64,000 nucleotides of DNA from NCBI GenBank assembly GCA_963845755.1, contig CAWJTV010000015.1, positions 213,306 through 277,305 on the forward strand. The letters are read 5' to 3'. A model generated the notes under the pieces. That model was not told the DNA's origin. It was given only the letters and a program-made list of their open reading frames with translations, and ran no database searches. This stretch comes from an uncultured Planctomycetota bacterium (GTDB lineage: Bacteria > Planctomycetota > Planctomycetia > Isosphaerales > Isosphaeraceae). Each line of letters begins with the position of its first letter. The first letter of the stretch is position 1. Position numbers and translations under genes: made by a program. Below are positions 1-64,000 of the stretch, piece after piece.

Positions 1-663
1 GCGAGCCCGGCCCGATCCTCGCGCGGTTTGCTGGCCTCGGCGCCTCGGGCGGCCAGCCGCGTTTCGAGGACGGCGGCGTCGGCGATCAGCCGCTCGGCGA
101 TATCGAGGCCCAGAAGCGATTTGACGGCCGTCCCCAGCACCTGGCTGCTGGTCTCATCCTCGGCGAGCGATCGGATCTTCTCCGCGTCGAAGAAGAAGAG
201 CTGGGAGACCTCCAGCGGGAAGAAATCCTCCACGAGCTGGCCCCAGTGCTCCGAATGCCAGCGATCGTGCAGACCGTCCAGCGAGACCTGGAGCTCCTCG
301 CGCACCTTCTTGCCCTGCACGCTCCAGAACCGGCTGACATCATAGACGTGCTCCTCCCCGCCGGCTGCATGGCGGAACGTCAGCGAGACGCCCGCCCCTT
401 CCGCGCCGCCGACCCCATGGTGGATCGACTGACGGAGGAACTCGTCATACCCCAGGTTGGCCCGCTTCGAACACCGCGCAGGGTGCCATAGAGCGCGACC
501 TGGATCGCGTCAAGCAGCGTGGTCTTCCCGGCGCCGTTGGTGCCGCCGAACAGGACGATCGGCCGCATGCCGGCGTTCCGGGGTGCGGGCGCGGAGTCAG
601 GTCAAAAGATTGTTCGCCGCGGTAGAGACCGAAGTTCCGCAACGTCACGCGTTCGAGGATCAT
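1..663 (-). CDS. dndD: DNA sulfur modification protein DndD (SMC-like ATPase), N-terminal part; runs off left edge; frameshifts near ~572 and ~480
   Basis: MILERVTLRNFGLYRGEQSFDL, Walker A region PIVLFGGTNGAGKTTLLDAIQVALYG, downstream SQLFFFDAEKIRSLAEDE; lies directly downstream of dndC. Confidence 0.88.
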
Positions 664-712
664 TATGGTCTCGCCGGTCGGTGGTAGGGCGTCCAGAACC
701 TTGTCTACTCGG

Positions 713-958
713 TGTTCCCAGGGTGCGCCTTCGGCGACCCTGGGCTTTGATGTGCAACGCCTTTGGCGTAGGGATCATCGCGGGTGCCCTCGTGTTCCCA
801 GGGTGCGCCTCGGCGACCCTGGGCTTTGATGTGCAACGCCTTTGGCGTAGGGATCTGGCGTTTCCTTTGATGTGCACCGCCTTCTGCGTAACGACCCGGC
901 GTTTCTTGACCCCAACGGGTCGGACAACAAAGCCCAGGGTCGCCGAAGGCGCATCCAG
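713..958. repeat. REP/BIME-like cluster between dndC and dndD
   Basis: Two near-identical ~63 bp direct copies of TGTTCCCAGGGTGCGCC(T)TCGGCGACCCTGGGCTTTGATGTGCAACGCCTTTGGCGTAGGGATC (~713, ~794), a partial copy at ~865 and an inverted copy at ~925-958. Confidence 0.8.
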
Positions 959-970
959 CGACGGTGCTCG

Positions 971-2484
971 CTAATCGCTACTCTTTTCAAAGAAAACCAT
1001 CTGCCCACTCTCCCCGACTTCATCCGGGTCTTTCAACCGCTTCAACCGCTGATCCCGTTCTGTGAGGACCGCGAACGCTTCTTTCTCATCCTCGAACACC
1101 GCCGCCTTGAGGCACTTCTCCAGCGCCTCGATGACGCCGACACGCCGGGTCATTCCCCGGAACTTCTGTTCGACCCCGAGGAGTGCGACCTGGAGGTCGA
1201 AGAGGACCTCGTCTCCCTCGCAGACGTCGCGGAGCAGCTCCCAATCGTCGGACCGGAGCGTATTGCCCTCCTCCCGCGGCCTGGGGAATTCCTCGCCGGT
1301 CACCTCCTGGTAGATCCTCGGCAGGCTGTCGTCGAACTCGTGCTTCTCGTGCAACCAGAGCCGGCGGATCTCGTCCAGTTCCTCCAGGCTGATGAGCTGG
1401 ATCTCGCGGAACTCCTTCGGTCCCTCCCGGCGTGCGCTCTGCTGGGCTTCGAGCACCCGACGGAGCCAGTATTCGCGCGCCTCCTTCTTGTACGGGCCGG
1501 GGATCGTCCCATCGTGCCAGAGCTGGACCTGGCCGTTCATCCGCCGGAAGTCGCGCTTGTCCTTGTCGGGCTCGCCGAGCTCGTTGCGCAGCTCGAGGAG
1601 CGGCGTCATCCAGACTTTTTCTTCGTCGTTCTTGATCATGGCCTCCATAGAGCGGTCCTTGTCGACGACCGTGCAGACCCAGCACCCGAACCGGCTGCTG
1701 CCGCAACTGGGGGTCGAGCTATCGACGACCAGCGGGCATTCGCCCCCCTCGGTGGCCCCTTGATACATCCCCAGCAGCGACTTGTTGTCGTGGCCCCACG
1801 GGTTCTTGACCTGCATGAGGAACAGCCAGACGTCGTCGTTGTTCCAGTCCTCGATCGGCGTATAGACGAGCGAATTCGGCAGGCTGGCGTTGGGGACGAG
1901 CCGGTCGCGGACCCGACGCTCGGCGTGCTTCTCGATGGTGATGGCCCGACGCTGGCTCTCGGCCTTGCGAGTGCCGAGGACGAGGATGGCCTCGCCATAC
2001 TCCTGCACGACCCCGCGGATGAACGCATTCGACGGCTTGATCTTGAGCCGCTCGGTGCACCATCGAAACTTCTGATTCGGGGCCGGGTAACCACGCCCGA
2101 TCAGGTTCACCCAGAACGAGTTGGCGATCTCGGGCGTGAGCTTGTGCGGGTGGATCGGTAGCTCCTGCTCGCGCGCCGCGGCGCGCATGCGGTCGAGCGA
2201 GGTCTCGACCCACTTCGCGACGACCGGTTGTTCGACCATCGTATCGGTCGAGATCACGTGAATCGCCTTCGTCCGCTCGGCGGCCGGCAGCTTGCGGATG
2301 GCCAGCCAGACGAGCTGGAGGGTCGCGCTCGAATCTTTACCACCGCTATAACCCACCACCCAGGGAATCGCGTCGGCGAGATACAACTCGCGAATCTCGG
2401 CGCACACGGCCTCGACCGTCCTGGCCAGGCCCACGCGCGGAAGGCGGAAGGCGGTCCGGCAGGCTTATTAGACGACCTGGCCAT
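971..2484 (-). CDS. dndC: DNA phosphorothioation sulfurtransferase DndC (PAPS-reductase family)
   Basis: PWVVGYSGGKDSS PP-loop, GRGYPAP..FRWCTERLKI, ECPLVVDSSTPSCGSSRFGCWVCT Fe-S motif. Likely ATG at 2484 overlapping the dndB end with an indel near 2435; the ORF track starts at GTG 2434. Confidence 0.95.
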
Positions 2485-3568
2485 TGCGGTTCCTTCGGAA
2501 TTGGGTTTCCAATTCCTGTTCGTCATCGGTGAGCTTGAGACCGAGGTGCTTTTTGATGGCATTGCCGGTAAGACCGACATTGATCAACCGCTTCGAGAGC
2601 CTCCCTGTGGTCATCGCACGGCCCTCCCAGAGCGCCGCGTTGCTCCGTGACCAGTCGAGCGATTCCAGCCTGGCGAGTTTCCGCTTCCAATCCTTGGGAT
2701 GCTCGGCGCATAGCGCACTGCCGGCCCTGGCAATCGCGGCGAGAGCGAGAGTATGGGCGTGGATGTAATCCCGTCGGAGATCCGCGGCGCTGACCTTCCG
2801 CTCCTTGGCGAGTTGCCAGTCCGGCATTCGCTTCGCCACCTCATTCCAGAACTCGGCGGCGATTGCAGCCCTGGCTTCGATCGCGTCATCGGCGTGGTCG
2901 GCTAACAGGATGCGAGTCGCCTGATAGATCCCGCTCAGTGTGAACAGCTTGATCGATCGATTCGAAATCGTGCTTCTCTCCGTTTCCGTGAGATCCGTGA
3001 ACACCGACACGCGTTGCATGAGGATCTTGGCGACCTGGGCGTCTTCGTCGCGATGGTCGTAGACGATGCTGAGCGATGTTGTCGGCCGGATTGCGTAACG
3101 GTTGAGATCGGCGAACATCTGCTGGCAACGCTTCAGACCAACGTCCATGAAGAAGACGACCGCGATCGTCTCATCCCCCAATTCGGGATTGTCCCGCAGC
3201 GCCCCTTCGATACCCGCCCGGCGGTGTTGGCCGTCGTTGATGACGAACCGAGCCGACATGGGAATCCGGAGCTGGCCGACATTGTTTTCCGGTCCCCCGG
3301 GACCAAAGGGCTCAAACGTAATCTCTCCATCGATCGAGGCGGTCAAGGCGGAGAAGGTGTAGTCTCGGGGGTGCTGCACGATGTAGCGGGCAATCTCCGG
3401 CACACGGGTCTTGTTCAGGATCCGCTGAGCACGTAGCTCCGGCTTCAGCTCATCCTCGTCGAAGAGGAAGATCCGTGGGATGAGCCTCAACGGGCACATC
3501 GAGACGTAATAGGCCCGCCCGGCTTGGATCCCGCGAATCGCTGGAAAGATGTATTCGAAGGTCGCCAT
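2468..3568 (-). CDS. dndB: DNA sulfur modification protein DndB (DGQHR domain regulator)
   Basis: FPAIRGIQAGRAYY, RAQRILNKTRVPEIARYI, INDGQHRR, QQMFADLNRYAIRP, SIKLFTLS; first gene of dndBCD. Confidence 0.95.
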   Translation of the reverse strand: MATFEYIFPAIRGIQAGRAYYVSMCPLRLIPRIFLFDEDELKPELRAQRILNKTRVPEIARYIVQHPRDYTFSALTASIDGEITFEPFGPGGPENNVGQLRIPMSARFVINDGQHRRAGIEGALRDNPELGDETIAVVFFMDVGLKRCQQMFADLNRYAIRPTTSLSIVYDHRDEDAQVAKILMQRVSVFTDLTETERSTISNRSIKLFTLSGIYQATRILLADHADDAIEARAAIAAEFWNEVAKRMPDWQLAKERKVSAADLRRDYIHAHTLALAAIARAGSALCAEHPKDWKRKLARLESLDWSRSNAALWEGRAMTTGRLSKRLINVGLTGNAIKKHLGLKLTDDEQELETQFRRNRNGQVV

Positions 3569-3587
3569 AGGATTGTGGACGGCCAGA

Positions 3588-3648
3588 GTTGGAAGTCAAT
3601 TAATAGACTTCCAACACACTACACTTGACTTCCAATTGCGTCAATTGG
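3588..3648. promoter_or_regulatory. Candidate operator upstream of dndB
   Basis: Inverted repeat GTTGGAAGTC-N8-GACTTCCAAC (3588-3615), third half-site GACTTCCAA (3627-3635), then GTCAATTGG; same architecture recurs upstream of dndA. Confidence 0.7.
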
Positions 3649-3948
3649 GCAGCTTGGAGGCCCTGTCGCCAAGCCGCGGTCTCGCGGGGTGGTGACGGTC
3701 GCTGGGCCAAGCCGAGTGCATCTGTCCCGAATTGTCGGGTTGAACTTAAATCGTTTGCTATTGACGGGTTGTGAAACGAGAGATATAACAGGTCCCGGGA
3801 TTGACGCTCGAAACCAAAGATCGGAGAGAGGGCTCGATTCGGACTCGGCGATCCACCGCGCTGGAAGTCAAACGAGGTCTCCACTCGGAGCATCCATTCG
3901 AGCGCTTAACTTTTGCATGGCGCACGCCCTATGGCCCCGCGAGTTCAC

Positions 3949-4038
3949 CCCCCGGAACCCCCCCTTCGCAAGGGGGGGACAAGAAACGGGCTTTTTCCGA
4001 TCAATATCCCCCCCTTGCGAAGGGGGGGTTCCGGGGGG
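3949..4038. repeat. REP-like palindromic element
   Basis: CCCCCGGAACCCCCCCTTCGCAAGGGGGGG ... CCCCCCTTGCGAAGGGGGGGTTCCGGGGGG long inverted repeat with internal hairpins. Confidence 0.7.
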
Positions 4039-4131
4039 TTTTTCGGGAACAGGCTTCGAGCGTGTGCAACCCAACTGTGAGGCGCTCTGGAAGAACCTGG
4101 TCAAGATCAATCAGGCCGGGGGAAGTGACCC

Positions 4132-4748
4132 ATGTCCACGATCACACCGACTCCACCGATGACGAATTCGTACTGGATCCCCGCGCCCTGCATCGTTTGA
4201 CGCTCGACGAATACGAAGCGATGGTCAAGTCTGGTATCCTGACGGCTCGGGATCGGGTGCATCTCATCAACGGATGTCTGGTGGAGAAGATATCACATAG
4301 TCCAGCCCATGCGTGCGTCAACGAAATCTGTGGCGATACCCTTCGCGCTCTCTTGCCCCCAGGCTGGTCATTGCGAGGCGCGAAGCCCGTGCGAATCCCG
4401 AGACCCAGACCGGAAGCGGATAGCGAGCCGGAACCGGACCGGTGCATCGTCAGGGGCACCACCCGGGATTATGAGGATCAGCATCCGGAGCCCGAGGACG
4501 TCGCGCTCGTCGTCGAGGTATCCAGGTCCAGCCTGGCGGAAGATCGCAAAATGGCAGGCATATACGGCCGCGCAGGGATACCGGTCTACTGGCTGATCGA
4601 TGCCGTGAACCGCCAGATTGAGGTCTACTCCCAACCCGGCCCGGGTGGTTACACGGTGATGGACGTGCTCGCGCCGGGGCATGTCCTGACCCTCGTTATC
4701 GACGGCGCCGAGGTGGGCCAAATCCCCGTGGAGGACATCCTGCCCTGA
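4132..4748 (+). CDS. Uma2/DUF820 family PD-(D/E)XK putative endonuclease (copy 1; indel near 4188)
   Basis: MSTITPTPP.., LHRLTLDEYEAMVKSGIL..RVHLINGCLVEK, SEPEPD, LVVEVSRSSL..DRK, YGRAGIPVYWLID. Confidence 0.88.
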
Positions 4749-4815
4749 TCACTTCCGGGGGGCGGTCCGGAGAGCCTTCGATGTCCCAGGTCTTGAAGTT
4801 GCTGGAGACCAACTT

Positions 4816-5025
4816 ATGATCGACCTACCGACCATTGACGAGCTGCGTGAGACCCGTCGTCGCCTGGCAGAACAATCGGGGCTGGACGTCCAGCGCTACG
4901 CGGCCTTGCTACAGCAGTCCGTGCCGAGGTCAGCCGGCCCCTACGTGTCCACGCCGCTTCTGCCCCAACCGATGTCCCCGTTCCGTCAGTCGTCTGACCT
5001 CGAACCCGAGCACGCCGGGGCCTGA
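4816..5025 (+). CDS. Small hypothetical protein resembling short helical antitoxin-like proteins that accompany PIN toxins
   Basis: 69 aa MIDLPTIDELRETRRRLAEQSGLDVQRYAALLQQ with a GGAG RBS upstream; similarity judged by eye only. Confidence 0.45.
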   Translation: MIDLPTIDELRETRRRLAEQSGLDVQRYAALLQQSVPRSAGPYVSTPLLPQPMSPFRQSSDLEPEHAGA

Positions 5026-5130
5026 TTATTTGGCCCGGGTCGTTGTGACTGCGTACCGTGTCCGCGAGAAGGGAGGCGGGACGTGACGGAGAACCTAGTC
5101 AAGACCAAGAAGGCAGGGGGAAATTGACCC

Positions 5131-5841
5131 ATGTCCACGATCACACCGACTCCGTCGATGCCGCTGCCGGAGGAACCGACGTCCGCCGCGCCATTCATCC
5201 CGGTTTCCGGCGACAAGAGGACGCTCATTCCGGGCGTTCCCTGGGAGACCTACCGCACCCTGTCCGAATCAATCGGCGAGGGCGAACATGTCCGACTGGC
5301 CTATGACGGGAAGGACCTGGAGATCACGACCGTCGGCAATATCCACGAGATGGTTAAAGGGTTGACCGGCGACGTCGTTCATGAGGTGGCGGCGGCCCTG
5401 GACGTCGATTATGTGGCGTGCGGCGAAACGATATGGGACGCTCCGCCCCGGGGACTCCAGGCCGATCTGTCGTACCACTTCGACGCCGGGAAGATCCGGA
5501 TCGCCAGGGAAGCGGCGGCCCGCGGCTCGAAGGAACCGAGCGACGATCCCCATCCCGATATGGCGGTCGAGATCGACATGTCGCCTCCTCAGAACGACCG
5601 GCCTGCAATCTACCGGGACCTCCGCGTTACCGAGGTCTGGCGACTGGTCAGGCTCGAGAAGCTCATGATCGAGCAACTCCAGCCGGATGGTTCCTACGCC
5701 GCGGTAGCGGAGAGCCGGTTCCTGCGGATTCCACCCGAGGATCTTCTCCGCTGGGTGAAAGAGGGGCTCGCCGAAAGCCGACCCGCCTGGACCCGTCGCT
5801 TAAGACAGTGGGCCGCGGCGTTGGGCCAACATGCCCCCTGA
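5131..5841 (+). CDS. Uma2/DUF820 family putative endonuclease (copy 2, different subfamily)
   Basis: IPGVPWETYRTL, RLAYDGKDLEI, HE, GLQADLSYHF, PDMAVEIDMS, IYRDLRVTEVWR. Confidence 0.85.
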   Translation: MSTITPTPSMPLPEEPTSAAPFIPVSGDKRTLIPGVPWETYRTLSESIGEGEHVRLAYDGKDLEITTVGNIHEMVKGLTGDVVHEVAAALDVDYVACGETIWDAPPRGLQADLSYHFDAGKIRIAREAAARGSKEPSDDPHPDMAVEIDMSPPQNDRPAIYRDLRVTEVWRLVRLEKLMIEQLQPDGSYAAVAESRFLRIPPEDLLRWVKEGLAESRPAWTRRLRQWAAALGQHAP

Positions 5842-5927
5842 TCGCCTCCCGGGAGGCGGTCCAAGAAGAGAAACGGCACGTGACGGAGAACCTGGTCAAG
5901 ACCAAGAAGGCAGGGGGGAAGTGACCC

Positions 5928-6567
5928 ATGTCCACGATCACACCGACTCTAACGATGCCGCAGCCGGCGGATCCGGACTGGGTACCCGAGCCGCTGGGTC
6001 GCTTGACGTTGGACCAATACGAGGCGATGGTCGAATCCGGCATCCTGACGGCCCGCGACCGGATGATGCTCATCAACGGGTGTTTGGTGGAGAAGATGAC
6101 ACACAGCCCTCCCCATGCGGTCGCCGATGAGCTGCTGCGGCGACGCGCTCCGACCCCTCTTGCCGGCGGGCTGGTCGTTGCGGACAGCCAAGCCCATCCG
6201 GATCCGTAGGCCGGCCCCGGAACGGGACAGCGAACCGGAACCGGACCGGTGCATCGTCAGGGGCACCACGCGGGATTACGAGGATCAGCATCCGGAGCCC
6301 AAAGACGTCGCAGTCACCGTCGAGGTATCCAGGTCCAGCCTGGTGCTCGATCGCAAGATGGCTGGCATCTCTGGACGGGCCGGCATCCCCACCTACTGGC
6401 TCATCGACGCGGTCAACCGCCAGGTCGAGGTCTATTCCCAGCCTGGGCCGTCCGGTTACGGGGCCATGGAAGTGCTCGCGCCGGGACATGTCCTGACCGT
6501 CATCATCGACGGTGTTGCGGTGGGCGAAATCCCCGTCGCAGACATCATGCCACGCGAACGGCCCTGA
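5928..6567 (+). CDS. Uma2/DUF820 family putative endonuclease (copy 3, close paralog of copy 1; indel near 6135)
   Basis: RLTLDQYEAMVESGIL, SEPEPDRCIVRGTTRDYEDQHPEP, VEVSRSSL, AGIPTYWLID; nucleotide similarity to 4132-4748. Confidence 0.88.
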
Positions 6568-6665
6568 CTCCTTCCGGCGGTCCCGCTTTGGCCATGGCAA
6601 GCACGCCGACGTCGAAATCTTGGCGATCGCATCTTGAGCCAACCCGGTGTGATAGGCTATGGTGA

Positions 6666-6723
6666 TTGGAAGTCGAACAATGACTTCCAAAGTCAACACG
6701 GAAACTTCCAACTCGTCAATTGG
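6666..6723. promoter_or_regulatory. Candidate operator upstream of dndA
   Basis: TTGGAAGTC-N7-GACTTCCAA (6666-6690), AACTTCCAA (6703-6711), GTCAATTGG (6715-6723). Confidence 0.7.
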
Positions 6724-6763
6724 CGGATCGGAGATTCCGCAACATCTCCCGGAGGCTCGCTCC

Positions 6764-7907
6764 GTGAGACCGATTTACCTCGACTACAACGCGACAACCC
6801 CGCTCGACCCGCGAGTCTTCGAGGCCATGCGGCCCTACTATCTGGCGGAGTTCGGCAATGCCGGGAGCCGGACCCACCTCTACGGCAACCAGGCCAGGGA
6901 CGCGGTGGAACTTGCCCGAGCCGCGATTGCCGCACTCCTCGGCCGAAGGCCGGAAGAGGTCGTGTTTACGAGTGGCGCGACCGAGAGCAATAACCTCGTC
7001 TTGCTCGGCCTGATGGCCCATGGTCTGGGTTCCGGTCGAACCCACGTACTGGCTTCCAGCATCGAGCACAAGTCCGTCCTGGCGCCCCTGGAAAAGCTCC
7101 GGTCGGCCGGTTTCGAGGTCGAGTTGTTGCCGGTGACGGACGGAGGCTATGTCGATTCGGAAGAGGTCCGTCGTCGGTTGCGCGAATACGCTCCTTGTCT
7201 CGCTTATGCACGCCAACAATGAGACGGGCGTTCTCCAGCCCGTGCGCGAGGTCGCCGGTCTCATGGCTGACTCCCGTACGCTCTTTCACGTCGACGCCGC
7301 GCAGACGTTCGGCAAGCAGGTGGACGAATTACGCCAGCTCGACTGCGATTTCCTCGCGATCAGCGGCCACAAAATCTATGGACCGGCCGGCATCGGGGCG
7401 CTTTGCATCCGACGTTCCCGACTCCACCGGACGGCGCTCGAACCGATTATGAGAGGCGGCGGTCAGGAAAGAGGACTCCGGCCCGGCACGCTCCCCGTTC
7501 CCTTGATTGTGGGACTCGGCGCCGCGGCCGAACTGGCGGGGCGGGAGCACGGGGCACGAACCGCCCACGCCGCGGGATTGAAGCGGGAGCTTCTGATCGC
7601 CCTGGATGCCGTCCCCCATCGAATCAATGGGGATCTTGCCAGGATGCAACCTCATGTCCTCAACGTCAGCTTTCCGGGCGTGCAAAGCGAGGCGCTCATG
7701 CTGGCCTTGCGGTACGAGATGGCAATCTCCAACGGCTCCGCCTGTACGTCGTCCAGCTATTCGACGAGCCATGTCTTGCGAGCCATGGGCCTGTCGGAGA
7801 GCCGGATCGAAACGGCGGTCCGGTTTTCCTGGGGGCCGGGCGTGGACTCGATCCCAGTCATGGCCCTGATCGAAGCGGTCAGGAAGCTGACGTGCTCGAG
7901 CTCTTAA
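6764..7907 (+). CDS. dndA: Cysteine desulfurase DndA (IscS family); indel near 7188
   Basis: GGAGG RBS then GTG-RPIYLDYNATTP, FTSGATESNN, EHKSVL, HANNETG, HVDAAQ, SGHKIYGP (PLP Lys), SNGSACTS (catalytic Cys); inside the dnd cluster. Confidence 0.9.
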
Positions 7908-8015
7908 CGTTTGAGTCGCGCACGAGCAGCACCAAGCCGACGCGCATCCTGAAGTGATACGAGAGGGGGAGGGTGACGGAGTGTGATTGGCCCCGAAGTC
8001 GCAGATGTCCTCCGA

Positions 8016-8204
8016 CGGCCTGAAGGGCCGCAGGAACCCAGCCCGGGGAGAATCCCGGGAATGGGTCGCACCGCAAGTCCTCCGTGCACCCGGAAGGGGT
8101 GCCGGAGCCGGTTCCTGCGGCCTTTCAGGCCGCCGGAGGTCTGGGGTATGCCGCGGACCCCGGGTTTTCACCCGGGGCTGGGCTTCTGCGGCCCTTCAGG
8201 CCGC
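8016..8204. repeat. REP-like inverted-repeat cluster
   Basis: CGGCCTGAAGGGCCGCAG(G)AACCCAGCCC at ~8016 with inverted copies CTGCGGCCTTTCAGGCCG (~8115) and GGGCTGGGCTTCTGCGGCCCTTCAGGCCG (~8175); CCCGGG-N4/5-CCCGGG hairpins. Confidence 0.75.
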
Positions 8205-8328
8205 CGGTGATAGGCTATCCTTAGTGATTGCAACCCATCCGTTAAGTGCTCTAGACTTTGCTCGACCGCCTTGGGGATGACGGGCAATTGCTGGGACGCG
8301 ATCGGAACGAATCTCGGAAACATTGACC

Positions 8329-9435
8329 ATGGCCGGCTTCGAGCTTCACCTACCGGCGATCCGCGGCAAGCAAGCGGGACGCGAGTTCTTCCTCATCATG
8401 TGTCCCCTCGCGGTCCTCCCGCGCCTTTTTCGCTCGGAAGATGAGGATGTCCAGCCCGAACTCCAGGCCCAGCGGGTCCTGATCCGGAGCCGGGTCCCGG
8501 AGATCGCCCGCTACATCACGGATAATCCCGACTCTTACGTCCTGTCCTCGATCGTCGGCTCGGTCGACCGCGAGGTTCGCTTTGAGCCGGTCCCTGGCCA
8601 GGCCGGGGCGTCAGGGATGGGCACCCTGACGCTGCCGATCGCCGCCCGTTTCCTGATCCACGACGGCCTCCACCGCCGCGCCGCCATCGAAGCCGCCCTT
8701 CGTCTCAAGCCCGAACTCGGTGAAGAGACCGTCTCGCTCGTCCTGTATGTCGACCCGGGCTTCCAGCGATCGGAGCAAATCTTCTCGGACCTGAAACGCC
8801 ACGAATCGCGCTCGTCGCGCTCGCAGGGAATCCTCTGCGATAACCGCGACGAAATGGCCCTCATCACCAAGGAGCTGATCAAGAGGGTGGATGTCTTCGA
8901 AGGCATGACCGAGATGGTCCGGAGCAAGATCTCGAACCGCTCGCTCAAACTGTTCACGCTGAGCGGGATTTACCACGCGACGGAGACGCTCCTCTCCCAG
9001 AAGCCGAAGGCCCCGTTCGCCGAGAAGCTTGCCCTGGCGACGCAGTTCTGGACCGAGGTGGCGAACCAGATCCCGGACTGGAGCCGCGCCAAGCGTCGAG
9101 AGATCAGTCCGGCCGACTTGCGGGCATGGTGTGTCCACTCACACGCGATCGCGTTGGCGGCCTTGGCACGGGCGGGGCGATCTCTGCTGGAGATCGACCG
9201 AGACAAATGGCGAAAGCGTCTGGCACCGCTCCGGAAACTCAACTGGCTCCGGTCGAACCGGCAGCTCTGGGAGGGTCGAGCCATGATCGCAGGCCGCCTG
9301 TCCAAGTCGAATATGAATGTGTTGCTCACGGGCAACGTCATCAAACGGCAGTTGAGGCTGCCGCTGACGCGTGAAGAGCAGGGGGCCGAAGAACGTCTGA
9401 CGACACCGACGTTGGATAAGAGCCCGAAGCGCTAG
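8329..9435 (+). CDS. dndB: Second DndB paralog with degenerate motif (DGLHR)
   Basis: Colinear with the first DndB over its full length (LPAIRGKQAGREFF, SRVPEIARYI, IHDGLHRRAAIE, SLKLFTLSGIY, WEGRAM..GRLSK). Confidence 0.88.
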   Translation: MAGFELHLPAIRGKQAGREFFLIMCPLAVLPRLFRSEDEDVQPELQAQRVLIRSRVPEIARYITDNPDSYVLSSIVGSVDREVRFEPVPGQAGASGMGTLTLPIAARFLIHDGLHRRAAIEAALRLKPELGEETVSLVLYVDPGFQRSEQIFSDLKRHESRSSRSQGILCDNRDEMALITKELIKRVDVFEGMTEMVRSKISNRSLKLFTLSGIYHATETLLSQKPKAPFAEKLALATQFWTEVANQIPDWSRAKRREISPADLRAWCVHSHAIALAALARAGRSLLEIDRDKWRKRLAPLRKLNWLRSNRQLWEGRAMIAGRLSKSNMNVLLTGNVIKRQLRLPLTREEQGAEERLTTPTLDKSPKR

Positions 9436-9519
9436 CGAGTGAATTCCGCCGGAGTCCATCCATTCACTCGCTAGCGGGTCGGGCTCGTATGAGCCGTCGC
9501 CAACCCAACGTTCGACGCT

Positions 9520-10430
9520 CTAGCCGGATCCCAGGAACTTCTGCCTCCGATGCCAGTCGAGATACGCTGGGTCGGGGTAGAGCGACGAATCGTTGGGCAA
9601 CCGGATCTTCTGCCCATGATACTCGGCGAGCGGCTTCTGGTCGGGGCTGTCTTCGGCGAAACAGTCGCGAGCGACGATGACCGTGAAGTCGTCCGCGATC
9701 GTCCAGAGCCCGTTATCGAACATCCAGTGGGCGTTTCGGCAAAGAGCGATGCCGTTCCGGACGTCGTTATTCCGCGAATCCGAGAACTGGTGGATATGGG
9801 CCGCGTCGATGAGCGTGCTCGACGAGACGGTCATGATCCGGTAGCCGGTCAGGGCACACGCATAGTTGTACGTCGGGACAACCTGGAGCCGGAATCGGGC
9901 TTCCCGGCCCTTCTGCGTCGCATCCTCCGGCGCATGGTGCTGGGAGGCACTGACAACCTGGTCCTCGTTCGGAACCGGGATGCCCAGGAGAGCGCAAAGA
10001 CCCGGCCACTCGTCGTTCGGGAAATACTTGCAGATCAGAACCCGGGCGCCTCGTCCCGAAAAGCCGCGTCCTTCAGGCATGCCTCGAAGTCGGGATTGAG
10101 TTCGGCAAACCTTGCCAGGCGACGATCGGGCGCGGGCTTGCCGTTCTCGCCTACGGCCTTCCAGCAGCCGTCGCTCTGCAAGTGGTAGAACGGGAAGCGC
10201 ACGTCGGGAGCCTGCGTCCGGCGTTCCGCGACGACGTACCAGTACGAACAAAACTGGAAGGCCAACTCGGGCGTCAGAGGCATGACCTTCTCGGGTAAGC
10301 GAGCTTGTTCGGCGAGCTCCATGATCGCGAGGAGAAGCAGCGGCTTGTGCGGTGCTGGGTTGCCCTTGGCCCAGTCAACTCGCAGTTTCCCGAGCTTTGA
10401 CAGCCATCGCTCTCGCGTTATCGCATCCAT
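9520..10430 (-). CDS. SBD (sulfur-binding-domain-like)-HNH endonuclease; indel near 10045
   Basis: N-terminal APHKPLLLLAI and FPFYHLQSDGCW resemble the ScoMcrA/SprMcrA-type SBD; C-terminal CALTG..IDAAHI..NDVRNGIALCRNAHWMFD is an HNH. Confidence 0.8.
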
Positions 10431-10527
10431 CCGGATGCCCTCTTCGACTCTTCGACAACGGACAACGAAGGAATTGTGGGGAAAAGCACCGACGCCGATT
10501 CCTCCAACTCCTTATGACACCAGTTCC

Positions 10528-13089
10528 TTACGTCACAGTTATCTCGTCAGGCGCGGCTTCATAGCCCTCTTTCTCCCTGGCCTGCCGGATCCGCTCGATC
10601 AGCGCCGGCAGGTGCGGCCCAAGCCACTCTTTATTGTTCCCAGGAAACAGCCTGATTCGCCAATGACGAAACCTCTCGCCTCGCCCACCAATCTTCACTG
10701 CGTCCACCGCCGCACAGCGGAAGAATAGGTTGATTGTTCGCCGCAGAAACATTTCCCACCACTCGGGTTCCTTGGCGTGAATGCGCGTCGGAGTCTTCAT
10801 AATCGGTAATCGCGTCGGCGCGGAGGTCAAGATCGTTTGATTGTTGCGAAAGCTGATGTTCTGAATTCCTTTTCCCTCCGGGCCGTTGCAGGTTTTGCAC
10901 AGCGTTTGCAAATTGTCGAAGTGGTTGTTGCCCCCGTGGTAGCTAGGCGAAATATGATCCACTTGAAGCTGTGTCCTTTGCTTGCCGTAGCCACAGCACA
11001 AGCAATGGAACCCGTCCCGCGACTTGACCCGTTCCTTCAACTCGTCGGATGGCTCGACGATCGGTATCGCCTCGGGTGTCTTGAATTGGGGACGATGTTT
11101 TCCGGGATCGGTGCCATGTCGTTTGGCGTGGAGGATTCGATTAACACAAGCATCGTAATGCGATTTGAAGAGGTCGTAGTTGTAGTAAATCACGCGCCAA
11201 TATCGATCTCTATCATGATACTCTGCATCTAAGGCCGCATCCTCATCAACGCGGCTCAGACGATCCGCGAGGAGCCGATGTGCAACCGCATCGAGATCGT
11301 GATGGTCTCTGACGTCGAACGGGAAGAACTTTGGGACCTGCTTTTCATTTTGGGCAACGTGTCTTGCAATGCCGAACAGGTCCTCAACCAGTCCTCCTCC
11401 GACGCGCACATCGACCCCAGAAAAGAACTTTTCGTGCCAGTGGTTGACTCGCTCTCTGACATCTGCAATCCGAACGGAATCCTCCTCAAACGAGCCCAAG
11501 TCTTCGTTCTTGAGTGAATTGATGAAGGACTCGAACGCTGGCTTCTCATCCTCGAACACCATGACCAGTTGGCCGACTGGCTCAACATCATCGGTTCCCT
11601 CTACGTGCGCGTAGAATTCGACGCGATACCAGCCAATCGGGAGAAAGGCTTTATAGGGAGCAGGATTCACGTTGATCCCCGAATCCATCTGTCTGGCGAG
11701 GCGTCGAACAAGGTCGATCGAAATCATCTGGAGCGGCGGCCTCTTGCCGTACTCGGGGATTGTCTCATCGGCCAACCCGGGAGCGAGCTGGTCGTACGCC
11801 GCCCAGTTGATGCGGTGTTTCCAGTTGTCAATGAACGAGACAATGAACGCCTTGTCGGTCCCGCCGAACTTTGGTCCTCGGAGGGGGTGCCCAACCATCT
11901 GGGTCAAGAGAATCTGGCTTGTTGTCTGCCGCGTGAGGAAGACCGTCTGCACATCGGGAACGTCGGTTCCTTCGGTGGCCATCCGGATGTTGATCAGGAC
12001 GTCGAGTTTTCCGTCACGGAAGGCTTGAAGCACTTTCGCATTCTCGGCTGATGTGCGCCGGTTTCTGGCTTCTGTGCTGCCTGGATTTGCGTCAACGTGG
12101 GAATAGATGGCATCAGCCTTCACGTCTCGTTTCTTGAGCGCTTTGCTCAGTTGTTCGCATTGCTCCCAGCGGTCCGCAAAAATGATCGTTTTTCCGTATC
12201 TCTGGCGCTGGCTGACGTAGCAGCCAGCAATATACTCGTTCCGTTCCCGGCTGCTTGCGAGCGAAGTGATGATCGTGTCGGGCAGATCCCGGTTTGTTCC
12301 CACCCAATTCTCGTATTCTCGCTCGTCGAAGTTCGCGTCGAAGGCGGTCGGAGCTTCCTCAGGCACGGGCCTGGCGAGGATGCCAGCGGCCATCAATTTT
12401 TGCGGAGCAACTTGATAGATAATGCCTTGCGGAAAGAGCTTGTGCAGCCAACCGCGTCTATTTTCCTCGCTGTAGGTGGGCGTAGCCGTGAATCCCATCA
12501 AGTGCATCTGCGGGCAACGCTCACGGAGGCCCAGGATCAGGCTTCTGTAGCTCGGAGCCGGCGAATGGTGGGCTTCATCGAAAACGACGAACAACCGACC
12601 CTTCGTAGAGTCCAGGAACCGATCTAATTGCCGGTGGCGATGGCTGACCGCGTTGCAAACAGTTTGCAGCGAGCTAATCACGACGTCGTCACTCGCTTGA
12701 ATGGAATGGACAGGGAAGTGGCCGATCGTGCCTGAGACGACGCGACTACACAGCCGAGACTTCGGTTCTGCAATCAGGCCGACAACGTCGGAGAAGCTGG
12801 AATGGGCTTGCTCCAGCAGATGGTGGGTATGGGCCAACCACAGGACCTTGAAACCGTCGGATAGCGGGTTCCGGCAGATGAAATGACAGGCCGTGAATGT
12901 CTTGCCGGCTCCAGTCGGGAGAACGAGAATTCCCCCGCGAGGTTCCGGCGGAGCGGATTTGTACCACTTGTCGAGTTTCTGGAGTGCCTCCGCCTGATGC
13001 GGCGCAGGACTCTTGGCGACTCCATGCCGGCGAGCTTCGGAGAGGTCATATTCGCGGTAGGAGTCACTTGTTTGGTTCGGCGTGGCCAT
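10528..13089 (-). CDS. SF2 DExH helicase (type III Res-like) fused to a C-terminal HNH nuclease
   Basis: VLPTGAGKT, LWLAHT, DEAHH, GFTATP, TEGTDVP, QMVG..LRG; HNH CLCCG..LQVDHI..GGNNHFDNLQTLCKTCN; visibly lower GC than the flanks. Confidence 0.88.
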   Translation of the reverse strand: MATPNQTSDSYREYDLSEARRHGVAKSPAPHQAEALQKLDKWYKSAPPEPRGGILVLPTGAGKTFTACHFICRNPLSDGFKVLWLAHTHHLLEQAHSSFSDVVGLIAEPKSRLCSRVVSGTIGHFPVHSIQASDDVVISSLQTVCNAVSHRHRQLDRFLDSTKGRLFVVFDEAHHSPAPSYRSLILGLRERCPQMHLMGFTATPTYSEENRRGWLHKLFPQGIIYQVAPQKLMAAGILARPVPEEAPTAFDANFDEREYENWVGTNRDLPDTIITSLASSRERNEYIAGCYVSQRQRYGKTIIFADRWEQCEQLSKALKKRDVKADAIYSHVDANPGSTEARNRRTSAENAKVLQAFRDGKLDVLINIRMATEGTDVPDVQTVFLTRQTTSQILLTQMVGHPLRGPKFGGTDKAFIVSFIDNWKHRINWAAYDQLAPGLADETIPEYGKRPPLQMISIDLVRRLARQMDSGINVNPAPYKAFLPIGWYRVEFYAHVEGTDDVEPVGQLVMVFEDEKPAFESFINSLKNEDLGSFEEDSVRIADVRERVNHWHEKFFSGVDVRVGGGLVEDLFGIARHVAQNEKQVPKFFPFDVRDHHDLDAVAHRLLADRLSRVDEDAALDAEYHDRDRYWRVIYYNYDLFKSHYDACVNRILHAKRHGTDPGKHRPQFKTPEAIPIVEPSDELKERVKSRDGFHCLCCGYGKQRTQLQVDHISPSYHGGNNHFDNLQTLCKTCNGPEGKGIQNISFRNNQTILTSAPTRLPIMKTPTRIHAKEPEWWEMFLRRTINLFFRCAAVDAVKIGGRGERFRHWRIRLFPGNNKEWLGPHLPALIERIRQAREKEGYEAAPDEITVT

Positions 13090-13143
13090 TCGAGCAGACC
13101 TTAGCTACATGGGGGCGATGACACTGTGGCTGATCGCCCGAGT

Positions 13144-13473
13144 TCAGTGGACCGGGCCCTCCTGCTCGATCGTCGGCGTCCCTTTCAACGATTTCCGCTC
13201 TGGCAGGGCTGTTTGCTCCGTCTCGCTGGCACTCTTCCAGGACTGATAGAACTCCTCAACCTTGCCGATCTTCTCGGGGTGGATGAGTTGCAAGACGACC
13301 GCATTTGATTCTTGAAGGTCCCGTTCAGAGCCTTCAGGCCACATGCCGCCGCCGTTGCCAACCCGATCACACGCAAGGTCGTGCTTATTCAGGTATCTAC
13401 GAAACTTCCCTTCCTCTGTTCGAGGAACTTCGAATAACCCCGTCTGTTCGTTAATGATTCTTAGCTCTCCCAT
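13144..13473 (-). CDS. Small hypothetical protein upstream of the helicase-HNH
   Basis: ATG at 13473 after a GAAGGGA RBS; same strand and lower-GC block as the helicase. Confidence 0.45.
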   Translation of the reverse strand: MGELRIINEQTGLFEVPRTEEGKFRRYLNKHDLACDRVGNGGGMWPEGSERDLQESNAVVLQLIHPEKIGKVEEFYQSWKSASETEQTALPERKSLKGTPTIEQEGPVH

Positions 13474-13845
13474 GTCATGTCCCTTCACCACTATGTTGTG
13501 AGCAGATTCACCACACCCGGTCTGAGCGGGCCAGCGCATTCCAAAATAACCTCCAAACGGAAAGTTTAACGCCAAGATTGGCCGGAAGTCCATTACATGC
13601 AGGGATTTCTCGCACCCAGCCATCCGAACGGCAACATGCAATTCCCACTGGTGGGTCGAAGTCAGCCTGACCTGAGTCTCACCGACTCGCTGGTTTGTGG
13701 GAGGTGCAATTCAGTTTCTGGACGGAGAACTCTAGCAAGTCGTGAGAACAATGGCTTTATTGCCTGCTGTCGTGGCCAGCTTCAAGAGGCAATTAACGAC
13801 ATGCATCATTTACCCCGGTTCGACACCGTCGGATCCGCTGGACAA

Positions 13846-14556
13846 GACGCCGACGAGTGGGACGCGATCCGCGGCCCGCCACCGAGGACTTGCTGGTCTA
13901 CCTGGCCCTCGATCGGTTCCGGCGACGTCCGCCGATGTCCGCCCTGCCGATCGGCCTCCAGCGGGACATCCGGGCGTTCTTCGGCAGCTATGCCAGCGCC
14001 TGCCGCCTGGCGGACGACCGACTTTTCCAGGCCGGTGACGCCGAGGCCGTCGACGACGCCTGCCGACGCTCGGACGTCGGCAAGCTGCTTCCCAACGCCC
14101 TGTATCTCCACCGCACGCCCTGGAATCGCTCGACCCGCGACTCCGCGTCTACGAGGGCTGCGCCCGGGCCTACCTCGGCGAGGTCGAGGGCGCGAACCTG
14201 ATCAAGCTGCACCGCCAATCGGGCAAGGTGTCGTACCTCGTCTACCCCGACTTCGAGACCGACCCCCACCCGGCGCTGTTGCGAAGCATCAAGCTGAACC
14301 TCCGCACCCGCGAGATCGAGAGCACCGATTACGCCCAGAGCGCCAACCCGCCGGTCCTCCACCGCAAGGAGACGTTCCTGCTTCCCGATCACCCGTTACG
14401 GGCGAAGTTCGAGCGGCTCAGCGCCAGGAGGAGTGCGCCGGCCTGCTGGACGAGACCGCGACGATCGGCACGCGCGAGGGGTGGGCGGAGCGGCTCCGCG
14501 CGACGGGCTACGCACTACGAGGTCATCGGCTGGTCCGGAATCGTACAGGGGATTGA
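13846..14556 (+). pseudogene. Repeat unit 1: 5'-truncated C-terminal fragment of the Dnd-associated putative methyltransferase
   Basis: EDLLVYLAL.RF, QRDIRAFFGSY, VGKLLPNALYLH, LIKLHRQSGKVSYLVYPDFETDPHPALLRS, NPPVLHRKETF, GHRLVR; no start codon or N-terminal domain. Confidence 0.8.
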
Positions 14557-14654
14557 ATCGCGGTGTCAGGCGATCTACTGCCGGGACGGGTTGAGCGCGG
14601 ACCACGTCGGTTTGAACTGGCACAAGGGTTACCTTCACCAGTTACATCGTCGGA

Positions 14655-15090
14655 TCAGAATTCCAGCCGGAAGGAGCCCTTGGGGCCTTCGAAGGTGAAA
14701 ACGCAATGTCGAAGGACGTCTCTGCCGATCAGAGCCTGGAATCCCTGAGTCGAGAGATCCGATTCGATGACCGGAATCGTCACCATCAGGGGATGGGTCT
14801 GAGTCTCACCCAGCACAATACAAGCGTCATACTGATTGCATGCCTGAAAGGCCGGTCCCGTGGAAGGAGTGTGGATGTAGGTGATCCCTCGGAAATCGAG
14901 ACCAAGGCTCGCAATCAGTCCGCGATCCAGCGCGGCAGCTGGCGCCGGTGTCGAGCAAACCGAGGCCCACACACGGAGACGAGAAGGGAATCCCCGCTTT
15001 CTTCAGCGCCTCGACCCGCTGACGACTCTGCATGGCTTTGAAGGGGACTAGCGGCCCCAAGGCACTGATCCGGTCGGACAGGACGGACAT
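14655..15090 (-). CDS. Retropepsin-like (clan AA) aspartyl protease; indel near 14935
   Basis: GLLDTGAS catalytic motif and C-terminal QALIGRDVL. Confidence 0.8.
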
Positions 15091-15314
15091 CAAGCAAGGT
15101 CCCGTGAGAAATACTGGATCGGTTCCACTCGACTGATTTGTTTGACCAAGAAAGCAACCACGCCAAACTTCTCGTATCCGGCCTGAAGCGCATCTTCGTA
15201 CGAGTCGAAGGGGCCTTCGATCGCCTCGCCGTGCACGACGACGTACTTCCCCTCGTTGGCGAGCAGGTCCATCAGGTGCTCGTTGTATACGGCCAGCTCC
15301 CGCTCCAAGGCCAT
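15090..15314 (-). CDS. Small protein (DUF5678-like) coupled to the aspartyl protease
   Basis: EGKYVVVHGEAIEGPFDSYEDALQAGYEKFG; its stop overlaps the protease start (TGATG). Confidence 0.7.
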   Translation of the reverse strand: MALERELAVYNEHLMDLLANEGKYVVVHGEAIEGPFDSYEDALQAGYEKFGVVAFLVKQISRVEPIQYFSRDLA

Positions 15315-15596
15315 CGTTATCACCTCGATCGATTGAACCTCGATGGCTAGAACGCCCTACAATCACTGAATATCGGCCCAGAAGCCGGTATTCTTTGGGC
15401 AGAATGTGCAATTCCCACAGCGTCCCCGCTTCGCAAGCTGGCTTACACGCCGAAACATTGCCGACAACTATCGCCCGGACCAACTCAATGATTCTCTGAT
15501 CGTTAGTACACAATCTCGGACGGTATCAAGAGCCAGCTTCGGGAATCGGGCATTAATCCAGCTCGGCCATTCGACACGGCACCGCCAAGCTCTGGA

Positions 15597-16426
15597 CCCG
15601 GTTCGGCTCGCTCCCGCGGGCGTTCGCCCTGGTCAAACGCGTCACCGGCTCCTAGTTGGACGTGATCTCCCGGCGCAGCACCGAGGGCTTTCTCGTGTAC
15701 CTGGCCCTCGGCCGGTTCTGGCGCCGGCCGACGATGTCCGCACTGCCGATCGGGCTCCAGCGGGGCATCCGGGCGTTCCCTCGCGGGAGACCCTCGGTCC
15801 GGCTCGCGACGGGGTCGGGAGACCCTCGCCGAACAGCTTCTGGCCGACGACCGGCTGTTCCAGGCCGGCGACGCCGAGGCCGTCGATGACGCCTGCCGAC
15901 GCTCGGACGTCGGCAAGCTGTTGCCCAACGCCCTGTATCTCCACCGCAGCGCCCTGGAATCGCTCGACCCGCTGCTCCGCGTCTACGAGGGCTGCGCCGG
16001 TCTTACCTCGGCGAGGTCGAAGGCGCCAACCTGATCAAGCTGCACCGCCATTCGGGCAAGGTCTCGTACCTGGTCTACCCCGACTTCGAGACCGACCCCC
16101 ACCCGGCCCTGTTGCGCAGCATCAAGCTCGACCTCCGCACCCGCGAGATTGAGAGCACCGATTACGCTCGACAGCGCGAATCCGCCGGTCCTCCACCGCA
16201 AGGAGACGTTCCTGCTGCCCGATCATCCTCTGCGCCGAAGTTCGAGCGGCTGACGCGCCAGGAGGAGCGCGCCGGCCTGCTGGACGAAACGGCCACGATC
16301 GGCACACGGGACGGTTGGGAGGCACGATTGCAAGAGAGGGGGTTCACGATTCGCGGGCATCGCTTGATACGACGGGTTTCACGACCGCCCGATGACGAGT
16401 CAGATCAGAGTGATGTAGACTGCTGA
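15597..16426 (+). pseudogene. Repeat unit 2 of the Dnd-associated methyltransferase 3' fragment, with an internal stop and a REP-like insertion at ~15779-15838
   Basis: Nucleotide similarity to the other units; ends GHRLIRRVSRPPDDESDQSDVDC*. Confidence 0.8.
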
Positions 16427-16444
16427 ACCATCGTCGTCAACCAC

Positions 16445-16873
16445 TTACCTCGTCCAGTCTTCGGTGACGAGGTTGGGGACTCTGGCGAAGTCCCCCGTAT
16501 TACGAGTCAGCAACACCAAGGCGCGCGATAGCGCGATCGAGGCGATCCGCAGGTCCATCGTGTCAACGCGCAATCGGCGGCCGTCCAGCCCATCGAAGAC
16601 CGCCGCGGCGGCTACATCGAACGGCACGACGGGAGCCGCCGCGAATTGCCTTAGGTTCCTGGCGAGCATGCTATATCCCCGCACGATGTCCTCGGCCTTC
16701 CGCGCCCGATTGATGTAAGTATGGGCCCCCAGGGCCTGCTCGTGGAAGCTCACGATGGAGAACCCCAGGTCGGACCGAGATGCTTGACGAATGCGGGCTG
16801 ACAGCGTGGCATACTCCTGGCCGGATTGCCGCTGAAGGATGCTGATGTGATCGGTGTCCAGCAAGTACTTCAC
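16445..16873 (-). CDS. vapC: VapC/PIN-domain toxin
   Basis: KYLLDTDHIS ... DTMDLRIASIALS..LLTRNTGDFARVPNLVTEDW; GTG start overlaps the antitoxin stop. Confidence 0.88.
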   Translation of the reverse strand: MKYLLDTDHISILQRQSGQEYATLSARIRQASRSDLGFSIVSFHEQALGAHTYINRARKAEDIVRGYSMLARNLRQFAAAPVVPFDVAAAAVFDGLDGRRLRVDTMDLRIASIALSRALVLLTRNTGDFARVPNLVTEDWTR

Positions 16874-17083
16874 GGCACGATGTCCTCGACGGATCGCTCT
16901 CCCTTTCGAAATCGCCCGGCCGTAGGCAATCACCTCGTCAAAAGCTGGCTCATCTTTGAACGAACCGATGACCTGTTCCAGCCAATCCGGAGCCGGCGGC
17001 TGGATCAAAAGGTGCTCTCGAAGTTCGGCAACCGCAGCCTCCACGGCCGCGAGACGCTCTTCAACCGTTGTGTCCACAGGCAT
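16870..17083 (-). CDS. Putative antitoxin of the VapC
   Basis: TVEERLAAVEAAVAELR..DWLEQVIGSFKDEPAFDEVIAYGRAIR; one extra A at ~16910 fuses it to vapC in this copy (compare the second copy). Confidence 0.75.
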
Positions 17084-17328
17084 GAGAGCTCACCCCCTAA
17101 GAGCCTCAGGTGATCCCGCTATTGTTCCATTCTCCCATCGGCTGAGGCCGCTTCAGCTCGGTCGAGCTTCACGGGATAGGGCAGAAACCCTCCTCCTAAG
17201 ATAACTCGGTCTCCCAAATCTAGCGAGCCCACCGACTCGATCAAGCCCCGTTGAGATCTCGAACGAGTCTCAGGGATGCCGGACGGCATTGATCGCGGGG
17301 CGAGAGCTGTTTCGGGTTGCCAAGGGAG

Positions 17329-18151
17329 CGGTTGCCGGATGCCGACGAATGCATGCCGGCCGCCGCGATCGTGGCCCGGTTCGGCTCGCTCAAGCGGGCC
17401 TTCGCCCTGGTCAAGCGGGTGACCGGCCCCGATGAGTGGGACGCGATCGCCCGGCGCAGCACCGAGGACCTACTCGTGTACCTGGCCCTCGGGCGGTTCC
17501 GGCGCCGGCCGCCGATGTCCGCCCTGCCGATCGGCCTCCAGCGGGACATCCGGGCGTTCTTCGGCAGTTACTCCAACGCTTGCCGCCTGGCCGACGAGCG
17601 GCTGTTCCCGGCCGGCGACGCCGAGGCCGTCGATGACGCCTGCCGACGCTCGGACGTCGGCAAGCTCTTGCCCAACGCCCTGTATCTCCACCGCAGCGCC
17701 CTGGAATCGCTCGACCCGCTCCTCCGCGTCTCCGAGGGCTGCGCCCGGGCCTACCTCGGCGAGGTCGAAGGCGCCAACCTGATCAAGCTGCACCGCCAAT
17801 CGGGCAAGGTCTCGTACCTCGTCTACCCCGACTTCGAGACCGATCCCCACCCGGCCCTGTTGCGGAGCATCAAGCTCAACCTCCGCACCCGCGAGATCGA
17901 GAGCACCGATTACTCCCAGAGCGCGAATCCGCCAGTCCTCCACCGCAAGGAGACGTTCCTGCTTCCCGATCACCCGTTACGGGCGAAGTTCGAGCGGCTG
18001 ACGCGCGCAGGAGGAGCGCGCCGGCCTGCTGGACGAGACCGCGACGATCGGCACGCGGGAGGGCTGGCAGAGGCGACTGCAGGAGAGCGGGTTCACGGTT
18101 CTCGGACATTGCTTGATACGACGGATCGCACAGAAGCCCAAGGACGAGTAG
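17329..18151 (+). pseudogene. Repeat unit 3 of the Dnd-associated methyltransferase 3' fragment
   Basis: RLPDADEC..ARFGSLKRAFALVKRVTG through NPPVLHRKETF; ends GHCLIRRIAQKPKDE*. Confidence 0.82.
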
Positions 18152-18240
18152 GATTGAAGGTATTCCCTGGCAGCGTGGCTTGATGGAGATTCTTATTGGC
18201 GGTTCAAGTCGAGCAGCCAGCGCGAAGAGGAGGGATGGTC

Positions 18241-18474
18241 ATGTCGAGCGTGACGTTGGAAGAGGCGCAAAGTCACCTGGCCCAGTTGATCGAGCAGCTC
18301 CAGCCCGGTGAAGAGATCGTGATCACTCGCGACCGTAAGCCGGTTGCCCGCCTGATCGCCGAGTCGGAACCCCGGCGGCAACCGCGGCGTCTGGGAACCA
18401 TGAAAGGGACGGTCCTTCACATCGCGCCCGACTTCGATGCGCCTCTCGAGGACTTCAAGGAGTACATGGAGTGA
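18241..18474 (+). CDS. Phd/YefM-family antitoxin
   Basis: VTLEEAQSHLAQLIE..GEEIVITRDRKPVARL..DFDAPLEDFKEYM; GAGGAGG RBS. Confidence 0.88.
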   Translation: MSSVTLEEAQSHLAQLIEQLQPGEEIVITRDRKPVARLIAESEPRRQPRRLGTMKGTVLHIAPDFDAPLEDFKEYME

Positions 18475-18858
18475 GGCTCATTCTCGATTCCCATGTCCTC
18501 CTCTGGGCGGTCGATGATCCAGTCCGACTCAGTCCAACCGCCGCCGCCCTCTTGCAAGACCCGGCCAACGAGTTACTCGTCAGCGCAGCCACCATCTGGG
18601 AGATGTCCATCAAGGTCGGACTGGGAAAGCTGACCCTTTCCCAACCGTACCGCGACGTGGATGACCCAGGCCCTTGCTGATCTCGGGGCTACGATCCTGC
18701 CGATTACCGTGGAGTATTCCGACGCTCAGGCTGCATTGCCCTTTCATCATCGCGACCCCTTCGATCGGTTGATTATCGCTCAAACTCTTGTCGAAGGAAT
18801 CTCGGTCGTCAGTGACGACGGCCAGTTCGACGCTTATGGCGTCAGCCGCCTCTGGTGA
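18471..18858 (+). CDS. vapC: PIN-domain (VapC-like) toxin; indel near 18655
   Basis: LILDSHVLLW..VSAATIWEMSIK..GKL..HHRDPFDRLIIAQ; GTGA overlap with the antitoxin. Confidence 0.88.
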
Positions 18859-18872
18859 GGCAGAAGTTCCGC

Positions 18873-19685
18873 TTGGCGGCCCTCGGCCGGTTGCCGAAGG
18901 CCGACGAATGCCCGCAGGCGACGAAGTCGCGGCCCGGTTCGGCTCGCTCCCGCGGGCGTTCGCCCTGGTCAAGCGGGTCACCGGCGCCGACGAGTGGGAT
19001 ACGATCGCCCGCCGCAGCACCGAGGACCTGCTCGGGTACCTGGCCCTGGGCCGGTTCCGGCGACGGCCGCAGATGTCGGCCCTGCCGATCGGGCTCCAGC
19101 GGGACATCCGGGCGTTCTTCGGCAGCTATGCCAAGGCCTGCCGCCAGGCCGACGACCGGCTGTTCCAGGCCGGCAGTGCCGAGGCCGTCGATGACGCCTG
19201 CCGACGCTCGGCCGTCGGCAAGCTCCTGCCCAACGCCCTGTACGTCCACCGCAGCTCCCTGGAATCGCTCGACCCGCTGCTCCGCGTCTATGAGGGCTGC
19301 GCCGGGCCTATCTCGGCGAGGTCGAGGGCGCGAACCTGATCAAGCTGCACCGCCAGTCGGGCAAGGTCTCGTACCTCGTCTACCCCGACTTCGAGACCGA
19401 TCCTCACCCGGGCCTGTTGCGGGGCATCAAGCTCAACCTCCGCACCCGCGAGATCGAGAGCACCGATTACGCCCAGCAGCGCGAATCCGCCGGTCCTCCA
19501 CCGCAAGGAGACGTTCCTGCTCCCCGAGCACCCCTTGCGCGCGAAGTTCGAGCGGCTGACGCGCCAGGAGGAGCGCGCCGGGTTGCTGGACGAGACCGCG
19601 ACGATCGGCACACGGGAAGGGTGGGCGGAACGGCTGCGAACGATGGGCTACGCTCTCCGTGGCCATCGGCTGATTCGGAGCAAGT
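18873..19685 (+). pseudogene. Repeat unit 4 of the Dnd-associated methyltransferase 3' fragment
   Basis: Begins ~15 bp after the vapC stop (AALGRLPKADEC); homology ends at GYALRGHRLIRS. Confidence 0.82.
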
Positions 19686-19776
19686 CGAGGGATTGCCCCC
19701 CCGAGTCTCGAGTGAGTACCGCCGCGGACGATGACGCGGCACAGTCCGGAAGTGCTGAGTCGGCTGGCTACAGCGC

Positions 19777-19992
19777 CTATCTTTTGGATTGCGCACGCTC
19801 CATGCCAGCGCGACGCCGTCGGCCGGCGCCCGCGTCGGAACATGCCCCGAAGGCGGCGCCCAGGAGCCCGATGATCATCAGCATGGACAGGCCGATGCCC
19901 TTGACGTCGTTTTCCTTCAAGGCCGCGATACCGACGCTGAAAGCTGCGACGATGAAGAGAAAGCTGCCGATGGTTGACCTAGGTGGATGCAT
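19777..19992 (-). CDS. Small hydrophobic (membrane) protein, possibly a fragment
   Basis: STIGSFLFIVAAFSVGIAAL..GIGLSMLMIIGLLGAAF; two hydrophobic segments. Confidence 0.4.
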   Translation of the reverse strand: MHPPRSTIGSFLFIVAAFSVGIAALKENDVKGIGLSMLMIIGLLGAAFGACSDAGAGRRRRAGMERAQSKR

Positions 19993-20173
19993 CGTGATTT
20001 TCCCATGAGCGACCCCTGCATCCTAATCTCCTCAGCGAAGGCGGTAAACGACCTGGCTGGGGGAGGAGCCTCCGTCCCGCGACCACACCGGCCGAAGATC
20101 GGCGGCCCGAGCCGGCTCCTGCAGGGGTTCGTCGGGGGCCTTTCGTCATTGCGAAACCCACAGGTTAGGCGCT

Positions 20174-20798
20174 CTAACCGCCCGCATCGACAAACGGCCC
20201 GAACCAATCGAGCCGGTAAGTGAGGTCTAAGAGGAGTTCGTCGTAAGTCACGCAGAAGATCCGCTTGGAATTGACGATGACGTGCTCGCGTCGCCAACGC
20301 AGGCGGTCATCCTCACCGGTATTCATGTGCTGGTCACGGCCGATCACCAGGACCCCCGTATAATCGATCGCCGCGCCTCCCGCATCGGGCCTCCATCGTG
20401 GCCGTACCAGTCATGTCCTGGAGCTTGTAGAACCAGTCGACGACCTGGGAGAATCCGTGCTCGAAGCGCGGGCTCCACTCCCGGGTGGACTTGTCGCCGT
20501 GCTTGACGAACAAGCTGCGTGGTCCCGCATCCTCAAACTCGACGAAGGTGCAAGCGCGCGTCACCGAGTCGGCGATCGCCAGGTCGCGACGAAACTCCCC
20601 GAAGAGGGGGTACTCGTAGGCCATGAGGTCGAGCCGTTTCACTGCAGGTGTGTGGGGCCCGATCAGGGCTGTCGCATGTGGCCGCGACCGGAAGAAGTCA
20701 CGGAAGGCGGCTTCCTTCAAGTGGGCATGCGATTCCAGAAGCACCCGGAACTCCTCAACCTCGGCGTGGGCAGCGCGGGGATCGAGCACGTGAGGCAC
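20174..20798 (-). CDS. DUF4263/Shedu (SduA)-like PD-(D/E)XK nuclease domain; indel near 20380
   Basis: YEYPLFGEFRRDLAI..FVEFED..FEHGFSQVVDWF, then GVLVIGRD..RLRWR..CVTYDELL. Confidence 0.75.
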
Positions 20799-20827
20799 GA
20801 AGTCGGGCTTGGGACGACGCCCTCCCC

Positions 20828-21118
20828 TTACTTGGCCCCAGCGATCGTTTGCAGCGTCTCATGGTGGACGATGTCGGCAACCTCCAGGGGCCGGCCGGGG
20901 CGCAAGGAGATCAGGATCCTCCAGCCCCCATCGATCGGTATCACGTAGAACGTCTCCGACACGCCCGGCCTCCTGGCCACGCGCGCGGGCCACTCGCTCG
21001 GAGGGAGCTTGGCGAGGGTCTCCAGCTTCGCTCGGATCGCCGCCTGGTCGGCCTCCGGCAATTGATAGAATGCGTTGAATGCGCGATAATGCAGCCCGAA
21101 TCCAGCGATTTCCATCAT
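20828..21118 (-). CDS. RelE/ParE-like small protein
   Basis: 96 aa: FYQLPEADQAAIRAKLETLA..FYVIPIDGGWRILISL..EVADIVHH; GAGGAGG RBS; no adjacent antitoxin seen. Confidence 0.55.
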   Translation of the reverse strand: MMEIAGFGLHYRAFNAFYQLPEADQAAIRAKLETLAKLPPSEWPARVARRPGVSETFYVIPIDGGWRILISLRPGRPLEVADIVHHETLQTIAGAK

Positions 21119-21283
21119 CGGCCTCCTCAGCCTCGACCCCGCACCGTTTCTTCTCGGGGCGGACGTCTGCCCACCGGACTCCATTCTACGTCAGGATTCC
21201 CACCCCGCTCAAGGTCGGGTGTCGTTCGGCGCTGCTCGACGAAGCGGCGACGATCGGTACGCGGCCAGCCGGCAGCGGCGGAA

Positions 21284-22224
21284 GGCCGCGGCGCCGCGCA
21301 AGCGGATCTCGGAAGTCCGGTTCGAGGAGAACCGGGAGCTGCTCGAACCGTTCCTGGCGACGATCGCCGCCTTCGGGCGGTTGCCGGAGGCCGACGAATG
21401 CGCGCAGGCCGCCGAGGTCGTGGCCCGATTCGGCTCGCTCAAACGGGCCTTCGCCCTCGTCAAGCGGGTCACCGGCGCCGACGAGTGGGACGCGATCGCC
21501 CGGCGCAGGCACCGAGGACTTGCTCGTCTACCTGGCCCTGGGCCGGTTCCGGCGCCGGCCGCCGATGTCCGTCCTGCCGATCGGCCTCCCGCGGGACATC
21601 CGGGCGTTCTTCAGCAGCTATGCCAATGCCTGCCGCCTGGCCGACGAGCGGCTGTTCCAGGCCGGCGACGCCGCGGCCGTCGACGACGCCTGCCGACGCT
21701 CGGACGTCGGCAAGCTCCTGCCCAACGCCCGGTATCTCCACCGCAGCGCCCTGGAATCGCTCCACCCGCTACTCCGCGTCTCCGAGGGCTGCGCCCGGGC
21801 CTATCTCGGCGAGGTCGAGGGTGCGAACCTGATCAAGCTGCACCGCCAATCGGGCAAGGTGTCGTACCTCGTCTACCCCGACTTCGAGACCGATCCCCAC
21901 CCGGCCCTGTTGCGGAGCATCAAGCTGAACCTGCGCACCCGCGAGATTGAGAGCAGCGATTACGCCCAGAGCGCGAACCCGCCGGTCCTCCACCGCAAGG
22001 AGACGTTCCTGCTGCCCGATCATCCTCTGCGCCCGAAGTTCGAGCGGCTGACGCGCCAGGAGGAGCGAGCCGGCCTGCTGGACGAAACGGCCACGATCGG
22101 CACGCGGGACGGTTGGGAGGCACGCTTGCAAGAGAGGGGGTTCACGATTCGCGGGCATCGCTTGATACGACGGGTTTCACGACCGCCCGATGACGAGTCA
22201 GATCAGAGTGATGTAGACTGCTGA
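21284..22224 (+). pseudogene. Repeat unit 5 (longest) of the Dnd-associated methyltransferase 3' fragment, preceded by a ~33 bp remnant (LLDEAATIGTR) at 21231-21263
   Basis: APRKRISEVRFEENRELLEPFLATIAAFGRLPEADEC...; 3' tail same as unit 2. Confidence 0.82.
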
Positions 22225-22242
22225 ACCATCGTCGTTAACCAC

Positions 22243-22671
22243 TTACCTCGTCCAGTCTTCGGTGACGAGGTTTGGGACTCTGGCGAAGTCCCCCGTATTA
22301 CGAGTCAGCAACACCAAGGCGCGCGATAGCGCGATCGAGGCGATCCGCAGGTCCATCGTGTCACCGCGAATCGGCGGCCGTCCAGCCCATCGAAGACCGC
22401 CGCGGCGGCTACATCGAACGGCACGACGGGAGCCGCCGCGAATTGCCTTAGGATCCTGGCGAGCATGCTATATCCCCGCACGATGTCCTCGGCCTTCCGG
22501 GCCCGATTGATGTAAGTATGGGCCCCCAGGGCCTGCTCGTGGAAGCTCACGATGGAGAACCCCAGGTCGGACCGAGATTCTTGACGAATGCGGGCTGACA
22601 GCGTGGCATACTCCTCGGCCGGATTGCCGCTGAAGGATGCTGATGTGATCGGTGTCCAGCAAGTACTTCAC
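22243..22671 (-). CDS. vapC: VapC/PIN toxin, second copy (indels)
   Basis: Near-identical to 16445-16873 with point substitutions. Confidence 0.82.
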
Positions 22672-22880
22672 GGCACGATGTCCTCGACGGATCGCTCTCC
22701 CTCTCGAATCGCCCGGCCGTATGCAATCACCTCGTCAAAAGCTGGCTCATCTTTGAACGAACCGATGACCTGTTCCAGCCAATCCGGAGCCGGCGGCTGG
22801 ATCAAAAGGTGCTCTCGAAGTTCGGCAACCGCAGCCTCCACGGCCGCGAGACGCTCTTCAACCGTTGTGTCCACAGGCAT
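22668..22880 (-). CDS. Putative antitoxin, second copy
   Basis: Ends REGERSVEDIVP* overlapping the vapC GTG. Confidence 0.78.
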   Translation of the reverse strand: MPVDTTVEERLAAVEAAVAELREHLLIQPPAPDWLEQVIGSFKDEPAFDEVIAYGRAIREGERSVEDIVP

Positions 22881-23132
22881 GAGAGCTGCGACCCCCTCGT
22901 GCCTCCTCAGGTGATCCCGCTTTTGTTCCATACTCCCATCGGCTGAGAGCCGCATTCAGCTCGGTCGAGTTTCACGGGATAGGGCGGAAACCCTCCTCCT
23001 AAGATAACTCGGTCTCCCAAATCTAGCGAGCCCACCGACTCGATCAAGCCCCGTTGAGATCTCGAACGAGTCTCGAGAGGATGCCGGACGGCATTGATCG
23101 CGGGGCGAGAGCTGTTTCGGGTTGCCAAGGGA

Positions 23133-23448
23133 GCGGTTGCCGGATGCCGTCGAATGCGCCGCCGGTCGCCGCGATCGTGGCCCGGTTCGGCTCGCTCAAG
23201 CGGGCCTTCGCCCTGGTTAAGCGGGTGACCGGCGCCGAGGACTGGGACGCGATCAGCCGGCGCAGCACCGAGGACCTGCTCGTCTACCTGGCCCTGGGCC
23301 GGTTCCGGCGACGGCCGCCGATGTCCGCTTCGCCGATCGGACTCCAGCGGGACATCCGGGCGTTCTTCGGCAGTTATGCCAACGCCTGCCGCCTTGCCGA
23401 CGACCGGTTGTTCCCGGCTGGCGACGCCGTGGCTGTCGATGACGCCCC
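23133..23448 (+). pseudogene. Repeat unit 6 of the methyltransferase fragment, truncated at both ends; right border of the array
   Basis: ARFGSLKRAFALVKRVTG..QRDIRAFFGSYANACRLADDRLF..VDDA, then homology stops. Confidence 0.8.
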
Positions 23449-23580
23449 GCCGCCGCTCGGCCGTGGATAAGCTGTCCGAATTGGGTGACGAGCGGGAAGG
23501 GTCATTGACCCTGGTCGATAATGGCTTGAGAGATCGAGATCGTTGATTTGGCAGGTCCAGGTGGATGGAGATCGAGGTTG

Positions 23581-24825
23581 ATGGCGACGAATGAGAGCAT
23601 GAAGACGATGGTCACGCCGCAGGCGACCGAACAGGGGACTGTGGTCGCCGTTCTGCTGGCGCTCAGTGTATCCCATTTGCTCAATGATACGATGCAATCG
23701 CTCCTCCCGGCGGTGTATCCGATCATGAAGGCACGGTATGCCCTCAGTTTTACCCAGGTCGGACTGATCACCTTCGTCTTCCAGGTGACCGCCTCGCTCC
23801 TTCAGCCGGTCGTGGGCTTTTCCACCGACCGCCGGCCACGGCCGTACTCGCTCGCCTGCGGGATGGTTTTCACGCTCGTCGGTTTGATCCTCCTGTCGGT
23901 CGCAGGCAGTTTCTCCGCAATCCTGCTCGCTGCCGGACTGGTGGGAGTCGGTTCGTCGGTGTTCCATCCGGAGGCATCGCGGGTCGCTCGGCTGGCGTCG
24001 GGCGGCCGGCACGGGTTTGCCCAATCGTTGTTCCAGGTCGGAGGGAATGCCGGGTCGGCGATCGGACCGCTCCTGGCCGCATTCGTCGTCGTCCCGTGGG
24101 GCCAGTCGAGCATCGCCTGGTGCTCGGTCGCTGCCCTGATCGCGATGACCGTGTTATTCGCCGTCGGCCGGTGGTATGAGCAGCATCTCTCGATGGCGAG
24201 GGCGAGGCCGCGCGCGGGGCACGATTCGGGACGGGTCGGACCGTCGCGGACCCGCGTCATGTCGGCGGTCGGCATCCTCCTCCTGCTGGTCTTCTCGAAG
24301 TACTTCTACCTGGTGAGTCTGAGCAGCTATTACACCTTCTACCTGATCGACCGGTTCGGCGTGTCGGTCCCGACGGCCCAGATCCTCCTGTTCGTTTTCC
24401 TCGGTTCGGTGGCGGCAGGAACCCTGGCCGGCGGGCCGGTCGGAGATCGGATTGGCTTCAAGGCGGTGATCTGGGTGTCGATCCTCGGGGTCCTACCGTT
24501 CACGCTGGTACTGCCTTCCGCCAACCTGTTCTGGACGGGCGTGCTGACCGTCCCGATCGGGGTGATTCTCGCCTCGGCCTTCTCGGCCATCATCGTCTAT
24601 GCCCAGGAACTATTGCCCAGCCGCGTCGGGACGGTTGCCGGCCTGTTCTTCGGGTTCGCGTTCGGCATGGGCGGTCTCGGAGCGGCCCTCCTGGGCCGGC
24701 TGGCCGACTACACGAGCATCGCCTTTGTCTATCGCGTCTGCTCGTTCCTGCCCCTGATGGGGCTCTTGACTGGCTTCCTCCCCAATCTGGACAGAGGACC
24801 GTCCCGGTCCGGTGAGTCGAGATAA
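23581..24825 (+). CDS. fsr: MFS transporter, fosmidomycin-resistance (Fsr) family
   Basis: SHLLNDTMQSL, ASLLQPVVG, GSSVFHPEASRVAR..GGRHGFAQSLFQVGGN, SAFSAIIVYAQEL, GLFFGFAFGMGG. Confidence 0.88.
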   Translation: MATNESMKTMVTPQATEQGTVVAVLLALSVSHLLNDTMQSLLPAVYPIMKARYALSFTQVGLITFVFQVTASLLQPVVGFSTDRRPRPYSLACGMVFTLVGLILLSVAGSFSAILLAAGLVGVGSSVFHPEASRVARLASGGRHGFAQSLFQVGGNAGSAIGPLLAAFVVVPWGQSSIAWCSVAALIAMTVLFAVGRWYEQHLSMARARPRAGHDSGRVGPSRTRVMSAVGILLLLVFSKYFYLVSLSSYYTFYLIDRFGVSVPTAQILLFVFLGSVAAGTLAGGPVGDRIGFKAVIWVSILGVLPFTLVLPSANLFWTGVLTVPIGVILASAFSAIIVYAQELLPSRVGTVAGLFFGFAFGMGGLGAALLGRLADYTSIAFVYRVCSFLPLMGLLTGFLPNLDRGPSRSGESR

Positions 24826-24920
24826 CTCGCCAGCACGCGTCAAGAAGTCGGTTACTGAGCGTTGCGTGAAAAACGAAACCTCGTGCCCAAGAGTGGACAC
24901 TCCGAAGCGATCACGACGCT

Positions 24921-24970
24921 GTGACCACGGTCGTGAGACCGTGACCACGGTCGTGAGACCGTGACCACGG
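24921..24970. repeat. 20-bp tandem repeat x2.5
   Basis: GTGACCACGGTCGTGAGACC repeated exactly. Confidence 0.85.
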
Positions 24971-25317
24971 CGCGGGCTCTCGGACAGCCAGGTGGGGATC
25001 TGCGAGAACTCGACAAATGTCGGCATCAACGAGCCTGAACGAGACTGCATCGAATGACCAGGAATCCGATGACCGCGATCAAGCCCTGGAGACCCTCGAT
25101 GTGGAGTATTGGAGGACCTGAGGGTTCTGGCCTGAGGTGAAATCGGCCAGCGGAAAGCCTGTCGCGCAAGAGTGGAGGTCGGTCAACGGATCGACCGAAT
25201 TGTAATTAATACAATGAGTTATGGCACGCCAGATGCTCGGTGAGATCTGCCGTGTTCAGGCGGTGTCGCCTGGTTCCCATGCGACCACACAACCCCTCTT
25301 GGTGTTGGAGTACGAAC

Positions 25318-25797
25318 ATGTGCCGATCGCTTTCCGCCACGCTCTTGACGCTTTCTCTGATCTCGTCCGCAGCCTTCGCCCAGGACAGCCCGGGCCCGCT
25401 CCGTCGAGCCGGGCAAGCCCTCGATAACGCCGGCAAGAACATTCGCGCCCGAGTCGAGACCGAGATCACACGCGGCCAGATCGCCGTCCAGGAGCGCGAC
25501 CTGCTGACCCGCGTCACCCGGCGGATCGAGTGGGATAAACGATTTGTCGGCTCGACGCTGAGAATCGAGGTTCAGGCGGGCGGAGCTGTGATCCTTCGGG
25601 GATCGGTCATCAACGATACCGTCAAACTGCGGGCAGTCGATCTGGTCGAGAATACGATCGGCGTCACGAGCGTCGTCGATGAGCTGGCGGTGGTCAAGGA
25701 GGTCAAGGTCATCAAGAGCAAGCCGGCGGCCACGGTGATCGAGGTGACGCCGCCGATCACTGTCCCGGCTGAGACCAAGGTCATCGTGAAGCCTTGA
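25318..25797 (+). CDS. Secreted BON-domain protein
   Basis: Signal peptide (..SSAAFAQD), VILRGSV..AVDLVENTIGVTSVVDEL. Confidence 0.8.
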   Translation: MCRSLSATLLTLSLISSAAFAQDSPGPLRRAGQALDNAGKNIRARVETEITRGQIAVQERDLLTRVTRRIEWDKRFVGSTLRIEVQAGGAVILRGSVINDTVKLRAVDLVENTIGVTSVVDELAVVKEVKVIKSKPAATVIEVTPPITVPAETKVIVKP

Positions 25798-26055
25798 ACG
25801 CCGCGGACTCGATAATCTGTCGCCAGATGCCCGGAGATAGCAGACGAGAAGCCACGTTGAGTGGGTCCAACACTGCGGCGCGGAGTGAGGCCCACCGAGC
25901 GAATCCGGTGGGCCTCGCCTCGATGAATCGAGGCTCGACCCACTCTACGACATGACGGGATCGTATCCTCGGTTCGGTAGCAACACGACCGGTCGTGGTA
26001 TAGAATCGACTCGTGTTTTGCCGCCGATCATGATTCCTTGCCGGGGGTTGAATCC

Positions 26056-27105
26056 ATGGTTCGCGCATCGGGGTTCGCGGTGGTTTTTCTGGGTCTTTGC
26101 CTGATACGGCTAGGACATGCCGACGAACCAGCTTCGATTCCTCGTGCGACACCCCAGCAAGTCCAGAAGACGGTCGAGCGCACCATCGGATACATGCAGG
26201 CCGAAAGCGCCGCCTGGTTGAACACGCGCAAGTGCGCCGCTTGCCATCACGTGCCGATGGTGCTCTGGTCGCTGAGCGAAGCCGAACGGCAAGGTTACGC
26301 GATCGACAAGAAATTCGTGATGGAGACGGCCGAGGCCACGCTGGGCAGTCCGGAAAAGATGATCGCAGCGAAGTTGTTCGACGATCCGTCCGCTCCACCC
26401 GACCCGCGCCCCCTCGGCAAGGGCGTAAAGATCGGCACCGCGTTCATGGCCGTCGCGGCGCGGTCGTTGCGCTCGCTCGAGGCGGGACAAAAGCAAAGTC
26501 TCAGGCGGATCGCCGACGAGATCGTCAGGAAGCAGCGCGACGACGGCTCGTGGGAGTTTTTCCTCAGTCGACCGCCGATCAACGAGAGCGAGACCACCGA
26601 CGCCGTCTGGCTCATCATGGCCTTGCAGGGCGAAATGGGACCGGACGCGTCGGAATCGCAGCGCGCGGCGCTCGCGAAAGCGATGGCCTGGCTGGCCGGC
26701 ACCAGGCTGCCCGACAACCTTCAAGACAAGGTCTTCAAGGTCCTGTTGGCGGCTCGCGCCGGCAAATCCCGCGACGAGATGCAAACCACGATCGATGAGT
26801 TGCTTGCCCTTCAACGAGCCGACGGGGGCTGGAGCCAGAAAGCCGAGATGACGAGCGACGCCTATGCCACCGGCCAGACGCTGTACGTCCTCTCGCTCGC
26901 CGGTTACACGGCCGATCGACCCGATATCAAGCGAGCCATCGACTTCCTCGTCGCCACGCAAAAGCCCGATGGCAGTTGGCCGATGACTTCGCGGTCCACT
27001 CCAGACGGCAGGCCCGGGGGGGCGAAGTTATTGACGCCCATCACCTGCGCCGCCAGTGCTTGGGCCACACTGGGTCTGGCACGACTCGCGCCGAAACGGT
27101 CATAA
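26056..27105 (+). CDS. Secreted prenyltransferase/squalene-cyclase-repeat protein
   Basis: QW-type repeats QRDDGSW, QRADGGW, QKPDGSW; SDAYATG; N-terminal CAACHH. Confidence 0.75.
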   Translation: MVRASGFAVVFLGLCLIRLGHADEPASIPRATPQQVQKTVERTIGYMQAESAAWLNTRKCAACHHVPMVLWSLSEAERQGYAIDKKFVMETAEATLGSPEKMIAAKLFDDPSAPPDPRPLGKGVKIGTAFMAVAARSLRSLEAGQKQSLRRIADEIVRKQRDDGSWEFFLSRPPINESETTDAVWLIMALQGEMGPDASESQRAALAKAMAWLAGTRLPDNLQDKVFKVLLAARAGKSRDEMQTTIDELLALQRADGGWSQKAEMTSDAYATGQTLYVLSLAGYTADRPDIKRAIDFLVATQKPDGSWPMTSRSTPDGRPGGAKLLTPITCAASAWATLGLARLAPKRS

Positions 27106-27171
27106 GGCGGACTGGCTCCTGCCCTCGACTTCCCGCGGAATCGTCTCCAGATCCCTTGCTCTACGCGCCTG

Positions 27172-28818
27172 TCAGTGATGCAGGAACCCCGTGGAGCGAT
27201 CGACGGCGGTGGGGACGGCCCTGGCCTGGGCTCGCCCGTGAGAACTGCTGATCCGCACGGTCTTCGAGGCGAGGTAGCCATCGTCATCGACCTGGATCGT
27301 GTAGGTGCCGGGGATGAGCTTCTTGATGCCCGGTTGATTCGCCTTGCCTGACCAAGTCGTTGTCAGCTTGACAGTCTGACCGTGCTTGATCGGCGTGAAG
27401 GCGCGGAGGGTCCGACTCGATTCATACACTTCGGTCAACCCCTCCAGGACGGTGATCTGTGCGACGTTCTTGCTCGCTTTCAAGGCGATATGTTTGGCGC
27501 TGGCGTCCTTCAGAGTGAGCGCGATGCGGACGCTCTCTCCGATCTTGTAGCGACCTCGGTCCGTCGAAAGCGTCGCCACGACGTCTGGTGTACTCGAACC
27601 TGTGAGGTTCTGACCCGAGGTCGTTGCTTGGGATGAGATCTGGAACGTGGCGACGTCCGCGTTGGGATCGAAGTTGTCGGAAACGGTGAATACCCCCGTG
27701 GGGTTGCCCGCGGAGCCTTGATTGGGAATCCCGTCCCAGGTCACGGTCTGAGAATACGACTGCCCGGGCTGGAGCGTCGACCAGCTCTCCGTGTTCGGAT
27801 CCGCCCAGTTCCAGGTCGTTTCCCAGATGATCGTTCCATTCTGCATGACCTGGAATTCCGGCGTGCCGATGATGATCGGGACTGGCTGATTGCCGGCATT
27901 GGTCTCCGTGAACACCAGAGTTACCGGCTGGCCGGGATTGTATATGGGCTGATCCGTCGTGACGCTCGTAATCAGATCGTCCTGACTCGGTGGCGTGATT
28001 TCGAACGTCGTTGAGAGAGGAGTCGGGACGAAGGGCGGATCGTATTCGACGACGAAGTTACCCGTCGGATAGCCTTGGGAGTAGGCAACAGGCTCGGGGA
28101 GGTAGTCCGTCCCCGCCAGGTAATTCGGATGGTAACCCGGAATGCCATTCCAGGTAAAGGATGTCGTGAGTGCCTGACCTGCATCGATCGGCGACGAGAA
28201 CGGGGGTGCCCAAAGTTGCAGAGTATCCGCAATGACAGACGTTCCTTTGTAGAGGATGTTGACCTCGGAGATGTCCCACGAGGGAAGCCAGACAGTTTGG
28301 TCGGACGTGTTCGTCTCCGTGATCGATATCTGGATGGTCTGTCCAAGCTGATAGACCGACTGGTCGGTCGTAAGCGTATATGCGAGCGGATCGGTGATCT
28401 GGAAGGTCGCGTTCATGCCTTGCGGGCCATTCGGGTTCGAGACGGTGAATGTTCCGAAATTGTTGAAGGCATCGGTGGTTGTCGTCGGGGGCGAACCGAG
28501 TTGTTCAGGGATCATTCCATCCCAGCTCGCCGTTTGCGAAATGGATTGTCCCGACAGGAGCGTTTCCGATGTCGGCGATTGACCGGCATTGGCAGGGTCC
28601 GACTGCCAGATCGCGCTGTTATTCTCCGCGATGGTGAAATCCGTCGGACTAACCTCGACCGTGACCGGCTGGTCGCTGACGTTGGTCTCGGTGAAGGTCA
28701 ACTCGATTGGCTGTCCGACCTGATAAGTGGGCTGATCGGTGGTCAGGCTGTAAGACAAGGATGAGAGCAGCGCTCGTCCTTCGAGTCGTTCGACATCTGG
28801 CACGGTACGACGGGCCAT
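27172..28818 (-). CDS. Planctomycete secreted protein with four Ig-like/BsuPI-like repeats
   Basis: ERLEGRALLS planctomycete motif; repeats TTDQPxYxxGQPIxLTFTETN...SQTxxWDG. Confidence 0.75.
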   Translation of the reverse strand: MARRTVPDVERLEGRALLSSLSYSLTTDQPTYQVGQPIELTFTETNVSDQPVTVEVSPTDFTIAENNSAIWQSDPANAGQSPTSETLLSGQSISQTASWDGMIPEQLGSPPTTTTDAFNNFGTFTVSNPNGPQGMNATFQITDPLAYTLTTDQSVYQLGQTIQISITETNTSDQTVWLPSWDISEVNILYKGTSVIADTLQLWAPPFSSPIDAGQALTTSFTWNGIPGYHPNYLAGTDYLPEPVAYSQGYPTGNFVVEYDPPFVPTPLSTTFEITPPSQDDLITSVTTDQPIYNPGQPVTLVFTETNAGNQPVPIIIGTPEFQVMQNGTIIWETTWNWADPNTESWSTLQPGQSYSQTVTWDGIPNQGSAGNPTGVFTVSDNFDPNADVATFQISSQATTSGQNLTGSSTPDVVATLSTDRGRYKIGESVRIALTLKDASAKHIALKASKNVAQITVLEGLTEVYESSRTLRAFTPIKHGQTVKLTTTWSGKANQPGIKKLIPGTYTIQVDDDGYLASKTVRISSSHGRAQARAVPTAVDRSTGFLHH

Positions 28819-29017
28819 GGGGTCGCTCCTGGATGCGCCGTGATTTGATCGTAACGTTAATTCTACAGACGTAGTCGGAATCGTGCAACCAAGCCGGCCA
28901 AGCGAGCCTCGCGGATTGCACAATCCGTTCCCATCGCTCGACCTGCCGGGACGGAGACCTTATCCGGGTACAGATCGGGCCAGGTTGTTATGACCTTCGC
29001 TTCGTGGAGGCAGACGG

Positions 29018-30004
29018 TCAGGCGCGCACGAATTTCTCGCGGGCGAGGAGGGCCGCGCCGAGGATGCCGGCATCATCGCCGAGGGCCGCGCGCTCGATCC
29101 GGACCGTCCCTTCCGGATCGGTCAGCGCCTGGGAGCGCGCCGAGGTCCGGACCAGGTCGATGTAGGGGGAGCCCAGTGCCCCAGCGACGCCACCGCCGAT
29201 GATGAGGATCTCGGGCCCGATGACGTTGATGAGACTGCCCAGCCCGATGCCGAGGAAATGGGCGGCGCGATGGACCTCCTTGAGGGCGACCAGGTCCTTG
29301 GCGGCGACGGCCTCGGCCAGGTCGCCGCTCTTGAGGCGTCCCCCCTTGCGGCCCATCTTCTCGGTCAGCACGGTGGGCAGGCCCCTGCGCGCGGCCTTGG
29401 TGACGCGACGGGCGATGGCCGTCTTGCTAGCCAGCGCTTCCATGCAGCCACGCGACCCGCAGCCGCAACGCGGTCCGCCCGCCTTGACGACGATGTGGCC
29501 GAGCTCGCCGGCATTGCCGGTCGCGCCCTCGAGGATCTCGCCACCGAGGATCACGCAGCCGCCGATCCCGGTGCCGACGAACGCCGCAATGATGTCGCGA
29601 TACCCGCGCCCGGCCCCGAGCCGGAACTCGGCGTAGCCGCCGACGCGGACGTCGTTCTGCACCAGCACGGGGCGGTCCAGGGCGGCCGAGAGTTCCGGAC
29701 CGAGCGGGAAGTTCTTGACGTTTAGATTGGCACTGAACAGGATCACGCCCGCCTTCACGTCCAGCGGACCGGGAGAGCCGATGCCGGCCGCGACGACGTC
29801 CTGACGGCTCAGGCCGGCGTTCTCCAGGGCCTCATCGACCCCGTCGAGCATCGCCGCGAGGATCGCCGGTCCCCCTTCCTTGGCCGGCGTCGTCCGCTTG
29901 GCTCGCCCCAGGATCCGCTGGTCGCCGGCAATCACGGCAACCAGGATCTTCGTCCCACCCAGGTCGATCCCGAGTACTGGAGGTCCTTCGCCCTGCCAGC
30001 TCAT
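29018..30004 (-). CDS. ROK-family sugar kinase (glucokinase-like)
   Basis: GIDLGGTK, GIGSPGP, NDV, GTGIGG, GELGH, CGCGSRGCMEALAS. Confidence 0.92.
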   Translation of the reverse strand: MSWQGEGPPVLGIDLGGTKILVAVIAGDQRILGRAKRTTPAKEGGPAILAAMLDGVDEALENAGLSRQDVVAAGIGSPGPLDVKAGVILFSANLNVKNFPLGPELSAALDRPVLVQNDVRVGGYAEFRLGAGRGYRDIIAAFVGTGIGGCVILGGEILEGATGNAGELGHIVVKAGGPRCGCGSRGCMEALASKTAIARRVTKAARRGLPTVLTEKMGRKGGRLKSGDLAEAVAAKDLVALKEVHRAAHFLGIGLGSLINVIGPEILIIGGGVAGALGSPYIDLVRTSARSQALTDPEGTVRIERAALGDDAGILGAALLAREKFVRA

Positions 30005-30221
30005 GCGTCCCAGCTCCCCGTCCAGAACAGGCCCTCATGCCGATGTGGGGCCGTGCACGTACCCGCTCCCGCCGACGGATTCTTGAGTTTCTCCGGTCGG
30101 TGGATTGTAACCGCTCTGTCCGCGGATTGGGAGCGGTCGCTCGGACGAGGTGAAGCAGCCTTCACGGTTTCCCGGCCGACCCGGAACGGTGGATCACATT
30201 CCCTCCCGACTTACGGAACTC

Positions 30222-31586
30222 TCATCGGGCAGGGCCGGCCGCCGATTCGCGATGCAGACGCCCGAGGAGCTCGACGGCTTCCGCGACGATTCGCTCGCCC
30301 GTGCCCCGCTCGAGGAAGCTGTGCAAGCCGGTCCAGGTCTGATAGCCGCCGCGGTCGAAACCGCGCTGGTCGGGGATATATCCGATATAGTCGTTGGCCA
30401 GCTCGAACACACAGGTATCGCGGAACGGCGAGCGCCGCTTGATCTCCTCGCCCAGGACCGTGAAGAACTCGCCCGGTACGCCCACGATGGCCACGTCGCC
30501 GATCAGGATGGCCTGGATCCAGGTCTTGCGTTCTTCTCCCTTGTGGGGCGCCAGGAGCCGGCGCATGGCGCGGAAGGTTTCGCTCACGGATCGAGCGCCC
30601 GCGGGATCCGGGATCCGCCTGGTGCAGTAGGACACGACGGCGCGGTCGTCCGCAGCCTCGTCGAACTGCCGGACGCGGACGGTGATCTCCTGCCGCCGAG
30701 CCACGACCTGGTCGACGGGCCGAGGTTGGGCCGCATCGAGCGCGTCGGCGACCGCCCGATGGATGCGGTAGGTTGCCTCGAGCGGCGCCACGTCGAGGTT
30801 GTGCGTCGAGCCGGACGCCCCTTCGAAGAAGAGGACGGTCCCGCCTTTTTCCTTCTCGAGCTCCTGTGACGCCAGTCCATAGAACGAAGGCGATCGCACG
30901 CCCGGCTTCTGGGTGCCGATCGTGTGGGTGGAGTGATTGAACAGGACCGCCTCGAGAGCGCCATCACTCCGTCGGAAGGCCAGGACCGGCAGCTCGGGGT
31001 CGAACGGACCGGTCGGCCGCACGGCATCCTCGCGAGACCCGACCCAGTAAATGGTCCCGTCGCTCAGCAACAGCCGGCTGTTCTTGCCGACCGACGATTC
31101 CTCGCCGAGCCGGAACAGAAACGTGACCGGTGCGAGCCGTCCACAAGCCTTCACGGCGGCCGCGACGATCTTGTCCTCCACCTGCCGCGTGAAGGTCTCA
31201 TCGCGCTCGTAGCCGTGGACCGTGACGGTCGTCGGGGCGTGGTGCGTGTGGGTCGCATTGATCAAAATATTGTCGAAGGGGATGCCCGTCGCTTGCTCGA
31301 TCCGATGGGCGGCCCGGTCGAGGACGTCGCGCGCGATCATCAGCACGTCGCAGGCGATCAGGGCGACCCGATGACCGTGGGCGTCCGCGATCACCACGGC
31401 CGAGGCGCGCAGCAACCCCTCCTGACCTCTGGCCTTCCCCGGCCCGATCCCGCCGCCGATGACCATCGCATCGTCGGCCGTCAGGATCTCCGCCGCCGCG
31501 CCGGCCTTCAACTCCTGGGCAGCGGCGTTGGTGGCCGGGCCCAGCGAGACCAGGATCGTCACGAGTATTCCAGGAACTCTGCTCAT
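30222..31586 (-). CDS. Secreted neutral/alkaline ceramidase-like hydrolase
   Basis: Signal peptide, NATHTHHAP, GPFDPEL, VGVPGEFF, ELANDYIGYIP. Confidence 0.7.
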   Translation of the reverse strand: MSRVPGILVTILVSLGPATNAAAQELKAGAAAEILTADDAMVIGGGIGPGKARGQEGLLRASAVVIADAHGHRVALIACDVLMIARDVLDRAAHRIEQATGIPFDNILINATHTHHAPTTVTVHGYERDETFTRQVEDKIVAAAVKACGRLAPVTFLFRLGEESSVGKNSRLLLSDGTIYWVGSREDAVRPTGPFDPELPVLAFRRSDGALEAVLFNHSTHTIGTQKPGVRSPSFYGLASQELEKEKGGTVLFFEGASGSTHNLDVAPLEATYRIHRAVADALDAAQPRPVDQVVARRQEITVRVRQFDEAADDRAVVSYCTRRIPDPAGARSVSETFRAMRRLLAPHKGEERKTWIQAILIGDVAIVGVPGEFFTVLGEEIKRRSPFRDTCVFELANDYIGYIPDQRGFDRGGYQTWTGLHSFLERGTGERIVAEAVELLGRLHRESAAGPAR

Positions 31587-31643
31587 TCTTGGGAATCCGT
31601 GATGCTCGTTGACGCGAACGGAACACGCCCCACTCTCCAGTCG

Positions 31644-33514
31644 CTAGGTATGGAGCTTGCGTCCTCGGAGAGGATCGGCGCCATCTCCGGGGAGGATGGG
31701 CTGGGGACGCCCGAGGACAAGATGGGGCAGGGGGGGGCGAGTCTCGATGCGGCGGGCCTTGGTCAGGTCGATGCGTTCGTCGGAGAGGGTCACCTCGAAC
31801 TTCCGATTGCCCGGGAGGATGAGAGGGACCCGGACCGTGAACGTGCTGCCCTGGCCGGGCTGGCTCTCCAGGTGGACGTCGCCGCCGAGCAACTTGGTCA
31901 GCTCGCGGACGATCGACAGGCCGAGCCCGGTTCCCTGGTGCTCTCGGGTTAGGACTGTCTCGCCCTGACCGGGCGCCTTCGCCTGGCGGAATTTCTCGAA
32001 GATGGCCTCGCGCTCCTCCTCGGCGATGCCGATGCCGGTATCCTGGACCTCGACGACGACGAACCGGCCCTCGGCACGGGCACGCAGGGTCACGCGCCCC
32101 CTTCCGGGGTGAATTTGATGGCGTTGGACAGCAGGTTGTAGAGGATCTGGCGCAGCTTGCCCGGGTCCTGGCGCAGGAGGGGGATCGCCTCGTCGATCCG
32201 GTTCTCCAGGGCGATGTTCTTCCGCTCGGCGATCGGCCGGGTTAGGTTCACGAGCCCCTCGCAGACATCCCGGATCGAGAAGTCCTCGGTATGAACCTCC
32301 ATCTTGCCGCTCTCGATCTTGGCCAGGTCGAGGATGTCGTTAATCATCGCCAGCAGCATCTTGCCCGAGGACTGGATGTTACCGGCATATCGGCGATGCC
32401 GCTCGTTGAGCTGGTCGGTGCCGGCAAGGACCTCCGAGAAGCCGATGATCGAGTTGAGCGGGGTGCGCAGTTCGTGGCTCATCGTCGCCAGGAAGTCACT
32501 CTTGAGCCGGTTCATCTCGAAGAGAGCGAGGTTCGCCTGGGCCAGTTCATCGACTTTACGGTCGAGGTCGTTATTGACCTCCCGGAGCTCCTGCTGCATG
32601 GCGACCAGGTTATGGAGCATCCGGTTGAAGGCGTGGGAGAGTTCCTCGAACTCGTCGCCGGTCTCGATCTGGCTGCGGATCGTGAGCCGGCCGGCGGCGA
32701 TCGCATCGGAGACGTCGCGGAGGTGCTTAACCGGCTTGACGATCACGTAGCGGACGATCATGTACGAGGAGACCATCGCCAGGATCGCCGTGATCATGGC
32801 GGCGCTGATCAGGATCGCCCGATTGCTCCGGATCGCCTTGTCGGTCTGCTCCATCGGCAGGTTGACGACCACGGCGCCGGCCAGGTCGCCCGCCTTGGTT
32901 TCTACCCAGTGGACACCATCCGGCGCCGGCCTGTACATGTGGTTGTCGATCTGGGTGTTGTCGTCGCCATGGCAAGCCATCAAGCAATTCTGCTTGAAGA
33001 AGACCGCCTGGATGTACTGGAACTCCTTCTTGCCATTGGTGACGCGCTCGATCCAGATCGGTGTGCCGTCGGCGAAAGTCGGTGGCTTGTCGGGGGCGTG
33101 GGTGGGTTTGCGCTCACCCGCCTGGGCCTGCGCGGCCTCCACGAAGTGCTTGAGGGTGGATCGCTCGAACTCGTCCCAGGGCTGCTTGTTGTGATCCTTG
33201 GGGTTATACGGGTCCAAGACCCGGGCCTGGTGGTTGGGGACCTCGTCGAGCGGCTTGAACTCGGAGGAGAGCGTGGCGAGGGGCGTCTCGAAGTTGCTAT
33301 TACCCAGCTTCTTGTAGTGGATGTTCAGCAGCGTCGGGTTGACGAGCGTCCGGGCCGTCTGGGTCGTCTGCTTTCGCACCAGGCTCTCGGTCTTCTGGCC
33401 GTACCAGAAGAAGCTGCCCGAGACCAGCACGAGGATCCCCAGGCCGAAGATGAAGCGGCATTTCCGCTCCAGGCTGGTCTCGCCGAGTAAGTGTTTGAAG
33501 CTGCGATAGGACAC
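31644..33514 (-). CDS. HAMP-domain sensor histidine kinase; indel near 32093
   Basis: Two TM segments, HAMP ([14 protein letters not shown]), H-box [40 protein letters not shown]. Confidence 0.9.
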
Positions 33515-33681
33515 GAGTCCGTCCCCTTCGACCCCCTCATGGGTCGGACGACTTCGGCAGGTGGATCTTGGCAGACTGACCGGAATGCGTTGACACCGCG
33601 AAACTGTAGATCGGCGATGCGCCGTCGGTTGCGCCAGATTACTCGGAATCCGTCGCCGGGTCGAGATCGGACCGGCGAAAC

Positions 33682-33933
33682 TCAACGAGCGACGCGTCGG
33701 CGTTTCTGGCCGGTCGGACGAGGTTCGTCAATGGCCGTAGTTTCCATGGGCTGCTGCGCTGTCGACGGCTCGAAGTGAATGCCATGATCGCCGGGATACG
33801 GTTTGCGGTGGTCGTGCTTGTTCATCTGGATCGGGACAGGAACGCCGTCAGGAAATGCATGGCACCGGACCGGATTGAACGACGCGGAACGGTCCAGGTG
33901 CACACACTCGTAGCATTGTGGCGTATTCGTCAT
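33682..33933 (-). CDS. Small Cys-containing phage-type protein
   Basis: [37 protein letters not shown] overlap with the upstream zincin gene. Confidence 0.7.
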
Positions 33934-34457
33934 GGCCTGACCCCCCGGCAACCCTCGAACAGGGCGATTATCTCCTCATCATAATGAACTTTCCCCCAAA
34001 GGCCAGCGTAGACTTCAGCCACGAATTCCTTGGGGTTCCATGCCGCCCGACCACTGACCTTCCTGGCGATGACAACCTGAGCGGGCTGCAAGCTTTCGGC
34101 ATACCAGATACGCCCGCGATCAGGGACCGACATGGAGCGATAATGGGCCGCGTGACCGAGCTCGTGACGAACGATATGATGGTGATGATTCGTTGAGTAG
34201 AAGTCCTTCTGATCCTGCATGAACCCGGCCATATCGGCCCACACTGGATGATCCGGATTGAATGCGATCACATCGTCCAGGTGATCGTAAATTGAAATAA
34301 CCCGGGCCTCCTCGTATGGGTCGTTGAACATGACTCTGAGATGCTCGCGCGCCTCCCGCAACGGCACGACGGCGACGCCACGGCTGCGAGCAACCCGGGC
34401 CGCTTTGCGGATTGACGCATGCACCGCTCGCTGCAGCTCGGGATCCCCGCCTCCCAT
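33930..34457 (-). CDS. Zincin-like metallopeptidase domain protein
   Basis: HELGHAAH (HExxH) and [24 protein letters not shown] before ATG 34457. Confidence 0.7.
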
Positions 34458-34506
34458 AGTTTCCCTCACCGATTGCACCAGCTCAATCGGGATCTGCTCG
34501 ATCGCG

Positions 34507-35341
34507 TTACTCCCGCACCTGGCAGCCGGGGCAATAGTAGGTCGGCCGTCCGATGAGTCCGGCAATCTTGGTCTTCAGGATCGGCCGTTGGCAGTTCCGG
34601 CAGGGAAGGTTTTCGCGGCCGTAGACCGAGTTCTGGGCCAGGAATCCGCCCTCCAGCCCGAGGACCGTGCGATAGCCGGCGTCGAAGCTGGAGCCCTCCA
34701 GCGCAATCGCCGTTGCCAGGATCTCCCCGATCGCCCGATGCAGGCGGTCGAGCTGCTCGCGTGAGAGAGTCGCGGCCTTGCGCTCCGGATGAATCCCGGC
34801 GCGGTGCAGCACCTCGTCGGCGTAGATATTGCCGATCCCCGCGAGGACCTTCTGATCCATCAAGGTCGGCTTGATCCCGCGCGGTCCGCGCCAGACGATC
34901 GGCGAGCTCCTCGCGGCCGATTTCCAGGGCGTCGGGACCGTGCGAGCGAGCGAACGCCCTCGCCGCGGCTTCGGCATCGGAATACCAGCAGATCTTGCCC
35001 AGACGCCGCGTGTCGCAATACCAGACCGTCGCGCGCGGTTTCTCCACGTGGAATGCCAGGCGGATGTGATCGGGTCGCTGCGGTTCGACCAGCCAAAAGC
35101 CTCCGGTCATCCGCGGCTGGATGACGATAATCCCCCGGTGATCAGCCAGCTCCAGGACGACCCACTTACCCCGTCGCGTGATGACGGCAACCGTGGCCCC
35201 ACGTCCGCGCCGCGACAGTTGCACGGCCGAACAACCCTGAATCAGGCTCGGATCGCGCACCTCCAGCCGCTCTAACCGGCGCCCCGCCAGCGCCGGCCGA
35301 AGCCCGCGAACCATGGTTTCGACCTCGGGTAGCTCCGGCAT
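34507..35341 (-). CDS. mutM: Formamidopyrimidine-DNA glycosylase; indel near 34885
   Basis: MPELPEVET, RRGKW, LMDQKVLAGIGNIYADEVL, zinc finger CRNC..CPGCQ. Confidence 0.95.
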
Positions 35342-35451
35342 TGTCTCTCTCCTCTACTTTTTCCCATTCTACGCGAACGACTGCCCGAACACCTCGATTC
35401 CACCATCTCCCTTCATAATCTTCCAGAATCCTTCATTTTTCTTGAAGTCTC

Positions 35452-35480
35452 TTGACAAATCAGGATGGATCTTGAAGAAT
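35452..35480 (+). promoter_or_regulatory. Sigma70-type promoter of the microcompartment operon
   Basis: TTGACA-17 bp-AAGAAT about 40 bp before the DeoR start. Confidence 0.6.
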
Positions 35481-35519
35481 CATGGCGGGTCATAGTCAGG
35501 TTTTCAATCAAGGGCGGGC

Positions 35520-36365
35520 ATGCTGGCTGAGCCGCGACGGCGACGTCTCCTGGAGCTGATCACCCGGCAGGGTTACGCGACCCTGGACGAACTGGTGCGA
35601 ATCCTTTCGGTCTCCGAGAGCACCATCCGGCGCGATCTCGAGGCCCTGGATCTGGCCGGTTCGATCAAGAGGACGCACGGCGGGGCCGTCTACGCGGGTG
35701 AGGTTCGGTCGATGCCGGCGTTCGACGAGCGGACGGGCACGGCGGCTGCCGAGAAGCAGGCGATCGGTCAGGCGGCGGCGGCCCTGCTCGAAGACGGCGA
35801 CACCGTGCTGCTCGACGGCGGCACGACGACGCTCGAAGTCGCCCGGGCCCTGGTCGGCCGTCGCATCCACGTGGTCACCAACAGCCTGCCCATCGCGCAG
35901 CTTCTGGCCTCCAGCCAGCAGACGGACTTGATCCTGATCGGCGGCTATGTCTACCCGCGGACCGGGGTTGCCCTCGGGCCGCTGGCCATCGCGACCATGC
36001 AATCGATCCGAGTCCGGACGGCCATCCTGGGCGCCGGCGGAATTGTGGGTGAGGGGATCTACAACTCGAACCTGCTCCTGGTCGAGACGGAACGGCAGAT
36101 GATGACGTGCGGGCAAGAGGTGATGATCGTCGCCGACCATACGAAGTTCGGACGGCTGGCTCTGGCCCGGCTCTGCGGGTTGGAGGAGATCGACTCGCTG
36201 ATCGTCGATTCGGATCTGGCCGACGAGCACCGAGCCTTGCTGGACGCGGCCGGGGTGACGATCCACGTCGCGCCGATGATCGAGAGCCGGAGTAACGGAG
36301 CGATCCTGGAGCTGGCGCGTACGGACGGCGCGACCCGCACCGAGGGCGTGGGGACTGAAGCATGA
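35520..36365 (+). CDS. DeoR/GlpR-family regulator of the PVM locus
   Basis: [36 protein letters not shown]. Confidence 0.93.
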
Positions 36366-37060
36366 GCATCGTGACTGCACCAGCACCGACGCGCGACCAG
36401 GTCGAGAGCCTGGTTCGCTCGATCCTTCAGAGGCAACTGGCCAACGGCCAGGCCGGGGCCAACGGCAAGGCGGACGTAAGTCACCGTCCCAACGTGGTCG
36501 TGCACATCTCGGCGCGGCATTGCCACCTGACGCAGGCCGATGTCGAGGTCCTGTTCGGTCCCGGGGCCCAGTTGACCCAGATGAAGCGGCTCTACCAGGA
36601 CACCGACTTCGCCGCCAACGAGACGGTGGCGGTGGTCGGGCCGAGGCAGCGGATGATCCCGGGCGTGCGGATCCTCGGGCCTTGCCGCAAGTTCAGCCAG
36701 GTCGAGCTGGCCTTTACCGACGCGATCAGCCTGGGCATCGACGTGCCGGTCCGGCTCTCGGGTGACATCGAGGGGACGCCGGGCTGCCTGCTGGTCGGCC
36801 CCAAGGGGACGCTGGAGCTCAAGCAGGGTGTGATCCGCGCGGAGCGGCACGTCCACATGGGCCCGAAGGATGCCGAGCACTACGGCGTCAAGCACCTGGA
36901 CCGGATGAACATGAGGGTCGAAAGTCCCTGTCCTTCGCTCCTCGAGGGCCTGCTGGTCCGGACTCATCCCGACTGGAAACTCGAGGTGCACATCGACACC
37001 GACGAGGCCAACTGTTGTGACTTGCCGCATGCGAGCCGGGTCACGCTGATCCGGGCGTGA
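36362..37060 (+). CDS. pduL: PduL-type phosphate propanoyltransferase with N-terminal encapsulation peptide
   Basis: [56 protein letters not shown] amphipathic helix. Confidence 0.92.
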
Positions 37061-37182
37061 ATCGTTATCCCGCGCGAGGCGAGCGGATTCATCGTGGGGC
37101 GAACGACGGAGCGGGAGCGGACTTCCTCAGGATCATGGGAATGTTGGTGCTCGCAGAGCACCCTACTTTAAGGAGGGCCTTC

Positions 37183-37518
37183 ATGGCCTCAGCATCACTC
37201 GAAGCGCTCGGAATGATCGAAACCAAGGGGTTCGTGGCGCTGGTCGAGGCCAGCGACGCGATGGTCAAGGCCGCCAATGTGGACCTTGTAGGTTGGGAGA
37301 AGATCGGCAGCGGGCTGGTGACGGCCTTCGTGGCCGGCGACGTGGCGGCCGTCAAGGCGGCGGTGGACGCCGGCGCGGCGGCGGCCAGCCGGATCGGTGA
37401 GGTGGTCAGCGTTCAGGTGATCCCCCGCCCGCACGAGGACCTCGGCGGCGTATTGACCTTCACCAAGACGGCCCCGGCGGCCTCTTCCTCCAAGACACCC
37501 AAGAGCGACGGAGCCTGA
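37183..37518 (+). CDS. BMC-H shell protein 1
   Basis: [40 protein letters not shown]. Confidence 0.93.
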
Positions 37519-37522
37519 CACC

Positions 37523-37850
37523 ATGGCGACCACAGTTCAACGCGCCGGTTCGCGGATCGGCGGCAATGGCAGCGTCAACGGCGAGGCGCTGGGCCTGATC
37601 GAGACCAAAGGCCTGGTGGGCATGATCGAGGGGACCGACGCCATGCTCAAGGCGGCCAACGTCCACCTGGCGGGCCGCGTCCAGGTCGGCGGCGGATTCG
37701 TCACGACGCTGGTCAAGGGAGACGTCGGCAGCGTCCGTGCCGCGGTCGAAGCGGGTGCAGAAGCGGCCGGGCGGGTCGGCGAGCTGGTCAGCGCGCGACG
37801 TCATCCCCCGTCCGGATGAGTCGATCTTGCGGACGTTCCTGGGATCGTGA
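37523..37850 (+). CDS. BMC-H shell protein 2; indel near 37797
   Basis: EALGLIETKG..DAMLKAANV..GDVGSVRAAVEAG, then VIPRPD in the shifted frame. Confidence 0.9.
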
Positions 37851-37875
37851 TCCAGCAGCACGGGAGCCAACTTTC

Positions 37876-38163
37876 ATGAACGGGAATGCCCTGGGCCTGA
37901 TCGAGACGATGGGTCTGGTCGGGCTGATCCATGCGGTGGATGCCATGCTCAAGGCAGCGAGCGTCGAGCTGGCCAGCTCGGTGTTGAAGCTCGACGGCGG
38001 CGTCGTGAGCGTGATGATCCGGGGAGATGTCAGCAGCGTCCGCGCCGCGGTTGAGGCCGGTGCCGAGGCTGCGGGACGGGTGGGCGAGCTTCGCGCCGCT
38101 CACGTGATCCCGCGTCCCGACCCGTCCGTCGTTCGGGCGTTCACGGGAGGCGGCGAGCGGTGA
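37876..38163 (+). CDS. BMC-H shell protein 3
   Basis: NALGLIETMG..DAMLKAASV..GDVSSVRAAVEAG..HVIPRPD. Confidence 0.9.
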   Translation: MNGNALGLIETMGLVGLIHAVDAMLKAASVELASSVLKLDGGVVSVMIRGDVSSVRAAVEAGAEAAGRVGELRAAHVIPRPDPSVVRAFTGGGER

Positions 38164-39368
38164 AAATCCTCGTCGCCAACCTGGGAAGCACCAGCTTCAA
38201 GTATCGCCTCATCGACATGGCCGACCCGGCCGAGCCGGTCCTGGCCCGAGGGGCGATCGAGCGGATCGGGTCGGACGCTGCCAAGGTCACCACGAAGTCG
38301 TCGCGCGGCCAGCGCGAGCAGGTCTGCCCGATCGCCGACCACGGCGAGGCCGTGCAGCTTTGCCTCGACCAGTTGACGGATCCCGAGATCGGCGTGCTGG
38401 CCGACGCCGCCGAGGTCTCGGCGATCGGGTTCAAGGCAGTCCACGCGCGAAATCTGACGGGCGTGCACCTCGTGGACGAGCCAGTACTGATTGCGATGGA
38501 AGCCTTCGCGGACGTCGCCCCTGCGCACAATCCACCCTACACCAAGGCGATGCGGATGCTCCGCGACCGCTTTCCGCGGTTGCCCCTGGTCGCCGCCTTC
38601 GAGACCGGCTTCCACCGGACGATCCCCGAGGCGCACCAGCGCTATGCCATCCCCGACGCCTGGGCGACCGAGCTGGGCGTCCGCCGCTGGGGCTTCCACG
38701 GCGCCAGCCATCGCTACATCGCCTGGCGGATGCCGGAGCTTCTGGGCCGTTCCGACATCAAGGTGATCTCCTGCCACTTAGGAGGCAGCTCGTCGCTCTG
38801 CGCGATCCGACACGGCGAATCGGTCGCATGCAGCCTCGGCATGAGCCCGCAGTCCGGGCTGCCCCATAACAACCGAGTGGGCGATTTCGATGTATTCGCC
38901 CTCCCTGTCTTGATCCGCGAGACCGGCAAGAGCCTCGACGAAATCCTCTCGATCCTGGCCAACAAGTCCGGACTGGAGGGCTTGAGCGGCGCGGGCTGCG
39001 ATCTCCGCGACATCGAAGCTGCCGCATCGGCCGGCAACGAGCGGGCGAAGCTGGCCATGGACGTATTCATCGCCGCCATCCGCAACCACCTCGGCGCCCA
39101 GCTCCTCGAGCTGGACGGTGCCGACGCCATCGTCTTCACCGGCGGCATCGGCGAGAACTCGTCGGCAATCCGGTCCGGCGTCTGCCGCGACCTCGACTGG
39201 TTCGGTATCGCTCTGGATCCGAGCCTCAACGCCTCGGGACCGGCCGAACGCCGCGTCTCAACCGCGGGCTCCCGCGTCCAGGTCTGGACCGTCCCGACCA
39301 ACGAGGAGATCGTCGTGGCGCGACAGGCGAAGGAGTTACTCGACTCGAACGCATCGGTCGCTCTCTAA
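38160..39368 (+). CDS. ackA: Acetate/propionate kinase
   Basis: NLGSTSFKY, APAHNP, GFHGASH, CHLGGSSS, FTGGIGEN, PTNEE. Confidence 0.92.
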   Translation: MKILVANLGSTSFKYRLIDMADPAEPVLARGAIERIGSDAAKVTTKSSRGQREQVCPIADHGEAVQLCLDQLTDPEIGVLADAAEVSAIGFKAVHARNLTGVHLVDEPVLIAMEAFADVAPAHNPPYTKAMRMLRDRFPRLPLVAAFETGFHRTIPEAHQRYAIPDAWATELGVRRWGFHGASHRYIAWRMPELLGRSDIKVISCHLGGSSSLCAIRHGESVACSLGMSPQSGLPHNNRVGDFDVFALPVLIRETGKSLDEILSILANKSGLEGLSGAGCDLRDIEAAASAGNERAKLAMDVFIAAIRNHLGAQLLELDGADAIVFTGGIGENSSAIRSGVCRDLDWFGIALDPSLNASGPAERRVSTAGSRVQVWTVPTNEEIVVARQAKELLDSNASVAL

Positions 39369-39381
39369 GGGTATTCACGCG

Positions 39382-39703
39382 ATGTTCCTGGCCCGGGTGA
39401 CAGGCAGTGTGGTAGCGACCCAGAAGGTCGCCGCGATGACGGGGCACAAGCTCCTGACCGTCGAGCCCTATCGGGTTCGACGACAAGGGGCGGGACCGCC
39501 TCGTGTTGACCGGCCGGACGTTTGTGGTGGTCGACACGCTGGGCGCGGGCGTCGGCGAGATGGTTTTGATCTGCCAGGGCTCGAGCGCCCGTCTGACGCC
39601 CGAGACGGAGAAGCTGCCGATCGACGCCGTGGTGATTGGGCTGGTCGACACGGTCGACATCGGTGGCCAGCCGATCTTCACGGCGCACGGAGGCCATGGT
39701 TAG
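39382..39703 (+). CDS. BMC-P (EutN/CcmL) vertex protein 1; indel near 39480
   Basis: MFLARVTGSVVATQK..VVVDTLGAGVGEMV..GSSAR..PIDAVVIGLVD. Confidence 0.9.
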
Positions 39704-39779
39704 GGGGCCGGCTCGTCCGGCCGGGGGATGACCGCGACGGCGGTCCTGATAGAGCATCCAACGAAAGACGGTGTCCGCC

Positions 39780-41208
39780 ATGCAAATGACTGAAGACATC
39801 ATCCGCAACGTCGTGCAGGAAGTGCTGGCCCAGATGGGCAACGGGTCCTCACTGGGCAATGGTAAAGCCGCGTCGCGACCGTCGGGCAACCTCGGCGTCT
39901 TCGTTTCGGCGGACGACGCCGTCGCGGCGGCCGATGTCGCGTTCCGATCGTTCCGGACCCGGCCGCTCGACGATCGCCGCAAGGCGGTGGACTGCATTCG
40001 CAAGATCTGCGTCGAACAAGCCGAGGAGCTCGGTCGAGCCGAGCTCGAAGAAACCCAGATCGGCCGGCTCGACCACAAGATCGGCAAGCTTCGCGACGCG
40101 ATCCCGCGCGTCCCGGGGGTCGAGTACCTGCGGACCGACAACGACGCCGGAGACGGCGGCCTGACCCTCACCGATTACGCGCCCTTCGGGGTCATCGGCG
40201 CGATCACGCCGGTCACCCACAGCCTGCCGACCCTCTCCGGCAACGCCATCAACATGCTGGCCGCGGGAAATACGATTGTGTTCAATGCCCATCCTTCGGG
40301 GGCGCGGATCGCCGCCGAGGGCGTGCGCCGGTTCAACAAGGCGATCCGCGAGGCGATCGGGCTGGAGAATCTTCTCACGATCATCGATCCCCCGACGCTC
40401 GAATCCGCCCAGGCGCTGTTCGCACACCGGGGCGTGCGGCTCCTGGTCGTGACCGGCGGGCCGGCCGTCGCGCGGGCCGCCCTGGGCAGCAACAAGCTGC
40501 GCGATCGTCGCCGGGCCGGGGAACCCGCCGGTCGTCGTCGATTCGACCGCCTGCCTCGAGAACGCGGCCCGCTCGATCATCGCGGGCGGAGCGTTTGACA
40601 ACAACCTGCTCTGCATCGGCGAAAAACAGGTATTCGCCGTCGCTCAGATCTTCGACCCGCTGATGGAGGAAATGAGTCGCCATGGCGGATACCGGCTCAA
40701 CGCCAACCAGGTCGACACCCTCACGCAGGCCGCCTTCCAGAAAGGAAATGACGGTGCGCTGCACGTCAACAAGGACCTCATCGGCAAGGACCCGGCGATC
40801 CTCGGCCAGTACGCCAAGGTCAAAGTCCCCGAGGGGACCCAGATCCTCTACGCGGAGACCGGCGCAGAGCACCCGTTTGTTGACCACGAACAGATGATGC
40901 CGTTCATCCCATTTGTCCGGGTCTCAAACATCGACCGCGCCATCACGCTGGCGAAGGAGAGCGAGCAGGGTTACGGCCACACCGCGATTCTCCACTCCCG
41001 GGATACGTCCGTAATGTCCAGGATGGGCAAGATCATGGACTGCACCATCTTCGTCGTCAACGGGCCGTGCACCGCGGGGCTCGGCCTGGGAGGCGAAGGT
41101 GTCTTGTCCTACTCGATCGCCGGCCCGACCGGCGAAGGCGTCACCACCCCATTGACCTTCTGCCGGCAGTGCCGGACCAGCCTCGTGGGCGGAATGCGAT
41201 TCATCTAA
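39780..41208 (+). CDS. Acylating aldehyde dehydrogenase (PduP/EutE-like) with N-terminal encapsulation peptide; indel near 40497
   Basis: [67 protein letters not shown]. Confidence 0.92.
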
Positions 41209-41232
41209 TTCGACATACGACGGCCTTTGCGC

Positions 41233-41284
41233 GTGGGTGAAACCCACCAGGATCGGATCCCTTCGCTGGTGGGTTTCACCCACC
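41233..41284. repeat. REP-like hairpin inside the operon
   Basis: GTGGGTGAAACCCACCAG...CTGGTGGGTTTCACCCAC perfect inverted repeat. Confidence 0.75.
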
Positions 41285-41302
41285 CCACCAAGGACAAACC
41301 GG

Positions 41303-41563
41303 ATGCAACTCGGGCGAGTCATCGGTACAGCGACAGCGACCGTGAAGCATCCGACCTTCGAGAGCGAGCGCATGCTGGTGGTTCAACTCGAGACGTCGAG
41401 CGGAGGGCCGGACGGCGAGCCGATCCTGGCATTCGACCGGCTCGGAGCGCGACAAGGCGATCTGGCATTGCTCACCAACGATGGCGCGGCGCTTCAGGAA
41501 CTGCTGGGGAAAACCACGCCAGGTCGTTGGAGCGTGATGGGGCTTCCGGACGACCGGTCTTGA
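41303..41563 (+). CDS. BMC-P vertex protein 2
   Basis: MQLGRVIGTATATVKH..AFDRLGARQGD. Confidence 0.88.
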   Translation: MQLGRVIGTATATVKHPTFESERMLVVQLETSSGGPDGEPILAFDRLGARQGDLALLTNDGAALQELLGKTTPGRWSVMGLPDDRS

Positions 41564-41577
41564 AAGAGGGGCCAGAG

Positions 41578-41856
41578 ATGAGGATCGGCGAAGTGATCGG
41601 GCGAGTCACACTATCGCGTTTCTGTCCCCCACTCCAGGGAGGACGTTTCCTGATCGCTCTACCGTTGCCGCTCGTGGCACTAACCGAAGACTCGCCGGCC
41701 CGCGGGGAAGAACTGGTCGTCTACGACAACCTCGGGGCCGGCCCGGGCAGCCTGATCGGAATCAGCGAGGGCCGCGAGGCCGCCAACCCGTTCGGCAAGA
41801 CCAAGACCCCCGTGGACGCCTATTGCGCGTGCCTTATCGATCGAATCTCAATTTGA
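41578..41856 (+). CDS. BMC-P vertex protein 3
   Basis: MRIGEVIGRVTLSR..VYDNLGAGPG..SEGREA..PVDAY. Confidence 0.88.
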   Translation: MRIGEVIGRVTLSRFCPPLQGGRFLIALPLPLVALTEDSPARGEELVVYDNLGAGPGSLIGISEGREAANPFGKTKTPVDAYCACLIDRISI

Positions 41857-41967
41857 CCTGATTACATTCCAGCTTCGAAATGAGGTCCAACCGAGTCTCC
41901 ACGCAGTCGCCTGAAACTCGGGAATCTCGAATCCGGAATCTGGAATTCCGATCTCTGAAAGGACGTC

Positions 41968-42970
41968 ATGAACGGCAATGGCAACGGCTCGGTGATGAAC
42001 GAGTGGAAGCTCCGCGAGCAGATGTGCGAGATCGGTCGGCGCGTGTACAACAAGGGCTTCGCGGCGGCGAACGACGGCAACATCAGCTACCGGTTGAGCG
42101 AGGACCGCGTCCTCTGCTCGCCGACCCGCGTCTCGAAGGGCTTCATGAAGCCCGACGACCTATGCATCGTTGACATGGACGGCAAGCAGGTTTCCGGCAA
42201 GCGGAAGCGATCAAGCGAGATCCTGCTGCACTTGACCATCATGAAGGCGCGGCCGGACATTCGGTCGGCCGTCCACTGCCATCCTCCGCATGCGACGGCG
42301 TTCGCCGTGGCGCGGGAGCCGATCCCGAAATGCGTCCTGCCCGAGATCGAGGTCTTCCTCGGCGAGGTGGCGATCTCCCCCTATGAGACACCCGGCGGTC
42401 AGACCTTTGCCAACTCGGTGCTCCCCTACGTCAAGGACACCGACACCATCCTCCTGGCCAACCACGGGACCATCACCTACGGCACCGACCTGGAAGACGC
42501 CTACTTCAAGACCGAGATCATCGATGCCTATTGCCGCATCCTGATCCTGGCGAAGCAAATCGGCCGGGTGCACTACTACGGCGACGACAAAGCAGCCGAG
42601 CTGATCCGCCTCAAGCCGGGCCTGGGCATCCCGGATCCTCGGCTGGAGCGGGGCCTGGAAAATTGCGATCTCTGCGGCAACAGTCTGTTTCGCGAGGGCT
42701 ATGACGAGGCTCCGCCCGAGCCCCACGTCTTCATCCATCCCAAGATCGCCGACAGCGTACCCTCATGAATCCCCCATCGAGGGGTGCCTGACACCCATCG
42801 CGTCCGAGGTCCATCGGCGCGTCGTGGCCGCGACGTCCTCTGTGGCCGCGTCATCGTCGGCCAAACCATCGAGCAATGGCCAGGTCCAGGCGAACGGATC
42901 GGATAATGAGGCACTTGTTCAGGCGATCACAAACCAGGTCATGCAGGCTCTGAACGGGGCGGCCAGGTAA
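41968..42970 (+). CDS. Class II aldolase (fuculose-1-phosphate aldolase-like) with C-terminal encapsulation peptide; indel near 42760
   Basis: AANDGNIS, SSEILLH, HCHPPHATAF, LANHG; tail DNEALVQAITNQVMQAL in the shifted frame. Confidence 0.9.
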
Positions 42971-43006
42971 CGCGATTACGCCGGTAAGAAAGGCGGAGAA
43001 CGACTC

Positions 43007-44108
43007 ATGAAAGTCAGCATCATCGGCGGTGGCGGCCTGGTCGGATCGTCCGCAGCCTTTGCGCTTCAATGTGGCGGGGTGGTCAGCCAGATCGATCTGA
43101 TCGACCTCAACGCTGACCAGGTTAAGGGGCAAGCCCTCGACCTTCTGCACGGGGCCTCACTCGCCGCCGACCAGCGGATCCGCGCGACTGGCTACGAGGC
43201 GATCCCCGAGAGCGACGCCGTCGTCATCACCGCCGGCCTGCGGCGCAAGCCCGACGAGAGCCGCCTCGATCTGATCAACCGTAACGTCGAGCTGTTTCTG
43301 AACATCCTCAGCCAGATCGCTTCGGCCGGCTTGAAGCGGGACGCGATCGTGCTGGTCGTCTCCAACCCGGTTGACGTCCTGACGTATCTGGCCGTGCGTC
43401 AGCTCGACCTCCCGGAGACGCAGGTCATCGGGCTCGGCACCCAGCTCGACACGGCGCGGTTCCGCAGCCTGATCGCGGAGGGGCTCCAACTGCCTCCCAC
43501 GCAGGTCACGGCGCTGATCCTCGGCGAGCACGGCGACAGCATGGTGCCGATCTGGTCGACCGCCCAGGCCGCCGGCCTTCCGCTGGATCGCTTCCCCGGC
43601 TGGAGCTCCACCACCGCCGAGGCGATTCTCAAGCGGACGCGCGGCAGCGGCGCCGAGGTGATCAAGCTCAAGGGTGGCGCCGGATTCGCCGTGGGGTTAT
43701 CAATCCGCGACGTCATTCACACTGTGGCGCACGACCAGAAGCGCATTCTGCCGGTCTCGTCCTTGATCGACGGCCCGTACGGGATCCGCGACGTCTGCCT
43801 CTCGATCCCGACCGTGATCGGCCGCAAGGGGGTCGAATCCCAGCTCGAGATCGAGCTCTGGCCCAAAGAGACCTCGGCGCTCCAACATTCAGGGCAGGTC
43901 CTCCGCGAGACCATCGAAGCGGTCTACAAGAGCAACCCCAAGGCGGCGGGCAAGACCAGGCCGGCTGAAACGGGAGCGACCAAGGCTCCCGCCTCGAATG
44001 GCAACTGCGCGTTCGCCGGTCCGTGTGACGATGGGTGCTGGGGTCGGCAACGGGACACCTGGGAGTTCTCGCGTCACGATCTCCGGCCAAGGGAAGGGGA
44101 AGCGCTGA
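43007..44108 (+). CDS. L-lactate/malate dehydrogenase family protein with low-complexity tail; probable indel near 44005
   Basis: IIGGGGLVG, ITAGLRRKPDESRLDL, VSNPVD, GTQLDTARF, LGEHGDS. Confidence 0.88.
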
Positions 44109-44112
44109 CGTC

Positions 44113-45468
44113 ATGGAAAAGTCACTCGTCCGCAAGCTCGCCGCGATCCACGCCGATGCGAATTGCCGCGACTTCCTCATCGCCGACGCCAAGGACGGCG
44201 ACATGGCGTTGGGCCTCGGAGCTCCCGGCCAGTCGCCGGAGATGCACGCGGGTGAGGTCCGGTTCAAGACGCTGGAAGAGTACCGCGACCAGATGCGGCT
44301 GATCGCGCGCTCGGGACTGGTCGATATTATGCTCATGTCGGCCAGTTCGAACTATGCTTTGACGATTCAAGAACGACTCTTCGACCGGTCCCCTGTCACT
44401 CCCGCGGTCCGCGCGAACGACACCACGGACATCCACCTCGCCCGGGGCGCGAGCTATTCGCAGTCGCCGTCACGTCCTTTTCGGACCGCCAGCCTCGACC
44501 ACATCCAGTGCGGACACCTCGATTGCGAGCCACGAGAACGGACCGTCGGGGCCGACCTGGGCCTCTACAGCGTGACCTTCAATAACAACCTCGAGCGCGA
44601 CCTCGAGACCCTCGTCCGGTTCCACGAGTTCCGCGAGGAGGCCGAGCGCAAGGGGTTCCGATACTTCCTCGAGGTGTTCGATCCGAACGTCCCCGGCGCG
44701 GTCGCGCCGGAGGTCCTGCCAAACTACATCAACGACATGATCACCCGGATGCTGGCGGGCGTCGGCCCGGCCGGGCGACCGCTGTTTCTCAAGATGGTGT
44801 ATCACGGCCCCAAGGCCATGGAAGAGCTGGTCCGGTTCGATCCCCACCTGGTCGTCGGCATCCTGGGCGGCTCGGCCGGTACCACGCGCGACGCCTTCCA
44901 ACTCCTCCACGATGCCCAGAAGTACGGGGCAAGGGTCGCCCTCTTCGGCCGCAAGATCAACAACGCCGAGAATCAACTGGCGTTCGTCCATTTCCTCCGC
45001 CTGATCGTCGAGGGCCGGATCGGACCAGCCGAGGCCGTGAAGGCGTATCATTCGGTCCTGGGACGGCTAGGTCTCCGCCCCCATCGCAATCTGGACGACG
45101 ACCTCAAACTGACCGACCAGTCGATGAGCTACGCCGGAACCTCGACCACGATCGCCACGGGCAGCTCATCGAAGTCCGAGGCATCGCCTGCCAGCAACGG
45201 CGCGCCGAGAACTCCGACGGCGAATCGCCTGGATTCGACCAGTTGCCCGTGCCAGTCGCACGCCGCCGGCCACTCGGGTGCGTCGGAGACGTGCGCGTGC
45301 ACGAATGGCCGACCGCTCGTCACGGAGTCGTACTCGGTTTCGCGCTACAACCATCCGACATCGAGCGGCAACGGCCGGACGCAATCCAACATCCGGCCGG
45401 ACTTCGCCCGGATGACGCCGGAGGATCGCCTGGCCTATCATCGCGAACGGCTCGGACTGGGGCGTTGA
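44113..45468 (+). CDS. Uncharacterised TIM-barrel/class I aldolase-like protein at the end of the BMC operon
   Basis: DIMLMSAS, FLEVFDPN, FLKMVYHGP, ILGGSAG, ALFGRKIN; disordered linker and short C-terminal helix. Confidence 0.6.
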   Translation: MEKSLVRKLAAIHADANCRDFLIADAKDGDMALGLGAPGQSPEMHAGEVRFKTLEEYRDQMRLIARSGLVDIMLMSASSNYALTIQERLFDRSPVTPAVRANDTTDIHLARGASYSQSPSRPFRTASLDHIQCGHLDCEPRERTVGADLGLYSVTFNNNLERDLETLVRFHEFREEAERKGFRYFLEVFDPNVPGAVAPEVLPNYINDMITRMLAGVGPAGRPLFLKMVYHGPKAMEELVRFDPHLVVGILGGSAGTTRDAFQLLHDAQKYGARVALFGRKINNAENQLAFVHFLRLIVEGRIGPAEAVKAYHSVLGRLGLRPHRNLDDDLKLTDQSMSYAGTSTTIATGSSSKSEASPASNGAPRTPTANRLDSTSCPCQSHAAGHSGASETCACTNGRPLVTESYSVSRYNHPTSSGNGRTQSNIRPDFARMTPEDRLAYHRERLGLGR

Positions 45469-46349
45469 TTGTGTTGTCGGCGCCCGACTCGCCCGGCCCC
45501 TTTCGTTTCGCATGCTGCTCGGAAAGATGGGCCGAGGCGGGCTGACCCCCGGAGGATCACGAAGGAAGTGAGAGAGCCACCCTGAGCCTCGCCGCTACCT
45601 GACAACGGTCCGATGACTAGCTCGTACTTGGCCTTGCGATAGGCGCCCACCCCGAGATCTCCGGCCTCTTCTATTCATTCATTCAGTAGTGTGGCGTTCG
45701 CCACGAAAGACGCACGCATCGATACGTCGGTGTAACGTAGGAAAGAAATGGAACACTGCTAAATATTGCTCGTATTTTGGATGAACGGGTGGACGGTGTC
45801 TTCTCTAGACCGCGTATTTTGCCGCATTATTAAGCAATCTCCGTATCGTGCCAAATGACATGAAGCAGCAAGCCACGTCGCGAAAAAAGGTCCGTGACAG
45901 TTGACCCAATATCAAATAGTGCCACCCTGTTGAGGGTTACGCCGTTCGGGCAACGAGGTCGCCTCAGACACATCCGACACCGGTCAGTAGGCTGTGTGAC
46001 ACGATTCCCCTTCATCTCCCGCACAGGTGAGAACGCCAGAGACGCGGCCGGATGCGCCGGTAATCGGCGTGTTTTTTGCTCGGAAAAATGACCAGAGGAC
46101 TCATTTTTCTGGTGGCCCCAATCCACGCTTGCATGCGCTCTCATCCCCGATCGGCTCGCCCGACCCGAACGCGGGTGGCGTCCTCCGTTCGCCCCGAGCG
46201 GCAAATGGTGGACGTATAAAGCGCGCGGAGGCGAGGATCGGGGCATCGGGACGAATGTGCCAACGATCTCTGCGCCTTCTCCACGGGACATCGAAGCGCC
46301 CGGCGCTTCTCGTTTGACTCATCATCGAACCTCTCTCGCCAGGAGTGCA

Positions 46350-47911
46350 ATGATGACAATCTTCCCGATCCGATCCTCGAAGAGTCGGTCGTCCCGGTGC
46401 CGGCCGTCGCGTTGCATCGCGCTCGGGCCGTCTTTCTCCCGCAGGCCTGCGACCTCGAGGGCCGCATGCTGCTGAGCACCCTGACGGTCGTGAACGATCG
46501 GGACAGCGGGCCGGGTTCACTGCCCCAGGAAGTCGCCCTAGCCGGCAGCGGCGACACGATCGCCTTCGCACCCGGCCTGGCGGGGCACACCATCCACCTG
46601 ACATCCCCGCTGAACTTCAACGGGAACCTGACCCTCCGTGGGTCAAGGACCGGTGGCTTGACGATCGTGGACGGATCGGGTGTGGCCATGAACGACACCG
46701 GCGGCAACCTGGTGATCAAGGACATGTCCATCGTGGGCGCCATCCATGTCGTTGACGGCAACGTCGAGGTACACGACAGCACGATCTCCGGTGGCCACGC
46801 TTCCCAGGGGGGCGGCATCTACGTTCTCAACGGCAACCTCGAGATCAACCACAGCACGATCATCGGCAACACGGCGATCCAGGGGGGCGGTATCTACGCG
46901 GCCGGCGGCAATGTCGAGATCAACCATTCCTTCCTCGCGAACAACACGGCGATCGGGACTGCGGGAGGCACCGGGGCCGCGGGTGGCGACGCGATGGGAG
47001 GCGGCATGTATTTCGCCGGCTCCAACATGGAGATCAATCACACGGACTTCTCGGGCAACCTGTCGCTCGGCGGCCGGGGCGGCAACGGCGCGGCCAGAAC
47101 GTTCACGGCGGTCGCCGGCCAGAACGGCGGCAATGGCGGCAACGGCCTTGGCGGCGGGATCTTCATCACCTTGGCCGGCATCATCAATCTCGACCACGAT
47201 TCGTTCTCTCAGAACATGGCTCAGGGTGGCGCCGGCGGTACCGGCGGCGCCGGCGCCTTGGGTGCGCCGGGCTCAAACGGCATCCATGGCGCCGATGGCA
47301 ACAGCGGCGGAGCCATCGGCGGCAATGGGACCGCAGGGACCGATGGCGGCAACGGCAAAGCCGGCGGGTCTGGGGGCCACGGCGGCAGCGGGGGCTATGG
47401 CGAGGGAGGCGGCCCTGTTCATCGCCTCGTCCACGGTCCACGTCAACCAGGACACGTTCGACCACGACGTCGCCCTGGGTGGCACCGGTGGAGCGGGGGG
47501 GATTGGCGGAGCGGGTGGCGCCGGCGGGCACGGCGGCAATGGGGGCAACGGCGGCAACGGAGCGAGCGGCCTGCCCGGCGGTAGCGTCGGCGGCACCGGC
47601 GGCAATACGGGCAGCGGGGGCAACGGCGGGACCGGTGGCGCCGGTGGCCACGGCGGTGATGGGGGCAACGGCCTCGGCGGCGGGATCTACAACGCCGGCT
47701 CGCTCGACATCAACAAGACGACCTTCAGCGCCGAAGCCGCGCTGGGCGGCGCCGCCGGCGCCGGCGGTAGGGGCGGGGCCGGCGGCGCGGGCGGGCTCGC
47801 CGGCACACCGGGCCGCGGAGGGATCGGCTACAGCAGTAGCGGTGTCGCCACCACCGCGCCCTCCGGCGGCGCCGGATTCAATGGAACCGCCGGCCCCGCC
47901 GGGCTCGCTAA
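46350..47911 (+). CDS. Planctomycete secreted glycine-rich (PGRS-like/beta-helix) protein; indels near 46410 and 47410; 3' end uncertain
   Basis: DLEGRMLLSTLTVVNDRDSGPGSL, repeated GGGIY and GGxGGxGG. Confidence 0.75.
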
Positions 47912-50900
47912 TTCCCTCCCGATGTCGATTGACGCGCGAACGGGTCGGCGGGGAACTCGAGGTCCAGAATCAGGCCCTGGAAGTCGGGCCGCGACCGGAT
48001 CGGGTCCAGATCCGGATCTTTCCGGGCCCAGGAGGTATTATGCCAGCCGGCATCCACAGCCCGTCGAAGAGCGACCATCGCCGCGTCGGCTTCGCCCCCG
48101 TCCTCCCCGGTCGATAGGCCGGAACCCGACCTGTCAGCGACACTCGAGAGTAACGCGAGTGAGCAGGCGAGGTTATAGAGCGTCCCCGGCGCTCGGGCTT
48201 GCCAGCCGCCCGAGCAGTTCGGCCGAAGCGCGGAAGTCCGCAGCCGCCTCGGCAACCCGGCCGCGTCGTTGGTTCAACACTCCGCGGCGGCGAACGGTGT
48301 CGGCCAGGTTGGTCCGGTTCAAAGATATCGATGGGTCGGCATCAAACATTTTCCGACGGATCGCCAACGACCGCATCGAAGCACGCAACGGACTTGTCGA
48401 ACGTCGCCAACGCCTCCGAGGACTTGCCCATCGCGTCGAGGAGGTTGCCGAGGTCCGCGGAGACCACGGCGGCGTCGAGCTGGAAGCTGAGGTCGCCCGG
48501 GTGGGCCTTGGCCAGCCGCTCCGCGACCTCCTCCGCCCATTCGAGCAACGCCAGCGCCTCGGTCGTTCGCCCAGTCCGGCGGTGGATGTCTCCGATTCGG
48601 CGGAGGACGAAGATCAGTTGGGCAGGGTGTCGCGTGACGGTGGGGTTCGCCTTCATCAGGGTCTCGCGGGCCGTCCGGGCACGCTCCAGCGCGGGGAGGG
48701 CCTCGGTGTCCCGTCCGAGCCGGATCATGGCATCGGCGCTCGCCAACTCGATCCAGGCCGAGGCGGAGGGGACGAGCAGGAGGGTCGGGTTTGCGTCGCC
48801 CAGCCCCTTGAGTACCTCCCTCGCCCGCTGATAGGCCGCCAGCGCCTCGGCCGGGCGGCCGGTTCCGGACAAGGCGATCCCCATATTGCCGAGGCTCCGG
48901 ACCAGCTCATGTGCGGTCCGGGGGTCCTCCGGGTGTGTCCGAAACAACGCCTCGCCCAGCTCGCACGCCCGCCTGTACTTCGGCAGTGCCTCCTCCCGTA
49001 GTCCGGAGTCGTCCAGGATCAGGGCCAGGGCCCCGTAAACCTCTGCGAGCTCGGTCCGGAAGTGCTCGTCCGCCGGATTCGCTCCGATCGGAGTCATCAG
49101 GATCGCCAGCGCACGTTCAATCGCCTCCTGCCCCTCACCGGAGCGATGATTCGAATGGAGGGACATTCCACGCATCAACTCGGCTCGGGCCCACTCGCCC
49201 CGGAGCCGGAGGTCGGACGATTCGGACTCGGCCAGCCCCCGAAAGAGATCCCTCGATCGTTCGAACATTTCGAGGGCCTGGTCGTCCTGGCCGACACTCC
49301 CAACGATCATCGCGAGGGCCAACAGGCCGCGCGCGAGCTCGCGTCGCGGCTCCGCATCGGCGGGGTCCTCGCGGGCCAGGGCTTCGAACAGGGTCAGGGC
49401 GTGCCGGTGGATCTCGAGTCCCGCGTCCATCGACTCGATGTCGCTCGAGAGCTCGCCGACGTCGTAGTAGGCGCGACCCAGGGCCAGGCGCGATGCCCGA
49501 TCTTCCTGGCCCTTGAGCAGGCCTTCCAGCTTTCGATAGAACTCCCGCGCCCCCTGGAGCAGCTTGGTTCGTAGAGCCTTGAACTCATCCTGTTTCAGAA
49601 GGACATCCGCGCTGACGCCGGTGTGGAAGGTCCGGATCGCCTCTTGCGCCAGTGCGAAGCGGGCCCGCTCTCGTTCGTTGGCCGCCGCCAGGTTGGTGTT
49701 GGCCGCCTTCAGGGCCTGGTTGGCCCGAGTCTGCACCGCCAGGACGGCAGCCGTCCCGACCAGAGCCGCAAGCACAGTGATCGCCGCGGCCGCGACCTGC
49801 GTCCGGTGCCGCCGTGCCCACCGCCGCGCCCGACGGACAAACGGCTCGCGCCAGGCCGTCACCGGCTCGTCGGCTAACCAACGCTCCAGATCCTCGACCA
49901 GTTGCCGGCAGGAGGGGAAACGGTCCTCGGCCTTCGTCGCCATGGCCTTGAGACAGACCGCCTCCAGCGCCGGATCGATCGAAGGGTCGACCTGCCGGGG
50001 TGGCGGGAAGTCGCCGCGCGCGACCTTGCGGAGCACCTCGCCGACGTCGCCGTCGAACGGCGCCTTGCCGGTGAGGAGGCAGTAGAGCGTGGCGCCGAGC
50101 GAGTAGACGTCGGAGCGCGGCCCGAGCCGATCCAGATCGCCCGCGGCCTGTTCCGGGCTCATGTAAGCGGGCGTCCCCATTGCAGAGCCGGGGAGCGTCT
50201 CAGCCGACCCGCTGGCCGACGAAGGCATCAGCGTCCGCTCTTCCGGGTCGGTGCCGGGCTCGGCCCGGCCAAGGGGCTTGGCCAGGCCCCAGTCGACGAC
50301 GAGCGTTTCACCATGCTTGCCGACGATGACGTTACCCGGCTTGATGTCGCGGTGCAGCACGCCGCGGGAATGGGCGTAGTCGATGGCGTTGCAGACGTCC
50401 ATGAACCGGCGCAGGAGGCGGCGGAGTTCGAGGTCTCGCGTGCTCGCGCCTGCCGTATGGAAGCGTTCGATGGCGTCCTTGAGGCTGTCGCCCTTGATGA
50501 ATCGCATCGCGTAATAGGGGCGGCCACCGTCGTAGGTACCCAGGCCGTAAACGGGGACGATGCCGGGATGCTCGAGGCCACCAGTGATCTCGGCCTCGAT
50601 CAGGAAGCGCTGTCGGCTCGTCACGTCGTCGGCGTGGTGGTCGAGGATCTGCTTGAGCGCCACCTCGCGGTTGAGCTCGGTGTCCACGGCAACGAACACG
50701 GCGCCGAGGCCGCCCTGTGCGTGAGGGCGGAGGACGCGGAAGCGCTGGCCGTCGGCGGTGGTGGTTCCGACGCAGTAACTTGAGGTGCGGTCGTCGACCC
50801 TATCCGAGGACCCGGAGCCAACGTGAGCCAGCGTGTTTTCGATCATCGGGGTCGGCGATCTTCGCCAGGCTCTCGCGGGTGGAGAGTCCGACGTCGAGGG

Positions 50901-51144
50901 CCGAGAGACTCCTCTCGGGGTCGCCACCGTGAAGTTCGAGCTGACGGTCGGCGAGCGCCCGGAGCAGGTCGCGGCCGGCTGGGTCGAGCGCCCCCTGCTC
51001 GACGAGCAGGTCGGCAAGCACTCGGCTCTGGCCGCCGGTCCAGGCGCCGAATGCGGCGACAAGCTGGTCGCGAGAGACCATACCCGTTTGCAGGGCGAGC
51101 AGTCCGAAGAGGAGGTCGCGTTTCGCGTCGTCGCGTCGTGCCAT
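47908..51144 (-). CDS. Ser/Thr protein kinase with TPR repeats; several indels
   Basis: DLLFGLLALQ N-terminus, HAQGGLGAVF, VALK, HRDIKPGN, DWGLAK, GTPAYMSPEQ, TPRs, C-terminal DPDLDPIRSRPDFQ. Confidence 0.92.
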
Positions 51145-51996
51145 CAATGCAGCTCCCAGGCTCTGGGCAGTGAAGACGTGCGTGGTTGGCCGGTCGCCCG
51201 CCACGGCCGTTGTGACATCGTGCGGCCATAGCCCATGATACGCATCGCGTCGAAGCGAGGGTATGGAAAACGCGCGACAGGTTATGCCCATTCGGACGTA
51301 AGGAATCGACATGGCGATCGGGATGTCCGGTCGGGTGGACTGGCAGATGGACTGGATCGCCTGGAACGGGTGGCACTTTCGGTGTATCTTCCGCGCCACG
51401 ATGACGCGGCTGCCGCCCGCTTCGAGAAACTTACCCGCATGTCGGGGATGGATGAGCGGCGGGCGTTTCGCTCCAGCCCTCCTGAGAGAAGTCGTAAGGG
51501 CTCAACCAAGAGCACGACGACGATGACCGCTTCGGCACCGGCCGGCCCTTGGTCAACCCGCGATTTGGAGGAATCCTGAGGTTCGATGGGATCGATCAAA
51601 GAAGGTGTCACCGCAGACTAATCAAGCGCTCGCTGTGATTCAAGACCCTCGATCTGGTTTTTTTTCTGGATGTGTCGTAGGGAGCGGCCGCATCTCGCGC
51701 GTAGTCTCGACTCCGAACGAGGATTCTCGGATTGTGCTGGACTTCAGAGGTGGTCAGGCCGGCACGATGTTGATCCGTCGCAAGGGTTCAGCCTGCAAGA
51801 GCTTCTATCCACCGACTGGGAGTCGATTCCCAACGTCATCGCGCGATCAGAAGCCCAGATTCGCAGCGCGCCACTCCTGTCCCTTTTTCGGTCCAGGCCT
51901 GCTATGCTGTTCCGGTCCGAATCGCATATCGCTCGGGGGCGGTCCGCTGGGGACCTCCCGCCGATGCCCCATGATACCAGAGCGGGAGTCGCGAGT

Positions 51997-53889
51997 ATGC
52001 TTCGATTCCGGTCCTCAGGCTGTCTTGTGCCAAGCGCGGCGCTGGTCTTCCTCGTGCTTTTCTCGCCCGCACACCTCGCCGCGCAGGGCGTGGACGCGGT
52101 CAAGGCCCGTTATACGAAGTACGAGTACCCCATCCCGATGCGCGACGGCGTCAAGCTCTTCACGGCGGTCTACCTGCCGAAGGACGCGGCTCAGCGCTAT
52201 CCGATCATGCTGTCTCGGACCCCTTATAGCGTGCAGCCCTATGGCGTGGATGCCTACAAGGACAACCTGGGCCCCTCCGCGCTCTTCGGCAACGAGGGCT
52301 ACATCGTGGCCTATCAGGATGTCCGCGGGCGCTGGATGTCGGAGGGCGAGTTCGTCAATATGCGACCCCACCGGCCGCAAAAGAATGGGCCGCACGACAT
52401 CGATGAGAGCACCGATACGAATGACACGATCGACTGGCTGCTCAAGAACATCCCGAACCACAACGGGCGAGTCGGCATGTGGGGGATCTCCTACCCGGGG
52501 TTCTACACGGCGGCCGGGATGATCGACGCCCATCCCGCGCTGAAGGCGGCGTCGCCCCAGGCGCCCGTCACCGACTGGTTTACCGGCGACGACTGGCACC
52601 ACAACGGCGCCCTGTTCCTGCCCCACGCCTTCAACTTCCTGGCGTTCTTCGGCCATCCCCGACCCATGCCGACGAAGGAGCAGGGTGAGCGCTTCAAGTA
52701 CGGCACCCCCGACGGCTACGCGTTCTACCTCCGCATGGGGCCGCTCGCCAACGCCAACGGGCTCTATTTCAAGGATGATGTGCCGTTCTGGAACGAGATC
52801 ATGCAGCACGGCACTTTCGACGAGTTCTGGCAGGCACGCAACCTTCGCCAGCACCTGAAGAACATCAAGCCGGCCGTAATGACCGTCGGCGGCTGGTTCG
52901 ACGCCGAGAACCTCTTCGGGGCGCTCGAGACCTACAAGAAGACCGAAGCCTCCAGCCCCGGCGCGACGAATGTCCTCGTGATGGGTCCCTGGCGGCACGG
53001 CGGGTGGAGCGGTGGCAATGGCGATTCGCTCGGGCCCATCTCGTTCCATTCCAACACGGCCGAATTCTTTCGCGAGCACATCGAGTTCCCGTTCTTCCAG
53101 TACTACCTGAAGGGGAAAGGACCACTCAACCAGCCGGAAGCCTGGGTCTTCGAGACCGGGACGAATCAGTGGCGGAAATTCGACGCCTGGCCACCTCGAA
53201 ACCTCAAACGACGATCGCTGTTCCTACACCCGCAAGGCCGACTGTCCCTCGATTCGCCGCCCGACGGGGATTCTCGACCCTTTGACGAGTACACGAGCGA
53301 CCCGTCGCGGCCCGTGGAATACATCGAAAAGATCGAGATCGGGATGACCGGCGATTACATGATCCAGGATCAGCGCATTGCGTCGCGACGGCCGGATGTG
53401 CTGGTCTACGCCAGCGACAACCTCAAGGAGGACCTCGCCATCGCCGGCCCGATCGATGTCCGACTCTTCGTCTCGACCAGCGGGACCGACTCCGACTGGG
53501 TCGTCAAGTTGATCGACGTCTATCCGGACGACTATCCGACCCCGGATCCCGATAATGCGCCGGTGAAGCTCGGAGGCTACCAGCAGCTCGTCCGCGGGGA
53601 TGTCATGCGCGGGAAGTTCCGCAATAGCCTGTCGAAGCCGGAACCGTTCGTTCCGGGCCAGCCGACGCCCGTGAACTTCACGCTCCAGGACGTCGCGCAC
53701 ACCTTCCGGGCCGGCCACAAACTCATGGTCCAGATCCAGAGCTCCTGGTTCCCGATCGTCGACCGCAATCCCCAGAAGTTCGTCGATATCTACAATGCCC
53801 AGGAATCCGACTTCCATCCGGCCGCGCAACGCGTGTATCACAGCAGCGCCTTGCCTTCGCACCTGGAAGTGCTCCAGATGCCGCGATGA
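51997..53889 (+). CDS. CocE/NonD-family hydrolase (alpha-amino-acid ester hydrolase/glutaryl-7-ACA acylase-like), secreted
   Basis: PMRDGVKL, RTPY, QDVRGR..SEG, GISYPG nucleophile motif, GGWFDAE, MGPWRHG. Confidence 0.92.
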   Translation: MLRFRSSGCLVPSAALVFLVLFSPAHLAAQGVDAVKARYTKYEYPIPMRDGVKLFTAVYLPKDAAQRYPIMLSRTPYSVQPYGVDAYKDNLGPSALFGNEGYIVAYQDVRGRWMSEGEFVNMRPHRPQKNGPHDIDESTDTNDTIDWLLKNIPNHNGRVGMWGISYPGFYTAAGMIDAHPALKAASPQAPVTDWFTGDDWHHNGALFLPHAFNFLAFFGHPRPMPTKEQGERFKYGTPDGYAFYLRMGPLANANGLYFKDDVPFWNEIMQHGTFDEFWQARNLRQHLKNIKPAVMTVGGWFDAENLFGALETYKKTEASSPGATNVLVMGPWRHGGWSGGNGDSLGPISFHSNTAEFFREHIEFPFFQYYLKGKGPLNQPEAWVFETGTNQWRKFDAWPPRNLKRRSLFLHPQGRLSLDSPPDGDSRPFDEYTSDPSRPVEYIEKIEIGMTGDYMIQDQRIASRRPDVLVYASDNLKEDLAIAGPIDVRLFVSTSGTDSDWVVKLIDVYPDDYPTPDPDNAPVKLGGYQQLVRGDVMRGKFRNSLSKPEPFVPGQPTPVNFTLQDVAHTFRAGHKLMVQIQSSWFPIVDRNPQKFVDIYNAQESDFHPAAQRVYHSSALPSHLEVLQMPR

Positions 53890-53902
53890 TCACCGGGATC
53901 CA

Positions 53903-56900
53903 TCAGCGATCGATGATCGGAGGGCCGCCGAGTCCTTGCAGCTCCCGGCAGCGTTCCTGCCAGGCCTCGGGGGTCAAGAAGTCGACCGCCTCGTTGCTGT
54001 CCAGCTCCATGCCGCTGAGGGTCTGAACCCAGACCGAGGAGCGGGTCGGGGAAGCATCGAGGGCCCTCGGCAACGTCCAGATGCGTGCCGTCCGATCCCA
54101 GCTTCCGGTGATGAGGCAACCGCCATCGGGGCTGAAGGCCAGGGCGATGACGTGGTTGCCATGGCGCAAGGCCGGCCCGAGCGGCCGGCCGGTGGCCCGA
54201 TCCCATAATCGCGCCGTGGCATCGCTGCTGGCCGTCGCGACCTTCGTGCGATCGGGACTGAAGGCGACGCCATAGACCGGGCCCCCGTGGACCAGCGGTG
54301 GTCCCAGGCGTCGCGTCGAGGCTACGTCCCATAGCTGCGCCGTCTTGTCCTTGCTCCCGGTCATGACGGTCGTGCCGTCGGGGCTGAAGACCGCAATGAG
54401 GACTTCGTCCTGGTGGACCAGGGGCTGGCCCAGCGGTTCCCCGGAGTCAACTTGCCAGAGCCGGGCCGTATGGTCCAGGCTGGCCGACAGTGCAAGCTTC
54501 CCGTCGGGGCTGAAGGCGACGCTCCGGACGAACCTGCCGTGGTGGAAGACATGCCGTTCCCGGCCGCTGTTGACGTCCCACAGCTTGACGGTCCCGGCGG
54601 CGCTGGCGGTCAGGGCCAGCGTGCCGTCGGGACTGAAGGCGACGGCCACGACCGGCTCGTCGTCAGTAAAGCACCGATCCAGGTAGCGACCCCTTGGGAC
54701 ATCCCACAAGCGTGCGGTGCCGTCCTCGCACGCGGTCAAGAGGCGAGTCCCGGACGGGTCGAAGGCGACGGCATGCACCCACTGTTCATGGCGAAGGGGC
54801 GGACAGAGTGGTTTGCCCGAGGCGACGTCGACCAGCAGCGCCGTTCCGTCGGTACCGGCAATGGCGAGGGTCCGTCCGTCCGGGCTGAAAACGGCCGCCG
54901 TGATCATTCCCGAGCGGGTGAGGCGCGCGAGCAAACGGCCGTTGAGGCGGTCCCAGAGCTGAACTTCGCCCTCGGTCGTGTCGGGGGGTTTGGGCCTGGT
55001 GCCCGTGACCGCAATGCGGCCATCGGGGCTGAAGCTCACGACGTCAACGCTCGCATGATGCGTGAGCTCCAGACGTCGCGATGGGGCGCCACGAGCTCGG
55101 CGGATCTGGAAGGCGCCGTCATCGCCGCCGGTGAGGATGCGGCGGCCATCCGCACGGAACGCCACGGCTCGAACCGCTTGCGGATGGACGGCGACTTGAC
55201 CGAGGTTCTCGCCGTTGCGAACATCCCAGAGCCGGGCAACGTTATCCGAACCGCCGATGAGCAACGTCTGACTGTCCGGGCTGAAGGAAATGGCTTGCAC
55301 GGCGCTGGTATGGGGCAGCAGGAGAGCCAGGTCGAGATTGGACGCGTGCCGGATCCGAACCGAGTAATCGAGGGTGTCCGTCGCCAACCAGCGGCCGTCG
55401 GGGCTGAGTGCTGCGAGGTGTAGGTTCTTCTCGACCGTAGGCTGACCGTGTTTGTACCCGGTCTTCGCGTCCCAGCGCTGGATGGTCCCACCGGAAGTGC
55501 CCGTCAGGAGGGTCTGATCGTCGGGGGCGAACGCGACGAACACGATCGGGTGCTCGTGCTGGAGCGCGAGCGGGAGCTGCTCGCCCCGGGCCCGATCCCA
55601 GAATCGGAGCATCCGATCCGCGCCTCCCGTCGCCAGGGTCTTGCCGTCATGGCTGGAGGCGATCGCATACAATCTCCCTCCGTGGTCGATGGTCGTGGGC
55701 AAGAACGCACCGTTCGGGATATCCCAGACGCGGATCTTGCCATCGCGGCAGGCGATCGTCAGGGCCTGGTTGTCGGGGCGGAAGATCAGCTCGAGGATCT
55801 CGTCGGAGCAAGCGATCGGCGCACCGAGCGGATTCCCGCCCGCGCCGTCCCACAGCCGAACGATGCGATCGTAGCCCCCGGTGGCGGCCAGCGTTCCGTC
55901 CGGGCTGAACGAGACCGCCCGGAGCGGGGCTCCGTGCAGCCTCAGGGCCGATAAACCGTCGAGGTTCTCCTGCCATCCGGCCAGGTTGCGCGCCAGCACG
56001 CGGCTGAGGTCCCCGGTCCCGGCGGGTACGGACGAGAGACCGCGTGCCAGGAGCAGCATGCCGTGCCCCACCTCCCCGCGTTCGCACAGGGCCAGCCCGC
56101 GATCGAGATCATTCTCCGCCAATCGGGAGCGGAGCTGGTCGGCGTTCTGCTTTTCCCGGACCGCGAAGAGGAGCGAGCCCGCGACCACGATCACGAGGAG
56201 CGCGGCGACCACCGTGCATGCCGCCGCCAGCGCCGGATTCCGCACCGCCCAGAGCCAGCCCCGCTCGAGACGCCCCACGGGCCGTGCCAGACACGGTTCG
56301 CCGCCCAAGAACCGGCGCAGGTCGGCGGCCAGTTCTCCGGCCGTGGCGTAGCGGCGGGCCGGCGACTTGGCCATCGCCTTCAGGCAGATGGTCTCCAGAT
56401 CGCGCGGGATCCGATCGTTCACGCGGCGCGGAGGCCGGGGGTCCTCGTTCAGGAGCTGATGGATCAGCATCACACGCGAGCCGCGAAACGGGAGCTCGCC
56501 GCACAGGAGCTGATAGAGCACCACACCCAGGCTGTAGATGTCGCTACGGCGGTCGACGTGATGGCCGCGCCCGTCGGCTTGTTCCGGACTCATGTACGCC
56601 GGAGTGCCGATGATCTGGCCCTCCACCGTCATGACGATGTCGGTCTCGGGACGAAGGGCCAGGCCGAAATCGACCACGATCGGCCGGCCCAGTCGGGCCA
56701 AGCCCGATTCTTCCTTCGAGACATCCGCGAGGTCGGCGGCCGCGCCGCCGGTTTCCATCATGATATTCGCGGGCTTGATGTCGCGATGGACCAGCCCGCG
56801 ATCGTGAGCATGGTCCAGGGCTTCGGCGATCTGCGCGATCAGCAGGGCGCTCTCGCGGAAGGTCAACCTGCGGACTTCGAGCAAGTCCTTTAGCGGTACT

Positions 56901-57416
56901 CCGTCGATGAAATCGGAGACCAACACCGGGAGGTCTTCGAGCGTCAGGATCTCGTAGAGGCGCACGATCCCCGGATGACGGAGCTGGGCCGCGACTCGAG
57001 CTTCTCGCCCCACGCGTTCGTAGTCCAGGCCGGTTGCGTGGACGTGCAGATGCGGGATCTTCACCGCAACGACACGGTCGAGCATGGTATCCCGAGCGCG
57101 AGACCGTGCCGAAGGAGCCCTGGCCCGCGCGATCGAGCAATTGAAATCGGCCGATGACGCGGATCTCCTCGAGCGCCGCATCGTGCCGCACGCGCTCCAG
57201 GCGAAAGGAGTTGCCACATCTCTCACAATGAATGCTGGCGTCGGGACTGTCTGCGGTGGCGATGGTGTGATGACAGGAAGGACAGGTCAGACGATCGGGC
57301 GTGCGCGGTGACGTTGCCGCCAGGAATTCCCGGGCCGTCGGCGTTTCGGCCCCGACGGGTTCAGGACCATGGGTCGTCGCCCAGCCGGCGCCCACCGTCC
57401 CGTCGTCGTCGCTCAT
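53903..57416 (-). CDS. Ser/Thr protein kinase with WD40 repeats; indel near 57095
   Basis: N-terminal CPSC/CERC knuckle, GQGSFG, HRDIKPAN, DFGLA, GTPAYMSPEQ, many FSPDG..WD repeats. Confidence 0.92.
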
Positions 57417-57748
57417 GGTGCGCTCTCCTGGGCCGTCCAGGCACTGAAACGAGTCGAGTCAAAGCCGGTGCTTGCACCGCGTGGTAGCGCATCAGACGGC
57501 CCGCTGCGCTGGCGGCCTGGCAGGTTCGTGCACTGCGGATTCGCAAGCCGCCCGACTTCCCATGGATCGCCGGAAGGCTGAGGCTGCGAGAGAATCGATA
57601 CAGAATCACAAATTCAAGATTCCGAATGGATGTTAAGCCCGACGAATCAGAGACTCAGGATACTTGAATCTCGAATCCGACTCTTTCACAATCTCTGAGG
57701 CTGCGAAAGCGGGCCCGGCCGATGCTCCCAGGCCACGGCCTCCCCTCC

Positions 57749-58252
57749 CTACGGTCTCATGTTCGTACAGGTCGGGTCGCCCGAGTCCCACGTGCTTGGG
57801 CTGAATTGATTGCACTGCGACTGACTCAGATTGGGAGTCTGTCCCCCTTGGTAAGCGCAGCAGCCCAATTGGACCGGTTTAGTCGAGGTCGGTTTCGTCC
57901 CCGTCGGTTTCGTCCCCGTCGTCTCCTCCCCGAGTGACGTCATCAGAGCCGCGATCGCGGCGACAACCTGAACCGTCTCTCCCGACAGAAGACTCCCAAC
58001 CTCCGCCAGCACGTTTCCTTGTTCCTTCACGACTTTCTGGATCGCCCGGCAATGGTCCGAGGTCATTACGGCGCTGTACTTCTTTTTCTCATACGTGAAC
58101 TTGCAGATCTTGAAGGTCGGTTCCTGTACGGGCGATAGGATCGCCTTGCACAGGAAGCGTACGGCCCGTGCAGTATCCCGGTCGGCCCGGGCGAGCAACT
58201 TGAGCAGGATGGCCAGGGGATCGCCTTTTTTCTTCGCTGATTTCTTGGCCAT
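57749..58252 (-). CDS. Hypothetical protein with TGTKP repeats and a Cys-rich C-terminus
   Basis: MAKKSAKKK start; TGTKP-TGTKP-TSTKP; GCCAYQGGQTPNLSQSQCNQFSPSTWDSGDPTC. Confidence 0.55.
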   Translation of the reverse strand: MAKKSAKKKGDPLAILLKLLARADRDTARAVRFLCKAILSPVQEPTFKICKFTYEKKKYSAVMTSDHCRAIQKVVKEQGNVLAEVGSLLSGETVQVVAAIAALMTSLGEETTGTKPTGTKPTSTKPVQLGCCAYQGGQTPNLSQSQCNQFSPSTWDSGDPTCTNMRP

Positions 58253-58405
58253 GAACAAGGTCCTGAGCAACATATGAACCGAGTGCCGCAGTATTGGTCC
58301 GCAGCTCCTATTCTACGGACGCCCCGATTGCCGGTCAATTCAGGGTCTCCACCGATGCGGCCCCCAGTCCTCCAGGACGAGAGAGTCCCCGGTTCGACCA
58401 GTCCC

Positions 58406-59461
58406 TCATCGCAGCATCCCCGCCCCTTCGAGGGCGCGCAGCATGCCGAACGAGCTCGACTCATTCGGGCAGAAGATGCCATCGACTCGTCCGCGATAAC
58501 GAGTGACCAGACTCTGAGCCTTCTGCTGCGCCGAGTCCGACGTCGGCCCGGCGTACTCCGTGTCCGAGATCATTTTCACGTCCGGGAATTCCTTGGCGAG
58601 TGTATCGGTGAAGCCCCTCTCGCGCTGCTCTGTGCTCTCGGAGCCGACAGCATACCGCAGCAAGATGATCTGACCATGTCCTTTGAGGACCTCACCGAGC
58701 CGCTGGGCCGCCAGCACGCCACCGTGGTAATTATCGGTCGCGATGAAGCTGACCATCTTGGTCGTCTCGAGCCCGGAGTCGAAGATCACGACGGGGATCC
58801 CCTTGGCGATCGCCGACTCCACCGGCTCGACCAGCGCGTGGGAATCCAGGGGCGCCAGGACGATCCCATCGACCCCGGCGGCGACAGCGTTCTGGACGAG
58901 CTGGATCTGCTGGACCCGGTCGTCCTCCTTCTGGGGCCCGAGCCAGATCACCTCCACATTCCCCAGATCATCGGCAGCCTTGAGCGCCCCGGCGTGCACC
59001 GACTTCCAGAACTCGTGGGTGGTCCCCTTGGGAATGACGATCACTTTCCATTTCCTCGACTTGACCCCGGAAAGGCTCGCCCCGCTGGTATTCTCCACCT
59101 GCGGAGGATGCACCAACTTGGCAATTTGCGGCTCCTTGTAGTTCTCCGGGGTCACCAGGGTCTCGCCGGTGGAGATCTTGGCCTCGACCGGTTGTTTCTC
59201 CAGGTACCTGACCATCGTCTTGACGCTCGTTTCGCCCATCATGAGCGGATTCTGAACCACCAAGCCCTGGATCTTTCCCTGACTCAAGGCGTCGATGAGC
59301 GGCTCGCTGCCGTCGAAGCCGATGAAGGCGACGCCCCCGGACCCGCCCGGCCTCGACGGTCCGGATCCGTTTGTTCCGACCCCCTTGTCCGACCCGTTGC
59401 AGCCGACGGTCAAACTGACGACCAGGAACACCCCGATGCGATGCCAGCCTCGATGGGCCAT
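58406..59461 (-). CDS. Sugar ABC-type periplasmic binding lipoprotein (RbsB-like), circularly permuted
   Basis: Lipobox LTVGC; FIGFD..GLVVQNP..TG..LVTPEN comes before IPKGTTHEFW..GIVLAP..IPVVIFDS..ATDN..GIFCPNE. Confidence 0.85.
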   Translation of the reverse strand: MAHRGWHRIGVFLVVSLTVGCNGSDKGVGTNGSGPSRPGGSGGVAFIGFDGSEPLIDALSQGKIQGLVVQNPLMMGETSVKTMVRYLEKQPVEAKISTGETLVTPENYKEPQIAKLVHPPQVENTSGASLSGVKSRKWKVIVIPKGTTHEFWKSVHAGALKAADDLGNVEVIWLGPQKEDDRVQQIQLVQNAVAAGVDGIVLAPLDSHALVEPVESAIAKGIPVVIFDSGLETTKMVSFIATDNYHGGVLAAQRLGEVLKGHGQIILLRYAVGSESTEQRERGFTDTLAKEFPDVKMISDTEYAGPTSDSAQQKAQSLVTRYRGRVDGIFCPNESSSFGMLRALEGAGMLR

Positions 59462-59781
59462 GAATGATCTCCCTTAGCGCCCAGACGGACGGGGAACGAT
59501 GCCTCGCCGGTGGTGTTCCTTCCAAACGGAGTCAACCGAAACCCCTGAAAAATCCCATGTTACACGAAGAGTTGGGCAATACAAGAGACTCGACTGACCA
59601 CCGTATTGCTTAGCCTTTGCTCACCAGGTTTGCTGCGATCGAGCCGCTCTCACGACTGCTTCCTTTTCCACGGAAACCGCTCGTCGCCAACCTGGCTTTG
59701 CAGCGCCGTTGGCGTCACCAGCGGCCTCGGTGCGTGGGCACCCCAATCGTGAATCGCTATCGCTGACACTCTCTCTGTCGG

Positions 59782-61883
59782 TCAACTTCCGTCCGACGTG
59801 GCGGCGTCCAGGAGGGCCTTCCGGACGGAGAAGCCGTCGTCGCCCGAGAACACCAGATGGACCGTCTTCCCGTCGGCGCTCATCCACTTTGTGGGGAAGC
59901 TGCACGTCTCGCCCGGACCGACGTCCCATTCCTCGGTGAAGTAGACCGTCGTCCACGGCCCCCAGGGCTCCGGGGCGTCGTAGATCCCGAATCCGCCCCG
60001 GAAGCGAGCATCCCCGCCCGGCAAGGTCTGACACCAGAGGTAACGCCCCAGTCCCGCATCGTAGCTGATCGCCGATCGGTAACAGCCCCCCGGATGACGG
60101 AAGACCGCCCCCCGTTCGGAAATGTCCTTGGTCCAGAGCGGCATCCCGTCGTTTCCGAGGGCCCGGAAGAACTCGTAGGCTCCCCGTTCGGTGATCTGCC
60201 CGCTCGGCACCCTGGCCAGGACCATGCGGTCGGCGGCGCGATAGGCGCTGTCGACATCGGGCGAGTCGATGTAGACGTGATCGTCCCTGGCCCCGGCGTA
60301 GTCCTTGCCGAAGTTCAGGAACGTCGGGCAGCCGAAGCTCGTCTCGAACCGCCATCCGCACCAGGTCCATGTCCTGGCGTGGTCAGTCGACCAGGCAAGT
60401 CGGGAGTTGCCGGCGTTCCTCACCCACAGATACAGAACGCCGCGAACCATGAGCATCCCGCTCGCCTTCTGACCCTCGGCTCCCTCGCCCTTCCGCTCGC
60501 CGGTCGCCGAGCGGATGTTGATCCCGGAGAAGCTCTCGGGAGACCCGACGACCTTGGCCAGGCCCAGGCTCAACTTCTCTGGGACATGCGGCTCGAACCC
60601 CTGACCGTCCCCGTAGGCGGTGTAGAGCGCATCGTCATCGCCCCAGGTCAGGGGCCAGTTGTCGCAGCCCCGGGCCTTCCGGACGACCGTTTCTCTGGGT
60701 GCCCAGTGAACTCCCCGGATCACCGTACTCGGAGGATAGGGGGCCTTGCGGGACGTCGAGATCGCCCGAATCACAGGGGCGACCACGTGCCGATCCAACC
60801 CATCCTCGAAGGAAAGCGTCGGGTCGAGCCGGTCGCCGTTGCGGACGACGATCAGGTCGAGGCTGGGGACGACCAGGAGGAATTGCTGACCGGCACCGGC
60901 ACCCCCGAACGCATCCTCGGGGGCCGACTTCCAGAGCCGGGTCGCCTCCGACCCTGCGTTCACCCACCACCCCAATCCGGAATGGCCCGGCAGGGCGCTG
61001 ATGTTTGAGCGCCGTGTCCACGACGGCCGGGAGGAGCACCTGCCGGCCTTCCCACATTCCCTGATGCCGGAGGAGTCGGCCGACCCTGGCCACGGCGTCT
61101 GGGCTGTAAGCGCCGCCGCCCCAGGTCGCCACCAGGGGCAGGCCATCCACGGTCGTCACGCTGGCGTAGCCCACCGACCATTCCGCATCGGGTATGCCCA
61201 GCGGTTCCATGATCCGGTGCTTGAGCAGGGAGCGGAGATCCGCATCCTTCGCGCCCCGGAGGCTCGCCGTCACGCTGTAGCCGAGCATCGCCATGCCGGG
61301 GTTGCTGTAGGCGCTCCCTCGTGCCGGGCCGGTCGAGCACGGCCGCCCGGTCCCTGGCGAGGGTGAACGGGTCGTTCGGCGGTGGGAGGCGCTTCCAGAA
61401 GTCCCCTTTCCAGCCGGTCAGCCGGTCGTGCGCAAGGCCGTCCGCCTCGGCGTCCTCGACCCCGGACGTGTGAGTCGCGAGGTGCCGGACGGTGATCTCC
61501 CGCCGCTTCGGGTCGTCGCGCCATTGCGGAACGTACCGGCTGGCCGGGTCGTCGGGCCCGATCCGCCCGTCGCTCATCGCGACCATCAGGCCAAGCCCGC
61601 CCACCAGGGCCTTGGCCATCGAGGCGGTGTAGTGGGGCTTGGTCCGGGAATAGCCGGGGGCATATCGCTCGAACACGATCCGGTCGTGACGAATCACCAG
61701 CAATGCGGAGGTGTGCCGCTTCTCCAGCTCAGCCCAGGCGGACTCTAACCGGGATGGGATCAGGCCCTGACTCTCGGGCGAGGCCGTGGTCCAGTCCCAG
61801 GTCGACTTGCCCGTCGGTGCTTCGGCCACCGACCCGGTGATCGCCAACAGCGTTGTGAGATGCCAGAGCAGTATGCTCGACAT
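59782..61883 (-). CDS. Secreted serine hydrolase (class C beta-lactamase-like) fused to a C-terminal beta-propeller/DUF4185-like domain; indels near 61315 and 61000
   Basis: TASMAK (SxxK), LATHTSG, YSN, then DNWPLTWGDDDALYTAYGDG, APEPWGPWT. Confidence 0.75.
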
Positions 61884-61903
61884 GGGGAGCTCCTCGATGG
61901 TTC

Positions 61904-62917
61904 TCACGGCGTGGATCGGATGACCACCTTGCCGAAATGGGCCCCGCTTTCAAGATACTTGAGCGCCTCGACGGCCTGATCAAACGGGAAGACACGGTCG
62001 ATGACCGGCTTCAAGGCGTTTGCCTCGACCGCCCGGAGCATGGTCTCGAACATGCGGCGTGAGCCGACGAAGATGCCTTGAAGGCGGATGTTCTTCATCA
62101 CGACCGAGATGGGATTAAACTCTCCGCCCCCGCTCAGGACGCCGATCAAAGCGATGGTGCCACCCAGTCGAACGGCCCGCAACGACCTCGGCAGGGTCCC
62201 GGCGCCTCCGACCTCGACGATCCGATCGACGCCCTGACCACCCGTCAACTCGCGGACGCGCTTGTCCCAGTCGGGGTTGGTCCGATAGTTGATGCCGTCG
62301 GAGGCACCCAGCTCGCGGACGCGCGCAAGCTTCTTGTCGCTACTGGATGTCGCGATGACACGGGCGCCGGCCAGCCTCGCGAACTGGAGCGCGAAGAGCG
62401 AGACACCGCCCGTCCCCTGGATCAGCACAGTCTCGCCCGGCTTGATGCCGCCGGTCTCCACCAGGGCATTCCAGGCCGTCACCGCCGCGCAGGGCAGAGT
62501 CGCCGCTTCCTCGAACGTGAGATGAGCCGGGACCGGCAAAAACGCATCCTCGGAGAGCACCACTTCCTCTGCCAGTACGCCACCGGCTTCCGTGCCCAGC
62601 GCGGAGCGGCCCTTGGCCTCGTTCAACGGGCCGTCCTGCCAGGCCGGGGCGAAACAGGCGACGACGCGGTCCCCGGGCTGGAATCGCGCCGCGCCGCTGC
62701 CCAGCGAGACAACCTCCCCGGCCCCGTCGGAGAGGGGGATGATCGGAAGCTTCAACTTCGGGTTGTAGATGCCCTTCGAGACCAGGAGATCTCGGTAATT
62801 GAGCGAGGCGGCTCGAAGACGGACGAGGACCTGTCCCGGGCCGGGCTTCGGGCTCGGAAGCTCGTCGCACGACAGAGCATCAGGCCCGCCGAATTCATGG
62901 AGACGATACGCTTTCAT
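61904..62917 (-). CDS. NAD(P)-dependent medium-chain dehydrogenase/quinone oxidoreductase family
   Basis: ASLNYRD, PLSDGAG, AATLPCAAVTAW, QGTGGVS, EVGGAGT, HFGKVVI. Confidence 0.92.
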   Translation of the reverse strand: MKAYRLHEFGGPDALSCDELPSPKPGPGQVLVRLRAASLNYRDLLVSKGIYNPKLKLPIIPLSDGAGEVVSLGSGAARFQPGDRVVACFAPAWQDGPLNEAKGRSALGTEAGGVLAEEVVLSEDAFLPVPAHLTFEEAATLPCAAVTAWNALVETGGIKPGETVLIQGTGGVSLFALQFARLAGARVIATSSSDKKLARVRELGASDGINYRTNPDWDKRVRELTGGQGVDRIVEVGGAGTLPRSLRAVRLGGTIALIGVLSGGGEFNPISVVMKNIRLQGIFVGSRRMFETMLRAVEANALKPVIDRVFPFDQAVEALKYLESGAHFGKVVIRSTP

Positions 62918-64000
62918 TTCCGCTCTCCTCCACGTGAACCCCCAGAGATACCATTCCTATGGCACGATGCTACCATCTTGCCGAAGCGGAACGGCCTCGT
63001 CCATTCGGCCGCCCGACGCAATCGGACCATGAATAACGACGGTTCATCTGGGAGGGCTGGAGCAGCGACCCGTCCGCCGGCCTCCTCAGAGACCTCCCCG
63101 ACCGATGAGCGTGCCACAAATCGGCACAATGGGACATCTTTTTCAGAGATCGTCATCTCCGATCTCTTTTGCTGGAAGCCGCTTGCGACGATCAGGCGAA
63201 TCGGGCGGCGCGGTCCGGGGGTCAGCCTTGAGAGTGATCTGAGGTAGGTCATACTCTCAGGATGCCGCAACTTTTGGAAAACGTTAATGCACCTAGCGCG
63301 GATTTCGGCCAAGGGCCGCCCTAACTCCCAGCGCCAGCGGTAGATAAAAAATCCGAAATTATTCTTTGCCTGTTGTTTAGGGCCTGGTTCAGATCCCAGG
63401 TATTGTCGCCTTCCGGGAACGAGCCGCAAAACCGTTGGATTAGCCATAATCGAAAATGGAGACAGGAGTGGCCTGGTTGGGGTTGCGCTCGCCATTCCAT
63501 TCGCCTGGGACACGATCGAATTTCAACGGTTTCAGGTATGCTTAGCCTCGAACCGAAAGGATAGTCGGCGATACGTGCTCGAAGAATTTTTCTGTCTTCA
63601 GGGACAACCCTCTTGCAATCGGTTGCCTTGGGAGATACAACGCACATTCCAATATCACCAAGCCGATCTCGACCGCATGGGGGTTGCATTCCGATCGCCC
63701 CGATTGCCGCGGTGATCGCCGATCCTGACCCATCCGGATCCCGACCGACTCGGCCCGCTTGTCGTGCTGACTTTCGATGACGGTCTCTTGCGGCGTGGAA
63801 GACCCGCGCCGTGGATTGCCGCGCGTCCGCCCCGGAGGGAGCGGGCTCGCCGCCAGGGGATCTCGCGCCGCCGGACTTGCCGCGAACCATTCCCTTTCCC
63901 CGTCGGGAGGGGGTGGCGGAATGCCGGGCCAGGGGATCCCGAGGAGCCGCACCATGCCGCGCTACGACCGAGAGCGAAGACGCCGGGCCCTGAGTCTCAA

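Follow-up and report, generated by a model that had tools for sequence, protein, structure and literature searches.

Organisation of the array and its surroundings

The window analysed here is a stretch of 64,000 nucleotides from an uncultured planctomycete. Repeat searching and self-blastn located an array at 13848-23474 in which the 3' part of a TIGR04096 methyltransferase gene occurs six times, always in the same orientation and truncated at the 5' side. The number, orientation and divergence of the copies agreed with the original prediction; identity among units was 84-92% (self-blastn). All units matched NCBIfam TIGR04096 in an HMM search, from profile positions of approximately 151-258 up to 477 of 478, and represent the 3' ~45-70% of the family. 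E-values were 2.8e-78 for U3, 5.2e-74 for U5 and 1e-23 for the weakest unit, U6. Judged by these scores, the match to the C-terminal part of the methyltransferase is far above chance, as had been proposed.

All units lie on the plus strand, and residue ranges follow the numbering of a 482-aa full-length relative. U1 (13848..14556; residues ~262-482) occupies the head position, has lost its 5' half and carries three frameshifts. A sensitive HMM scan of 12901-14000 recovered only profile positions 259-301 and no 5' half. U2 (15582..16426; residues 226-480) is the most damaged unit, with approximately five lesions that include an in-frame stop and a 34-nt insertion. U3 (17328..18183; residues 217-480) has one frameshift close to its 3' end, U4 (18876..19700; residues ~214/229-482) has three and U5 (21186..22224; residues 153-480) has one. 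The terminal unit, U6 (23133..23474), runs from residue 227 to approximately 320 and is 3'-truncated. Start-to-start distances between consecutive units were 1833, 1747, 1558, 2492 and 1756 bp. The predicted boundaries were broadly correct, except that U5 begins approximately 100 bp upstream of 21284, the position first assigned. A 33-bp remnant noticed at the 5' edge of U5 is real (21232-21264, 85% identity to the reference copy) and codes for an LLDEAATIGTR stretch from the 3' part of another unit.

Each window unit is disrupted by 1-5 frameshifts or a stop. Long genes (2.2-3.3 kb) near the array are intact, so the unit frameshifts do not reflect general assembly error. As predicted, none of the six units has a convincing start codon; a TTG sits precisely on the 5' edge of U3. 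Four of the six start 3' of a conserved internal Met, 'MATIAALGRLPE'. The GC content of the units is 0.68-0.72 versus 0.57-0.64 in the spacers.

Cargo orientation in the array is mixed. Spacer A (14557..15581, minus strand, GC 0.571) contains minus-strand ORFs at 14655-14972 and 15090-15323. The DUF5678-like and aspartyl protease labels given earlier could not be sustained for this cargo, with no Pfam family matched even at E<=1 and no family match to either ORF. The spacer is orthologous to one in a same-genus genome, G046 (95.6%). Spacer B (16427..17327, minus strand) holds a PIN-containing ORF, 16445-17083, which is VapC-like with an N-terminal extension; its PIN match is weak (E 0.0049, under the Pfam cut-off), and relatives occur in the G032 and G034 arrays at ~81%. 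Spacer C (18184..18875, plus strand) encodes a Phd/YefM antitoxin (18196-18474) and then a truncated PIN toxin (18471-18680). Spacer D (19701..21185, minus strand) opens with ~470 bp of window-specific sequence, followed by a Shedu-like DUF4263 nuclease gene (20334-20798; PADLOC SduA E 1e-43) that is C-terminally short, and by a 118-aa ORF (20828-21184). The Phd, PIN and DUF4263 assignments were thus borne out, the PIN ORF of spacer B weakly. The last ORF had been called RelE-like, and only a weak ParE match (E 0.11) was found. The block 20174-21217 stands directly after a unit in the arrays of G034 (80%), G071 (79%) and G070 (71%), and is partly present on contig C20 of the window's own genome. 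Spacer B' (22225..23132, minus strand) repeats the PIN module in a form split into ORFs 22305-22550 and 22668-22955.

The array adjoins the expected dnd cluster, comprising dndC, dndB, a frameshift-split dndA, a second dndB and a PT-DNA restriction HNH gene. It begins at the expected site of the full methyltransferase gene, divergent from a helicase/nuclease gene, an arrangement also found at the intact-gene loci L012, L023, L028 and L039. In place of the methyltransferase 5' half stands a low-GC (0.556) segment at 10429..13847 (minus strand), which carries a PbeA-like helicase+HNH gene (10528-13089) and a small upstream ORF (13144-13641) and had no match within the 46 kb compared of G046 contig C5. 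An MFS transporter gene (23548-24825) comes after U6; in G046 it lies on the opposite side of the island. A full-length TIGR04096 parent gene was absent from the window's genome (49 contigs, 88% complete). Since the head copy is truncated and no such parent was found in this genome, the array is a fossil. It is a relic and not the working landing pad, formed by the 3' end of a functional gene, that had been envisaged.

Recurrence, asymmetry and turnover of arrays

Of the 121 genomes in the order, 28 had a match. Two to eight co-oriented units were present at 18 of the 21 loci examined, which came from 16 genomes. The number of related planctomycete genomes with arrays is at least 16, and in some of these the head gene is intact. 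Multi-unit loci were also found on metagenome contigs (10 of 47, in a sample where only 12 of the 47 loci were at least 5 kb), and at none of 70 non-planctomycete loci.

Comparison of dnd loci among relatives revealed arrays of this kind that carry different sets of cargo, as anticipated, so cargo is not identical and fixed. Locus L117 reads dndD/E/A, intact head, HigBA, orphan, DUF433/DUF5615, orphan, DUF4058, orphan. HigBA stands behind the head in L117 and behind an orphan in L139. Similarly, the Shedu block follows the head-position unit in G034 (the longest, residues 81-482), whereas in the window, G071 and G070 it comes after orphans. The downstream genes of six solitary full-length planctomycete genes were varied, with few recognisable toxin-antitoxin (TA) modules.

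The units are asymmetric. Among 54 interior units, the native 3' terminus is retained by 52, whereas 5' ends were scattered from residue 5 to 453. Unit length declines away from the head (mean Spearman -0.46, 16 arrays, permutation p 0.0005), also with heads excluded (mean -0.49, 9 arrays, p 0.0055); the arrays tested include the non-independent window and G046 arrays and two G071 contigs. The terminal unit was 3'-truncated in 11 of 16 arrays.

The window and G046 have U1-A-U2-B-U3' in common at 95.6%. A DUF433 module separates the U3 and U5 orthologues in G046; the window has Phd/PIN-U4-Shedu at this place. In the assembled sequence, stretches of 16235-17352 (~1.1 kb in total), consisting of the PIN spacer and adjoining unit ends, recur in 22033-23157 at 95-99% identity, ~5.8 kb downstream. 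The best partner of U2 changes along its length from U4 (92%) to U5 (98%), and two frameshifts, a -1 and a +1 ~175 nt apart, are common to U2 and U4. Contig C20 of the same genome carries an incomplete, paralogous array. As read from these sequence patterns, the array is shown to have been duplicated, deleted and patch-converted by homologous recombination between fragments. The fragments are direct repeats, and ordinary homologous recombination could therefore reshape it.

Origin of the units

Pairs of window units gave dN/dS values of 0.12-0.38 at dS 0.19-0.51. A value of 0.55 was estimated for in-place decay, assuming a neutral orphan branch, and was reached by at most 2 of 1000 bootstraps in seven of ten window pairs. 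Among 22 pairs from nine other arrays, 16 had dN/dS of 0.28 or below, among them the pairs formed by the head and the first orphan of L012, L023, L024 and L117. The remaining six pairs gave 0.42-0.70; these and the U2 pairs (up to 0.33-0.38) are compatible with some in-place decay. Because the copies differ mostly at synonymous sites, they would have diverged as working alleles elsewhere and not in place, and the low dN/dS points to import of 3' ends from separately evolving working alleles. We infer the capture step, which the original prediction had as serial capture, from dN/dS alone.

With moderate confidence, we propose that homology-anchored recombination brought in new 3' ends together with their downstream genes, displacing the old ends, and that recombination between the repeats then reshaped the array. 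Judging from relatives, the locus would originally have held a TIGR04096 methyltransferase gene of the Dnd/Ssp-associated kind and a PT-associated helicase/nuclease gene transcribed divergently from it. The resident methyltransferase gene would have undergone repeated recombination with DNA of closely related strains. The first crossover would fall within its conserved 3' half, and the other donor end would be joined non-homologously, within the resident gene or directly after it. Each event would supply a fresh 3' end plus the donor's downstream genes, mostly TA or small nuclease genes, and displace the resident 3' end further downstream, as a fragment lacking its 5' part and a promoter. The direct-repeat fragments would later recombine, giving duplications, deletions and patch conversion. 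Loss of a spacer by such recombination would probably be costly where the TA cargo is addictive, which would account for spacer persistence. Today the head lacks its 5' half, which has given way to the low-GC helicase-HNH segment, and the array is a relic. Some observations sit awkwardly with the displacement model. Terminal 3' truncation is accounted for only via a random distal break or rearrangement. Most heads are broken, L012 and L117 being the only loci where orphans accompanied an intact or near-intact head, so arrays might build up only in dying loci. The scarcity of recognisable TA modules behind the six solitary full-length genes also counts against it.

A purely internal origin, which we consider unlikely, would begin with illegitimate tandem duplication of the 3' half and downstream DNA, with no contribution from other strains. 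Unequal crossing-over would follow, along with gene conversion by a head that was then still functional, and spacer genes would be inserted or replaced. The PIN-spacer repeats, mosaic partners and common frameshifts do show internal duplication or conversion, and the paralogous piece on C20 fits the same picture. Between the window and G034, the Shedu block (80%) is about as similar as the PT-restriction gene (80.6%), which fits old vertical descent. Copies grouped mainly by genome or genus in a 47-unit tree, as an internal origin would have it; donors may instead be close relatives, which species-level sampling is too coarse to resolve in this tree, or gene conversion may have homogenised the copies. 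However, an internal origin predicts pairwise dN/dS of about 0.55 or above by our estimate, and most pairs lie at 0.12-0.28 with dS to 0.5. Duplication alone also leaves unexplained the mutually unrelated spacers, and intact interior 3' ends beside ragged 5' ends count against it.

Low dN/dS would equally be expected if the units were functional stand-alone C-terminal proteins, started from the internal Met, paired with the downstream toxin or nuclease and selected in place. Many database proteins of 273-300 aa begin at this Met, some from contigs >100 kb, and the C-terminal domain alone is predicted to fold confidently (pLDDT 97). We nevertheless regard this as improbable: the lesions affect every window unit beside intact neighbours, the upstream edge excludes the internal Met from four of six units, start codons are inconsistent, and 5' ends fall at any point from residue 70 to 453, cutting into what is modelled as a single compact fold.

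Co-oriented repeated 3' ends with foreign, lower-GC spacers also resemble tandem accretion of site-specific islands, each targeting the methyltransferase gene and bringing a replacement 3' end, with integrases since lost. This is very improbable, given that the window 5' edges vary (residues 153, 214, 217, 226, 227 and 262) and the repeats are 700-1000 bp, not short att sites. As predicted, no integrase was apparent: none of the genome's 43 tyrosine integrase (PF00589) matches falls on the window's contig (C15) or on C20, and composition-chosen ORFs, Pfam-scanned in and around 29 related loci, gave no such match, IS transposases being the only recombination genes among them. Spacers held no attC-like hairpins, with 0-1 weak inverted repeats each and none at junctions.

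Least probable of all is an assembly artefact joining metagenomic strain variants of one locus head to tail, which a probable MAG (49 contigs, 88% complete) and strain- or species-like unit identities might suggest, since U1-A-U2-B-U3' is collinear in the independently assembled G046, junctions between units and cargo are found again on C20 and in other genera, like architecture occurs in the genomes and short-read metagenome contigs counted above, and chained variants would not yield mutually unrelated spacers.

Comparison with known systems

Chromosomal integrons string together small modules, most of which look promoterless, in linear arrays; TA genes are abundant in such arrays and may protect them from deletion. 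The array is likewise linear and TA-rich, and the earlier term integron-like holds as a loose picture. It differs in lacking IntI, attI/attC and a fixed recombination point, in its ragged 5' boundaries and mixed cargo orientation, and in that its repeat is 0.3-1 kb of coding sequence. In homology-facilitated illegitimate recombination, a laboratory-measured mechanism of naturally transformable bacteria, one end is anchored by homology and the other is non-homologous. The proposed displacement step would be similar, although this mechanism is not known to have produced recurrent arrays at one specific locus. In pilE/pilS, vlsE and phase-variable hsdS, an expression gene stands near truncated, start-less copies able to recombine with it, as here. 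Silent cassettes vary in the part that is exchanged and lie contiguously or inverted, whereas the array copies have a conserved protein sequence and unrelated genes between them.

The closest analogy, as suggested in the original prediction, is with the orphan rhs-CT/rhsI and cdiA-CT/cdiI modules downstream of main genes (Koskiniemi et al. 2014, PMC3967940). As far as that account describes them, a main gene is followed by co-oriented, start-less, 5'-truncated 3' fragments, each with a linked gene; one strain's orphan is another strain's main-gene end; homology between main gene and orphan permits later recombination; and a dedicated recombinase is not involved. Rhs/CDI proteins are secreted toxins with a hypervariable tip and a cognate immunity gene. 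The array gene encodes a cytoplasmic modification enzyme whose 3' half is conserved (dN/dS 0.12-0.38), its cargo, TA or nuclease modules that are complete in themselves, has no relation to the methyltransferase, and re-expressing an orphan would give no apparent benefit. A literature search found no description of such a Dnd-linked gene-end array, in agreement with the original prediction. By analogy, the stranded methyltransferase gene ends with their TA cargo would represent a new form of array that resembles the Rhs/CDI orphans.

Layout of the array and its neighbourhood

The source genome comprised 14.27 Mb in 49 contigs (88% complete), and the window formed the final 64 kb of contig C15. 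Profile searches, together with a repeat search and self-blastn of the window, placed a repeat array on the forward strand at 13848-23474, with six co-oriented copies (U1 to U6) lying 1.56-2.49 kb apart. The copies had been predicted to within ~15 bp, except for U5, the real start of which is ~100 bp earlier, and the predicted 33-bp remnant was recovered by the repeat search at 21232-21264. When searched against NCBIfam, all six copies matched the methyltransferase family TIGR04096 from profile positions ~151-258 up to 477 of 478 (best E 2.8e-78), as expected from their original assignment as 3' parts of this family. Scored as whole proteins, U3 (263.8 bits) and U5 (249.7 bits) were above the curated TIGR04096 cut-off of 150 bits; U1, U2, U4 and U6 gave 16-140 bits with their frames scored separately.

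The spacers between consecutive units (A, B, C, D and B') had a lower GC content (0.57-0.64) than the units (0.68-0.72). Both ORFs of spacer A were without a family match even at E<=1, which gave no confirmation of their earlier labels, DUF5678-like and aspartyl protease. Spacers B and B' contain a PIN-containing ORF that falls under the Pfam cut-off. Spacer C contains a Phd antitoxin and a truncated PIN, and spacer D a Shedu-type DUF4263 gene (PADLOC SduA E 1e-43) with a weak ParE-like ORF (E 0.11).

Upstream of the array lies the phosphorothioation (PT) island: dndC (971-2434, reverse strand), dndB (2468-3568, reverse), dndA (6659-7907, forward), a second, diverged dndB (8323-9435, forward) and a phosphorothioate-DNA restriction HNH gene (9520-10251, reverse). 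Three ORFs between dndB and dndA (3801-4748, 5131-5841 and 6115-6567) matched PDC-S03 and PDC-S17, which PADLOC lists as candidate defence families (E 8.6e-8, 3.3e-21 and 0.0032), and had no NCBIfam name. The dndA gene is broken into two frames that overlap (6659-7222 and 7149-7907) and between them span TIGR03235 positions 1-353. An MFS transporter gene follows the array (23548-24825, forward). Further downstream, a ~110-bp stretch at 25845-25952 matched over 40 sites on many contigs of the same-genus genome G046 (75-98% identity), and is probably a small dispersed repeat of this genus. A microcompartment-type cluster at 36362-45468 comprised genes for phosphate propanoyltransferase, acetate/propionate kinase, a CcmL-like vertex protein, class II aldolase, lactate/malate dehydrogenase and an aldehyde dehydrogenase split into 39771-40598 and 40663-41208.

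The missing parent gene and the condition of the units

A six-frame TIGR04096 search of the whole genome returned 14 fragments, 12 in the window array and two in a smaller array on another contig, C20. The full-length parent gene expected under the original prediction was not among them: all 14 were without profile positions 1-150, and these positions, which fall within the N-terminal SAM-dependent methyltransferase domain (1 to ~200), were unmatched anywhere in the 14.27-Mb genome. The units are pieces of TIGR04096 family members and not members able to work as methyltransferases.

In a filter-free HMM scan of 12901-14000, the start of U1 alone was found and no methyltransferase 5' half. From the start of the adjacent helicase+HNH gene (10528-13089, reverse strand; PADLOC PbeA E 4e-19, TIGR04095 match weak) to the end of U1 (13089-14556), the distance matches the length of one gene almost exactly, which puts U1 in the place of a full gene. 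The 3.4-kb segment 10429-13846, which holds the helicase+HNH gene and, upstream of it, a 165-aa ORF without family, has a GC content of 0.556, below that of the window as a whole (0.640) and of the units (0.68-0.72), and was unmatched in the 46 kb compared of G046 contig C5. Judged by the place of U1, the HMM scan, the low GC and the absence from this G046 stretch, the head gene, i.e. the first, parent-position copy, has had its 5' half replaced by a foreign segment. In this genome the array survives as a relic that has no functional methyltransferase. The split dndA, taken together with the missing methyltransferase, suggests that the entire PT island is decaying.

Units were aligned by codon to a full-length, 482-aa relative, which also supplies the aa numbering used below. 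Their protein sequence is highly conserved, and the sole in-frame stop within the homologous parts is in U2. U1 has three frameshifts; the lesions of the other units number approximately five in U2 (including a 34-nt insertion), one in U3, three in U4, one in U5 and two in U6. Some fall within short C or G runs. Two lesions are common to U2 and U4, with the same context intact in U1, U3 and U5, and nearby genes of 2.2-3.3 kb are uninterrupted. The lesions are thus real, and ordinary assembly noise was ruled out as their source.

Among public sequencing runs only one, from a soil metagenome, shared any sequence words with the window (share 0.07). At 85% likeness it yielded 27 short contigs (eight listed, 151-261 nt) with no qualifying joints, and none extended at least 31 nt across a junction between unit and flank. 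One record joined 16697 to 20562 through 32 intervening nucleotides, at this low likeness threshold.

A full-length TIGR04096 protein was modelled with pLDDT 94 and matched class I SAM methyltransferases through its N-terminal domain only. The C-terminal 273-aa domain alone gave a confident predicted fold (pLDDT 97) with no Foldseek match (best E 0.34) and no clear solved relative; a 59-residue stretch resembled a TetR-type helix-turn-helix at a VIA-align Z of 6.4, a range common for helical parts. Predicted structure comparisons gave no sign of a recombinase, nuclease or homing nuclease in this domain, as might be expected had a homing-type mechanism been at work. No PADLOC model matched the family (0 hits, protein P0040). 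Approximately half of the best 150 TIGR04096 representatives at 50% identity are 600-870 aa long, with an extra N-terminal region of ~180 aa.

Recurrence, polarity and reshuffling of the arrays

TIGR04096 matches were found in 28 of 121 genomes of the order, most of them as several clustered fragments; undivided matches to nearly the whole profile occurred in six genomes. Units in the window and 20 fetched loci were mapped against the full-length protein (80 unit hits), and 18 loci from 16 genomes carried 2-8 co-oriented units. Cargo families vary between these arrays, which bears out the expectation that relatives would carry the same repeat with differing cargo. The genes downstream of units are independent TA or nuclease modules. 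Named from identified ORFs and not formally tallied, the families between units comprised PIN, DUF433/DUF5615, UPF0175/DUF3368, ParE/Phd, HigBA, HEPN, MqsA-like, AbiEii-type AAA_21, Shedu, HNH, dCTP-deaminase-like, DUF1016/YhcG and DUF4058, with occasional IS genes. The clearest example is locus L117, in which dndD-like, dndE-fusion and dndA genes are followed by an intact head (aa 5-482), HigB/HigA, an orphan, i.e. a truncated downstream copy (aa 278-480), DUF433/DUF5615, a second orphan, DUF4058 and a third orphan. Locus L012 has a head of aa 5-480 and two orphans.

Metagenome contigs carried several units in 10 of 47 loci, only 12 of the 47 being 5 kb or longer. A collection-wide scan of all species genomes covered its 80 top-scoring loci. 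Most of these are full-length genes, which such a scan favours, and arrays may be undercounted. A second fragment was present in two of 10 planctomycete loci, one from Thermoguttaceae, and, within the flanks examined, in none of 70 loci from Binatia, cyanobacteria, Acidobacteriota, Proteobacteria and other non-planctomycetes.

Array boundaries were asymmetric. The native 3' end was kept in 52 of 54 interior units, and 5' ends lay anywhere between aa 5 and 453 (aa 153-262 in the window). The farther a unit lay from the head, the shorter it was (mean Spearman -0.46, 16 arrays, permutation p 0.0005), also when the head was excluded (mean -0.49, nine arrays, p 0.0055); these p-values are optimistic, some arrays being related. 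A native unit-to-cargo junction with a ragged cargo-to-unit junction fits the prediction from displacement and not symmetric decay. In 11 of 16 arrays the last unit had lost the 3' end, at varying break positions (aa 249-401), the U6/MFS junction being such a breakpoint in the window. As roughly half of an array consists of unit sequence, distal breaks or rearrangements at random suffice as an explanation, and a special mechanism for terminal units was dropped.

Units and spacers have also been reshuffled. Stretches of 16235-17352, ~1.1 kb in total and comprising the PIN spacer with adjoining unit ends, recur ~5.8 kb downstream at 22033-23157 with 95-99% identity. U2 is a mosaic, its middle closest to U4 (92%) and its 3' end to U5 (98%). 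The smaller array on C20 (106000-110000; locus L022, 8347-11822) contains three TIGR04096 fragments and is in part paralogous to U4-Shedu-U5 (85-91%), with deletions. Its scanned neighbours included no dnd gene; glycosyltransferase and DUF11 genes flank it.

In G046 (locus L011), U1-A-U2-B-U3' is collinear with the window at 95.6% identity, and the interval from the U3 to the U5 orthologue is occupied by a DUF433 module in place of the window's Phd/PIN-U4-Shedu. The G046 copy of U1 is split by an IS21-type element (8205-10551), with unit residues aa 328-332 on either side, and its U3 orthologue has a ~445-bp MITE-like insertion with G-rich inverted ends (14117-14560). Cargo also changes position between genomes: the Shedu block lies behind the head-position unit, the longest (aa 81-482), in G034 and behind orphans in the window, G071 and G070, and HigBA lies behind the head in L117 and behind an orphan in locus L139. 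Aligned from -2254 to 24829 against C5 31313-52115, the dnd/array core is ~95% identical between the window and G046, and the left flank and MFS gene 87-88%; the MFS gene is on opposite sides of the island in the two genomes. The higher core identity and the MFS placement are a hint that the island was recently exchanged or relocated.

Origin of the array and comparison with known systems

In the best-supported account, which we consider somewhat probable, the 3' end of the gene was displaced again and again as DNA of close relatives recombined with it, anchored by homology; repeat-mediated reshuffling and decay followed. Incoming DNA would recombine by homology in the 3' end of the gene, the right-hand joint of each capture would be illegitimate, and TA cargo would stabilise the array.

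Copies made by duplication in place, or left as snapshots of an evolving head, would be expected at a pairwise dN/dS of ~0.55 or more (our own estimate), because the branch of an in-place copy would itself be neutral. Window pairs gave dN/dS 0.12-0.38 at dS 0.19-0.51 (Nei-Gojobori), and in seven of 10 pairs no more than two of 1000 bootstraps reached 0.55. Among nine other arrays, 16 of 22 pairs were at or below 0.28 and the remaining six at 0.42-0.70; between head and first orphan in L012, L023, L024 and L117, dN/dS was at most 0.28 (dS 0.20-0.56). As most values are well under the neutral-branch expectation, most divergence arose while the copies belonged to working genes, i.e. outside the array. 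The tree of units grouped largely by genome or genus. This counts against a distant origin: donors would have to be close relatives, as homologous recombination requires, unless conversion has blurred the signal.

For an integron, an IntI-type tyrosine recombinase is expected beside the array, and none was found on the array contig. The original prediction of an integron-like array with no visible integrase stood in part, as none of the 43 PF00589 tyrosine recombinase matches in the genome lay on C15 or C20; the likeness to an integron is a loose one, as boundaries are not fixed and junction hairpins were absent. A general inverted-repeat search, with an attC model outside its scope, gave 0-1 weak attC-type repeats per spacer (14-24 nt, 71-87% complementary) and none at a unit junction. 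Tandem islands built by an integrase are expected to have a fixed att-type boundary and an integrase; array boundaries vary, and the ORFs selected for Pfam scans from 29 related loci included no integrase. A silent-cassette or specificity-switching system, in which diversifying differences are concentrated in the exchanged segment, was ruled out, as the protein sequence of the copies is conserved (dN/dS <0.4 in 10 of 10 window pairs).

If serial displacement is the correct account, it provides a simple route for build-up and exchange of TA and small defence genes beside a DNA-phosphorothioation system without mobile-element machinery, and numerous 'short' TIGR04096 database proteins (273-300 aa) are explained as stranded gene ends, not a separate family. 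A head gene with dated fossils of its own 3' end is also a concrete test system. More tentatively, planctomycetes might have a general, recombinase-free homology arm in the conserved 3' half of a gene in a defence island, with any small genes behind it, mainly TA and nuclease, moving from strain to strain by ordinary recombination and orphan arrays as the running record. Were this so, defence and TA genes could spread in 'cassette' form with no need of integrases, transposases or phages, and TA cargo would lock every acquisition in place.

Judged by titles and the starts of abstracts, literature searches for TIGR04096 by id or full family name, and for such arrays, gave no description; the full family name returned what is, by its title, a Rhodococcus genome description. 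Orphan gene-end arrays are already known for polymorphic toxins. The Rhs/CDI-type arrangement of a full-length main gene with co-oriented, 5'-truncated, start-less fragments was found in relatives (L012 and L117), whereas the window's own head is truncated. A variable C-terminal toxin with cognate immunity gene was absent: the C-terminal half is conserved (dN/dS 0.12-0.38), and codon alignment of the units showed no hypervariable block, the sole variable part being a short tail after RGHRLxR. Compared with the Rhs/CDI orphan modules, as presented in PMC3967940, the mechanism would be the same with roles reversed. There, the displaced tip is the selected cargo; here, a conserved enzyme domain is repeated, and the variable part is the hitch-hiking genes that ride behind it.
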